Source: Euglena gracilis
Lineage: Eukaryota
Reading direction: 5' to 3'
NCBI GenBank assembly: GCA_039621445.1
Contig: CP154954.1
Coordinates: forward strand, 1,550,001 to 1,614,000
DNA length: 64,000 nucleotides
Shown piece by piece: positions 1-64,000 of this stretch. The translations under genes were made by a program, and so were the position numbers. The notes below the pieces were generated by a model that was not told where the DNA came from, made no database searches, and saw only the letters and a program-made list of their open reading frames with translations. Numbering within the stretch: the first letter of the stretch is position 1; each line of letters opens with the position of its first letter.

Positions 1-3000
1 AATCCGACTTTTTGAATCCTTTGTATTCTATGACTTTGTCAGGTGCAAGGGGTAGTATTACACAGGTGAAACAATTGATAGGTATGCGAGGACTAATGTC
101 CGATTCTCAGGGTAATGTAATTCCTTTTCCAATAAAAACTAATTTTAAAGAAGGTTTAAATATTACTGAATATTTTGTTTCTTGTTACGGTGCTAGAAAA
201 GGCTTAATTGATACTGCTTTAAAAACAGCTAATGCTGGGTATTTAACTAGACGAATGATTTATACAGCACAAAACTTAATTGTAAAAAGGTCGGATTGTT
301 TTACAAAATATAATACGTGCGTATTACTACAAAACCAAGATAAAGAAGAACTAAAGTTTTTGAAGGAAAAATTAATTGGTAGAGTATTAGCAAAAACTAT
401 TGTTAATGCCAAAACAGGTGATATTTTAGTTAGTGCTGGTCAAGATATTTGTAATGTGTGGTTCGAGCTACAAAAATTTTAAAATTTAAGGAATGTGGCA
501 AATTCTTTTATATTAATTTTTATCTAAGATTATTATACTTTAAAATTAGCGAAATTCTAATAATATACAGATCATTGTTATTAAACATAATTTCCTTTTT
601 ATTAGAATAAAAAAACAGGATTAAAATTTCAAAGTATTAAAAGTATTTGAAATAGTAATTTTATATGGTTTACAGAAAATTAAGAAACTAAAAAGCTTCA
701 ACTTTTTTTATAATATTTTATTACACTTTGTTATTGAAAATTAAGGGGGAGTTATATTAGGAGCCATTTTAAAACATACCTTTTATGTATAGTAGTTATG
801 GTATAAACGAATTGAATTTTTATTTATAAGGATGGAATATGAAGCAAAAGGTCTGAACGATGTTATAAAAACGTTTAAAATACTCTATGAAAAGTAGTAG
901 GTGTAATCACCGGCATATGCTGATATATTTCTTAAATATCATAAAAAGTTTATGATTTTTAGGTAGCCGAGTGAAAAAGAATTTTCATGCTCGGTTTCGA
1001 ATGAGAAATATTTTTATTAAATATTAACTTTCAGTCTATACGTTTAAAAAAATTATTAATTTTCCCGAGGTTTATATTCGTACACCTTTTAATTGTGTAT
1101 TAATGGAAGGCATATGCCAAATATGCTATGGTTGGAATTTAGCCTGTGGCAAAATGGTAGAACTTGGTGAATGTGTAGGAATTTTAGCTGCTCAATCAAT
1201 AGGTGAGCCTGGTACGCAATTAACAATGCGAACTTTTCATACGGGTGGTGTTTTTTCTGCAAAGGCAAAAGAAGTTATAACATCTCCTTTAAATGGAAAA
1301 ATATGGTACGATTTGAAGTGTGTATCGTTTTTAATTTTACAATATTTAATGGCAGAATTAAACTTTCTATTTTAGACTAATTGTCTTTGTTATTGTATTA
1401 CAATTTTTATATTTATTACTTGTTATAGATAGTAACTTAAAGTTTTTTAAATTGATTTATATTGTAAGTTTATTTTTTTATAATTGAAATCAATTTTGCA
1501 GAATAGATAAACAAAATGTTGTTTATATTTTGTTACGTATTTTTTTAGTAAATAGAGTGAGAATAAATGGTTTTTCTAATAAAATTTATAATTTTAAACT
1601 TTATTTGATAAAACATGTTCTAAAAAACGATGTTTTAAAATAGAAGGAACGATTAAAATTAGTTTGGGGTTAGGGGATGTTTATTATTAGTATTTAAATT
1701 TATAGATCGCAATTATAAAATAAATATGAAGTATTAGCCATTAAATTAATCACAATTATAATTGAGTAGTCGTATGATATAATATATCAAGTATGACTTC
1801 GTAAAAGTGATTTTTATAGGTCAACTTTAACTACAGGGTTAAGAAGAGTTTATAATAAATTTAAGGAAAAAGCTTTTTTAACTTTGCAAGAAAAAAAAAT
1901 TGTGATTTACGAAAATGACGTTAGTAAATCTATTATTTTTTTACCTTCTAGTACGCTTTTATATGTTAAGCCAGGAAGAAAAATATTTGATAAGCAAATA
2001 ATAGGAGAATCTGTAAATTCTAACTTGAAAAATTACTTTTTTGGTATTGAGGAAATTCGAGATGTTAAGGCAAAAATTTCTGGTCAAATCTTTTTCCCTC
2101 AAATTAATTCGAAGCAATTTGGAAAAATATTTTGGATAATAAGTTCTATTATTATGAGTTTTACTTCTTTATTTTTTCATTTGACAAAGAAATTTTCTTT
2201 TAAAAATAAATTAATTTGTCCTACTACAAATGTTCATAAAAAAGAATTATTTGTTAACAGGAAGAAAGAACTTTTTCCTCGTAAATTTGGTAAATTATTT
2301 ATTAACATTAGGAACGTTAATAGTTTAGTTGATAAATCGAAAGTTTTAAAAAAAAGAAGTTCACATATTATTACATGTATACTTGATCAAGATAAGGTTA
2401 TAATGCTTCGAAATCTTAAAAAACAAAAGCGTATTTTTGGTAATTTTAAAATTGGATGTTTTCTTAAAACGGGTCAAATAATTAGTAATTTTAAGCTTCT
2501 TCATTCTTCTCAAATAATACAAGAAAGAAAAGAGTTTTCGATTTTTCGAAAAGTAATGCCTTTTTCGACTAATGATGATACATTGATGAGAATAGAAGAT
2601 AAACCTTTTATAAGAAAGAACCAATTATTATATCGCGTTAATTTTGTCCGAGAAAAAACTTATGATATAGTTCAAGGATTGCCTAAAGTAGAAAAATTGT
2701 TAGAAGCTCGAATGACTTCTTCGTTAAAAGAAATAATAAATAACCCTCATGATATATTGACGGAGTCTTTTTTTACTTTTTTAGATGATTATGAGAATCT
2801 TGTAGCTGCGCGAAAAAGTTTTGAGGTAATACAAAAATATTTAATAGATGGTGTTCAGACTGTTTATAAATCTCAGGGTGTCAAAATAGCGGATAAACAT
2901 ATTGAACTTATTGTTAAACAAATAACGTCAAAAGTGATTGTTACTAATCCAGGTGATTCTAGCTTTATGGTAGGGGATTTTTTAGATCTTAATTTAGTAG

Positions 3001-3230
3001 AGGTATTAAATAAAAGACTAGTAAATAGTATTGTTTATGAGCCTATAATTATGGGATTGACTCGTTTTTCTCTATCTAGTCAAAGTTTTATAGCTCAAGC
3101 GAGTTTTCAAGAAACTACTAGAGTTTTAACAAAAGCTGCTTTACAAGGAAGAGCTGATTGGTTATCTGGGTTAAAAGAAAATTTAGTTTTAGGAAATATT
3201 ATTCCCGCAGGTACTGGTTTTAAAAATTAA
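1..3230 (+). CDS. rpoC2: RNA polymerase beta'' subunit, 5'-truncated copy 1 (exons ~1-455, ~1037-1317, ~1832-3230; two group II introns)
   Basis: Motifs [79 protein letters not shown]; introns start GTGTGG and GTGTGT. Confidence 0.95.
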
Positions 3231-3260
3231 TTAGCAAAATTTACTATAATTTGAGTAACT

Positions 3261-3333
3261 GGGGGTATAGCTCAGTTGGTAGAGCGTCTGCCTTACAAGC
3301 AGAATGTCAGCGGTTCGAATCCGTTTGCCCTCA
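3261..3333 (+). tRNA. trnV: tRNA-Val(UAC), copy 1
   Basis: Cloverleaf; anticodon arm TCTGC-CT-TAC-AA-GCAGA; GTTCGAATC. Confidence 0.95.
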
Positions 3334-3349
3334 AAGGTTATTTACTTTA

Positions 3350-3421
3350 TCCTTAATAGCTCAGTGGTAGAGCAATCGGCTGTTAACCGATCGGTCGTAG
3401 GTTCGAATCCTACTTAAGGAG
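3350..3421 (+). tRNA. trnN: tRNA-Asn(GUU), copy 1
   Basis: TCCTTAA...TTAAGGA acceptor stem, anticodon GTT. Confidence 0.95.
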
Positions 3422-3424
3422 TAA

Positions 3425-3498
3425 GGGCTTGTAGCTCAGTGGACTAGAGCACGTGGCTACGAACTACGGAGTCAGGGGTTCGAATCCCTTCTTGCCCG
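3425..3498 (+). tRNA. trnR: tRNA-Arg(ACG), copy 1
   Basis: GGGCTTG acceptor stem, anticodon ACG, GTTCGAATC. Confidence 0.95.
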
Positions 3499-3543
3499 AT
3501 TGATTAGTAATTTCGTTATTTTTTATGATCATTTAATTTTTAA

Positions 3544-3627
3544 TACAGGCAGAGAGACTCGAACTCTCACATCATAAAGACACAGGAACCTAAATCCTGC
3601 GCGTCTACCAAATTCCGCCATGCCTGC
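3544..3627 (-). tRNA. trnL: tRNA-Leu(UAG), copy 1
   Basis: Reverse complement GCAGGCATGGCGGAATTTGGTAGACGCG..., anticodon TAG, long variable arm. Confidence 0.93.
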
Positions 3628-3698
3628 TTTATCAATATTAATAAATGTTAATATTGTTTTTTATTTATTTTAAAACGTGTTAAATAAATTTTGTTATT

Positions 3699-4153
3699 TT
3701 ATATTCTACGTCTCTTGCTAGGTCGACATCCATTATGTGGTAAGGGAGTGACATCTCTTATGCAACTTATGCGTAGACCTAAACTTTGTACGCATTTTAA
3801 AGCTGTTTCTCGTCCGGTTCCAGGTCCACTAATGTTTATCTCAACTTTTTGAAGTCCTTGTTCTATAGCTTTCTTAACGGCAATTGCAGTAGTTGTCTTT
3901 GTAGCTAACGGTGTAGCCTTTTTCGAGCTTTTAAAACCGCATGCTCCTGAAGATGACCAAGCGATTACATTTCCTTTTGGATCACTTACCGAAACTAAGA
4001 ATTTAATTAGATGTATTTTCTATTATTTAATATAAAGGAAAATTTTTTTTAGTTTTATTGTGATGATTTTTTGTATAATTTTTTTAATATTAAATCGCTT
4101 CATTATTATAAGTTGTTTTTTTAAGATATTGATTTTTAAATGCTTTTTTTAAA
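3699..4153 (-). pseudogene. rps11: rps11 3' part, cut by the junction with the GC-rich insert
   Basis: Minus strand VSDPKGNVIAWSSSGACGFK...DVTPLPHNGCRPSKRRRI; matches 32503-32957; 5' exon missing. Confidence 0.85.
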
Positions 4154-4285
4154 AGATTAAAAAAAAGAAAGGAAAAAACAAAAAAAAAAAAAATAAGGCA
4201 AAAGTAAAGAAAAAGAAAGGAGGGGAGGAAAAAAAAAAAGAAAGAATATAAGACAAAGGAAAAAAAAAAGAAAGAAAAAAAAAAA

Positions 4286-7200
4286 ACGTAGCAAGAGGGC
4301 GTTCTTGTGGTGGAACAGCTCCCCCGGGACCTGTGGGGATAGCGCCAGCCACCCTCCACGGCACACACCCTCACCCACAAAACCCAGGCAGGCACACCCC
4401 GGCCAAGCTTCTGCTTGATGACCCAGGGGGGTCCACTAGCTGGCCATTTTGCTAGCCACATGAAAAAGCCAGACCTCCGCCGGCCCAGAAATGGGGTCTT
4501 TAATGCTGGCTTTCTTCCCAAAAATTGCCAAAAAATGGGCATTTTTGTCAGGTTTTGGGTTCAAATTTCCGGCGCTTTGCCGTCACCGGGAAAAAGTTTT
4601 CCACCGTCTATCCCCCTTCCAAGGGGGGTGCATTAACCACTGGACTAACCCCCCCCCCCAAGAAACTGTCACCTGACAGGTTGGCCAGTGCCGGGGACCC
4701 TGACAACTTCCTGTCATGACAGGTACCGGTGCCGTGCCAGGGACCCTGACAACTTCCGATGCTGACAGGTTGGACAGTAATGGGGACCCTGACGATTTCC
4801 CGGGCGGGATCCTGACAGCTTCTCCAGCATGACCGGGGGGGGGGGGGGTAGGTAGCTAGAACAAAACAGCCAGGACACAGAGGACAACACGACGACTTAA
4901 GAGAAAAAAAGTTTCGTTGCCAATGCAAGTGTGCACCTGGACAAAAGGAGCCAAATGTGCACAGAAAGAAAAGGGCAGCAAATACAGTTTTTGGCGGGTG
5001 CTGCGATGGCATGAAGGGAACCCATTCATACCCGATTGGGGTTTGGAGACCCGGATGAGAAATTCGGACCCGTGTACTTCATCATTAAACGCTTGGGGAG
5101 AGGCTGGCAGGCTGGGGCTGGCAAAGGGCTGACCTCCACTTCGCCATCGCAGTTGAAGAGGACCACCGGGGTGAGGCCGAGGTAGAGGAGGTGCAGGTTG
5201 AGCACCTGCTGGTCCAGCGCGTCCCAGTACGGGCCCCGCATCTGTGGGCCGGCGGAGGTGACGGCGGGGTATGCCCTGTGTGGACTTCATTCTTCCCGGT
5301 AGACGGCACACCAGCACAACAATCAGGCCGCAGCGGACTTTTGAAAGGCGCATGGAATGCACGCCGACCAGGCTGTTTTTTTACCAACCCCGGGGGGAGG
5401 GGGGGTCCGGAGTGCCTATGAGTGCCTGCCCATGCAGGCACTCCCCCCCCCAGGGTGGGGTCAGCACCCGACTAAAAAACAGCCTGATGCCGACCCCCTG
5501 CGGAATGATGCCTTTAGTGCGTCAGCGAGCGCACAAGTTGTGACCGCATGGCCATGGCTGAGAAGGTCTGGTGGGGGGGGGGGGGTCGGACCTCCCCCCA
5601 CCCGGGAGGTGGAGGGTCGACCTCCCAATCACCACAGCATCAGCGCAAAGGAAAATTCCGCAGGCGCCGAAGTCGCCGAAGGAAAATTTTGACCAAAAAT
5701 CGTCGCCTTCCAAAATAGCAAAATAGGACGGGGTGGGGGTCAGACCTCAAGACGGGTTGTCGACCCCCCCCCACCCCACAGGGTTTCGGGGATTCCCGTC
5801 CAGCCCTGCACATGGCAAGGCAGCAAGAGCTGTCCAGCTCTCCTCAGCCCCCAGCCTTGGATGGCGCACCGCTGGGGGCCGCGGCTGTCTCGCGTTGGCC
5901 GTCTCACGTTGACCATTGTGGCCACACCACCCCCACAGAAGTGGTTTTAGGACTCGGGGGGGGAGGGGGGTCCGGACCCACCCAACCACCCTGGGGGGGG
6001 GAGGACTGGGGGAACCACTATGGGGTGTCAATTTTGGTCCAAAATTTTTTTCGGCACAAAGCACGGAAAATAGAGGGAAACCTCTCCTCCAGCGGGAACC
6101 CGCTGACCACCCGGGGAGGGGGGCTCGGCCCGGACCCACACACCCCGCCCCCGTCCCGCTCCGGTCAAAACACAAAAAAAAAACGCTGCACCCCACGCAC
6201 CTTGACCGCATCCACCGTGATTCGGGGGTTGTCGTCGAACAGGTTGTCCGTCAGCGACTTCAACAACACCGACGGCGCCTTGAAGTGGTTGAACGCCCCG
6301 TAGATGAGGTTGACGCCCAGGATGCCCTGGGGAATCCAAATGCCAATGACTTGTGTTATTTGTTGTGAGTTGTATTCAAAGAAACCCCGCTGCTTGTTTT
6401 CTTTTAGAGGGTTTTCAAAGTGAAATTGTCCGTGTGCGCGTTGCAACACATTGTATCAGTCTTCTTTTTAAGGCCCCCGGGGGAGAGGGGTCCCCCACCC
6501 CAGCCCGGCGAGGGACGCCCCCCCCCCCCCGGGAGGGGCCCCCCCAAAAATCAGACCATTTGAGGGCATTTCCCCAAAAAAAATGTCACTTCGCGCCGAA
6601 ACCCATACCCAGGACCCTCTCCCGGGGGGTGGATCCAGCCCCGGACCCACCCATCCACCCCCCCCCCGGGGGTCTTCTGACGGAAAAAGAAGCCTGCATC
6701 ATATACGTTACAACACAGGACACCTCCGTCAACGCCCAGTTACTATTTGACTTGCATCGTTGCCTTACCCTAGACTTCGGAAATTTCCAAATGCATTTTT
6801 GCCCTTCTCAACCGGTCGCTCAAAAATGGAACTTGAGACGTGCAATCAAAAACACACCGGGACACACACAACTTGAAGGAAATATGGAAAAGCATTTCAC
6901 CGACAGAAACAATCATGGACCAGGAAGAGACTGACGGTCTCCATGCAATCTCCACCGGCAGGAAAGCCCTTCCTCTCAACTCCGCTTTTGTGGTGTGAGG
7001 CGAGGGCTTTAAGAGGGGGCTTTCTGAATGGTGGGGGGATTGGTGGGGGTTGGGATGTTTGTGTGAAGAGCGCTGGATGACTGCCTCCGTCTGGAACTGT
7101 GCCAAGGGTCGCACCGGGCACAGAAAAAGAAAGGAAAGTGGCAAATAAAGCCCACAACACTGCCACGTTATTCAAAAAAAACAATCGACTTTTCGGGCTT

Positions 7201-7554
7201 CGGAGATCGAGCCAGCTTTCGACTCATTTTTGTCGAGTGTTCACTAAATATGCACTTTACAAGCAATAAACTTGACACCGTTTGTCTGGAGGAGGAATCA
7301 AAATTTGACTATATAATATATGGGTATATATTATAGAGGAGGGGGTCCACGGCTGTTGTGAGGGGGGGGGACACAGGCTGAGGGTGGGTTCAGGCGAGAG
7401 AGGGCGTACGGAGCCTACCAGGGCGTCCTGCTGGGCGTCAATGGAGGTGTCCAGCATGCGGACATGGAGGACGATGTCGCTGGGCTCGGCGTGGGGGTGG
7501 AGTTGGAGCCGGCAGCCGAGCCACCCGTGGCACTCCCCGCTCTGCGGTGGGCCC
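4286..7554 (-). CDS. Internal fragment of a spliced nuclear gene (exons 7419-7554, 6201-6326, 5134-5241, ~4286-4330) resembling a bacterial family usually labelled nicotinate-nucleotide adenylyltransferase-like
   Basis: All four exons are preceded by pyrimidine-rich CAG, the first three end at GT, and the three joins are phase 0. Product: GPPQSGECHGWLGCRLQLHPHAEPSDIVLHVRMLDTSIDAQQDAL|GILGVNLIYGAFNHFKAPSVLLKSLTDNLFDDNPRITVDAVK|MRGPYWDALDQQVLNLHLLYLGLTPVVLFNCDGEVE|VPGELFHHKNALLLR. Family identity is from memory. Confidence 0.8.
4664..4822. repeat. Degenerate intronic tandem repeat with core GGACCCTGACAACTTCC, about 4 units
   Basis: Core at ~4693, 4741, 4782, 4807; perfect palindrome CCTGTCATGACAGG at 4710-4723. 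Confidence 0.7.
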
Positions 7555-7600
7555 CTGGGGTGGGGTGGGGTTGTTGTGGTGGAGTTCATTGAACGTTTTA

Positions 7601-7601
<1 letters not shown>

Positions 7602-7642
<41 letters not shown>

Positions 7643-7662
7643 ACACACACACACACACACAC
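7602..7662. repeat. (CA)n microsatellite
   Basis: Directly visible. Confidence 0.97.
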
Positions 7663-7719
7663 GCCTGCAGATGGTTCTATCAAAAGTATCCATTGTTGGC
7701 AGTTGTTGTGTTGCGCTGC

Positions 7720-7965
7720 GGTGTGGTGTGGTGTGGTGTGGTGCGCTGTGTTGTGTTGCGGTGTGTTGTGTAGCGGTGTGGTTTGGTATGGTGTGGTGTG
7801 GTGTGGTGTGGTGTGGTGTGGTGTGGTGTGGTGTGGTGTGGTGTGGTGTGGTGTGGTGTGGTGTGGTGTGGTGTGGTGTGGTGTGGTGTGGTGTGGTGTG
7901 GTGTGGTGTGGTGTGGTGTGGTGTGGTGTGGTATGGGTGCGGTGCGGTGTGGTGTGGTGTGGTGT
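7720..7965. repeat. (GTGTG)n pentanucleotide satellite
   Basis: Directly visible; source of the VVWCG and HHTTP ORFs. Confidence 0.97.
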
Positions 7966-8030
7966 GCCAGCCTCCCCCCAAACCTGGGGCCCTCCGCGCC
8001 CCCCCCCCCACCTACCACATGGGTAAAGCT

Positions 8031-8631
8031 CAAAAGTTCATTAACTATTAACGATATCGCTTTCGAATTAAACCAATAATTTTTGCTTCTAAGTTTTTTT
8101 TGTTAAGAGATAAATGTGGTGGTATTAATAGTAATTCTTTAGATTCTATGTTTTTTTGTATGACATTTTCTGATACAGTACTTTTTTTATTTTTTATAAT
8201 ACTTTTTGGTTGGCAAATAAAACTAGGTATATTGATAACTTTGTCATCTACACAAATGTGACCATGATTTATTATTTGTTTTGCAGCCATTCGTTGGGGG
8301 GGGTTAGGGTGCAAAACCCTATTCGATGTACCATATTATCTAATTCCTTTCCAAAAAAGTTATCAAAAATCTTCCGGATGATCCTTTTTTTTTCCTAGAT
8401 TTTTTTTACATAATTTAAAAGTTGTCTTTCTGTTATTCCGTAGTAAATCGCCGTTTTTGTTTGTCTTTTTATCTTATATGTTTAGATTTTGATATTTTTT
8501 TTTCCTTTTAAAGATGTTTGCTGGTTTGCCCGGGGGATTTTTTCTTTTCTTTGGATGTTTTTATTTGTAAGACTAGGAAGTTTTTCAATTCTACGAACAA
8601 TTCCCAATCGTGGTCCTCTATATCTTGACAT
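8031..8631 (-). pseudogene. rps4: Error-ridden, 3'-truncated rps4 copy
   Basis: Aligns to 33253-33839 with many substitutions and indels; probably poor consensus. Confidence 0.8.
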
Positions 8632-8706
8632 AGTTTTATCTATATTTTTTTTGTTCTTAAATAATTTTTTCTATGTTAATTGTTTTTGTGTGTTAACATC
8701 TATTGC

Positions 8707-8790
8707 GAGTTTGTTGCCGAGTGGTTTAATTGGGGGCGGATTGTACATCCGCTAGTTTCATCTTCGCTGGTTCGAATACAGCACGACTCA
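8707..8790 (+). tRNA. trnY: tRNA-Tyr, degraded copy
   Basis: Matches 33916-33997 with several errors. Confidence 0.6.
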
Positions 8791-8854
8791 ACATCTTTTT
8801 ATATTTAATCTGACAGTTTTCGAGTTATAATAAATTTTTATTATATTTTTTATA

Positions 8855-8932
8855 GGGGGGTGTGCCCAATGGGTAAGGCAAAGGACTGTGACTCTCCTTC
8901 ATTCGGCGGGTTCGATCCCCCGTTAATTCACC
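8855..8932 (+). tRNA. trnH: tRNA-His, degraded copy
   Basis: Matches 34062-34134 with indels. Confidence 0.55.
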
Positions 8933-8947
8933 ATCTATTAATTTTTA

Positions 8948-9019
8948 GGCTCAGTAGCTCAGAGGTAGAGCAGGGGATTCATAAGCCCTTGGTCACAGGT
9001 TCAAATCTTGTCTGAGCCA
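8948..9019 (+). tRNA. trnM: tRNA-Met(CAU)
   Basis: GGCTCAG...CTGAGCC stem, anticodon CAT. Confidence 0.92.
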
Positions 9020-9023
9020 AACT

Positions 9024-9096
9024 GCGCTTTTAGTTCAATTGGTAGAACGTAGGTCTCCAAAACCTGATGTAGTAGGTTCGAATCCTACAGAGCGCG
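9024..9096 (+). tRNA. trnW: tRNA-Trp(CCA)
   Basis: GCGCTTT stem, anticodon CCA. Confidence 0.93.
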
Positions 9097-9123
9097 TTTA
9101 TTTTTTTTCTTTATCTTAAATTT

Positions 9124-9196
9124 GCCCCCATCGTCTAGAGGCCTAGGACATCTCCCTTTCACGGAGGCAACGGGGATTCGAATTCCCCTGGGGGTA
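9124..9196 (+). tRNA. trnE: tRNA-Glu(UUC)
   Basis: GCCCCCATCGTCTAG..., anticodon TTC. Confidence 0.93.
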
Positions 9197-9202
9197 ATTT
9201 AT

Positions 9203-9275
9203 GCGGGTATAGCTCAGTTGGTAGAGCGTGGTCCTTCCAAGTCCAATGTCGCGTGTTCGAATCACGTTACCAGCT
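9203..9275 (+). tRNA. trnG: tRNA-Gly(UCC)
   Basis: GCGGGTATAGCTCAG..., anticodon TCC; one acceptor-stem mismatch versus the other copies. Confidence 0.88.
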
Positions 9276-9335
9276 TTTAACTTTTTGTCTTTATAGAAAG
9301 TTAATTTTTCATTTTTATAATATATTTAATATACT

Positions 9336-12300
9336 ATGGGATGTGCGATTCGTAAAATTTGGATATTTTGTTTCAAAGAATTTTTTTTCCATTTAAATTA
9401 AATTTTTACTCTTATTTTTTCTATATTTTAGTATTTTTTTTTTTATTATCTAAATAATTTTTTTATCTTTAAATTTTCTTATTTTTATAAAGAAAAATAA
9501 TTTGGAACTTTAGTAGGAAATTTTTATACTATCATTTTGTAGTTTTTGTTATTTGTTTCCATGTTTTATTAAAAAATAATTTATTTATTCCTCTAATTTA
9601 TTTTTGTTATTAATAAATGAATGATCATTTCATTAAAAGAATAATAAAGCGGATAAAAAAAACGAAAAATATATATTAAATTTTATAAGGATGATTTTTT
9701 AATCAGAATTATATCTAAGTTATTTTAAGTATTTTTTGCGTTTTCTAATCTTTTAAGATTATATAATTGAGTAGCCGTATGTTATTGAATTAACAAGTAC
9801 GGTTTCGGATAAAAAACTTTTTAATTATTAAAGTTGATTTTACCTTCTTTGGTATCGTGTTTTTTTTTTTAATTTATTACTTATAAATGATATTTATAGT
9901 TTTAAAAATTTCCTTATAGTTTATTTTTTGATTTTTTAATAAAATTTTTAAAAATATTTGTTTTACATACTGTTGTTCTTAATGATCCAGGTCGTTTGAT
10001 TTCTGTTCATTTAATGCATACTGCATTAGTTTCAGGATGGGCTGGATCTATGGCCTTATATGAACTTGCTATTTTTGATCCTTCTGATGTTGCGCTAAAT
10101 CCTATGTGGCGCCAAGGAATGTTTGTTCTTCCTTTTATGACACGTTTAGGGGTAACAAAATCTTGGGGTGCTTGGAGTGTTACAGGGGAATCTTTTTCGG
10201 ATCCAGGAATTTGGAGTTACGAAGGTGTAGCGGTAGCACATATAATTTTATCGGGTCTTTTATTTTTAGCTGCTATTTGGCATTGGGTTTATTGGGACCT
10301 TGATTTATTTCGTGATCCAGCTAGTGGTGAGTTAAAGTTAGATTTACCTAGAGTATTTGTATTTTATTTATTCTTGTCTGGAGTATTATGTTTAGCGTTT
10401 GAAGTCTTTCCATGTTACGGGTGTTTTTGTTCCTGGTATTTGGGTTTCTGATCCTTATGGTTTAAGTGGGAGTGCGATTCGATTTAATGTTCTTTTTATA
10501 ATTTTATATCGTTAAGAGATTTTTTATGAAATTTTTGTTCAATTAGGTGAAAAACCTTTTATTTTATTGAAATTATTGCGTTATCAATAAGAACGATAAC
10601 TTATTTAATTTAAAAAAAAAAAAAAATTAACGATTTTTGGATAGATAATCTAAATATTGGCTATGCCATAGTTATATATTTTCTAATTAAATTTTGTATA
10701 ATTTTTAATTTTTCTTCTAATAAGATTAATTTTTTAGCAAAATTGTGGATAAGTGTGTCCTCAAGAATTTCATTTAGCAACAAAAAGCAACGAAATAATT
10801 TAGTTTCTATCTTTGACATTTTTTGATATGTCTATTTTTTAACTTTTTTAGAGGGGATGATTTAAACGGAAAAATTTTTTATTAATTTTTATTGACTTAA
10901 ATCACACTTATAAAAGTATCAAAATTATATTTTGATATATAAGTATTTGTTAAAATACAAGTACTTTATAAGTGAGTAGTTAAATGATTTAAAAATTTCA
11001 TATTTAATTTCGGATGAATGTTTTTTAATCTATTCTTGCAAATTGAACCTGTTATTCCTTCTTGGGGTGCTGAAGGTTTTGATCCGTATAATGTAGGTGG
11101 AATTGCTTCTTTGCGAGTTGTAAAAGTTCATACTTATGAGTTAAAAGTTTTTAACTTTTTCTTACTTTAATACCTTTTATTCAATTTTTAATTTTTAGTA
11201 ATAAAAAGCCAGGTAGATTTTTTTACTAAATAGCCATTTTTGTTTTAGGTTAGTTATATTTTTTGCAATAATATTTGCAGTTTATTAATATTCTTGATAA
11301 AAACTTTTTTTACAGTTTTGTGAGAGTTTGGCTGTTAAAGAAGCATAAAATTTATTTTATTTTATTTTGTTATTGTAATTTTTATTTTTTGTGTATGAAA
11401 ATAATAACTAATTAATTGTATTTTTTTCCAAAATTTTTTTTTACACTTTGATTCGAAATTTTTTCCTAAGTTTAGTATTTACGAATATTTTGTAAAAAAA
11501 GTTGAGTTAAAGATTTAAAAATAACTTATTTGTTTAGGTATTTTTAAATCTTTAAAATTTGTCCTAAATTTAGTATTAGGAAAAATTGATTAATAATTTT
11601 ATTATTAATTAAAGCCGTGTGCATTTTTATTTTGCATGCACGGTTTTTTGAGGAAATATAATAATTTATTTTCTATCAAGGCATCATATTGCTGCAGGTC
11701 TTTTAGGACTTATTGCTGGTGGATTTCATGTTTTAGTTCGCCCTTCTCAACGCTTGTTTGTACTTTTACGTATGGGGAATATTGAAAACTGTTCTTTCTA
11801 GTAGTATAGCTGCGGTTTTTTGGTCTGCATTTGTTGTTTCAGGCACTATGTGGTACGGTTCTGCTTCTACACCTATTGAGCTATTTGGTCCTACTCGATA
11901 CCAATGGGATAAAGGTTATTTTCAGGAAGAAATAGAAAGACGTGTTCAAGCTAGTTTATCTGATGGTTGTTCTTTGTCAGAAGCTTGGGGTGCTATTTCG
12001 CCTAAGTTAGCTTTTTATGATTATATTGGGAATAATCCAGCAAAAGGTGGATTATTTCGTTCTGGTCCTATGAATAATGGTGATGGTATAGCGACTGCAT
12101 GGTTAGGTCATGCAGTATTTATTGATAAGGAAGGTAATTCATTGTTTGTTCGTCGTATGCCTACTTTTTTTGAAACGTTTCCAGTAATATTATTAGATCA
12201 AAATGGTGTTGTTCGTGCCGATATTCCGTTTCGTCGTGCTGAGTCTAAATATAGTATTGAACAAGTAGGCGTTACTGTTCGTTTCTTCGGTGGTAGTTTC

Positions 12301-12609
12301 GATACTTTAAGTTTTAATGATCCTGCTACTGTGAAAAGATATGCACGACGTGCTCAGCTTGGAGAAATTTTTGACTTTAATCGTTCTATTTTACAGTCTG
12401 ATGGTGTTTTTAGAAGTAGTCCAAGAGGCTGGTTTACTTTTGGTCATTTGTCTTTTGCTTTAATTTTCTTTTTTGGGCATATTTGGCATGGGGCAAGAAC
12501 TTTATTTAAATATTTGCTTGCTGGTATTGACCCTGATTTGGAGGAAGAGATTGAATTTGGTACTTTTGAAAAATTAGGTGATGATACAACTAAGAAAGAA
12601 TTAGTTTAA
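9336..12609 (+). CDS. psbB: Photosystem II CP47, duplicate copy with a few frameshift errors
   Basis: [18 protein letters not shown] and [15 protein letters not shown]; same five-exon layout as 34538-37810. Confidence 0.9.
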
Positions 12610-12672
12610 TTATTATTTAATTAGTAAATTTGTTTTAGGAAATGTGCAAAGTTGTGAAAATTTTTTATTTTT

Positions 12673-14119
12673 ATGGAAGCTTTAGTTTATACATTCTGTG
12701 TGCTACGAAGTTGTATTCTTTTTACTTTAGGTAATTAAATTTAAATTAATAAAAGGGTGGATTAAGACTTTTCATAAACGCCTTTATTAAATTTTTTGTG
12801 GGGTATATTTTTGTGCGGTTTACCTAGGACAAAACAAGATTATATGTTTTAATTTTGTATTTTTGCATATTACTTTACTTAATTTATGGAGTTTTTATAC
12901 TTTAAGCAATTAAAACTAATTTTATAGATTTTATAGTTTGGTAGTGAATTTATATTTTATTATTTTGATTTGATTTTTTCGTATTTTTTTTTTTTTAATT
13001 TAGTAGAAAAGGAAATTTTTACTATTTTGTAATTTTTAATTTCGATATTTTAATGTAATAATTATTTTTAAGTGCTTTTTTTTTTTGTTCTTTTACACGG
13101 TTGTTATATCTTTTTGTCGAGGAAATTGTAATTACATTTAATTCTTTTATTTTTGAATTAATTTTTATTAAGATGATTTGGGATAGAAACGATTTCTGAA
13201 AAATATAATTTTTATTAAAGGTATCATATAATTACTTTTATGGTTATTTTAATTGATCGATAATTTTTTATTAATCTTGGATTGTCCACGATATCATTTC
13301 AGGCGGGTAAAGATTTTTTATCTTTATTCTTTTGATGATTTTAGTTTTTTGGGTGAGCCAGATGCTTAGGAATTAGCTTGTCCGGTTCTTTAGGGAATTT
13401 TTTTTACCTTATATTTGATTTTACTGTTTTTATTTTAATTAAGGATGATTTTTTTTGGATTGATTATTTTTTGTTGTAAATATTATTTTATTGCTTTTTT
13501 TTGTTGATAATATTGATATGTTTTGAAATTTTGAAGTTTCAATAAAATTTATGAAAAATTTGTATTTTTTTTATATTATTTTTTTACTTTAGTCTTTTTT
13601 TTTTTTATTGCTTTTCTGTTAGGTCTTTTAGTATAATTTTATTTTACTGTAATTACTTAATCTTTATTAGTGTTTTTTTTTTTTTTTTCAACGAAATCAA
13701 TTATAATTGTTTAAATATGTAATTTTTCTTCAATACGAATTATATTAATTTTATTTTTTTAGAAATTTCTAGTGTATTTATAAAGCTTTGTGATATACAT
13801 ATCAAGCATAGTTTGGTGACAATTATTTTTTATTTTTAGTCTTTTTTTTTACATTGAGTTTTATATAATTTTTAATTTTCATAAATATTTTTGAAGTTTA
13901 TAAAACGTATTATATATATTTAAAATATATGAGGATTTTAACTACTAGAATAGTTGTTAATATTATTTTATTTTAAAAATTTATATTTGAGCTTTGTGTA
14001 ATAGTATAATACTTGTAAAGTTCTTTTAGGAGGGTTTCCTTACTTAACTATTGATAGGTACTTTAGGCGTTATTTTTTTTGCTATTTTTTTCCGTGATTC
14101 TCCACGTATTAATAAATAA
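12673..14119 (+). CDS. psbT: PSII subunit T, duplicate copy with ~1.35-kb intron
   Basis: MEALVYTF|LLIGTLGVIFFAIFFR. Confidence 0.9.
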
Positions 14120-14264
14120 TTATTCTTATTATCTTTCAATTTTCGATGTGATTTAATTTTTATTAACTTATAAAAAAGTTAATAAAAATTTTAAAAAGAA
14201 AAAGAAATAAAAAATAAATAAAATGAAATTTTCACAACAGTTTTAATTTGTTATTTATTTCATT

Positions 14265-14477
14265 TTATTTAATGTCAAGAATTACTGAAGAGTTGTATAT
14301 TTCTAAAATTATTGTTAAAAAAATTGCGAATAAAGTCATAAAAATTAAAATTATTCCAGCTGTCCCCCAGCCAGGAAGAACTTTTCCATATTTAGAATTT
14401 AAAGGTTTTAATATTGTTCCTAAAGTAGTTGTTTTACCTTTAGAATTTGATGTTTTGTTTTTTGAAATAGTTGTCAT
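14265..14477 (-). CDS. psbH: PSII phosphoprotein H
   Basis: [23 protein letters not shown]...[11 protein letters not shown]. Confidence 0.95.
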
Positions 14478-14528
14478 AATATTAAATTTAATAATTTTTA
14501 ACTTTCTTTTGAAATTACCTATTTTATT

Positions 14529-14660
14529 TTAATTTTCATGTTCTTCAAAAGGATCTTTAAGTTTTCTTGACATTGGACCAAATCCCATGTAAATTGAGTA
14601 TATTGTTGTACTTATAATAAAAAAACCTAAAAAAATAGTTGATAAAAATGATATTATTTT
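14529..14660 (-). CDS. psbN: PsbN (start not resolved)
   Basis: Minus strand SFLSTIFLGFFIISTTIYSIYMGFGPMSRKLKDPFEEHEN*. Confidence 0.88.
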   Translation of the reverse strand, partial: KIISFLSTIFLGFFIISTTIYSIYMGFGPMSRKLKDPFEEHEN

Positions 14661-14921
14661 AAATAAAAATTTATATTACTTTTATTTTAGTATATTATTT
14701 TTGGCTGACTTTTTAAAATTAAAGAATTTTTATTCCAATTCGAAAATTGTTGGTTTTGATTTAATGTGTTTTATTTATATTCGTATATATTTGAGAATTT
14801 TAAGTTTTTAATATAAAATTTTTTGTGTATTTATATTGCATGAAGTTAGGTATAATGAATTCTTTTATCTTTATAATGCATACTTGAAATTTTAATTCTT
14901 GTTTGATAAGTTTCTCTTTTT

Positions 14922-16850
14922 ATGAGTCGAGTTTACGATTGGTTGTGCGGACCGAATTTAGCATATTAGGTTATAATTCCTGAAGATTTTTACTTAGCGT
15001 TTTTTAGCTATTTGATAGTTTGAAGCCTAATTTCATATAAATTTAGAAAGTTATTTATAAAATTTTAATTATTTTATTGCTCCGTAATTTAGCATTTGTA
15101 TGTTAAATAGCAAATTTTTTGCTTGTTAAACTTTTTCGGTAATGGAAAAAACTTTGTTTGTTACAGTATAATTTTTACTATTTTTTTTTTGAAAAAAGGG
15201 TTAACTTAAAGTTTTATGTTTTTGTTTTAGGATATTATAATTTGAATCAAAAATTTAATAAAAATTTCTAAGTACTATTTTAATCTAAGTTTAAATATTG
15301 ATTAAAAATAATTGGAAATACATAATATTTTTTATATATTTTAATTTTTATTAAATTAAATGTTATTTCTTAAAAGAATCAATATTTAAAATTACCTGTA
15401 AGTTTCAAAAGAAAATAAAAATTTTTATTTTTGTTACGAGTTATAAAGATCGCTTATCTAATTTTAGATAATTTTAGTTTTGACAAAAGCTGTGTATATG
15501 TAGTAATATTTTTTCAGTTTGCGAATAAAGTATTATAATAAAGTTATACTTTAATTCATTTTAAATAATTGTAGTTGTGTTTTTCTAAGTTGTAGCTTCT
15601 CTGAATTAATTTTTTAAGATATAATAATTTGAATATCATTTCTTTTATATTTTTTTTTTTTTATAAAATAATATTTAGGATTCTATTAAACGGTTTTATT
15701 AAGGTAGGAAAAAATTCAATAAAATTCTTATTTTAATTGCGATTTGTTGTATTTGTTAATATGGAATTTTAACTGGTATTCGTTTTTAAGAATTATAAAG
15801 CAAAATGATTATCTATATCTTGTTTTGTTTTTAAGGGAGCTTGCTTACCTGTACGAGGAAAGATTGGAGATTCAAGCGATTGCTGACGATGTTAGTGCGA
15901 TTTGGTTTGTATTATTATTTTTCAATTCTAGATTATGATTATTTATTTACAAAAATCTTAATGAATAAATGCTTTAGTTTATAAATATTTAGTCTTAATT
16001 TTAAGATAATTAATTGTTTTTATTAATAAATTTTTTTTTACATTTTAATTTGTTTTATAAAATTTTTTATGTTTTAAATTATAGATACTTTTTTATTTGA
16101 AATTTTATAGATTTGTTGGTTAGTAAAATGTTTATGATAAAATATTAGTAGTTTAAAAAGTTCTAAATTGTTTAAAATATATATGTTTTTTAATTATTTA
16201 ATGTTATTTTTATTTTTTTAAATATTTATTGAATGTATTTATATTTTTTGTTTTTATAATATTAAATAAATTTTTTATAATTCAGAGACTTTTTAAAAGT
16301 TTATATAAAAGATCGATAAAACTATTTTTTAATAATAATTTTTTTATAAAAAGCCTTTTGATTATTTGATTAGTTATTTTTCAATCTTGTAGGGTTGGAA
16401 AACAATCATTTTTTAAATGACTAGTTTTTGCAGTAAATATGTTCCTCCTCACGTAAACATTTTTTATTGTCTTGGTGGCATAACATTTACTTGTTTTATT
16501 ATTCAAGTAGCTACTGGTTTTGCAATGACTTTTTATTATCGTCCAACTGTTACAGAAGCTTTTCTTTCTGTTAAATATATTATGAATGAAGTTAATTTCG
16601 GGTGGCTTATTCGTTCAATTCATCGTTGGTCCGCTAGTATGATGGTTTTAATGATGATATTACATGTTTGCCGAGTTTATTTAACTGGTGGGTTTAAAAA
16701 ACCTAGAGAGTTAACTTGGGTTACGGGTATAATTTTGGCAATTTTAAATTCTTTAAAACTCAACTTTTTTTACAAAAATTAGTTTTTATTTTCCATGACA
16801 CAACTTGGTTATTGGGCAGTTAAAATTGTAACAGGTGTTCCAGAAGCTAT
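14922..16850 (+). pseudogene. petB: petB copy truncated at the fold-back junction
   Basis: Same exons as 40123-42213 up to ...[11 protein letters not shown], then mosaic sequence. Confidence 0.85.
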
Positions 16851-18884
16851 TAAATAAAATAAAATAAATTTTATGCTCTTTAACAGCCAAACTCTCACAA
16901 AACCTGTAAAAAAAGTTTTTATCAAGAATATTAATAAACTGCAAATATTATTGCAAAAAATATAACTAACCTAAAACAAAAATGGCTATTTAGTAAAAAA
17001 ATCTACCTGGCTTTTTATTACTAAAAATTAAAAATTTAATAAAAGGTATTAAAGGAAGAAAAATGTAAAAAAGTTTAACTCATAAGTATGAACTTTTACA
17101 ACTCGCAAAGAAGCAATTCCACCTACATTATACGGATCAAAACCTTCAGCACCCCAAGAAGGAATAACAGGTTCAATTTGCAAGAATAGATTAAAAATCT
17201 TTCATCCGAAATTAAATATGAAATTTTTAAATCATTTAACTACTCACTTATAAAGTACTTGTATTTTAACAAATACTTATATATCAAAATATAATTTTGA
17301 TACTTTTATAAGTGTGATTTAAGTCAATAAAAATTAATAAAAAATTTTTCCGTTTAAATCATCCCCTCTAAAAAAGTTAAAAATAGACATATCAAAAAAT
17401 GTCAAAGATAGAAACTAAATTATTTCGTTGCTTTTTGTTGCTAAATGAAATTCTTGAGGACACACTTATCCACAATTTTGCTAAAAAATTAATCTTATTA
17501 GAAGAAAAATTAAAAATTATACAAAATTTAATTAGAAAATATATATAACTATGGCATAGCCAATATTTAGATTATCTATCCAAAAATCGTTAATTTTTTA
17601 CAGTTAAAAAATTAAATAAGTTATCGTTCTTATTGATAACGCAATAATTTCAATAAAATAAAAGGTTTTTCACCTAATTGAACAAAAATTTCATAAAAAA
17701 TCTCTTAACGATATAAAATTATTAAAAGAACATTAAAAACGAATCGCACTCCCACTTAAACCATAAGGATCAGAAACCCAAATACCAGGACCAAAAACAC
17801 CCGTAACATGGAAAACTCCAAAAGCTAAACATAATGCTCCAGACAAGAATAAATGAACTCCAAATACTCTAGGTAAATCTAACTTTAACTCACCACTAGC
17901 TGGATCACGAAATAAATCAAGGTCCCAATAAACCCAATGCCAAATAGCAGCTAAAAATAAAAGACCCGATAAAATTATATGTGCTACCGCTACACCTTCG
18001 TAACTCCAAATTCCTGGATCCGAAAAAGATTCCCCTGTAACACTCCAAGCACCCCAAGATTTTGTTACCCCTAAACGTGTCATAAAAGGAAGAACAAACA
18101 TTCCTTGGCGCCACATAGGATTTAGCGCAACATCAGAAGGATCAAAAATAGCAAGTTCATATAAGGCCATAGATCCAGCCCATCCTGAAACTAATGCAGT
18201 ATGCATTAAATGAACAGAAATCAAACGACCTGGATCATTAAGAACAACAGTATGTAAAACAAATATTTTTAAAAATTTTATTAAAAAATCAAAAAATAAA
18301 CTATAAGGAAATTTTTAAAACTATAAATATCATTTATAAGTAAAAAACTAAAAATCACAACACGATACCAAGGCAGGTAAAATCAACTTTAATAATTAAA
18401 AAGTTTTTTATCCGAAACCGTACTTGTTAATTCAATAACATACGGCTACTCAATTATATAATCTTAAAAGATTAGAAAACGCAAAAAATACTTAAAATAA
18501 CTTAGATATAATTCTGATTAAAAAATCATCCTTATAAAATTTAATATATATTTTTCGTTTTTTTTATCCGCTTTATTATTCTTTTAATGAAATGATCATT
18601 CATTTATTAATAACAAAAATAAATTAGAGGAATAAATAAATTATTTTTTAATAAAACATGGAAACAAATAACAAAAACTACAAAATGATCGTATAAACAT
18701 TTCCTACTAAAGTTCCAAATTATTTTTCTTTATAAACATAAGAAAATTTAAAGATAAAAAAATTCTTTCGATAATAAAAACTAAACTACTAAAATATCGG
18801 AAAATTAAGAGTAAAAATTTAATTTACATGGACAAAAAATTTTTTTAAAAATAAGATCCAAATTTTACGAATCGCACATCCCAT
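16850..18884 (-). pseudogene. psbB: psbB 5' part (exons 1-4), truncated in intron 4
   Basis: ORF 17733-18224 is identical to 35198-35689; ATG at 18884. Confidence 0.88.
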
Positions 18885-18944
18885 AGTATATTAAAAATAT
18901 CATAAAAATTAAAAATTAACTTTCTATAAAGACAAAAAGTTAAA

Positions 18945-19017
18945 AGCGGGTAACGTGATTCGAACACGCGACATTGGACTTGGAAGGACCACGCTCTACC
19001 AACTGAGCTATACCCGC
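18945..19017 (-). tRNA. trnG: tRNA-Gly(UCC)
   Basis: Reverse complement of 34405-34477. Confidence 0.93.
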
Positions 19018-19023
19018 ATAAAT

Positions 19024-19096
19024 TACCCCCAGGGGAATTCGAATCCCCGTTGCCTCCGTGAAAGGGAGATGTCCTAGGCCTCTAGACGATGGGGGC
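19024..19096 (-). tRNA. trnE: tRNA-Glu(UUC)
   Basis: Reverse complement of 34326-34398. Confidence 0.93.
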
Positions 19097-19123
19097 AAAT
19101 TTAAGATAAAGAAAAAAAATAAA

Positions 19124-19196
19124 CGCGCTCTGTAGGATTCGAACCTACTACATCAGGTTTTGGAGACCTACGTTCTACCAATTGAACTAAAAGCGC
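19124..19196 (-). tRNA. trnW: tRNA-Trp(CCA)
   Basis: Reverse complement of 34226-34298. Confidence 0.93.
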
Positions 19197-19200
19197 AGTT

Positions 19201-19272
19201 TGGCTCAGACAAGATTTGAACCTGTGACCAAGGGCTTATGAATCCCCTGCTCTACCTCTGAGCTACTGAGCC
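19201..19272 (-). tRNA. trnM: tRNA-Met(CAU)
   Basis: Reverse complement of 34150-34221. Confidence 0.92.
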
Positions 19273-19287
19273 TAAAAATTAATAGAT

Positions 19288-19360
19288 GGTGAATGACGGG
19301 GATCGAACCCGCGAATGAAGGAGTCACAGTCCTTTGCCTTACCACTTGGCTACACCCACC
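19288..19360 (-). tRNA. trnH: tRNA-His(GUG)
   Basis: Reverse complement of 34062-34134. Confidence 0.93.
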
Positions 19361-19424
19361 TATAAAAAATATAATAAAAATTTATTATAACTCGAAAACT
19401 GTCTGATTAAATATAAAAATATTT

Positions 19425-19506
19425 TGAGTCGTGCTGGATTCGAACCAGCGAAAGATGAACTAGCGGATTTACAATCCGCCCCCATTAACCACTCGGGCAA
19501 CAACTC
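19425..19506 (-). tRNA. trnY: tRNA-Tyr(GUA)
   Basis: Reverse complement of 33916-33997. Confidence 0.93.
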
Positions 19507-19582
19507 GCAATTAGATGTTAAACAACAAAAACAATTAACATAGAAAAAGTTATTTAAGATCAAAAAAAATATAGATAAAACT

Positions 19583-20200
19583 ATGTCAAGATATAGAGGA
19601 CCACGATTGCGAATAGTTCGTAGAATAGGAAAACTTCCAAGTCTTACAAATAAAACATCAAAGAAAAGAAAATCCCCAGGGCAACCAGCAACATCCTTTA
19701 AAAGGAAAAAAAAAATATCAAAATATAACATAAGATTAAAAGAAAAACAAAAACTGCGATTTAACTACGGAATAACCGAAAGACAACTTCTAAATTATGT
19801 AAAAAAATCTAGGAAAAAAAAAGGATCATCCGGAAGATTTTTGCTAACTTTTTTGGAAATGAGATTAGATAATATTGTACATCGAATAGGTTTTGCACCT
19901 ACAATAATGGCTGCAAAACAACTAATAAATCATGGTCACATTTGTGTAGATGACAAAGTTATCAATATACCTAGTTTTATTTGCCAACCAAAAAGTATTA
20001 TAAAACCTAAAAAAAGTACTGTATCAGAAAATGTCATACAAAAAAACATAGAATCTAAAGAATTACTATTAATACCACCACATTTATCTCTTAACAAAAA
20101 AAACTTAGAAGCAAAAATTATTGGTTTAATCAATAGAAAAGCGATATCGTTAATAGTTAATGAACTTTTAGTAATCGAATTCTATTCACGCAAGGTCTAA
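19583..20200 (+). CDS. rps4: 30S ribosomal protein S4
   Basis: MSRYRGPRLRIVRR...EKQKLRFNYG...LEMRLDNIV...EFYSR. Confidence 0.97.
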   Translation: MSRYRGPRLRIVRRIGKLPSLTNKTSKKRKSPGQPATSFKRKKKISKYNIRLKEKQKLRFNYGITERQLLNYVKKSRKKKGSSGRFLLTFLEMRLDNIVHRIGFAPTIMAAKQLINHGHICVDDKVINIPSFICQPKSIIKPKKSTVSENVIQKNIESKELLLIPPHLSLNKKNLEAKIIGLINRKAISLIVNELLVIEFYSRKV

Positions 20201-20323
20201 TTATAAATTAATTTATAGGGAAAATTGTGAATAATATAAAAAATGAAATAAATATTAAAAACTCAAGGAAATCATGCTTTTTGCAAATTTTGTTCTTAAA
20301 AAGAAATATTTATTTATAAAAAA

Positions 20324-20920
20324 ATGATAAAACAAAAAAAAAAAATAATCAAAATAACAAAAAAAAAATTTCCAAAAGGAATTGTCCATATTATGGGATT
20401 AAACTTACATGCAATCAAAAATTAATAGTATATAATGTAATATAAAGTTATTATAATTTTTATCTTTAAAAAAAAGCATTTAAAAATCAATATCTTAAAA
20501 AAACAACTTATAATAATGAAGCGATTTAATATTAAAAAAATTATACAAAAAATCATCAAAATAAAACTAAAAAAAATTTTCCTTTATATTAAATAATAGA
20601 AAATACATCTAATTAAATTCTTAGTTTCGGTAAGTGATCCAAAAGGAAATGTAATCGCTTGGTCATCTTCAGGAGCATGCGGTTTTAAAAGCTCGAAAAA
20701 GGCTACACCGTTAGCTACAAAGACAACTACTGCAATTGCCGTTAAGAAAGCTATAGAACAAGGACTTCAAAAAGTTGAGATAAACATTAGTGGACCTGGA
20801 ACCGGACGAGAAACAGCTTTAAAATGCGTACAAAGTTTAGGTCTACGCATAAGTTGCATAAGAGATGTCACTCCCTTACCACATAATGGATGTCGACCTA
20901 GCAAGAGACGTAGAATATAA
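20324..20920 (+). CDS. rps11: 30S ribosomal protein S11, two ~100-nt group III introns
   Basis: ...PKGIVHI|KTTYNN|FLVSVSDPKGNVIAWSSSG...PHNGCRP. Confidence 0.9.
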
Positions 20921-20991
20921 AATAACAAAATTTATTTAACACGTTTTAAAATAAATAAAAAACAATATTAACATTTATTAATATTGATAAA

Positions 20992-21075
20992 GCAGGCATG
21001 GCGGAATTTGGTAGACGCGCAGGATTTAGGTTCCTGTGTCTTTATGATGTGAGAGTTCGAGTCTCTCTGCCTGTA
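20992..21075 (+). tRNA. trnL: tRNA-Leu(UAG)
   Basis: CAGGA-TT-TAG-GT-TCCTG anticodon arm. Confidence 0.93.
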
Positions 21076-21120
21076 TTAAAAATTAAATGATCATAAAAAA
21101 TAACGAAATTACTAATCAAT

Positions 21121-21194
21121 CGGGCAAGAAGGGATTCGAACCCCTGACTCCGTAGTTCGTAGCCACGTGCTCTAGTCCACTGAGCTACAAGCCC
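21121..21194 (-). tRNA. trnR: tRNA-Arg(ACG)
   Basis: Reverse complement of 3425-3498. Confidence 0.93.
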
Positions 21195-21197
21195 TTA

Positions 21198-21269
21198 CTC
21201 CTTAAGTAGGATTCGAACCTACGACCGATCGGTTAACAGCCGATTGCTCTACCACTGAGCTATTAAGGA
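21198..21269 (-). tRNA. trnN: tRNA-Asn(GUU)
   Basis: Reverse complement of 3350-3421. Confidence 0.93.
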
Positions 21270-21285
21270 TAAAGTAAATAACCTT

Positions 21286-21358
21286 TGAGGGCAAACGGAT
21301 TCGAACCGCTGACATTCTGCTTGTAAGGCAGACGCTCTACCAACTGAGCTATACCCCC
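21286..21358 (-). tRNA. trnV: tRNA-Val(UAC)
   Basis: Reverse complement of 3261-3333. Confidence 0.93.
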
Positions 21359-21388
21359 AGTTACTCAAATTATAGTAAATTTTGCTAA

Positions 21389-24300
21389 TTAATTTTTAAA
21401 ACCAGTACCTGCGGGAATAATATTTCCTAAAACTAAATTTTCTTTTAACCCAGATAACCAATCAGCTCTTCCTTGTAAAGCAGCTTTTGTTAAAACTCTA
21501 GTAGTTTCTTGAAAACTCGCTTGAGCTATAAAACTTTGACTAGATAGAGAAAAACGAGTCAATCCCATAATTATAGGCTCATAAACAATACTATTTACTA
21601 GTCTTTTATTTAATACCTCTACTAAATTAAGATCTAAAAAATCCCCTACCATAAAGCTAGAATCACCTGGATTAGTAACAATCACTTTTGACGTTATTTG
21701 TTTAACAATAAGTTCAATATGTTTATCCGCTATTTTGACACCCTGAGATTTATAAACAGTCTGAACACCATCTATTAAATATTTTTGTATTACCTCAAAA
21801 CTTTTTCGCGCAGCTACAAGATTCTCATAATCATCTAAAAAAGTAAAAAAAGACTCCGTCAATATATCATGAGGGTTATTTATTATTTCTTTTAACGAAG
21901 AAGTCATTCGAGCTTCTAACAATTTTTCTACTTTAGGCAATCCTTGAACTATATCATAAGTTTTTTCTCGGACAAAATTAACGCGATATAATAATTGGTT
22001 CTTTCTTATAAAAGGTTTATCTTCTATTCTCATCAATGTATCATCATTAGTCGAAAAAGGCATTACTTTTCGAAAAATCGAAAACTCTTTTCTTTCTTGT
22101 ATTATTTGAGAAGAATGAAGAAGCTTAAAATTACTAATTATTTGACCCGTTTTAAGAAAACATCCAATTTTAAAATTACCAAAAATACGCTTTTGTTTTT
22201 TAAGATTTCGAAGCATTATAACCTTATCTTGATCAAGTATACATGTAATAATATGTGAACTTCTTTTTTTTAAAACTTTCGATTTATCAACTAAACTATT
22301 AACGTTCCTAATGTTAATAAATAATTTACCAAATTTACGAGGAAAAAGTTCTTTCTTCCTGTTAACAAATAATTCTTTTTTATGAACATTTGTAGTAGGA
22401 CAAATTAATTTATTTTTAAAAGAAAATTTCTTTGTCAAATGAAAAAATAAAGAAGTAAAACTCATAATAATAGAACTTATTATCCAAAATATTTTTCCAA
22501 ATTGCTTCGAATTAATTTGAGGGAAAAAGATTTGACCAGAAATTTTTGCCTTAACATCTCGAATTTCCTCAATACCAAAAACGTCATTTTTCAAGTTAGA
22601 ATTTACAGATTCTCCTATTATTTGCTTATCAAATATTTTTCTTCCTGGCTTAACATATAAAAGCGTACTAGAAGGTAAAAACATAATAGATTTACTAACG
22701 TCATTTTCGTAAATCACAATTTTTTTTTCTTGCAAAGTTAAAAAAGCTTTTTCCTTAAATTTATTATAAACTCTTCTTAACCCTGTAGTTAAAGTTGACC
22801 TATAAAAATCACTTTTACGAAGTCATACTTGATATATTATATCATACGACTACTCAATTATAATTGTGATTAATTTAATGGCTAATACTTCATATTTATT
22901 TTATAATTGCGATCTATAAATTTAAATACTAATAATAAACATCCCCTAACCCCAAACTAATTTTAATCGTTCCTTCTATTTTAAAACATCGTTTTTTAGA
23001 ACATGTTTTATCAAATAAAGTTTAAAATTATAAATTTTATTAGAAAAACCATTTATTCTCACTCTATTTACTAAAAAAATACGTAACAAAATATAAACAA
23101 CATTTTGTTTATCTATTCTGCAAAATTGATTTCAATTATAAAAAAATAAACTTACAATATAAATCAATTTAAAAAACTTTAAGTTACTATCTATAACAAG
23201 TAATAAATATAAAAATTGTAATACAATAACAAAGACAATTAGTCTAAAATAGAAAGTTTAATTCTGCCATTAAATATTGTAAAATTAAAAACGATACACA
23301 CTTCAAATCGTACCATATTTTTCCATTTAAAGGAGATGTTATAACTTCTTTTGCCTTTGCAGAAAAAACACCACCCGTATGAAAAGTTCGCATTGTTAAT
23401 TGCGTACCAGGCTCACCTATTGATTGAGCAGCTAAAATTCCTACACATTCACCAAGTTCTACCATTTTGCCACAGGCTAAATTCCAACCATAGCATATTT
23501 GGCATATGCCTTCCATTAATACACAATTAAAAGGTGTACGAATATAAACCTCGGGAAAATTAATAATTTTTTTAAACGTATAGACTGAAAGTTAATATTT
23601 AATAAAAATATTTCTCATTCGAAACCGAGCATGAAAATTCTTTTTCACTCGGCTACCTAAAAATCATAAACTTTTTATGATATTTAAGAAATATATCAGC
23701 ATATGCCGGTGATTACACCTACTACTTTTCATAGAGTATTTTAAACGTTTTTATAACATCGTTCAGACCTTTTGCTTCATATTCCATCCTTATAAATAAA
23801 AATTCAATTCGTTTATACCATAACTACTATACATAAAAGGTATGTTTTAAAATGGCTCCTAATATAACTCCCCCTTAATTTTCAATAACAAAGTGTAATA
23901 AAATATTATAAAAAAAGTTGAAGCTTTTTAGTTTCTTAATTTTCTGTAAACCATATAAAATTACTATTTCAAATACTTTTAATACTTTGAAATTTTAATC
24001 CTGTTTTTTTATTCTAATAAAAAGGAAATTATGTTTAATAACAATGATCTGTATATTATTAGAATTTCGCTAATTTTAAAGTATAATAATCTTAGATAAA
24101 AATTAATATAAAAGAATTTGCCACATTCCTTAAATTTTAAAATTTTTGTAGCTCGAACCACACATTACAAATATCTTGACCAGCACTAACTAAAATATCA
24201 CCTGTTTTGGCATTAACAATAGTTTTTGCTAATACTCTACCAATTAATTTTTCCTTCAAAAACTTTAGTTCTTCTTTATCTTGGTTTTGTAGTAATACGC

Positions 24301-24976
24301 ACGTATTATATTTTGTAAAACAATCCGACCTTTTTACAATTAAGTTTTGTGCTGTATAAATCATTCGTCTAGTTAAATACCCAGCATTAGCTGTTTTTAA
24401 AGCAGTATCAATTAAGCCTTTTCTAGCACCGTAACAAGAAACAAAATATTCAGTAATATTTAAACCTTCTTTAAAATTAGTTTTTATTGGAAAAGGAATT
24501 ACATTACCCTGAGAATCGGACATTAGTCCTCGCATACCTATCAATTGTTTCACCTGTGTAATACTACCCCTTGCACCTGACAAAGTCATAGAATACAAAG
24601 GATTCAAAAAGTCGGATTGTCTCAAATTATTAATAGATTCTTTCTTCAAATTTTCATTAACGACATTCCAAATATCCCTTTCTTCATCCAAAACATTAAT
24701 GAAATTTATCATACCATTTTTATATCGATTTCTCGTTTTAAATAAAATTTTTTCAGAACTTTTAACCAAATTTGCTTTTGAAGAAGGAATTTTAAGATCT
24801 CCAAGTCCTAATGATAATCCAGTGGTTGTTGCATAGGTAAAACCAAAATTTTTCATTTTATCCAATAACTCTTTTGTTCGGATACTACCATAATTTGACA
24901 AAAACCAGCTAATTAAATTTCTAATTTCATTTTTATCAAAAACTCTATTAAAACATACTATATTTCCGAAATTCAT
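21389..24976 (-). CDS. rpoC2: RNA polymerase beta'' subunit, complete copy 2 (three exons)
   Basis: ORFs 24137-24976, 23244-23516 and 21389-22735; starts [15 protein letters not shown]. Confidence 0.96.
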
Positions 24977-25489
24977 AATTAAAATAATAATTTAACAAAC
25001 TTATTGAAATAAATCAATAAAATAATAAACTTTAAAACTACTTAGCTCATACAAAAAATTAAAGTATTTATAGAAATTCTTTAATCATATCATCAAAAAA
25101 AATTCTCCCTATAGTGGTGCGAATATTATTGTTTTTAAAATAAACCATATTTTTGAAATAAAAGAAAATTTTCAAAATCTACAACTCTAAAATCAATTAT
25201 AAAATTTATTAAAAAAAAAAAATACTAAAATTTTAACTTAAAAAGTAATGTAAAAAATTTATTTAATAAACTACAAAAAAGTAAAAATTTTCCAATATTT
25301 TAATTACAATATTTCAAACAAAAAAAACTAACTTTTTTACCATCCTTTTTTTTTTAATTCTTATTTTACTATTCTTTAAAATATTAGGAAATTTTTGACA
25401 AATTAACCAAACAAATGTTTGAATCAATATTTCACCTTTATGATAAGCACTTTTAACCTTCTCAATATTAGCATAAATTTTTATTAATT

Positions 25490-28030
25490 AATTTGAAAAA
25501 TATTATTTTTTCTTTTATTTTATTTTTATATTATAACTTGTAACGTGATAATTTAGTATAATTTATTAGTTATGATATTGTAAATTTTATACGTTTTTTT
25601 GTAAAAAAATTTTCTTATTTAATTTTGTATTTAAAAGGTGGAGAAAAATATTTTTGTTTTTTTGAACAAAGAAAACCCGTGTTATACTTGTGAATTTTTA
25701 ATTGTTCCCAAAATCCTGTTTTCTGTGGAAATTGAAAAAAATAATTAGAAGGGTATTGACTAATAAAACTTTTCTCTTTATTTGAAAATTTCAACTTTTT
25801 GTATAAATAATATTTTTATACAGTAGGGAAACACTAAATTTTTTATATCCAAAGAACTTTTTACAAATTATGTTTTGTTGAATTATTTTATTTTTAATTT
25901 GTTTTCTAGAATGTAATTAAACAACTTATTTTGTAATTCATATTTTTTAAAAAGGACAGAAGGCGTTGTTGGGGATATTTTTTATTATTTTAGCTACAAA
26001 AATTATATAATTTATTTTTATTTAAGTTTTATTTATAATTTGTTTATTTTAAAAGGATTTATGTTTTAATTTGAATCAATCTCTCTTTTCATTTTTTTTA
26101 TTTTTTTTTTAATTGTTTAAAATAGGCCTATTTTTTATTATTTTTAAAATATTAATCTGTCTAAACAAAATTTAAGTGGGACAAACTGACATCTTTTTGA
26201 GATTTTTTAAAAATTTTGTTTAGAAATAATTGATATAATATTTGTTTTTTTTTATTTATTATTTTTATTTTTTTATAATTTAGTTAAACAATGTGATTTT
26301 TTTTTTTTATTTTTTTTTTTTTTTTTTAAATATAAGAATAAGGTAATTGTAATTGTTTTTTTTTTTTCTTTAAAATTTATTTTATTAATAGGGAATTTTT
26401 TAATAACTTTTTGGCATAATTAAATTTTTGAAAATATGGTTTGAAAAAAAATTTATAAATTAGCATTGTTTTTTGCTTTTTTTACAAACTAACTACAGCC
26501 ATTTTCATGATTTTTTTTTATTTATGGACTTTATCTAGAAAATTTTAGAAAAATTGCTTTGGTAATTATTTACTTTAAATTTTTTTCCTAAAATTTTTAA
26601 TATTTTTATTAGTTATTTTTTATTTAAAGTATTAAATTGCTTTATGTTAATTTTGAATATTATCTTTACGTTTAGTTTTTAAATTATATTTTTTTTTTTT
26701 TAATTTTATATTACTTTTAATTATTTAAATTTTAAAACATGTTTTTTTATTTTATTTTATTGAATTATTTTTTTAAATTTTACAAAATTTTTATTTAGTC
26801 ATAATTTGGAAAAATTTTATTTTTTACTTAAAAATCTTTATGATTTTAATTTATAGTTTGTATAGATTTAGAAGCTTTTTTTTTTTATACTTTTTTTTTG
26901 TCCTTAATCTTTTTAAAAAAGAAAAGAAATTATTTTTATTTATTAATATTTTAAGTAAAAGTTGATCATTTTAAATAATTATATTTAGAGAATCTGAAAA
27001 TTTTGTTTTTTTTATTTTATATTTTAATATGATTTTTTTAAATTTTCAAAATTTTGTAAACAAGAATTATTATTATCTAATAAATCTATTTGAATTTTTT
27101 AAAAAAAATATCGGAGATAAACTTTGTGAAAAACAGTTTAATTGTTATTTTTTTTGATTATATATTTTCAAATTCTTTTGAAGAAAATACTTATGTTTTG
27201 TTTTTTTTAGAATTTTTGTAGTTTATCTATAATTTTTATTTTTTTGAATATTTTAAAAATTTTTATTTTTTGTTTATTCTTTAAAAAAACATTTTTAAAT
27301 ATTTGGAATTTATTGTATTCTTGGTTTAAATTATTTGCAAATTTTTATTTTATATTGTTGGATATTATTATTAAAATTATTTTTTTGTTTGTTTGTTTTT
27401 ATTTATATTTTATAATTTTAAATATTTATTGAATATTTTTTTTTTTTTTTTTGAATTTTTTTTTTGTCCTTTTTTATAAAATTTATTTTTTTTTTTTGAA
27501 AAAAGTTTATTTACGCGAGCAATCTTTATTTTAATGTATTAGTTCTTAATTGTGTTGTGCTAAAATTTCTTTCTTTTGATTTTATTTTTTATAAATTTTT
27601 TAAATTTTTTTTAAATTTTTAGTACATCTTTTATATAATATTTTTTTTACTTTATTTATTTTTTTTATTTTTTTAGGTATTCAAGAAGGTTATTTAGAAA
27701 TGTATTTTATTAAAGTTTTTTAGTTTTGTAATCATTTTCTTTTTATCTTGTTTTACTTTTCGAAGATTTTTAAATTTTAGTAATTCTTTATTTAATTCGA
27801 GTATTTATAAAAAATCTATTTAATGTAATTTTATAAGGTTACGTTGAAGGTTTATTAAGTGTTTTCTTTTAAACATTTTGTTTGGATTCTATATTAATTT
27901 AAATATTTAATCTTGATTTTATTTTTAAAAAAAACTAATGGTAAAAGTTTTTATCAAAATTTTTATATGTTATTTATTAAATTGTACTTATTTATTTGGA
28001 TTTTTAAAAAATTTAATTTAATTATTTTAA
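25490..28030 (+). other. Heavily degraded AT-only spacer, probably a corrupted consensus of the intron-rich rpoC1 region
   Basis: Lies immediately upstream of rpoC2, where rpoC1 is expected; the rpoC1 3'-end motif R(T)TIGRIFF survives at ~28325; no intact ORF. Confidence 0.45.
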
Positions 28031-28449
28031 AAAAAAATAAAAATTTAAAAGATTAAAAGTGCTTATTAAGTTAATATTGATTCAAACATTTTTTGTTTGT
28101 CAAAAATTTCCTAATATTTAAAATATTAAAAAGGATGGTAAATTGTTTTTTTTTTTTATATTAAATAAATTTTACTTTTTTAGTTTAAATAAATTTTTTA
28201 CATTACTTTTTAAGTTAAAATTTTAGTATTTTTTTTTTTTTTTTTTTTTTATAATTTATTTTATATTTTTATATTTTTAAAATTTTTTTTTATTTTAAAA
28301 ATATTTTTTATTTTAAAAAATATTCGCGCCACTATAGGGAGAATTTTTTTGATATATAAAGAATTTCTATAAACTTTAATTTTTTTGTATTAAGTAGTTT
28401 AAAGTTTTTATTTTATGATTTTTTAATGATTTGTTAAATTATTATTTTT

Positions 28450-31400
28450 ATGAATTTCGGAAATATTATGTTTTAATAGAGTTTTTGATAAAAATGAAAT
28501 TAGAAATTTAATTAGCTGGTTTTTGTCAAATTATGGTAGTATCCGAACAAAAGAGTTATTGGATAAAATGAAAAATTTTGGTTTTACCTATGCAACAACC
28601 ACTGGATTATCATTAGGACTTGGAGATCTTAAAATTCCTTCTTCAAAAGCAAATTTGGTTAAAAGTTCTGAAAAAATTTTATTTAAAACGAGAAATCGAT
28701 ATAAAAATGGTATGATAAATTTCATTAATGTTTTGGATGAAGAAAGGGATATTTGGAATGTCGTTAATGAAAATTTGAAGAAAGAATCTATTAATAATTT
28801 GAGACAATCCGACTTTTTGAATCCTTTGTATTCTATGACTTTGTCAGGTGCAAGGGGTAGTATTACACAGGTGAAACAATTGATAGGTATGCGAGGACTA
28901 ATGTCCGATTCTCAGGGTAATGTAATTCCTTTTCCAATAAAAACTAATTTTAAAGAAGGTTTAAATATTACTGAATATTTTGTTTCTTGTTACGGTGCTA
29001 GAAAAGGCTTAATTGATACTGCTTTAAAAACAGCTAATGCTGGGTATTTAACTAGACGAATGATTTATACAGCACAAAACTTAATTGTAAAAAGGTCGGA
29101 TTGTTTTACAAAATATAATACGTGCGTATTACTACAAAACCAAGATAAAGAAGAACTAAAGTTTTTGAAGGAAAAATTAATTGGTAGAGTATTAGCAAAA
29201 ACTATTGTTAATGCCAAAACAGGTGATATTTTAGTTAGTGCTGGTCAAGATATTTGTAATGTGTGGTTCGAGCTACAAAAATTTTAAAATTTAAGGAATG
29301 TGGCAAATTCTTTTATATTAATTTTTATCTAAGATTATTATACTTTAAAATTAGCGAAATTCTAATAATATACAGATCATTGTTATTAAACATAATTTCC
29401 TTTTTATTAGAATAAAAAAACAGGATTAAAATTTCAAAGTATTAAAAGTATTTGAAATAGTAATTTTATATGGTTTACAGAAAATTAAGAAACTAAAAAG
29501 CTTCAACTTTTTTTATAATATTTTATTACACTTTGTTATTGAAAATTAAGGGGGAGTTATATTAGGAGCCATTTTAAAACATACCTTTTATGTATAGTAG
29601 TTATGGTATAAACGAATTGAATTTTTATTTATAAGGATGGAATATGAAGCAAAAGGTCTGAACGATGTTATAAAAACGTTTAAAATACTCTATGAAAAGT
29701 AGTAGGTGTAATCACCGGCATATGCTGATATATTTCTTAAATATCATAAAAAGTTTATGATTTTTAGGTAGCCGAGTGAAAAAGAATTTTCATGCTCGGT
29801 TTCGAATGAGAAATATTTTTATTAAATATTAACTTTCAGTCTATACGTTTAAAAAAATTATTAATTTTCCCGAGGTTTATATTCGTACACCTTTTAATTG
29901 TGTATTAATGGAAGGCATATGCCAAATATGCTATGGTTGGAATTTAGCCTGTGGCAAAATGGTAGAACTTGGTGAATGTGTAGGAATTTTAGCTGCTCAA
30001 TCAATAGGTGAGCCTGGTACGCAATTAACAATGCGAACTTTTCATACGGGTGGTGTTTTTTCTGCAAAGGCAAAAGAAGTTATAACATCTCCTTTAAATG
30101 GAAAAATATGGTACGATTTGAAGTGTGTATCGTTTTTAATTTTACAATATTTAATGGCAGAATTAAACTTTCTATTTTAGACTAATTGTCTTTGTTATTG
30201 TATTACAATTTTTATATTTATTACTTGTTATAGATAGTAACTTAAAGTTTTTTAAATTGATTTATATTGTAAGTTTATTTTTTATAATTGAAATCAATTT
30301 TGCAGAATAGATAAACAAAATGTTGTTTATATTTTGTTACGTATTTTTTTAGTAAATAGAGTGAGAATAAATGGTTTTTCTAATAAAATTTATAATTTTA
30401 AACTTTATTTGATAAAACATGTTCTAAAAAACGATGTTTTAAAATAGAAGGAACGATTAAAATTAGTTTGGGGTTAGGGGATGTTTATTATTAGTATTTA
30501 AATTTATAGATCGCAATTATAAAATAAATATGAAGTATTAGCCATTAAATTAATCACAATTATAATTGAGTAGTCGTATGATATAATATATCAAGTATGA
30601 CTTCGTAAAAGTGATTTTTATAGGTCAACTTTAACTACAGGGTTAAGAAGAGTTTATAATAAATTTAAGGAAAAAGCTTTTTTAACTTTGCAAGAAAAAA
30701 AAATTGTGATTTACGAAAATGACGTTAGTAAATCTATTATGTTTTTACCTTCTAGTACGCTTTTATATGTTAAGCCAGGAAGAAAAATATTTGATAAGCA
30801 AATAATAGGAGAATCTGTAAATTCTAACTTGAAAAATGACGTTTTTGGTATTGAGGAAATTCGAGATGTTAAGGCAAAAATTTCTGGTCAAATCTTTTTC
30901 CCTCAAATTAATTCGAAGCAATTTGGAAAAATATTTTGGATAATAAGTTCTATTATTATGAGTTTTACTTCTTTATTTTTTCATTTGACAAAGAAATTTT
31001 CTTTTAAAAATAAATTAATTTGTCCTACTACAAATGTTCATAAAAAAGAATTATTTGTTAACAGGAAGAAAGAACTTTTTCCTCGTAAATTTGGTAAATT
31101 ATTTATTAACATTAGGAACGTTAATAGTTTAGTTGATAAATCGAAAGTTTTAAAAAAAAGAAGTTCACATATTATTACATGTATACTTGATCAAGATAAG
31201 GTTATAATGCTTCGAAATCTTAAAAAACAAAAGCGTATTTTTGGTAATTTTAAAATTGGATGTTTTCTTAAAACGGGTCAAATAATTAGTAATTTTAAGC
31301 TTCTTCATTCTTCTCAAATAATACAAGAAAGAAAAGAGTTTTCGATTTTTCGAAAAGTAATGCCTTTTTCGACTAATGATGATACATTGATGAGAATAGA

Positions 31401-32034
31401 AGATAAACCTTTTATAAGAAAGAACCAATTATTATATCGCGTTAATTTTGTCCGAGAAAAAACTTATGATATAGTTCAAGGATTGCCTAAAGTAGAAAAA
31501 TTGTTAGAAGCTCGAATGACTTCTTCGTTAAAAGAAATAATAAATAACCCTCATGATATATTGACGGAGTCTTTTTTTACTTTTTTAGATGATTATGAGA
31601 ATCTTGTAGCTGCGCGAAAAAGTTTTGAGGTAATACAAAAATATTTAATAGATGGTGTTCAGACTGTTTATAAATCTCAGGGTGTCAAAATAGCGGATAA
31701 ACATATTGAACTTATTGTTAAACAAATAACGTCAAAAGTGATTGTTACTAATCCAGGTGATTCTAGCTTTATGGTAGGGGATTTTTTAGATCTTAATTTA
31801 GTAGAGGTATTAAATAAAAGACTAGTAAATAGTATTGTTTATGAGCCTATAATTATGGGATTGACTCGTTTTTCTCTATCTAGTCAAAGTTTTATAGCTC
31901 AAGCGAGTTTTCAAGAAACTACTAGAGTTTTAACAAAAGCTGCTTTACAAGGAAGAGCTGATTGGTTATCTGGGTTAAAAGAAAATTTAGTTTTAGGAAA
32001 TATTATTCCCGCAGGTACTGGTTTTAAAAATTAA
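28450..32034 (+). CDS. rpoC2: RNA polymerase beta'' subunit, copy 3 (exons 28450-29260, ~29842-30122, 30636-32034)
   Basis: As copy 2; small indel near 28465; domain V-like hairpins (AGCCG...CGGTT at ~29770) before the 3' splice sites. Confidence 0.96.
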
Positions 32035-32064
32035 TTAGCAAAATTTACTATAATTTGAGTAACT

Positions 32065-32137
32065 GGGGGTATAGCTCAGTTGGTAGAGCGTCTGCCTTAC
32101 AAGCAGAATGTCAGCGGTTCGAATCCGTTTGCCCTCA
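32065..32137 (+). tRNA. trnV: tRNA-Val(UAC)
   Basis: Cloverleaf, anticodon TAC. Confidence 0.95.
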
Positions 32138-32153
32138 AAGGTTATTTACTTTA

Positions 32154-32225
32154 TCCTTAATAGCTCAGTGGTAGAGCAATCGGCTGTTAACCGATCGGTC
32201 GTAGGTTCGAATCCTACTTAAGGAG
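32154..32225 (+). tRNA. trnN: tRNA-Asn(GUU)
   Basis: Cloverleaf, anticodon GTT. Confidence 0.95.
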
Positions 32226-32228
32226 TAA

Positions 32229-32302
32229 GGGCTTGTAGCTCAGTGGACTAGAGCACGTGGCTACGAACTACGGAGTCAGGGGTTCGAATCCCTTCTTGCC
32301 CG
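32229..32302 (+). tRNA. trnR: tRNA-Arg(ACG)
   Basis: Cloverleaf, anticodon ACG. Confidence 0.95.
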
Positions 32303-32347
32303 ATTGATTAGTAATTTCGTTATTTTTTATGATCATTTAATTTTTAA

Positions 32348-32431
32348 TACAGGCAGAGAGACTCGAACTCTCACATCATAAAGACACAGGAACCTAAATC
32401 CTGCGCGTCTACCAAATTCCGCCATGCCTGC
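32348..32431 (-). tRNA. trnL: tRNA-Leu(UAG)
   Basis: Reverse complement of 20992-21075. Confidence 0.93.
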
Positions 32432-32502
32432 TTTATCAATATTAATAAATGTTAATATTGTTTTTTATTTATTTTAAAACGTGTTAAATAAATTTTGTTA
32501 TT

Positions 32503-33098
32503 TTATATTCTACGTCTCTTGCTAGGTCGACATCCATTATGTGGTAAGGGAGTGACATCTCTTATGCAACTTATGCGTAGACCTAAACTTTGTACGCATT
32601 TTAAAGCTGTTTCTCGTCCGGTTCCAGGTCCACTAATGTTTATCTCAACTTTTTGAAGTCCTTGTTCTATAGCTTTCTTAACGGCAATTGCAGTAGTTGT
32701 CTTTGTAGCTAACGGTGTAGCCTTTTTCGAGCTTTTAAAACCGCATGCTCCTGAAGATGACCAAGCGATTACATTTCCTTTTGGATCACTTACCGAAACT
32801 AAGAATTTAATTAGATGTATTTTCTATTATTTAATATAAAGGAAAATTTTTTTTAGTTTTATTGTGATGATTTTTTGTATAATTTTTTTAATATTAAATC
32901 GCTTCATTATTATAAGTTGTTTTTTTAAGATATTGATTTTTAAATGCTTTTTTTTAAAGATAAAAATTATAATAACTTTATATTACATTATATACTATTA
33001 ATTTTTGATTGCATGTAAGTTTAATCCCATAATATGGACAATTCCTTTTGGAAATTTTTTTTTTGTTATTTTGATTATTTTTTTTTTTGTTTTATCAT
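32503..33098 (-). CDS. rps11: 30S ribosomal protein S11, two group III introns
   Basis: Reverse complement of 20324-20920. Confidence 0.9.
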
Positions 33099-33221
33099 TT
33101 TTTTATAAATAAATATTTCTTTTTAAGAACAAAATTTGCAAAAAGCATGATTTCCTTGAGTTTTTAATATTTATTTCATTTTTTATATTATTCACAATTT
33201 TCCCTATAAATTAATTTATAA

Positions 33222-33839
33222 TTAGACCTTGCGTGAATAGAATTCGATTACTAAAAGTTCATTAACTATTAACGATATCGCTTTTCTATTGATTAAACCA
33301 ATAATTTTTGCTTCTAAGTTTTTTTTGTTAAGAGATAAATGTGGTGGTATTAATAGTAATTCTTTAGATTCTATGTTTTTTTGTATGACATTTTCTGATA
33401 CAGTACTTTTTTTAGGTTTTATAATACTTTTTGGTTGGCAAATAAAACTAGGTATATTGATAACTTTGTCATCTACACAAATGTGACCATGATTTATTAG
33501 TTGTTTTGCAGCCATTATTGTAGGTGCAAAACCTATTCGATGTACAATATTATCTAATCTCATTTCCAAAAAAGTTAGCAAAAATCTTCCGGATGATCCT
33601 TTTTTTTTCCTAGATTTTTTTACATAATTTAGAAGTTGTCTTTCGGTTATTCCGTAGTTAAATCGCAGTTTTTGTTTTTCTTTTAATCTTATGTTATATT
33701 TTGATATTTTTTTTTTCCTTTTAAAGGATGTTGCTGGTTGCCCTGGGGATTTTCTTTTCTTTGATGTTTTATTTGTAAGACTTGGAAGTTTTCCTATTCT
33801 ACGAACTATTCGCAATCGTGGTCCTCTATATCTTGACAT
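33222..33839 (-). CDS. rps4: 30S ribosomal protein S4
   Basis: Intact 205-aa ORF with S4 motifs. Confidence 0.97.
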   Translation of the reverse strand: MSRYRGPRLRIVRRIGKLPSLTNKTSKKRKSPGQPATSFKRKKKISKYNIRLKEKQKLRFNYGITERQLLNYVKKSRKKKGSSGRFLLTFLEMRLDNIVHRIGFAPTIMAAKQLINHGHICVDDKVINIPSFICQPKSIIKPKKSTVSENVIQKNIESKELLLIPPHLSLNKKNLEAKIIGLINRKAISLIVNELLVIEFYSRKV

Positions 33840-33915
33840 AGTTTTATCTATATTTTTTTTGATCTTAAATAACTTTTTCTATGTTAATTGTTTTTGTTGT
33901 TTAACATCTAATTGC

Positions 33916-33997
33916 GAGTTGTTGCCCGAGTGGTTAATGGGGGCGGATTGTAAATCCGCTAGTTCATCTTTCGCTGGTTCGAATCCAGCACGACTCA
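33916..33997 (+). tRNA. trnY: tRNA-Tyr(GUA)
   Basis: GCGGA-TT-GTA-AA-TCCGC arm. Confidence 0.94.
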
Positions 33998-34061
33998 AAA
34001 TATTTTTATATTTAATCAGACAGTTTTCGAGTTATAATAAATTTTTATTATATTTTTTATA

Positions 34062-34134
34062 GGTGGGTGTAGCCAAGTGGTAAGGCAAAGGACTGTGACT
34101 CCTTCATTCGCGGGTTCGATCCCCGTCATTCACC
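34062..34134 (+). tRNA. trnH: tRNA-His(GUG)
   Basis: AAGGA-CT-GTG-AC-TCCTT arm, G-1 present. Confidence 0.94.
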
Positions 34135-34149
34135 ATCTATTAATTTTTA

Positions 34150-34221
34150 GGCTCAGTAGCTCAGAGGTAGAGCAGGGGATTCATAAGCCCTTGGTCACAG
34201 GTTCAAATCTTGTCTGAGCCA
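34150..34221 (+). tRNA. trnM: tRNA-Met(CAU)
   Basis: Anticodon CAT, paired acceptor stem. Confidence 0.92.
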
Positions 34222-34225
34222 AACT

Positions 34226-34298
34226 GCGCTTTTAGTTCAATTGGTAGAACGTAGGTCTCCAAAACCTGATGTAGTAGGTTCGAATCCTACAGAGCGCG
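34226..34298 (+). tRNA. trnW: tRNA-Trp(CCA)
   Basis: TAGGT-CT-CCA-AA-ACCTG arm. Confidence 0.94.
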
Positions 34299-34325
34299 TT
34301 TATTTTTTTTCTTTATCTTAAATTT

Positions 34326-34398
34326 GCCCCCATCGTCTAGAGGCCTAGGACATCTCCCTTTCACGGAGGCAACGGGGATTCGAATTCCCCTGGGGGTA
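34326..34398 (+). tRNA. trnE: tRNA-Glu(UUC)
   Basis: TCTCC-CT-TTC-AC-GGAGG arm. Confidence 0.94.
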
Positions 34399-34404
34399 AT
34401 TTAT

Positions 34405-34477
34405 GCGGGTATAGCTCAGTTGGTAGAGCGTGGTCCTTCCAAGTCCAATGTCGCGTGTTCGAATCACGTTACCCGCT
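34405..34477 (+). tRNA. trnG: tRNA-Gly(UCC)
   Basis: Anticodon TCC, GCGGGTA/TACCCGC stem. Confidence 0.94.
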
Positions 34478-34537
34478 TTTAACTTTTTGTCTTTATAGAA
34501 AGTTAATTTTTAATTTTTATGATATTTTTAATATACT

Positions 34538-37500
34538 ATGGGATGTGCGATTCGTAAAATTTGGATCTTATTTTTAAAAAAATTTTTTGTCCATGTAAAT
34601 TAAATTTTTACTCTTAATTTTCCGATATTTTAGTAGTTTAGTTTTTATTATCGAAAGAATTTTTTTATCTTTAAATTTTCTTATGTTTATAAAGAAAAAT
34701 AATTTGGAACTTTAGTAGGAAATGTTTATACGATCATTTTGTAGTTTTTGTTATTTGTTTCCATGTTTTATTAAAAAATAATTTATTTATTCCTCTAATT
34801 TATTTTTGTTATTAATAAATGAATGATCATTTCATTAAAAGAATAATAAAGCGGATAAAAAAAACGAAAAATATATATTAAATTTTATAAGGATGATTTT
34901 TTAATCAGAATTATATCTAAGTTATTTTAAGTATTTTTTGCGTTTTCTAATCTTTTAAGATTATATAATTGAGTAGCCGTATGTTATTGAATTAACAAGT
35001 ACGGTTTCGGATAAAAAACTTTTTAATTATTAAAGTTGATTTTACCTGCCTTGGTATCGTGTTGTGATTTTTAGTTTTTTACTTATAAATGATATTTATA
35101 GTTTTAAAAATTTCCTTATAGTTTATTTTTTGATTTTTTAATAAAATTTTTAAAAATATTTGTTTTACATACTGTTGTTCTTAATGATCCAGGTCGTTTG
35201 ATTTCTGTTCATTTAATGCATACTGCATTAGTTTCAGGATGGGCTGGATCTATGGCCTTATATGAACTTGCTATTTTTGATCCTTCTGATGTTGCGCTAA
35301 ATCCTATGTGGCGCCAAGGAATGTTTGTTCTTCCTTTTATGACACGTTTAGGGGTAACAAAATCTTGGGGTGCTTGGAGTGTTACAGGGGAATCTTTTTC
35401 GGATCCAGGAATTTGGAGTTACGAAGGTGTAGCGGTAGCACATATAATTTTATCGGGTCTTTTATTTTTAGCTGCTATTTGGCATTGGGTTTATTGGGAC
35501 CTTGATTTATTTCGTGATCCAGCTAGTGGTGAGTTAAAGTTAGATTTACCTAGAGTATTTGGAGTTCATTTATTCTTGTCTGGAGCATTATGTTTAGCTT
35601 TTGGAGTTTTCCATGTTACGGGTGTTTTTGGTCCTGGTATTTGGGTTTCTGATCCTTATGGTTTAAGTGGGAGTGCGATTCGTTTTTAATGTTCTTTTAA
35701 TAATTTTATATCGTTAAGAGATTTTTTATGAAATTTTTGTTCAATTAGGTGAAAAACCTTTTATTTTATTGAAATTATTGCGTTATCAATAAGAACGATA
35801 ACTTATTTAATTTTTTAACTGTAAAAAATTAACGATTTTTGGATAGATAATCTAAATATTGGCTATGCCATAGTTATATATTTTCTAATTAAATTTTGTA
35901 TAATTTTTAATTTTTCTTCTAATAAGATTAATTTTTTAGCAAAATTGTGGATAAGTGTGTCCTCAAGAATTTCATTTAGCAACAAAAAGCAACGAAATAA
36001 TTTAGTTTCTATCTTTGACATTTTTTGATATGTCTATTTTTAACTTTTTTAGAGGGGATGATTTAAACGGAAAAATTTTTTATTAATTTTTATTGACTTA
36101 AATCACACTTATAAAAGTATCAAAATTATATTTTGATATATAAGTATTTGTTAAAATACAAGTACTTTATAAGTGAGTAGTTAAATGATTTAAAAATTTC
36201 ATATTTAATTTCGGATGAAAGATTTTTAATCTATTCTTGCAAATTGAACCTGTTATTCCTTCTTGGGGTGCTGAAGGTTTTGATCCGTATAATGTAGGTG
36301 GAATTGCTTCTTTGCGAGTTGTAAAAGTTCATACTTATGAGTTAAAAGTTTTTAACTTTTTCTTACTTTAATACCTTTTATTCAATTTTTAATTTTTAGT
36401 AATAAAAAGCCAGGTAGATTTTTTTACTAAATAGCCATTTTTGTTTTAGGTTAGTTATATTTTTTGCAATAATATTTGCAGTTTATTAATATTCTTGATA
36501 AAAACTTTTTTTACAGTTTTGTGAGAGTTTGGCTGTTAAAGAAGCATAAAATTTATTTTATTTTATTTTGTTATTGTAATTTTTATTTTTTGTGTATGAA
36601 AATAATAACTAATTAATTGTATTTTTTTCCAAAATTTTTTTTTACACTTTGATTCGAAATTTTTTCCTAAGTTTAGTATTTACGAATATTTTGTAAAAAA
36701 AGTTGAGTTAAAGATTTAAAAATAACTTATTTGTTTAGGTATTTTTAAATCTTTAAAATTTGTCCTAAATTTAGTATTAGGAAAAATTGATTAATAATTT
36801 TATTATTAATTAAAGCCGTGTGCATTTTTATTTTGCATGCACGGTTTTTTTGAGGAAATATAATAATTTATTTTCTATCAAGGCATCATATTGCTGCAGG
36901 TCTTTTAGGACTTATTGCTGGTGGATTTCATGTTTTAGTTCGCCCTTCTCAACGCTTGTTTGTACTTTTACGTATGGGGAATATTGAAACTGTTCTTTCT
37001 AGTAGTATAGCTGCGGTTTTTTGGTCTGCATTTGTTGTTTCAGGCACTATGTGGTACGGTTCTGCTTCTACACCTATTGAGCTATTTGGTCCTACTCGAT
37101 ACCAATGGGATAAAGGTTATTTTCAGGAAGAAATAGAAAGACGTGTTCAAGCTAGTTTATCTGATGGTTGTTCTTTGTCAGAAGCTTGGGGTGCTATTTC
37201 GCCTAAGTTAGCTTTTTATGATTATATTGGGAATAATCCAGCAAAAGGTGGATTATTTCGTTCTGGTCCTATGAATAATGGTGATGGTATAGCGACTGCA
37301 TGGTTAGGTCATGCAGTATTTATTGATAAGGAAGGTAATTCATTGTTTGTTCGTCGTATGCCTACTTTTTTTGAAACGTTTCCAGTAATATTATTAGATC
37401 AAAATGGTGTTGTTCGTGCCGATATTCCGTTTCGTCGTGCTGAGTCTAAATATAGTATTGAACAAGTAGGCGTTACTGTTCGTTTCTTCGGTGGTAGTTT

Positions 37501-37810
37501 CGATACTTTAAGTTTTAATGATCCTGCTACTGTGAAAAGATATGCACGACGTGCTCAGCTTGGAGAAATTTTTGACTTTAATCGTTCTATTTTACAGTCT
37601 GATGGTGTTTTTAGAAGTAGTCCAAGAGGCTGGTTTACTTTTGGTCATTTGTCTTTTGCTTTAATTTTCTTTTTTGGGCATATTTGGCATGGGGCAAGAA
37701 CTTTATTTAAATATTTGCTTGCTGGTATTGACCCTGATTTGGAGGAAGAGATTGAATTTGGTACTTTTGAAAAATTAGGTGATGATACAACTAAGAAAGA
37801 ATTAGTTTAA
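34538..37810 (+). CDS. psbB: Photosystem II CP47 (exons 34538-34544, 35047-35061, 35166-35672, 36241-36311, 36884-37810)
   Basis: Spliced product [19 protein letters not shown]...GGIASHHIAAG...; three group II introns and one 104-nt group III intron. Confidence 0.97.
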
Positions 37811-37873
37811 TTATTATTTAATTAGTAAATTTGTTTTAGGAAATGTGCAAAGTTGTGAAAATTTTTTATTTTT

Positions 37874-39319
37874 ATGGAAGCTTTAGTTTATACATTCTGT
37901 GTGCTACGAAGTTGTATTCTTTTTACTTTAGGTAATTAAATTTAAATTAATAAAAGGGTGGATTAAGACTTTTCATAAACGCCTTTATTAAATTTTTTGT
38001 GGGGTATATTTTTGTGCGGTTTACCTAGGACAAAACAAGATTATATGTTTTAATTTTGTATTTTTGCATATTACTTTACTTAATTTATGGAGTTTTTATA
38101 CTTTAAGCAATTAAAACTAATTTTATAGATTTTATAGTTTGGTAGTGAATTTATATTTTATTATTTTGATTTGATTTTTTCGTATTTTTTTATTTTAATT
38201 TAGTAGAAAAGGAAATTTTTACTATTTTGTAATTTTTAATTTCGATATTTTAATGTAATAATTATTTTTAAGTGCTTTTTTTTTTTTGTTCTTTTACACG
38301 GTTGTTATATCTTTTTGTCGAGGAAATTGTAATTACATTTAATTCTTTTATTTTTGAATTAATTTTTATTAAGATGATTTGGGATAGAAACGATTTCTGA
38401 AAAATATAATTTTTATTAAAGGTATCATATAATTACTTTTATGGTTATTTTAATTGATCGATAATTTTTTATTAATCTTGGATTGTCCACGATATCATTT
38501 CAGGCGGGTAAAGATTTTTTATCTTTATTCTTTTGATGATTTTAGTTTTTTGGGTGAGCCAGATGCTTAGGAATTAGCTTGTCCGGTTCTTTAGGGAATT
38601 TTTTTTACCTTATATTTGATTTTACTGTTTTTATTTTAATTAAGGATGATTTTTTTTGGATTGATTATTTTTTGTTGTAAATATTATTTTATTGCTTTTT
38701 TTTGTTGATAATATTGATATGTTTTGAAATTTTGAAGTTTCAATAAAATTTATGAAAAATTTGTATTTTTTGTAAATTATTTTTTTACTGTAGTCGTTTT
38801 CCTTTTTAATGCAGTTCTGTTAGGTCTTTTAGTATAATTTTATTTTACTGTAATTACTTAATCTTTATTAGTGTTTTTTTCATTTTTTTCAACGAAATCA
38901 ATTATAATTGTTTAAATATGTAATTTTTCTTCAATACGAATTATATTAATTTTATTTTTTTAGAAATTTCTAGTGTATTTATAAAGCTTTGTGATATACA
39001 TATCAAGCATAGTTTGGTGACAATTATTTTTTATTTTTAGTCTTTTTTTTTACATTGAGTTTTATATAATTTTTAATTTTCATAAATATTTTTGAAGTTT
39101 ATAAAACGTATTATATATATTTAAAATATATGAGGATTTTAACTACTAGAATAGTTGTTAATATTATTTTATTTAAAAATTTATATTTGAGCTTTGTGTA
39201 ATAGTATAATACTTGTAAAGTTCTTTTAGGAGGGTTTCCTTACTTAACTATTGATAGGTACTTTAGGCGTTATTTTTTTTGCTATTTTTTTCCGTGAATC
39301 TCCACGTATTAATAAATAA
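37874..39319 (+). CDS. psbT: PSII subunit T (exons 37874-37898, 39249-39319)
   Basis: [31 protein letters not shown]; 1350-nt intron GTGTG...AC. Confidence 0.95.
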
Positions 39320-39464
39320 TTATTCTTATTATCTTTCAATTTTCGATGTGATTTAATTTTTATTAACTTATAAAAAAGTTAATAAAAATTTTAAAAAGAA
39401 AAAGAAATAAAAAATAAATAAAATGAAATTTTCACAACAGTTTTAATTTGTTATTTATTTCATT

Positions 39465-39678
39465 TTATTTAATGTCAAGAATTACTGAAGAGTTGTATAT
39501 TTCTAAAATTATTGTTAAAAAAATTGCGAATAAAGTCATAAAAATTAACATTATTCCAGCTGTCCCCCAGCCAGGAAGAACTTTTCCATATTTAGAATTT
39601 AAAGGTTTTAATATTGTTCCTAAAGTAGTTGTTTTACCTTTAGAATTTGATGTTTTTGTTTTTTGAAATAGTTGTCAT
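39465..39678 (-). CDS. psbH: PSII phosphoprotein H (1-nt homopolymer error near 39657)
   Basis: Matches the intact copy at 14265-14477. Confidence 0.9.
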
Positions 39679-39729
39679 AATATTAAATTTAATAATTTTT
39701 AACTTTCTTTTGAAATTACCTATTTTATT

Positions 39730-39861
39730 TTAATTTTCATGTTCTTCAAAAGGATCTTTAAGTTTTCTTGACATTGGACCAAATCCCATGTAAATTGAGT
39801 ATATTGTTGTACTTATAATAAAAAAACCTAAAAAAATAGTTGATAAAAATGATATTATTTT
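39730..39861 (-). CDS. psbN: PsbN (start not resolved)
   Basis: ...YSIYMGFGPMSRKLKDPFEEHEN*. Confidence 0.88.
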   Translation of the reverse strand, partial: KIISFLSTIFLGFFIISTTIYSIYMGFGPMSRKLKDPFEEHEN

Positions 39862-40122
39862 AAATAAAAATTTATATTACTTTTATTTTAGTATATTATT
39901 TTTGGCTGACTTTTTAAAATTAAAGAATTTTTATTCCAATTCGAAAATTGTTGGTTTTGATTTAATGTGTTTTATTTATATTCGTATATATTTGAGAATT
40001 TTAAGTTTTTAATATAAAATTTTTTGTGTATTTATATTGCATGAAGTTAGGTATAATGAATTCTTTTATCTTTATAATGCATACTTGAAATTTTAATTCT
40101 TGTTTGATAAGTTTCTCTTTTT

Positions 40123-42213
40123 ATGAGTCGAGTTTACGATTGGTTGTGCGGACCGAATTTAGCATATTAGGTTATAATTCCTGAAGATTTTTACTTAGCG
40201 TTTTTTAGCTATTTGATAGTTTGAAGCCTAATTTCATATAAATTTAGAAAGTTATTTATAAAATTTTAATTATTTTATTGCTCCGTAATTTAGCATTTGT
40301 ATGTTAAATAGCAAATTTTTTGCTTGTTAAACTTTTTCGGTAATGGAAAAAACTTTGTTTGTTACAGTATAATTTTTACTATTTTTTTTTTGAAAAAAGG
40401 GTTAACTTAAAGTTTTATGTTTTTGTTTTAGGATATTATAATTTGAATCAAAAATTTAATAAAAATTTCTAAGTACTATTTTAATCTAAGTTTAAATATT
40501 GATTAAAAATAATTGGAAATACATAATATTTTTTATATATTTTAATTTTTATTAAATTAAATGTTATTTCTTAAAAGAATCAATATTTAAAATTACCTGT
40601 AAGTTTCAAAAGAAAATAAAAATTTTTATTTTTGTTACGAGTTATAAAGATCGCTTATCTAATTTTAGATAATTTTAGTTTTGACAAAAGCTGTGTATAT
40701 GTAGTAATATTTTTTAAGTTTGCGAATAAAGTATTATAATAAAGTTATACTTTAATTCATTTTAAATAATTGTAGTTGTGTTTTTCTAAGTTGTAGCTTC
40801 TCTGAATTAATTTTTTAAGATATAATAATTTGAATATCATTTCTTTTATATTTTTACAAAATTAAAAAATAATATTTAGGATTCTATTAAACGGTTTTAT
40901 TAAGGTAGGAAAAAATTCAATAAAATTCTTATTTTAATTGCGATTTGTTGTATTTGTTAATATGGAATTTTAACTGGTATTCGTTTTTAAGAATTATAAA
41001 GCAAAATGATTATCTATATCTTGTTTTGTTTTTAAGGGAGCTTGCTTACCTGTACGAGGAAAGATTGGAGATTCAAGCGATTGCTGACGATGTTAGTGCG
41101 ATTTGGTTTGTATTATTATTTTTCAATTCTAGATTATGATTATTTATTTACAAAAATCTTAATGAATAAATGCTTTAGTTTATAAATATTTAGTCTTAAT
41201 TTTAAGATAATTAATTGTTTTTATTAATAAATTTTTTTTTACATTTTAATTTGTTTTATAAAATTTTTTATGTTTTAAATTATAGATACTTTTTTATTTG
41301 AAATTTTATAGATTTGTTGGTTAGTAAAATGTTTATGATAAAATATTAGTAGTTTAAAAAGTTCTAAATTGTTTAAAATATATATGTTTTTTAATTATTT
41401 AATGTTATTTTTATTTTTTAAATATTTATTGAATGTATTTATATTTGTTGTTTTTATAATACTAAATAAATTTTTTATAATTCAGAGACTTTTTAAAAGT
41501 TTATATAAAAGATCGATAAAACTATTTTTTAATAATAATTTTTTTATAAAAAGCCTTTTGATTATTTGATTAGTTATTTTTCAATCTTGTAGGGTTGGAA
41601 AACAATCATTTTTTAAATGACTAGTTTTTGCAGTAAATATGTTCCTCCTCACGTAAACATTTTTTATTGTCTTGGTGGCATAACATTTACTTGTTTTATT
41701 ATTCAAGTAGCTACTGGTTTTGCAATGACTTTTTATTATCGTCCAACTGTTACAGAAGCTTTTCTTTCTGTTAAATATATTATGAATGAAGTTAATTTCG
41801 GGTGGCTTATTCGTTCAATTCATCGTTGGTCCGCTAGTATGATGGTTTTAATGATGATATTACATGTTTGCCGAGTTTATTTAACTGGTGGGTTTAAAAA
41901 ACCTAGAGAGTTAACTTGGGTTACGGGTATAATTTTGGCAATTTTAACTGTTTCTTTTGGTGTTACAGGTTATTCTTTACCTTGGGATCAAGTTGGTTAT
42001 TGGGCAGTTAAAATTGTAACAGGTGTTCCCGAAGCTATTCCATTAATTGGAAATTTTATTGTTGAGTTATTGAGAGGAAGTGTTAGTGTGGGACAGTCTA
42101 CTTTAACTCGTTTTTATAGTTTACATACATTTGTTTTACCTTTGTTAACAGCTACTTTTATGTTAGGACATTTTTTAATGATACGTAAACAAGGCATTTC
42201 TGGACCTTTATAA
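40123..42213 (+). CDS. petB: Cytochrome b6 (exons 40123-40145, 41055-41095, 41630-42213)
   Basis: [38 protein letters not shown]...[10 protein letters not shown]; introns start GTGCG. Confidence 0.97.
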
Positions 42214-42280
42214 AAATTCTTTGTGTTTATGATTTTTACGATGTATTTCTTAATTATAAGGAACCCTTGAGCCTTGTTTA

Positions 42281-45330
<3,050 letters not shown>

Positions 45331-45480
45331 AATTATTATTGACGTATTGTAAATAATTTTTAACTATATCTTACTTAAAAAGCTTTTATTAATATTTATT
45401 TAGTTATGCTTTGTTGAGTAAACATAATGTTTCCACTTTGTTTTTTTAGTTTGACTACGAAAAATTATAATTTTTTTACA

Positions 45481-47307
45481 ATGACATTAGATGTATCAAT
45501 TAGTACGTTACGAAGTTGCTTTTAGTTTATTAGGTATAAGTTAAAATAAAAGATAAGAAATAAAATTTTATTTATGTGTTTTTTTTAAGTTAAGTAAATT
45601 TTCCTTAAATTGTATGTTTTTGGCTATTCATATTAATTAAAAAATTGGTTAATCTAATTGGTTAATCTTAATATTTTCAATAATTTGTTAATAAGTTTAG
45701 TAATTTTTCAAGTAGAACGTAAATAGGTTTTATTTTGGATTTTTTTTTTAATAAAGAATAAACTTTTGACATATTTTTATTTAAAATTAAATGTTTAAGC
45801 TGTATGTTTTTTTTTACTTGTACAGTTTTTTAAGAGAAATTTTAGTTCGCTAATATATTTCTTTTTTCATTAAATTCTAGTTTAAATCTTTTTTCTTGAG
45901 TATTTATTTTTCAAAAGTTAATTTTTTAAATAATTTTCGTTTTTGGGGATTTTATTCTCTTTTTTAAACTTTTCTGTATGAAAAGTAAAATTATTTTATT
46001 TTTTGGTAATTGAAATTTATTTATTATTTTAGTAGACCAATAAAAGCAAAGAGAATAGGTTTTAATTTAATTTTCTATAAATTTTTATTCTAAAGAAAAT
46101 TTTACATTTTAGTTTTAATAAGTCTTGTTTTAGAGTTTTATATAATATAAAACAACCTAACCTTTTTTGCGATAGTATGTTGAAAAGCTAAATAAATCAA
46201 CAATTTTTGTTTAGTTTGTGAATAAAATTTTCAAAATTGAATTTATATTTTCTACTTTACTTATTCCTGAAAGAGTTTTTTGGGAAAAACGAGTTGAAGA
46301 AATTATTCTTCCTACTTTAAGTGGTCAGATGGGGGTTCTTAAAGACCATGTGTGACACATTATTAAAACGTTTGTTAATTTTATTAATTATAATTTTTTG
46401 ATAAATGCTTGTTTGAGATTTAACTTTACTTTTACTTTTAACCATATTAGTTAATTATTTTTATTTTCTGCATTAACATTTTGTTTGTGCGTGGTAGCTT
46501 TGAATATTTTCTAAAATTTAAAATTTACTTTTTTATAAATTATTTTTTATAAATAAGAAAAATTTAAAATTTTAAGATTAATATAATTTATAGTTTATTT
46601 TGAAAATGTATATTTAAGTCTTGTTTTAGAAGAATATATTTAAACTGTTATTTTATAACTATTTAAAGTGTTTTTACATGTTTTAGAAAAAATTTTTAAT
46701 AGTTTTAATTTTTTTAAAAACAATACTTGATAAACATAATTTGTAAGATATAATATTTGAATCTAAAAAATTTTTAAATTTGTATGCAATGGTAAGGAAT
46801 GTGTATTTTTATGTAAATTATTTACAAAATTTTTGTTTTTTTTTAGTACTTTTGATTCTATCACAATTTAGTTTTAGTCAATTTTTAAGCAAATTTTAAA
46901 AGATTTTTTGTTAAATGCCGTATGAGATTTAAATCTCCCGTACTGTATTGTTGGGGAAAAAATTAACTTAATTTATTAATTTTTAATGATAAATTTTTTT
47001 CTATCTAAATATTCCAATATTGACTGGATTAGATATAGGTATAATCTTAGTTCGTCAAAAGTCTTCTTCCGATTGGACTAGTTTGGTTGTAACAGGAGGT
47101 TTTGCATTAATTAATAGCAATAACGTTACTATATTAGTCAATGAAGCAGAATTTGGTTCCGAAATTAATGTAGAACAAGCACAGATTTCTTATAATTCAT
47201 CTAAACATGCTTTAGAAATGAATAAAGATATTAAGAGAAAATTTGAATTAACTTTAAATTTAAAAAAAGCACGTGCTAGATTCCAGGTCACTCAACTTAA
47301 AAAGTAG
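45481..47307 (+). CDS. atpE: ATP synthase CF1 epsilon (exons 45481-45502, 46261-46349, 47011-47307)
   Basis: MTLDVSI|IIPERVFWEKRVEEIILPTLSGQMGVLKDH|IPILTGLDIG...GGFALINSNNVTILVNEAE. Confidence 0.95.
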
Positions 47308-47578
47308 TTTAATTTATTGTTTTATTAAATTATACGTTTTTAATTTATGTTGATAGATTTTTTATAATAAAAATTTTTTCAATTATTAATAGTTTAAAAT
47401 TATGTTTGTTTTATAGTATATTATTACTTAAACTATAAAATAGTGTAGTTAGTGTATTGAAACTGACAGTTTGATTTAAACGTTTTTGGTTTCGATTCAC
47501 TCATTTATTCTTTAATTTAATTAAATTAAAATTCAAAATTCGACTTTTAGGCAAGAATTTAAGTAAAAAAAAAATGTT

Positions 47579-48296
47579 ATGTTATCCGAATATGATAATC
47601 TAAACTTTGAAAAGAGCGTTGAAGGTAAAGGTTCTTTTCTTAATAAAAACCAAATAGAATCTTATTTGGCCTTACGAAAAAAGAAAGGAAAAATATATAA
47701 TTTAGATTCTGAATTTTGGCGTGCTTTTTGTGAATCTCACAATATTAATATGGAATCTATTTTAAATTTATATATATCGAATAAATCTATTTCTAGTAAG
47801 GATTGTTAAAATACTATCTTATATTGTTGGACGAGATTACCTTAAAGGCAGAACCGCTAACTTTTATGCTTACATTAAAGTGGATAAACGATTAGATACG
47901 CGCTCGACTCGTTTTTTGGATTTGAGATTAAAAAAAGACTGTGAAGAGGTTACAGTTTGTGGAAATTATAGCGCAGCTAAGTCAGAAGAATATTCTATCG
48001 ATTATATAATAAAAATGGTTTTAAGTCAGAGAGCATATGGTATACAAGATTTTACTGATTCGTTAGTAATTAGTCCGTGTTTGTCTGTAAAATTAGATGA
48101 TCATTACCAAATGTTGTCACTTTGGAACCGCATGATAAAACTAGCTGAAAAAGGCAATATTTTTAAGGCTCTATCTCTTTTAAAAAAAGAAAGGCCAGAT
48201 TACTACATCAAAAAATTTGTAGCAATTAAAAAAAATTTAAATGCAATTTTTATGTCTTTTAAAAATGATAAAAAATTAAATAGGGAGGTTTTATGA
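47579..48296 (+). pseudogene. Rep-a: geminivirus-Rep-like HUH domain plus oligomerisation helices, motif II lost; one frameshift at ~47766-47806
   Basis: Joined ORF (~239 aa) aligns by eye to Rep-b: YIVGRDY..NFYAYIKVDKRLDTRSTRFLDL..GNYSAAKSEEYSIDYIIK..RMIKLAEKGNIFKALSLLKKERP. Confidence 0.72.
48283..48288 (+). promoter_or_regulatory. Shine-Dalgarno GGGAGG ahead of Rep-b; ATGA start-stop overlap at 48293-48296
   Basis: TAGGGAGGTTTTATGAAT. Confidence 0.8.
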
Positions 48297-49387
48297 ATTT
48301 ATTAAATACGAACAAAAATAACATTGATAATAATATGAGACGTATTTCATCAAAAAAAGTTTTTTTAACCTATTCTTATTGTTCCGCAGATCTTTCAGAA
48401 ATTTTAAATTTTTTTAAAAATAAATTTGAAGTAAAATATGGACTAGTTGATTATGCGTTGGTAAGATAGTTTCATAAAACCGGATACCCTCATGTACACT
48501 CATATTTCGTTTTTATTAAAAAAATAGACACTAAGGCAGCAAATTTTTTTGATATATATGTTGATTCTAAAACTTATAGTGCATATGTTCAAACAGTTAA
48601 TAACGAGAAAGATTTGTTGGACTATTTAACAAAACAAATATTTAACTTTGTAGATGCTTCAAAAAATTTCATGGCTTCTCCATCAATTTTGAAAAAGTAT
48701 GGTAAATATTTTGAATATTGTCCATTAGAAGAAAGGATGATTGAATTAGCAAAAAAAGGAGAGATAGCGGATGCTATGTTGTTGTTTGAAAAAGAAAAAC
48801 CTTCTGAATTTGTATATAAAGGTGATGCTATTGAAAAACGACTTAGAAACATATATTTAAACAAAAGGTTAGGAGTTAAAGCAAAAATTAATTTTAATTA
48901 CTATGTAAACCCTCGAGATATAAGGTGGATGTTAGACATTTATGAATCTTATCTGAATATGGGTGAAAATAAAGTATTTTTAATTTTAGGCGTTGAGCTT
49001 AGGTATTTAATAGATTTTTTTGAATCTTATTTGCAATTCAAAGGCTTTTATCTTCTAGTAGTTAAGGAAGCTAAGGATTTACTGCGATTTAGAAATACTT
49101 GTCATTACGATGCGATAATTTTTTCAGACTCTAGCATTTTAGAGTATCAAAATGTAGATGAGCTAAAAAATTTATTTAACTCTTTAGAAACAACGTTAAA
49201 AGTTCATAATCGAAAAAATAGTGTTAAAGTACTTTTATCTCCTGCTTTACCAAAAGCTATAATGTCGTCAAAACCTTATAAAGTTTTGGAACAATTTTTT
49301 TTTTTTTTTTTAATTGAAATGGAAGGCATACTACCTTATCAATTAAATGCCGATGATAAATTACTTCCCCCACATTTTCATAATTAA
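48293..49387 (+). CDS. rep: Rep-b: geminivirus-like rolling-circle replication initiator (HUH endonuclease plus degenerate SF3 helicase); one in-frame TAG at 48467-48469
   Basis: RISSKKVFLTYSYC (motif I), VR*FHKTGYPHVHSY (motif II), NFFDI (GRS-like), LLDYLTK (motif III), all in frame with track ORF 48614-49387. Confidence 0.82.
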
Positions 49388-49543
49388 GAAATGTAAAAAT
49401 CAAAGGAATACAGAGAACTTGAAAGTAAAACTAAAGTTTATATTCAAGAATTCTTAAAAAAAGCTAATATGAATGATGAAAATGAAGGAAATGCTAATCA
49501 AAAAAATACTAATTAATACGTTTTTATTATATGTTATTATTTT

Positions 49544-49772
49544 ATTAGTAATAAAAATATTACTAATTTGTTATTTGTTATAAATATGTTATATTTATTC
49601 TAGGGCGGAAAATTAGTGGTAACATTAATTTGTTAAAAAATGCCTCTTGACATCAAAAGTTCGAATTAATTTTGAAAAGCATGAGGCATTTTTTTAACAA
49701 TTATTTTAAGTTTAATAAAACTTAAAATTTTTTTTTAATAAATTTTTTTTTTTCTGTCCGCCCGGAGAATAA
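49544..49772. repeat. Cluster of hairpins and nested inverted repeats (candidate origin or terminator)
   Basis: ATTAGTAATA-AAAA-TATTACTAAT; TTGTTAAAAAATGCCTC...GAGGCATTTTTTTAACAA; TTTTAAGTTT-AATA-AAACTTAAAA; outer TTATTCTAGGGCGGA...TCCGCCCGGAGAATAA. Confidence 0.85.
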
Positions 49773-50122
49773 AAAAATTTAGAAAATTATTGCTCTATTA
49801 TTTTTGGGAGAATAAAATGAACAATTTAAAAATAAAATTTTAAAAAAAAAAATAAAGTTTGTTTATAATTATATACTAGCGGACACGTTTTTGTTATTTT
49901 TTGTTATAAAGTTGTGATTAAATCATTATAAATATTATTACTAGTATAATTATTATCAAATTAATTTTTATTTGTTGGCTAACTTGTTATTAAATTGTTA
50001 TTAAATAGCTAATTTGTTGTATGAGCATTAAGCGTTAAATTAATTGGGTAGGTCAACAATAAACTATTGTTGAAAGAATATAGTTATAGTTAATTGGACA
50101 AATTTTTTATGGGAGAATAATT

Positions 50123-51834
50123 ATGGTTCAAAAATTAAGAAAAAAATACAAATTCAAAATTAACACCACAAGTTCGAGATATTATGGTAGTTATAATATA
50201 ACACGTAATTGGAGAATTTTAATAAGGACAAATTTTCAATCTTTAATAGAAATGGATTATTCTTTTATTAAAAAATGGCATGCAATAATAAACGACGATA
50301 AAATTTCTTTTATTATGTATACCATATGCAAATACGTGGATTTTCAGAAAGAAAACGATATTTTTAGTAAAGCTTACTTTGAACTTAAGAAAATTTGTCG
50401 GCCACAGTATTTAGAAGACTTTTTTATTTTTGATAAAAATACAATTATAAGTATCGAAAAAGCTAAAGGGGATAGTCCTGGCAATGTTGGTGGTTTTATT
50501 ATTAATTGCCGAGACCCCGAAGAGGAACTTTTTTGGAATAGAATACCGCGCTATGAATCTAAAAATAATAACTGTTTAAGTTTTAAATTTATTACTCAAT
50601 ATAATTTAATTGAAAAAACAAGGGGAAATTATTTTCTACCTAAAATTTTCCTTGAAGTTTTAAAAAAAGGTCCGGAAGAGATTGATAAAGAAAAAAGAAA
50701 AACTGTTTTAGCAAAAAAAATCGATAATGACGAAGAAATAGAAAAAATAGAAATAAAAAAAAAAAAACAATTTGAAATTAATATCTTTTTCGAGGATTCA
50801 GAATTTTTAGCAATAACCGAAAAATATACAAAAAAGTGTGAGGATTTAATAAATATTAACAATAAAGGGAAAAAAATAAGAGATTTATTTTGCAATTATA
50901 TTTTAGAATTATTAATTCTAGAAATAAATATTTTAAATTCTCAAAGTAAACCAAAATATTCGGATGTTTTTATTTGTACTTATAAAAAAAAAAGAACAAT
51001 AATGAAATAGAGTGGTATTTTAATTGGATGTCTATTGATAGAATCCTTAAACAATTTTTATATAAATCAATTAAACCGTGGCAAAATAAAAATATTGACG
51101 ATATTAATCAAGGAGAAATTTATAATATAATTACTAATAAATCACTTACAGATAATACAATAAATTCTGTTAAACGTTCTTTTCAAAATAGATTGAATGA
51201 AAATGTTAACTTAACGAACGTAAGAAAATCATACAAAAAAATAAAATTTGTTTCGTTTAGTTTAACTAAGTTTTATAGCAATGAAAATAACGTTTTTTTT
51301 GTAAATTAAAAATTGAGATTTTCGTATGTGATAGTTTTAATACTAGCCTTATAAGAGATTTTCTTAATTTAATTACAAGTGAAGATATTCTATGGATAAT
51401 GTATTCGGTAGAACCTGTAATATTAATACATACTGATTCCAAAGATAAAATTCTTCAAGAGACATATCTAAAATTAGAATGTAAAGCAGTAAAATCACAG
51501 CTATATTTAAATATATATGTGATATTTGATGAAAAAAGAGTATGGACTAAAAATTTAGTTGAAAGCTTTTTTTCTACTATTAAAAATGGTAAAATTTTAA
51601 ATATATCAAACGTACCAAAACTAGGAGGTCTTTGTTTTTGTTATGTTCTTAATAACCTTTTGCTAAAAGCAAATAAAAAAAAATCAATTAGCTGAAATTA
51701 AAATATATCAGCATACAAAATATGAAATTCCTTCCAAATATAAAATCAAATTTATCAACGAATCGCCATTATTTTTAAGAGAATATACTGGGTCTTTGAA
51801 CTTCTTATATATATTTTACTTAGTATGTTACTAG
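50123..51834 (+). pseudogene. Rep-c: one ~570-codon ORF broken by three homopolymer frameshifts; degenerate circo/nanovirus-Rep-like protein
   Basis: Track ORFs 50123-51010, 51028-51309 and 51399-51695 join across A10 (50984), T8 (51293) and A9 (51675); remnants RNWRILI, AYFELKK, IEKAKG, KPWQ, VIFDEKR, IKNGKI, YVLNN; upstream GGGAG. Confidence 0.55.
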
Positions 51835-51882
51835 ATAATATAACTAATAAATAATTAAGTTATTATATTATTCCATTAAAAT

Positions 51883-52070
51883 TTTTTAAAGTCCACCAAG
51901 AATAAAATTCTAGTGGACACGTTTGTTATTAAATTGTTATTATTAGTATAATTATTATAAAATTATTTATTAAAATATAAATAATTTAGTTAGCTAGTTG
52001 TTATTAAAATGTTATTAACTTTTTTAAAGTTCACCGAGAATAAAATCCTAGTGGACACGTTTTTGTTATT
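51883..52070 (+). repeat. ~138-bp unit plus partial tandem copy, related to 49876-50005
   Basis: CTAG(T/C)GGACACGTTT(TT)GTTATT at 49876, 51910 and 52048. Confidence 0.85.
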
Positions 52071-52332
52071 TTTATTGGTTTTAGTTTAAGGTCAGCAGGA
52101 ACAACTTTTATAACCTTTTATTATGGTATCGTACTTTAATAAATCTAAATTTAAGGAATTCTGCAACATATTCTAAAGATAAAGGGCATTTTGGAGATGT
52201 AAGAAATACTTTCCTAGCTGACAGTCGGTATTTAGCGTTTTTACCAACGTTTTTTTCAAATTTATTAAAGGAACTTTTCTTTGATTTTACTTTTTTCTAA
52301 CGTAATTTTTTGATTAGTTTTATTTGGAGTTA

Positions 52333-52380
52333 TAACCTATTATTAATCTATTAACCTATTATTAATCTATTAACTTATTA
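52333..52380 (+). repeat. 19-bp tandem repeat TAACCTATTATTAATCTAT, about 2.5 copies
   Basis: Directly visible. Confidence 0.75.
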
Positions 52381-53110
52381 TTATATTATTATTATTATTA
52401 GGGGGCAATTTACTTAGCAAATTCTCGGTCGTTACTGACAAAACGGGGTATGGTTTTGTAAACATTAACCACGCAATAACACAATCACAATATTGCACTA
52501 ATAACTTAAAAAAGTCACTCACATGATATTATTACTAAATAAATGTAATCTGCCTCAGGCAAACGGTTTTGAACTATGTGTATGAAAAGTAATGAGAATT
52601 CTTTACAATTAAAGGGATGTAACATGTAAATCGTTAAATACGACTGCATACAACTCCTATTTAAGATACTATGTACGGGAAATAAGCAAAAAATAATACA
52701 TTATTCAAGGAAAACTACTATGGTACGTAAAAAAGATATATTAAATGAAAGGTTAAAAATTACACAATAGAAACAGACGTGTCCCGTAAGGTGAGGCAAA
52801 AAGTTGCGTTCCGTTTAGCGGCTAAAAACATATTTTTGATGTATAATAAAGTTTCATCTTCATTTACTGTGGAGGATATTAGTTATTCTTTACTTGAGAA
52901 GCTGAAGCCATATGGTGTATTATCGTAGATACGTATATTGACTGTGAAACTAACGTAACTGACTTATCTAGAGTAAACGTGAGTATTATATTTTTAGACC
53001 TCAAATAGACAAAAATTAGTAGCAAAACTTATTAATAATAATAATGTAAATTATCTATAAATAACTGTAAAGTGATTTTTCGAATATAATTTTTATTTTA
53101 TTATTAAAAT

Positions 53111-58679
<5,569 letters not shown>

Positions 58680-58805
58680 TTAAAATAATTTCGTTTTATC
58701 TCAAATTTTTTTGAATATTTTTTAGTATTTTTTAAATACGTTAAATTTTATAATTTTTAGAATAATGTTTAAATTTTTAAGTTCAAAAAGATCTTTTATT
58801 TTTTT

Positions 58806-58970
58806 ATGGCGGTTCCAAAAAAGAAAATGTCCAAATCTCGTAGAAACTCAAGGAAAAGTAACTGGAAAAAAAAGGTGCTTAAAAAAGTTCTTTTTGCTCT
58901 TTCTTTAGGAAAATCTTTTGAAGCGAATACTAATGTTAATTTTTCTTTTGGAGACAAATTACCACTTTAG
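58806..58970 (+). CDS. rpl32: 50S ribosomal protein L32
   Basis: MAVPKKKMSKSRRNSRKSNWKKK...ALSLGKS, 54 aa. Confidence 0.93.
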   Translation: MAVPKKKMSKSRRNSRKSNWKKKVLKKVLFALSLGKSFEANTNVNFSFGDKLPL

Positions 58971-59239
58971 TGCTGTAAAATGTAAAATATTTTTAATGTC
59001 TCAAGTAAAATTAATACAAAGTTTAAAAAAAATAAAAAAATAATAAAAGAAAAAACGTAAACAGGAAAAATTTAAAAAAGGAAAAAAATATAGTTATAAA
59101 AAAATAATTTTTTAAATAAAAAAAAGGTAATATTTTTGGACAAATTTAAACTTTTAATTTTTTCAAAATTATATTAATAAATAAGATTTGTATTTTTACT
59201 GTATAGAGTTAATTATTAAAAAGGAAGTTTTATATGCTT

Positions 59240-59743
59240 TTAAGAAGGGGGAAAGGGGGGGGTAAATAATAAATTATAAAAAAGCAAAGGGGGGGGGGGG
59301 GGGAAAATTATAAAAAAATTAAAAAGGGATGGGGGGGGAATATAAGTAAGAATTTTTTTCTTAAAGGGGGAAGGGGGGGGTCAAAAAATTAGAAATAAAT
59401 TTGGAAAAAACTTTAAAATAAATATACAATTGAAAAATTAGGGGGGGGGGAAGAATGTAAGGGAGCTCATAGGGGGGGGGGGTAAAAAAAAAATAAAGAA
59501 AAAAAAAAGGGGGGGGGGCAAATTATGGGTGGGATGGGGGATGGGTGGGGGGGGGGGGAAGGGGGGGGGGTACGGAGGAAATTTAGGGGGGGATTTTTTA
59601 TTTAAAATTTCGGGGAAAGGGGGGGGGGGGGGGGGGGGGGGGGGGAAATGGGGGGGGGGGGGGGGGGGGAAAAAGGGGGGGGGGGGGAAATTTTAAAGAT
59701 TTTATACAAAAATTTTAGAATTTAAAAAAGGGGGGGGGGGTGG

Positions 59744-59774
<31 letters not shown>

Positions 59775-59816
59775 AAGGGGGGGGGGGGGGGTGGGATTAT
59801 AATGGGGGAAAATTAA

Positions 59817-59870
<54 letters not shown>

Positions 59871-59917
59871 GGGGGGGGGGGGGGGGGGGGTACGGGGGGG
59901 GGGGGGGGGGTTAAAAA

Positions 59918-59954
<37 letters not shown>

Positions 59955-59998
59955 GGGGAGGGGGGGGGGGGGGGTAGGGGGGGGGGGGGGGGGGGGGT

Positions 59999-60052
<54 letters not shown>

Positions 60053-60270
60053 GGGGGGAAATTGGGGGGGGGGGTGGGGGGGAGGGTAAAAAGGGGGGGG
60101 GGGGGGGGTAGGGGGGGGGGATATATATAAAACGGGGGGGGGGGGGGGGGGGGGGGGGTTTTAAAAAAAAGGGGGGGGGGGGGTTGGGGCACAAATGATG
60201 GGGGGGGGGAAAGGGGGGGGGGGGGGGGGGGGGGGGAGGGGTAAAGGGGGGGGGGGGGGGGGGGGGGGGT

Positions 60271-60301
<31 letters not shown>

Positions 60302-60370
60302 AAAGGGGGGGGGGGGGTTATAGGGGGGTGGGGGGGGGGGGGGGGGGTTGGGGGGGGGGGGAAATGGGGG
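59240..60370. repeat. Poly-G low-complexity tract, probable sequencing or consensus artefact
   Basis: Long G runs interspersed with AT remnants. Confidence 0.9.
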
Positions 60371-60486
60371 GTAGATAATAAAAAAATCTTTGGAATAAAA
60401 TTTAATTTAAAAAACTAAAAATTTATGGGAAAAAGAAAAAAAATGGTATAGTAATAAAAAACAAATTTTGATTTGTAATTATTTTT

Positions 60487-61443
<957 letters not shown>

Positions 61444-61554
61444 ATAAGGTTTTTCTTTGAGATAGGAAATTTCAAAGGACATATTTATATTTTATTAAAA
61501 AAATTTTTTAATATAGAATTTTGTTTATTGTTAAATTTATTTTTAGTTATTTTT

Positions 61555-63256
61555 ATGAAATTAAATTCTATTGAAGTAATAGGTAAGTTATGGATTTCTT
61601 AAAAAATTTTTTATATTTATTTTAGATTTATTATGAATCATATAATTTTTTTAATTTAATTTTTTTAAAAATTTTTTATTTAACTAGAAAATCTTCTATT
61701 GCCAAAATAATTCTCTTCCTTCCTAAAGATGGTGGTGGTGAAATTTTGATTAATGGAGAAAAAGCTTTTAACTATTTGCAGTTGCGAGTTCTAAAAGTCT
61801 TTATTTAACATTTCCAAGTTAAGGGAAAAAAAATAATCTCGTTTATTTAAATTTTATTATTGATTTTTATTTAATAATTTTTAAGCATTTAATAGATTTA
61901 TTATTTTTTAATTTAATCCTAAAGATGATAAATTTCGAGTTAATAATTGAATTTAAATTAAGTTTAAGATAACAGTTGAAATTTTTAATAAAGTTAAATC
62001 GATATTAATATAGTTGCACATATTAATATACTAATATACTTCTTGGATAGAAATTCTTTTTAATTTGAAATCAAAATATTCAAATTTACCTTAGACGTAA
62101 GAACTAAATTTTTTTATAATTTTTATATTTTATTCGAAAGACTTTCTTTAAATTATGATATACAAATATAAAAAAGTAAATGATAGATTATTAAACATTG
62201 TTATAAATTATCTTTATTGTTCATAAAATTTTAATTAAGGAAGTATTTATGAAAGTTATTCTATTTTATTTTAATAAACTTTTTATGAGCTGGATACATT
62301 TATTGATGTTTGTCCAGTTCTTTTGAGGGAAATAATTTATCAATTTTATTTTCTATCAACTAATAACCTTCGTTGAGAAAAAGAATTTTTAAAATGTTAT
62401 TTTTAATTTTTGTTTGTTTAATAAACTATTTTTTTATATATTTTTTCAAGTATTTACAATCTAAATAACGTTGAAAGTTGTATTTGTGTTTTATTTGTAT
62501 TTTTTAATTAGTTTAGTTTTTTCTATTGCAAAACATTTTTTTTGTTTTAAAAATTAGAAAGTTATATTTTTATTCTATTGTAGTCCGTTCGAACTTCTTA
62601 ACATTAATAATTATAAAGTTCATGCTTATGTAAAAGGAGGAGGCCTTTCTGGTCAAGCAGATGCCATTTTATGATTTTTAAGCGTTATGACCGAGTAATA
62701 CCAAAAATTTAAAAAAATTAAAGATTATATTTTTGTTTTATATTGTAGAAATTTTATTTTATGTAAAAAAACTTGCTATATCAAAATCATTAAGCGTTTT
62801 TATAGAAAAGGAAGACAAAAAAAACTGAAAGTGAACGGTTTTTTAACACGAAATTCTTTGTGTAAAGAAAGAAGAAGTTTGTATATTTAAGTCCTATTAT
62901 TTTTTTGTATTAACTTTGTAACACTATTTACTATAAAGTTAATTCAAATATGTAATTTTTCATTAATTATTATTCATTTTATAAAAAATAGTTGTTTATA
63001 TTATATAATTTCTTTTTAATTTTAAAAACAATTTTATTTTAATAATAGGGAAAGTATAGTTTTGTATAATCGTTACAATCTCTAACAATAGATTATTAAT
63101 TAAAAAAAAGAAAATAGTATCATCTATTTCAAAAGCTTAATCTTACATTTTTTAATGAAATAAAAAAGATGTTTAGTTTTGTAACAGAACTTTTTTCTAG
63201 TTTATTAATACGGTTTGAAAAAAGCGCGCAAAGCGCCACAATTCTCAAAAAGATAG
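61555..63256 (+). CDS. rps9: 30S ribosomal protein S9, multiple group II and III introns (inner exon borders approximate)
   Basis: MKLNSIEVIGK|RKSSIAK...VKGGGLSGQADAI...GFLTR...KERR|YGLKKARKAPQFSKR*. Confidence 0.9.
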
Positions 63257-63353
63257 AATCTTCTTATTTTTAAGAATAACTTCTTAATAGGTATATGTAA
63301 AAATTTTTGTAGAAAAATTTTATTTTTTTTATTATTGAAGAATTATTTTTATT

Positions 63354-63853
63354 ATGTCAACAGAAACAGATGAAATTTTAGAAAGACTTAAAAAAATTAC
63401 TTTACTAGAAGCTTACGAGCTAGTTAAACAAATTTTGGGGTTTTGTAAAAAAATTTTATTTTTTTTAGCTTTTATTATTATATTTTACATAAAATAATAT
63501 TATTTTGTTGTTATGATTTAGAATATTATTACTTTTTTGAAAATACCTTCGGTGTTGATGCTACTATTGCTTTGTCAGCTAGTAATACGAATCCATCAAT
63601 TTTACCTTCAAAAGCGGATGAAACTGTAGTGGAGGAAAAAACTGAATTTGATGTTATCATCCAAGAAGTTCCAAGTGCAAAAAGAATTAATGTTATTAAA
63701 ACTGTCCGTAGTTTAACAACATTAGGTCTTAAAGAAGCTAAAGATCTTATTGAATCTGTTCCAAAGGTTGTATGTGAGGCTGTATCAAAAGAAGTAGCAG
63801 AAGAAACTAAAAAACTTCTAGAAGAAGCAGGAGCTTCAATAATTATTAAATAA
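63354..63853 (+). CDS. rpl12: 50S ribosomal protein L12 (group III intron 63435-63538)
   Basis: [35 protein letters not shown]...EEKTEFDV...[10 protein letters not shown]...LEEAGA. Confidence 0.95.
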
Positions 63854-64000
63854 GTTTATACATAACCTTTAAATAATATTTTTATTTATTCTATAATTAT
63901 TAGTTGTTTTCTTTATTGATTTTTTTAATTATTTTTAAAAATTGTATAAAAGAAGTACAATTCTTTTTTATAAAAGTGATTTAGTATATATTTTAGTTTT

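What the first reader, a model, noticed from the sequence alone, without database searches (positions are those of the whole stretch)
47579..52070. Three-Rep cassette with hairpins and direct repeats: candidate integrated rolling-circle replicon in the plastome
Seen: a ~4.5-kb intron-free, A-rich block inside a genome whose neighbouring genes are mostly intron-laden and T-rich. Order: Rep-a (dead nuclease) overlapping Rep-b (intact nuclease motifs), a hairpin cluster, then Rep-c flanked by direct repeats, all on one strand; Rep-b and Rep-c have SD-like sites. Inference: a plastid plasmid or CRESS-like element integrated, perhaps as two modules (gemini-type and circo/nano-type), and is decaying or domesticated. 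One catalytic Rep plus non-catalytic Rep homologues would be an unusual system, and free circles might still excise through the repeats.
Basis: partly seen in the sequence, partly recalled or inferred. Interest (0 to 1): 0.85.

Follow-up and report, generated by a model that had tools for sequence, protein, structure and literature searches.

The report
Dead Rep gene relics in Euglena plastome
The spacer between atpE and rbcL in this Euglena gracilis-type chloroplast DNA holds broken remains of geminivirus-like rolling-circle replication (Rep) genes, which suggests that a small circular plasmid or virus once integrated into the chloroplast genome.

Summary
The core observation holds, but the details differ. 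The window is Euglena gracilis-type plastid DNA. The atpE-rbcL spacer (47,308-53,110) contains four Rep-derived pieces, not three.

- **Rep-b (48,293-49,387):** a near full-length geminivirus-type Rep. Pfam Gemini_AL1 scores 35 bits against a cut-off of 24, and 348 relatives were found. Motifs I, II and III are kept. It is cut by an in-frame TAG at a near-invariant Glu. It also lacks the Walker A motif, the motif C Asn and the arginine finger.
- **Rep-a (47,766-48,296):** a truncated paralogue without the HUH histidines.
52,296-52,111 on the minus strand and 52,749-52,925 on the plus strand.
- **"Rep-c" (ORF295):** no Rep similarity in any test.

The direct repeats and the hairpin cluster are real. 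Evidence for replication-origin-like nonanucleotide hairpins is mixed.

My best reading is decayed relics of integrated Rep-only circular replicons of about 2.2 kb. I found no paper describing this. The window itself is a noisy, chimeric assembly, and the read-level tests could not be run.

The parts
47020..47307 (+). Last exon of atpE (left boundary, context)
   Evidence: Pfam ATP-synt_DE_N (29.5 bits) and ATP-synt_DE
47323..47414 (+). Direct repeat, copy 1 of the pair flanking the Rep-a/Rep-b module. It holds ATACGTTTTTAAT at 47,332.
   Evidence: the repeat finder family D2: 92 nt, 71% identity, spacing 2,184. Gapped alignment; motif search.
47409..47440 (+). Origin-like hairpin 1: 9-bp A+T stem with TATTATTAC (fits NANTATTAC) in a 14-nt loop, about 160 nt upstream of ORF76/Rep-a
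   Evidence: Script: only two such hairpins in 26,700-59,000 on both strands, and both are in this block. First-order Markov simulations give P 0.002. The fold energy is not better than shuffles (z -0.85).
47579..47809 (+). ORF76, unknown. Its position fits a degenerate N-terminus of Rep-a in another frame, but this is not shown.
   Evidence: No Pfam hit. BLASTP against the Rep-b N-terminus gives E 34. The exact protein is on 8 contigs of other assemblies.
47766..48296 (+). Rep-a: truncated Rep paralogue covering the region from motif II to the central domain. The HUH histidines are replaced; Tyr and Lys of motif III are kept. There is no helicase domain.
   Evidence: BLASTP against Rep-b: E 2e-13, 27% identity. 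Profile of 13 environmental Reps: E 3.8e-29. Alignment A2. The same 176-aa protein is in UniRef/nr.
48293..49387 (+). Rep-b: near full-length geminivirus-type Rep with an HUH nuclease, a central domain and an SF3-helicase-like domain. It is broken by an in-frame TAG at 48,467-48,469. Walker A, the motif C Asn and the Arg finger are lost.
   Evidence: Pfam PF00799 at 32-35 bits. PDB geminivirus Rep domains at E 2e-6. 348 relatives. Alignment A1. Model and Foldseek.
49388..49516 (+). Former 3' tail of the Rep-b frame. It is open in the UniRef E. gracilis protein (281 aa) but interrupted by two stops in this window.
   Evidence: P0002 compared with the window translation
49507..49598 (+). Direct repeat, copy 2 of the pair flanking the Rep-a/Rep-b module. 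It holds ATACGTTTTTATT at 49,516.
49590..49775 (+). Compound hairpin cluster. An outer G+C stem (GGGCGGA / TCCGCCC) encloses three inner hairpins. One inner loop region reads GGTAACATTAA, close to the GGTAACATTAC at the origin of the nearest viral-type relative.
   Evidence: DNA fold -36.9 kcal/mol, z -6.8, 0 of 200 shuffles as good. L001 origin. The 11-nt likeness is not statistically significant on its own.
49876..49901 (+). Direct repeat DR-A (CTAGCGGACACGTTTTTGTTATT...)
   Evidence: (D3)
49925..49950 (+). Origin-like hairpin 2: 6-bp stem with TATTATTAC in the loop, flanked by paired TTGTTAT words
   Evidence: The fold energy is not significant (z +0.6).
50123..51695 (+). ORF295, ORF93 and ORF98: three open stretches (306, 107 and 134 codons) that overlap end to start at an A10 run and a T8 run. 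This was probably one gene of about 520 codons. Its function is unknown; it is not a Rep.
   Evidence: Script. No hits in Pfam, NCBIfam, PHROGs, the protein collection, the Atlas, viral contigs or genome contigs. The AF2 model is unusable (pLDDT 32).
51891..51930 (+). Direct repeat DR-B with a hairpin (GTCCAC...GTGGAC), followed by a degenerate copy of the hairpin-2 region
   Evidence: Fold -7.7 kcal/mol, z -3.5.
52029..52072 (+). Direct repeat DR-C (its hairpin arm is degenerate)
52111..52296 (-). Rep-d: N-terminal Rep stub (motif I region, ...KVFLTSPKC...) on the opposite strand, cut off next to DR-C
   Evidence: Profile of 13 environmental Reps: E 3.3e-8; reversed-sequence control best E 0.69. 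Pfam Gemini_AL1 reaches only 13.3 bits, E 0.082.
52527..52535 (+). Third TATTATTAC, 222 nt upstream of Rep-e, with only a 4-bp stem
52749..52925 (+). Rep-e: degenerate N-terminal Rep stub (...NIFLMYNKV...), ending 186 nt before rbcL
   Evidence: Profile E 1.7e-5. No Pfam hit.
53111..53176 (+). Start of rbcL exon 1 (right boundary, context)
   Evidence: Translation reads MSPQTETK.... Later exons hit Pfam RuBisCO_large.

Best explanation
The atpE-rbcL spacer of this Euglena gracilis-type plastome holds the decayed remains of small Rep-encoding circular replicons. These were plasmid-like or CRESS-DNA-virus-like, carried a geminivirus-type HUH Rep, and integrated into the plastid chromosome.

SHOWN
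- Four Rep-derived segments are present: one near full-length and three truncated.
- None can act as a rolling-circle initiator-helicase. The only copy with the catalytic His-x-His and Tyr motifs is cut by a stop codon before motif II. It also lacks the ATP-binding P-loop, the motif C Asn and the arginine finger.

INFERRED
- The elements entered as circles of about 2.2 kb. Two modules are each bounded by direct repeats 2,184 and 2,172 nt apart. That pattern is expected from insertion of a slightly longer-than-unit copy or of a rolling-circle concatemer.
- The modules were then rearranged: one Rep stub is inverted and two are truncated.
- They are now eroding or, at most, partly co-opted.
- ORF295/93/98 is cargo of unknown function and is not a Rep.
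For: - **Identity and location.** The 257-aa ORF is 96% identical (228 of 238 residues) to the UniRef protein named 'Uncharacterized 33.1 kDa protein in rbcL-atpE intergenic region', Euglena gracilis. Rep-a equals a 176-aa UniRef/nr protein. The block is therefore in an independently sequenced plastome.
- **Rep-b is a Rep.**
  - Pfam Gemini_AL1 scores 32.4 and 35.1 bits against a cut-off of 24.
  - Six PDB geminivirus Rep nuclease-domain sequences match at E 2.3e-6 to 7.8e-3.
  - HMMER over 1.84 billion representatives finds 348 hits at E<=1e-3 and 7 at E<=1e-30. The full-length hits are 30-34% identical.
  - 10 of 10 top hits tested carry Gemini_AL1.
  - Six of those top hits were looked up, and their longest contigs are 1,524-2,743 bp.
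  - The model (pLDDT 78) matches the TYLCV and WDV Rep domains at TM 0.81-0.85. It also matches Vientovirus Rep and SF3 helicases.
- **Inactivation of Rep-b.** The TAG sits at the column of a Glu kept in at least 90% of rows. Walker A (GxPGTGKT) reads GVELRYLI, Walker B DD reads SD, the motif C Asn is Ser, and the Arg finger is absent.
- **The stop recurs.** The exact 58-aa product that ends at the TAG is on 8 other contigs.
- **Other Rep pieces.** Against a profile built without the window's own row, Rep-a scores E 3.8e-29, Rep-d 3.3e-8 and Rep-e 1.7e-5. The reversed-sequence control gives a best E of 0.69.
- **Decay.** Compared with the UniRef protein, this window has two extra stops in the tail. 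Related fragments from other sources are also short ORFs of 89, 114 and 91 aa, and one shares the dead P-loop.
- **Module boundaries.** AYACGTTTTTRTT matches exactly only inside the block, 3 times. CTAGYGGACACGTTT occurs 3 times against 0.07 expected.
- **Ancestral adjacency.** A paper on Eutreptiella lists 'petB atpB atpE / rbcL rpl23...' as one conserved cluster with no ORF between (PMC5572947, passages only).
Against: - The open frames are far too long for chance in 24% G+C DNA. The composition-only chance of staying open is about 1.7e-14 for 305 codons, 4.9e-14 for 295 and 1.2e-8 for 176. So the insertion is recent, or some pieces are still under selection.
- Rep-a and ORF76 are letter-identical in 8 other contigs and in nr.
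- Rep-b and ORF295 have Shine-Dalgarno-like sites, and Rep-a/Rep-b overlap in ATGA.
- A fragment from another source with 56% identity keeps Glu, HUH and YxxK. The gene may therefore have been functional for a long time.
- The window is a noisy, chimeric assembly. Single stops and frameshifts downstream of 48,670 are not independently confirmed, because those exact proteins are not in the collection.
- No free element, no named close relative and no other euglenid plastome could be examined.
Confidence: 0.8

Rival explanations
1. Domestication. The truncated products are expressed plastid proteins with a new role that is neither nuclease nor ATPase, for example DNA binding or regulation. The candidates are ORF176 (Rep-a), the 281-aa C-terminal part of Rep-b (central domain plus dead helicase), and possibly ORF295.
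For: - The open frames are improbably long for this base composition.
- ORF76 and Rep-a are identical across 8 other contigs and nr.
- A related fragment shares the same dead P-loop (GSEHRYLI against GVELRYLI) at 68-87% identity. This suggests the ATPase-dead form has persisted.
- Shine-Dalgarno-like sites and an ATGA overlap are present.
Against: - No expression data could be obtained.
- This window has two nonsense codons in the tail and 10 of 238 replacements relative to the UniRef protein.
- The related fragments are themselves split into short ORFs.
- The two other Rep stubs are plainly dead.
- No dN/dS could be computed, because no DNA of relatives was available.
Confidence: 0.15
2. Live element. 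The block still excises through its direct repeats and replicates as free circles, driven by one catalytic Rep helped by non-catalytic paralogues.
For: - Direct repeats bound both modules, with spacings of 2,184 and 2,172 nt that fit replicon sizes.
- Nonanucleotide-bearing hairpins lie upstream of the modules.
- Motifs I-III of Rep-b are intact.
Against: - The stop codon lies before motif II and recurs in other assemblies.
- Walker A, motif C and the Arg finger are lost.
- Hairpin energies are no better than shuffles.
- The repeats are only 71-72% identical, which is poor for homologous excision.
Confidence: 0.03
3. Artefact. The Rep block is contamination or a chimeric join made by the assembler and is not part of the plastome.
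For: The window is clearly chimeric and noisy. It has poly-G junk at 59,200-60,370, palindromic duplications at 95.9-99.9% identity, and a 4-kb G+C-rich insert.
Against: - The UniRef name places the 281-aa ORF in the rbcL-atpE spacer of E. gracilis.
- 20 listed sequencing runs from 13 studies hold the stretch, 19 of them at least half of its sampled words.
- The base composition matches the plastome.
Confidence: 0.02

Closest known systems
Geminiviridae / Genomoviridae-type Rep (Pfam PF00799 Gemini_AL1; solved nuclease domains of TYLCV and wheat dwarf virus)
   Same: - Rep-b has the same motif I (FLTY..C), motif II (HxH), motif III (YxxK) and a central helical domain.
- It has an SF3-helicase-like C-terminal fold.
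- The nuclease-domain model superposes at TM 0.81-0.85 and rmsd about 2 A.
   Different: - It lies in a plastid chromosome, not in a 2.5-3 kb ssDNA virus.
- It is interrupted by a stop, and its P-loop is dead.
- No capsid gene was found.
- The nearest relatives are only 30-34% identical and are unnamed environmental sequences.
- No canonical TAATATTAC lies in a G+C stem.
Rep-only small circular replicons from environmental data (for example IMG/VR contig L001, 2,508 bp)
   Same: - L001 is the best viral-collection match: 30% identity over residues 17-279, E 1e-29.
- It is a circle that encodes only a Rep of about 540 aa (the frame runs across the contig ends).
- Its nonanucleotide is on the same strand as Rep and upstream of it, as in the window.
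- Its size is close to the 2.17-2.18 kb spacing of the repeats.
   Different: - The L001 Rep is intact, with a GKT P-loop.
- Its origin is a G+C-rich 10-bp stem with TAACATTAC.
- The window holds only weak A+T stems and one decayed look-alike.
Plasmids of the red alga Pyropia (Porphyra) pulchra and of phytoplasmas, whose Reps derive from CRESS-DNA viruses (Kazlauskas et al. 2019, PMC6668415; Krupovic et al. 2009, PMC2702318; passages read)
   Same: In concept: geminivirus-like Rep genes carried by plasmids in algae or bacteria rather than by viruses.
   Different: - Not tested, because no sequences of these plasmids were available.
- tblastn of Rep-b against 72,556 PLSDB plasmids gave no match.
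- Neither paper mentions Euglena, and neither discusses plastids or chloroplasts.
Endogenous geminivirus-like elements in plant nuclear genomes (PMC7758297, search listing only)
   Same: Degenerate, partly tandem Rep-plus-origin relics fixed in a cellular genome.
   Different: Those sit in the nuclei of angiosperms. This one sits in the secondary green plastid of a euglenid.

Membership tests
HUH Rep of geminivirus type (Gemini_AL1) | Pfam PF00799 at or above the gathering score | tested here: met
   Rep-b scores 32.4 bits whole and 35.1 bits for the N-terminal 136 aa, against a cut-off of 24. It is not met by Rep-a (no hit), Rep-d (13.3 bits) or Rep-e (no hit).
HUH Rep of geminivirus type (Gemini_AL1) | Motif I (FLTY), motif II (HxH) and motif III (YxxK) | tested here: met
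   In Rep-b, L25, T26, H67, H69, Y111 and K114 fall on invariant columns of A1. Rep-a lacks both His but keeps Y and K.
HUH Rep of geminivirus type (Gemini_AL1) | Uninterrupted reading frame | tested here: not met
   TAG at codon 59 (48,467-48,469), on a near-invariant Glu column. The same 58-aa product is on 8 other contigs.
CRESS-DNA Rep (nuclease plus SF3 helicase) | Walker A P-loop GxxxxGK[ST] | tested here: not met
   The window reads GVELRYLI where 13 of 13 relatives have GK[TS]. The UniRef protein reads GGELRYLI.
CRESS-DNA Rep (nuclease plus SF3 helicase) | Walker B, motif C Asn and arginine finger | tested here: not met
   Walker B DD reads SD, the motif C Asn is Ser, and the RR is absent. 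The helicase-like fold is still recognised by Foldseek (Vientovirus Rep, AAV Rep, SV40 LTag, E1). That model leans on the alignment of relatives.
CRESS-DNA / geminivirus-like replicon | Origin stem-loop with the nonanucleotide NANTATTAC in the loop | tested here: inconclusive
   Two loops with TATTATTAC have 9-bp and 6-bp stems, and they are the only such cases in 32 kb (simulation P 0.002 and 0.008). Their fold energies are no better than shuffles, and their flanks are not alike.
CRESS-DNA virus | Capsid gene | tested here: not met
   ORF76, ORF295, ORF93, ORF98 and ORF50 have no match to any ORF of 80 related viral contigs (best E 0.53), nor to Pfam, PHROGs or NCBIfam.
   - Pfam gives no Rep family at E<=1.
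- BLASTP against Rep-b gives a best E of 4.
- The Rep profile finds nothing in 50,090-51,692 at E<=10.
- The AF2 model is unusable.
Integrated (endogenous) mobile element in an organelle genome | Flanked by host genes that are adjacent in relatives | tested here: inconclusive
   atpE and rbcL flank the block. atpE/rbcL adjacency in Eutreptiella comes from passages of one paper. No other euglenid plastome sequence could be examined.
Active rolling-circle replicon | Free circular copies or junction reads | not testable with these tools

The most novel reading that the evidence does not exclude
A geminivirus-like rolling-circle replicon once lived and replicated inside the secondary green plastid of euglenids. 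It entered the plastid chromosome as concatemeric units of about 2.2-2.5 kb. Traces of this remain: the nonanucleotides at 47,419, 49,933 and 52,527 are 2,514 and 2,594 nt apart, and each module is bounded by direct repeats. On this reading the ATPase-dead and nuclease-less Rep derivatives (ORF176, ORF281) and the unknown gene of about 520 codons are kept as working plastid proteins. That would make this the first domesticated CRESS-type Rep in an organelle.
Probability: 0.15. Interest if true: 0.75.

Novelty: new member of a known kind. Interest (0 to 1): 0.5.

Why it matters
The E. gracilis plastome is a classic reference genome, and its 176-aa and 281-aa ORFs between atpE and rbcL are filed as 'uncharacterized'. 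The annotated ORFs omit the nuclease domain or carry it in degenerate form, which may be why Pfam does not flag them. Reading through a single stop shows that they are pieces of geminivirus-type Rep genes.

This is a record that a Rep-encoding circular replicon reached the stroma of a secondary plastid and recombined with its genome. HUH-Rep elements are hardly documented in that compartment. It extends the host and compartment range of the plasmid-virus continuum around Geminiviridae and Genomoviridae. It also gives a concrete locus for asking whether plastid plasmids or viruses exist in euglenids, and it explains a lineage-specific expansion of a conserved gene junction.

In nine full-text searches and passages of four papers I found no paper making this link. 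Subscription journals and the 1993 genome paper (not held) were not searched.

Tried and rejected
- **ORF295 as a Rep or capsid: rejected.**
  - Pfam, NCBIfam and PHROGs gave nothing significant. The best were RecU at 16.8 bits against a cut-off of 176.75, and ParE-like at 15.5 bits.
  - The protein collection gave no hit at near lengths (162-517 aa) or shorter lengths (30-161 aa). A product of about 520 aa would fall there.
  - The Atlas gave no usable hit. The AF2 model had pLDDT 32.
  - IMG/VR and genome-contig scans found nothing. phmmer against the ORFs of 80 viral loci gave a best E of 0.53.
- **ORF76 as the Rep-a N-terminus:** no support (E 34).
- **Canonical TAATATTAC:** 3 in the window against 2.75 expected, so no enrichment.
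- **Three nonanucleotide regions as homologous units:** the flanks do not align.
- **Did Rep-a arise by duplication of Rep-b?** The two group together on 133 shared columns with support of only 41, and they do not group on the wider alignment. This stays unresolved.
- **Related DNA.** Two metagenome scans and one genome-contig scan with Rep-b or P0007 found nothing. A profile scan of genome contigs was not possible. PLSDB tblastn gave no match.
- **Other.** No whole genome is held for this window. Earlier findings of this scan returned nothing. A PsbB search in the PDB gave no Euglena-identical chain with which to gauge the error rate.

Full report
**What the window is.** The 257-codon ORF at 48,614-49,387 is 96% identical (228 of 238 residues) to a UniRef/nr protein. 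That protein is named 'Uncharacterized 33.1 kDa protein in rbcL-atpE intergenic region' of Euglena gracilis. The surrounding ORFs are plastid genes: rpoC1/C2, psbB, rps4, petB, atpB, atpE and rbcL.

The window is not a clean plastome sequence.
- Large blocks are duplicated, partly in inverted order, at 95.9-99.9% identity.
- 59,200-60,370 is runs of G.
- About 4,163-8,032 is 45-63% G+C, with no rRNA or Pfam match.
- No listed sequencing run holds more than 0.84 of the sampled words of the block.

Single-base features of the window therefore need outside support.

**The observation.**
- The spacer runs from the atpE stop (47,307) to the rbcL start (53,111).
- It is A-rich on the + strand between 47,500 and 52,000.
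- It has no tRNA and no Rfam match.
- The three copies of CTAGYGGACACGTTT at 49,876, 51,910 and 52,048 are the only ones in the window, against 0.07 expected.
- The hairpin cluster at 49,590-49,775 folds at -36.9 kcal/mol (z -6.8, 0 of 200 shuffles as good).
- Rep-a's stop overlaps Rep-b's ATG (ATGA). GGGAGG and GGGAGA precede Rep-b and ORF295.

**Rep-b.** Read from 48,293 to 49,387 with X at the single in-frame TAG (48,467-48,469), the frame gives a 364-residue protein.
- It hits Pfam Gemini_AL1 above the gathering score: 32.4 bits whole and 35.1 bits for the N-terminal 136 residues, against a cut-off of 24.
- It matches six solved geminivirus Rep nuclease-domain sequences at E 2.3e-6 to 7.8e-3.
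- A full HMMER pass over 1.84 billion representatives gives 348 hits at E<=1e-3 and 7 at E<=1e-30. Several cover residues 16 to about 340 at 30-34% identity.
- Ten of ten top hits tested carry Gemini_AL1.
- The six top hits looked up sit on contigs whose longest copy is 1.5-2.7 kb, and none carries a name.

In the alignment of Rep-b with 13 such relatives (A1):
- Motif I (FLTY), both His of motif II, and Tyr and Lys of motif III fall on invariant columns.
- The TAG falls on a Glu column kept in at least 90% of rows.
- Walker A reads GVELRYLI, where the relatives have GxPGTGK[TS].
- Walker B DD reads SD, the motif C Asn is Ser, and the arginine finger is missing.

An AF2 model built on that alignment (pLDDT 78) matches the TYLCV and WDV Rep domains at TM 0.81-0.85. 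It also matches the Vientovirus Rep hexamer and SF3 helicases. The helicase part of the model leans on the relatives.

The stop is not peculiar to this window. The exact 58-residue product ending at it is on 8 other contigs. The public annotation starts the 281-aa ORF at the first Met after it.

**Rep-a.** The open stretch 47,766-48,293 aligns to Rep-b residues 76-190 (27% identity, E 2e-13). It matches a profile of the 13 environmental Reps at E 3.8e-29.
- It keeps Tyr and Lys of motif III and the central domain.
- It has other residues at both His of motif II.
- It ends before any helicase domain.
- The same 176-aa protein is in UniRef/nr, and the 138-aa form is on 8 other contigs.

Whether Rep-a arose by duplication of Rep-b is open. 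They group together on the 133 shared columns with support of only 41, and they do not group on the wider alignment.

**New Rep relics.** I searched all six-frame pieces of the window with the Rep profile.
- 52,296-52,111 on the minus strand (motif I region, E 3.3e-8).
- 52,749-52,925 on the plus strand (E 1.7e-5).

Both E-values come from the profile built without the window's own row. The best reversed-sequence control scored E 0.69. Pfam alone gives only 13.3 bits for the first and nothing for the second. Both stop after about 45 residues, one next to repeat DR-C and the other 186 nt before rbcL.

**'Rep-c'.** ORF295 shows no Rep similarity by any test, and its AF2 model is unusable (pLDDT 32). 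It has no relative in any collection tried. The open stretches 50,090-51,007, 50,986-51,306 and 51,291-51,692 overlap end to start, exactly at an A10 run and a T8 run. ORF295, ORF93 and ORF98 therefore look like one frame of about 520 codons broken by two homopolymer shifts. In this noisy assembly those shifts may be errors, because the exact proteins are not in the collection. A product of that length would have escaped my length-limited searches.

**Repeats and origin-like sites.**
- A second pair of direct repeats (47,323-47,414 and 49,507-49,598; 71% identity, spacing 2,184) brackets the Rep-a/Rep-b module.
- The DR-A/DR-C pair (72% identity, spacing 2,172) brackets the ORF295 module.
- The shared core AYACGTTTTTRTT has exact matches only in the block, 3 times.
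- In 32 kb of unduplicated plastid sequence, on both strands, only two NANTATTAC words sit in a loop closed by a perfect stem of 6 bp or more. Both are in this block, on the Rep strand, upstream of a module: 47,419 (9 bp) and 49,933 (6 bp). The simulation gives P 0.002 and 0.008.
- Their fold energies are no better than shuffles, and their flanks are unrelated.
- 42 of 80 related viral contigs carry TAAYATTAC.
- The closest of these, L001, is a 2,508-bp Rep-only circle. It has TAACATTAC in a G+C stem upstream of Rep on the same strand.
- TTGTTAT words are clustered in pairs around the repeats: 11 of 47 window matches lie in 49,568-52,069.

I take these features as suggestive of decayed origins and iterons. 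They are not proof.

**Interpretation.** The most economical reading is that Rep-only circular replicons of roughly 2.2 kb integrated between atpE and rbcL, were rearranged, and are decaying.

The atpE-rbcL junction is listed as contiguous in basal euglenids (PMC5572947, passages).

The long surviving frames argue that the event is not ancient, or that some pieces are retained. The composition-only chance of staying open is 1e-8 to 1e-14. Fragments from other sources at 56-87% identity point the same way: one keeps Glu, HUH and YxxK, and another shares the dead P-loop. A live, excising element is very unlikely given the state of every Rep copy, but read-level tests could not be run.

**Literature.**
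- Nine full-text searches turned up no paper that links these Euglena ORFs to Rep.
- Passages of two key papers on Rep evolution do not mention Euglena (PMC6668415; PMC2702318).
- The passages I read in two euglenid plastome papers did not make the link either (PMC6207741; PMC5572947).
- The 1993 genome paper is not held, subscription journals are not covered, and supplements were closed.

Noticed in passing
window 59,200-60,370: About 1.2 kb made almost entirely of long G runs, inside the rbcL intron/exon region. This looks like a sequencing or assembly artefact rather than biology.
   Followed up: partly
window 1-4,163; 20,457-24,618; 28,806-32,966; 8,032-16,851; 33,253-42,039; 16,852-25,290: The rpoC2-tRNA-psbB-rps4 block occurs two or three times, partly as a palindrome centred near 26,700. 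Identity between copies is 95.9-99.9%. This suggests a chimeric long-read assembly, or nuclear copies of plastid DNA.
   Followed up: partly
window about 4,163-8,032: A segment with 45-63% G+C and many overlapping ORFs on both strands sits between plastid tRNA clusters. It has no rRNA, tRNA or Pfam match, and its origin is unknown. It may be nuclear DNA or a contaminant joined to plastid sequence.
   Followed up: partly
window 49,295-49,311: A T17 run replaces what reads FFKEKG in the UniRef protein (FFFFFL here). It is probably another homopolymer artefact inside the Rep-b helicase-like domain.
   Followed up: no
window 51,291-51,692: The last open stretch of the ORF295/93/98 frame gives a very weak NCBIfam match to the Holliday-junction resolvase RecU (16.8 bits against a cut-off of 176.75, E 0.0045). 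This is most likely noise, but a recombinase would fit a mobile element.
   Followed up: no
L001 1,240-1,500: The intergenic region of the closest viral-type relative carries several CCGCTA...TAGCGG hairpins. Their arms resemble those of the window's repeats (GTCCGCC...AGCGGAC). This could be a shared Rep-binding architecture or coincidence.
   Followed up: no
window 26,000-28,000: G+C is extremely low (12.6-13.1%) at the centre of the palindromic arrangement.
   Followed up: no

Follow-up and report, generated by a model that had tools for sequence, protein, structure and literature searches.

The spacer between atpE and rbcL in the chloroplast DNA of Euglena gracilis is best explained as a graveyard of Rep-only rolling-circle replicons, in which organelle circles integrated repeatedly and one Rep gene, here called Rep 2, long acted as a nickase before a stop codon split it; we put the probability of this reading at about two in three. 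Four Rep remnants lie there within 5.7 kb, three of them found beyond Rep 2 with a family HMM that we built from 23 relatives and used to scan the spacer for further Rep pieces. An initial annotation, made from the letters of the sequence, had proposed that a plasmid- or ssDNA-virus-derived Rep sits in a euglenid plastome under an entry listed merely as unknown, and this is borne out: the UniProt protein ORF281 (EugrCp051, Euglena gracilis, 'Uncharacterized 33.1 kDa protein in rbcL-atpE intergenic region') is part of the 3′ piece of Rep 2. The other three remnants go beyond that annotation, as does an origin-like nonamer that the spacer also contains.

ORFs of a well-studied algal plastome that have long been entered without a known function thus gain an identity, and the organelle niche of CRESS-type replicons, shown for mitochondria, is extended to a secondary green plastid. 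Foreign DNA is said to be rare in such plastids (PMC4814812). Rep relics in organelle genomes were already known, published for mitochondria; what is new is the plastid, together with an undescribed clade of Rep-only minicircles that our searches indicate, some of them apparently with a mitochondrial code. The evidence suggests that tiny capsid-less circular elements, related to ssDNA viruses, once lived in or invaded the E. gracilis chloroplast, and it opens the question of plastid ssDNA replicons to a direct test; should free circles be present in plastids, they would give work on Euglena chloroplasts a natural small replicon.

Rep 2 is a full Rep with a dead helicase

Rep 2 begins at 48293 on the forward strand of the window, the 64,000-nucleotide stretch analysed here, directly 3′ of a putative Shine-Dalgarno-like GGGAGG (48283..48288, +). 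Translation of 48293-49387 meets one internal stop, a TAG at 48467-48469 (codon 59), which separates a 5′ piece of 58 codons (48293..48469, +), carrying motif I (FLTY) and ending at the TAG inside motif II, from a 3′ piece (48470..49516, +) with the rest of motif II (HxH), a GRS-like FFD, motif III (YLTK), a linker and a degenerate SF3 helicase. The translation first quoted, with its single TAG and the upstream GGGAGG, was reproduced in full. For the Pfam, PDB and protein searches below, 48293-49384 was read with X at the TAG, and the call of Rep 2 as a Rep requires reading through the stop.

Read in this way, residues 17-115 match the Pfam family Gemini_AL1 (E 9.9e-8; 32.4 bits, with the family cut-off at 24), in agreement with the original call of an HUH Rep with motifs I-III, and PDB Rep chains match at E 2e-6 to 5e-4. 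A structure model built from 23 aligned sequences (mean pLDDT 82) agrees as well with the nuclease domain of TYLCV Rep (7vg8), which Foldseek aligned at an rmsd of 2.0 Å and a TM score of 0.86 over the TYLCV domain; the Foldseek matches also include WDV Rep, SF3 and other AAA+ helicases. Among 1.84 billion representatives, 348 proteins match Rep 2 at E<=0.001, and the top full-length relatives (E 1e-40, residues 16-337, 30-34% identity) bear Gemini_AL1 and weak P-loop matches. Motifs I, II (HUH) and III (YxxK) place Rep 2 in the HUH+SF3 Rep superfamily, in its CRESS-type, geminivirus-like branch, and the end-to-end alignment with relatives, together with the SF3 and AAA+ fold matches, establishes homology of its C-terminal part to SF3 helicases.

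The two domains have fared differently. Seven nuclease columns that are invariant in all 18 relatives were checked; six are kept in Rep 2 (T26, H61, H67, H69, Y111 and K114), and the seventh is the TAG itself. In the helicase, the G-K-T/S of Walker A (18/18 relatives) reads Y-L-I, the first Asp of Walker B (18/18) is Ser, turning DD into SD, the Asn of motif C (17/18) is likewise Ser, and the arginine finger is missing, as judged by eye; on these residues Rep 2 does not qualify as a functional Rep. The loss is old rather than an assembly error, because it is shared by the database proteins and by a 73%-identical metagenome fragment (P0010). Rep 2 is thus shown to be a full Rep, an HUH nuclease joined to an SF3 helicase that has died, and the earlier description of it as a nickase is right for the nuclease residues but too narrow for the protein, and too generous for the present day, when the apparently genuine stop leaves no working nickase to be expected.

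The proposed extent of 48293-49387 needs a similar correction, in that its start stands but its end is private to the window copy. The private differences there include a T-run and extra stops at 49385 and 49394, stops that are absent from the database proteins of E. gracilis and its var. bacillaris; these proteins extend 43 residues further (to about 49516), so the real gene ends near 49516. The bacillaris protein, a hypothetical protein of 333 aa, corresponds to Rep 2 from codon 75 and differs from the window copy at 15 of 333 positions, one of them merely the start codon, and ORF281 corresponds to Rep 2 from codon 127. A word-based search with Rep 2 returned ORF281 as its sole match among 2522 candidates.

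Three further Rep remnants

Immediately upstream, Rep remnant 1 (Rep 1; 47766..48296, +) consists of a degenerate nuclease domain and linker, with HUH lost, YxxK kept, and motif I and the helicase missing. It scores 107 bits (E 2e-34) against the family HMM and is 26% identical to Rep 2 over 149 aa, and its TGA overlaps the ATG of Rep 2 (ATGA). Rep 1 equals a 176-aa database protein that has no Pfam match and no match in a scan against viral sequences. Neither this protein nor the 333-aa bacillaris protein matches a Rep family in Pfam, which explains why both have long stood unannotated.

The other two are short. Remnant 3 (52132..52281, −) comprises an N-terminal basic stretch and motif I only, at 25-29 bits to the family HMM, and remnant 4 (52779..52925, +), about 190 nt before rbcL, is a degenerate motif I region at 13.5-18.9 bits. 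In a shuffle control for these two, none of 200 shuffles reached 13.5 bits (best 4.9); neither has a Pfam match. The remnants in the spacer are mutually divergent.

Plastid locus and chimeric scaffold

The Rep locus is flanked by petB, atpB and atpE to the left and rbcL to the right, and the database names EugrCp051 and 'rbcL-atpE intergenic region' assign the Rep ORF to the true plastome. The window around it is not clean plastome but a chimeric scaffold, in which rpoC2/psbB blocks recur and nuclear-like DNA rich in GC is also present. Within 1-42039, an rpoC2-tRNA-rps4-psbB-petB block occurs in about three copies, 96-99.9% identical and one of them inverted; the nuclear-like DNA contains microsatellites and is found at about 4163-8031 and 58-62 kb. 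The copies differ by many G/C-to-T/A changes and by indels, with a bias towards T/A, and the repeated blocks reflect either nuclear insertion of plastid DNA or misassembly.

Such a setting raises the question of whether a nuclear insertion or a chimeric assembly made the stop or imported the Rep pieces. The chimeric structure, the changes between plastid blocks and the private stops in the window copy all speak for an artefact, yet we consider one highly improbable: the 3′ part of Rep 2 and Rep 1 exist as database proteins, the former named as plastid-encoded, the 58-aa 5′ piece occurs on eight contigs of independent assemblies, and 19 of 24 listed runs contain at least half of the sampled words from 47400-51800. 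No RNA run holding them is among those 24.

The stop at codon 59

Three indirect lines from the databases suggest that E. gracilis truly carries the TAG and that it is no mistake in the copy analysed. Residues 1-58 recur unchanged as a 58-aa protein called on eight Logan contigs (longest 9159 bp), the same number as for the upstream ORF; the start of the bacillaris protein, at codon 75, is the earliest possible one beyond the TAG; and ORF281 starts at codon 127, the first ATG after it, despite ATGs at codons 1 and 15. Reassignment of TAG was considered and is ruled out, since TAG ends the atpE 3′ ORF and ORF295 in the window and is therefore an ordinary stop here. With its frame interrupted at codon 59 by a stop that is apparently genuine, Rep 2 is not expected to yield a working nickase, and most likely makes no active Rep today.

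P0020, a 91-aa Logan fragment, is 54-56% identical to Rep 2 and has a sense codon at the stop column; it has lost one conserved His and ends early. In a quick tree of 82 rows it joins Rep 2 at 100, with a stem of 1.1, which suggests an orthologue of Rep 2 in another organism, presumably a euglenid. P0006 and P0010, fragments on one 1.4-kb contig, are also broken.

Rep 2 could nevertheless have been domesticated and be active, if its UAG were read through or edited at a low level or if the gene were intact in a sister species, as a site-specific nickase or a DNA-binding protein for plastome replication or recombination at the adjacent nonamer. The ribosome-binding site, the ATGA coupling, the kept nuclease residues and a third-position GC of 0.19, which resembles the 0.16-0.17 of native genes, would suit such a role, as would the grouping of P0020 with Rep 2 and its sense codon at the stop column; excerpts of one report also describe an in-frame UAG in psbC of another euglenid, Lepocinclis tripteris, for which read-through was proposed (PMC6207741). 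The same codon nonetheless terminates two other frames of the window and here takes the place of an invariant residue, P0020 is itself damaged, P0006 and P0010 are broken too, and the three neighbouring copies are plainly decayed, so that we regard an active Rep 2 as rather improbable.

Relatives form a capsid-less clade

All 15 full-length relatives that were looked up sit on contigs of 1.1-2.9 kb, weak evidence of small replicons because most contigs in these collections are short anyway. Terminal repeats were found in 4 of 10 clade loci, and none of the eight tested carries a second ORF of at least 100 codons. Every relative is a metagenome contig, and no free circle could be tied to a euglenid or a plastid. 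One pattern scan of 185,579 prokaryote genomes gave no relative, the profile searches gave no named algal, oomycete or plastid relative and no named red algal Rep, and the metagenome scan of 28 loci gave no euglenid plastid contig.

In the main tree, for which 39 rows were chosen from 82 for speed and analysed under LG+G4 alone, and which is composed without the Reps of Pyropia/Porphyra (red algae), oomycetes and HthCRESSV1, a capsid-less clade of 24 rows (99/95) includes Rep 1, Rep 2, the circle L001, P0014/L048 and L061. Capsid-bearing viruses fall outside it as its next relatives, with five of the eight second ORFs tested matching capsid families. The subclade with both Euglena Reps is not firm (83/96), and the Euglena branches are long (1.2-1.4). 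For the same 39 rows under LG+G4, AU tests reject a clade of Rep 2 with geminiviruses (p 3.5e-7) and with phytoplasma plasmids (p 0.009); 'geminivirus-type', the term first applied to the gene, is hence apt for the domain family but not for descent. A clade of Rep 1 and Rep 2 is not rejected (p 0.45), so for those two, duplication after one insertion is possible.

Several members of the wider set point to life in organelles. In-frame TGA occurs in the Reps of L048, L053 and L063, at hydrophobic columns in five of six cases, fitting a mitochondrial-type code; the quick tree places L063 outside the clade. L048 carries a Rep alone (208-1272) on a 1.4-kb circle and is probably a mitochondrial minicircle. 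Two overlapping contigs, L060 and L061, hold helicase-less tandem Rep nucleases beside nad4L, atp8, cox2 and cob, and the recurrence there of a nuclease kept and a helicase lost hints at repeated taming of Rep inside organelles. The ORFs of this mitochondrial contig, which uses the standard code (L061 181-2453, L060 173-1162), are tandem frames of 329 codons with two Rep nuclease domains each and no helicase, and they group with the free Rep of L051 at 100/99.

The remnants might instead be endogenous pieces of ordinary capsid-bearing nuclear CRESS viruses (CRESSV6-like), captured by plastid DNA by chance and with no organellar stage, given that such viruses stand next outside the clade with their matches to capsid families, that contigs with no terminal repeat could be incomplete virus genomes, and that Rep-only circles could be satellites. 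We find this origin quite improbable: no capsid remnant is present among the spacer ORFs scanned with Pfam, Rep is the sole gene of the complete circles L001 and L048, the clade includes cases of in-frame TGA, of low GC and of insertion into a mitochondrial genome, and the presence of four remnants at a single plastid site points to sustained exposure.

Other architectures were seen among the loci. L069 and L070 are AT-rich circles of 4.27 kb on which a Rep and three further ORFs share a single strand; those three match no Pfam family, no capsid match was obtained, and both circles lie outside the main clade. The circles L052, L054 (=L077) and L055 carry two related tandem Rep genes (380 and 399 codons), L055 being a dimer of the 380-codon unit, and P0065 is a protein of 967 aa with seven Gemini_AL1 domains in a row.

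A candidate origin beside Rep 2

The nonamer TAATGTTAC lies at 49619..49627, about 100 nt beyond the end of the Rep 2 frame and on the other strand; it has a stem of its own of just 6 bp of A/T and is the sole copy within 64 kb. The same nonamer and strand recur in the relatives L001 and L052/L054/L055, that is, in 4 of 10 clade loci and about two independent lineages. Circle L001 has it, again on that strand, at the tip of a perfect 10-bp stem (z -8.7) that follows the Rep stop by about 180 nt. The probability that the Euglena stretch holds it by chance is 0.006 when motif and strand are both fixed, and 0.074 when any of three nonamers may lie on either strand. As far as sequence can tell, the copy next to Rep 2 is probably, if not certainly, a remnant of a rolling-circle origin. 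A long hairpin adjoins it at 49630..49700 (-15.5 kcal/mol, z -3.7 for a stretch chosen by eye). The L001 circle has a compact origin region with three hairpins at 1520-1660.

Proposed origin and decay of the remnants

A Rep of this kind nicks the nonamer of the origin through the tyrosine of motif III, with a metal held by HUH, while the helicase unwinds; a host polymerase copies the circle, and Rep rejoins the ends. The parent of the Euglena remnants would have been a small circle whose Rep nicked the nonamer, unwound the DNA with its own helicase and rejoined the ends. The absence of a capsid, the way some members use their codons, the insertion in a mitochondrial genome and the clustering of four remnants at one plastid site lead us to infer that such circles replicated inside organelles. 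They would have entered plastid DNA more than once, through nicking and joining by Rep or through recombination, and then decayed.

Rep 2 would have stayed open, and was probably translated, long after its helicase had died. Under a simple neutral model, the shortest branch measured (0.34, a length taken from 89 columns against P0020, a fragment from an unnamed source) should carry about 15-17 stops, and one is seen (P<1e-5); taken with a third-position GC that has come down to the native level, this argues that Rep 2 was kept open long after ATPase loss. In that phase it most likely acted as an origin-binding nickase that used a helicase of the host or a helper, while it resided on a dependent circle or was already part of the plastome, until the stop at codon 59 finally split it. 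A bolder version, which we hold to be unlikely, is that euglenid chloroplasts host free capsid-less ssDNA minicircles, as a plastid equivalent of the mitochondrial HthCRESSV1, and that one Rep was adopted as a helicase-less nickase with an adjacent origin, intact in sister species or working by UAG read-through.

Comparison with known replicons

The graveyard reading has its nearest parallel in oomycetes, where excerpts of one study describe the CRESS replicon HthCRESSV1 and Rep-like insertions in mitochondrial genomes under the proposed name 'Mitodnaviridae' (PMC13499601), and of another an earlier Rep-like ORF in the mitochondrion of Phytophthora sojae (PMC3198968). A Gemini_AL1-class Rep, the lack of a jelly-roll capsid, an organelle niche and repeated endogenisation are common to both, by description, as HthCRESSV1 is outside the sampling of our trees. 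The Euglena remnants, however, are in a plastid and not a mitochondrion; HthCRESSV1 has a membrane-protein ORF2 (five-helix), whereas the closest free relatives of the Euglena Reps carry Rep alone; and its nonamer is TGGCAGTGT, compared with TAATGTTAC at the Euglena spacer.

Red algal plasmids are larger, multi-ORF elements. Those of Pyropia and Porphyra pulchra resemble the Euglena case as algal capsid-less replicons with a geminivirus-like Rep, a kinship by description, as they are not in our tree; the sources excerpted nest their Reps in CRESSV6 (PMC6668415, PMC4814812). Relatives of Rep 2 keep the arginine finger (RR, by eye), as P. pulchra Reps do, unlike geminiviruses (PMC6668415). The same excerpts report that red algal plasmid ORFs integrate into plastomes (PMC6668415, PMC4814812); the ORFs integrated are polB-like, whereas the replicase homologues listed there come from plasmids, oomycete mtDNA and nuclear genomes.

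Geminivirus (AL1/C1) and phytoplasma pCRESS9 Reps share with Rep 2 the nuclease fold, the Pfam family and the motif order, but form no clade with it, and are only about 25% identical (23-26% between a close Rep 2 relative and five phytoplasma plasmids); the Euglena locus has no capsid or movement genes. Geminiviridae are marked by a capsid gene and a TAATATTAC stem-loop; the spacer ORFs scanned gave no capsid match, and the nonamer beside Rep 2 is TAATGTTAC. Grouping with pPAPh2-like Reps, which marks pCRESS9, is rejected by the AU test given above for phytoplasma plasmids. The papers compared, the above together with PMC5572947 and PMC5888179, also describe plasmid or phage genes of other kinds in algal plastomes. 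We found no Rep described from Euglena or another plastid genome in the open-access literature, and the term 'Euglena' is absent from the excerpts of the four Rep papers compared.

Other elements of the spacer

Between Rep 2 and remnant 3, the window holds three ORFs of 295, 93 and 98 codons with no known family (50123-51695). The longest, ORF295 (50123..51010, +), is preceded by a GGGAG that resembles a ribosome-binding site; it has no credible family in Pfam, PHROGs or the ESM Atlas and no match to the relative loci fetched, and is possibly cargo of the element. The ORFs of 76, 93 and 98 codons likewise gave no credible family and no match to the fetched loci. We considered the 76-codon ORF as the missing 5′ part of Rep 1, for which it has the right position, yet it gave no score against the family HMM. 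A 92-nt direct repeat that flanks Rep 1 and Rep 2 (47323/49507) was considered as a scar of integration and discarded, because its score of 54 is attained in 7 of 300 shuffles and nearly equalled, at 53, by other AT-rich stretches. Promoter-like sites in the sequence are near chance (51, against a mean of 43.7, sd 5.3), and terminators are at chance level.

A non-coding repeat with the core CTAG(C/T)GGACACGTTT occupies 49867..50004 (+) and has more copies near 51910 and 52048; none of 300 shuffles matches the alignment scores, and it may be iteron-like or duplicated intergenic DNA. A copy of TAATATTAC, with no stem, ends at 51425 on the minus strand, inside the 98-codon ORF.
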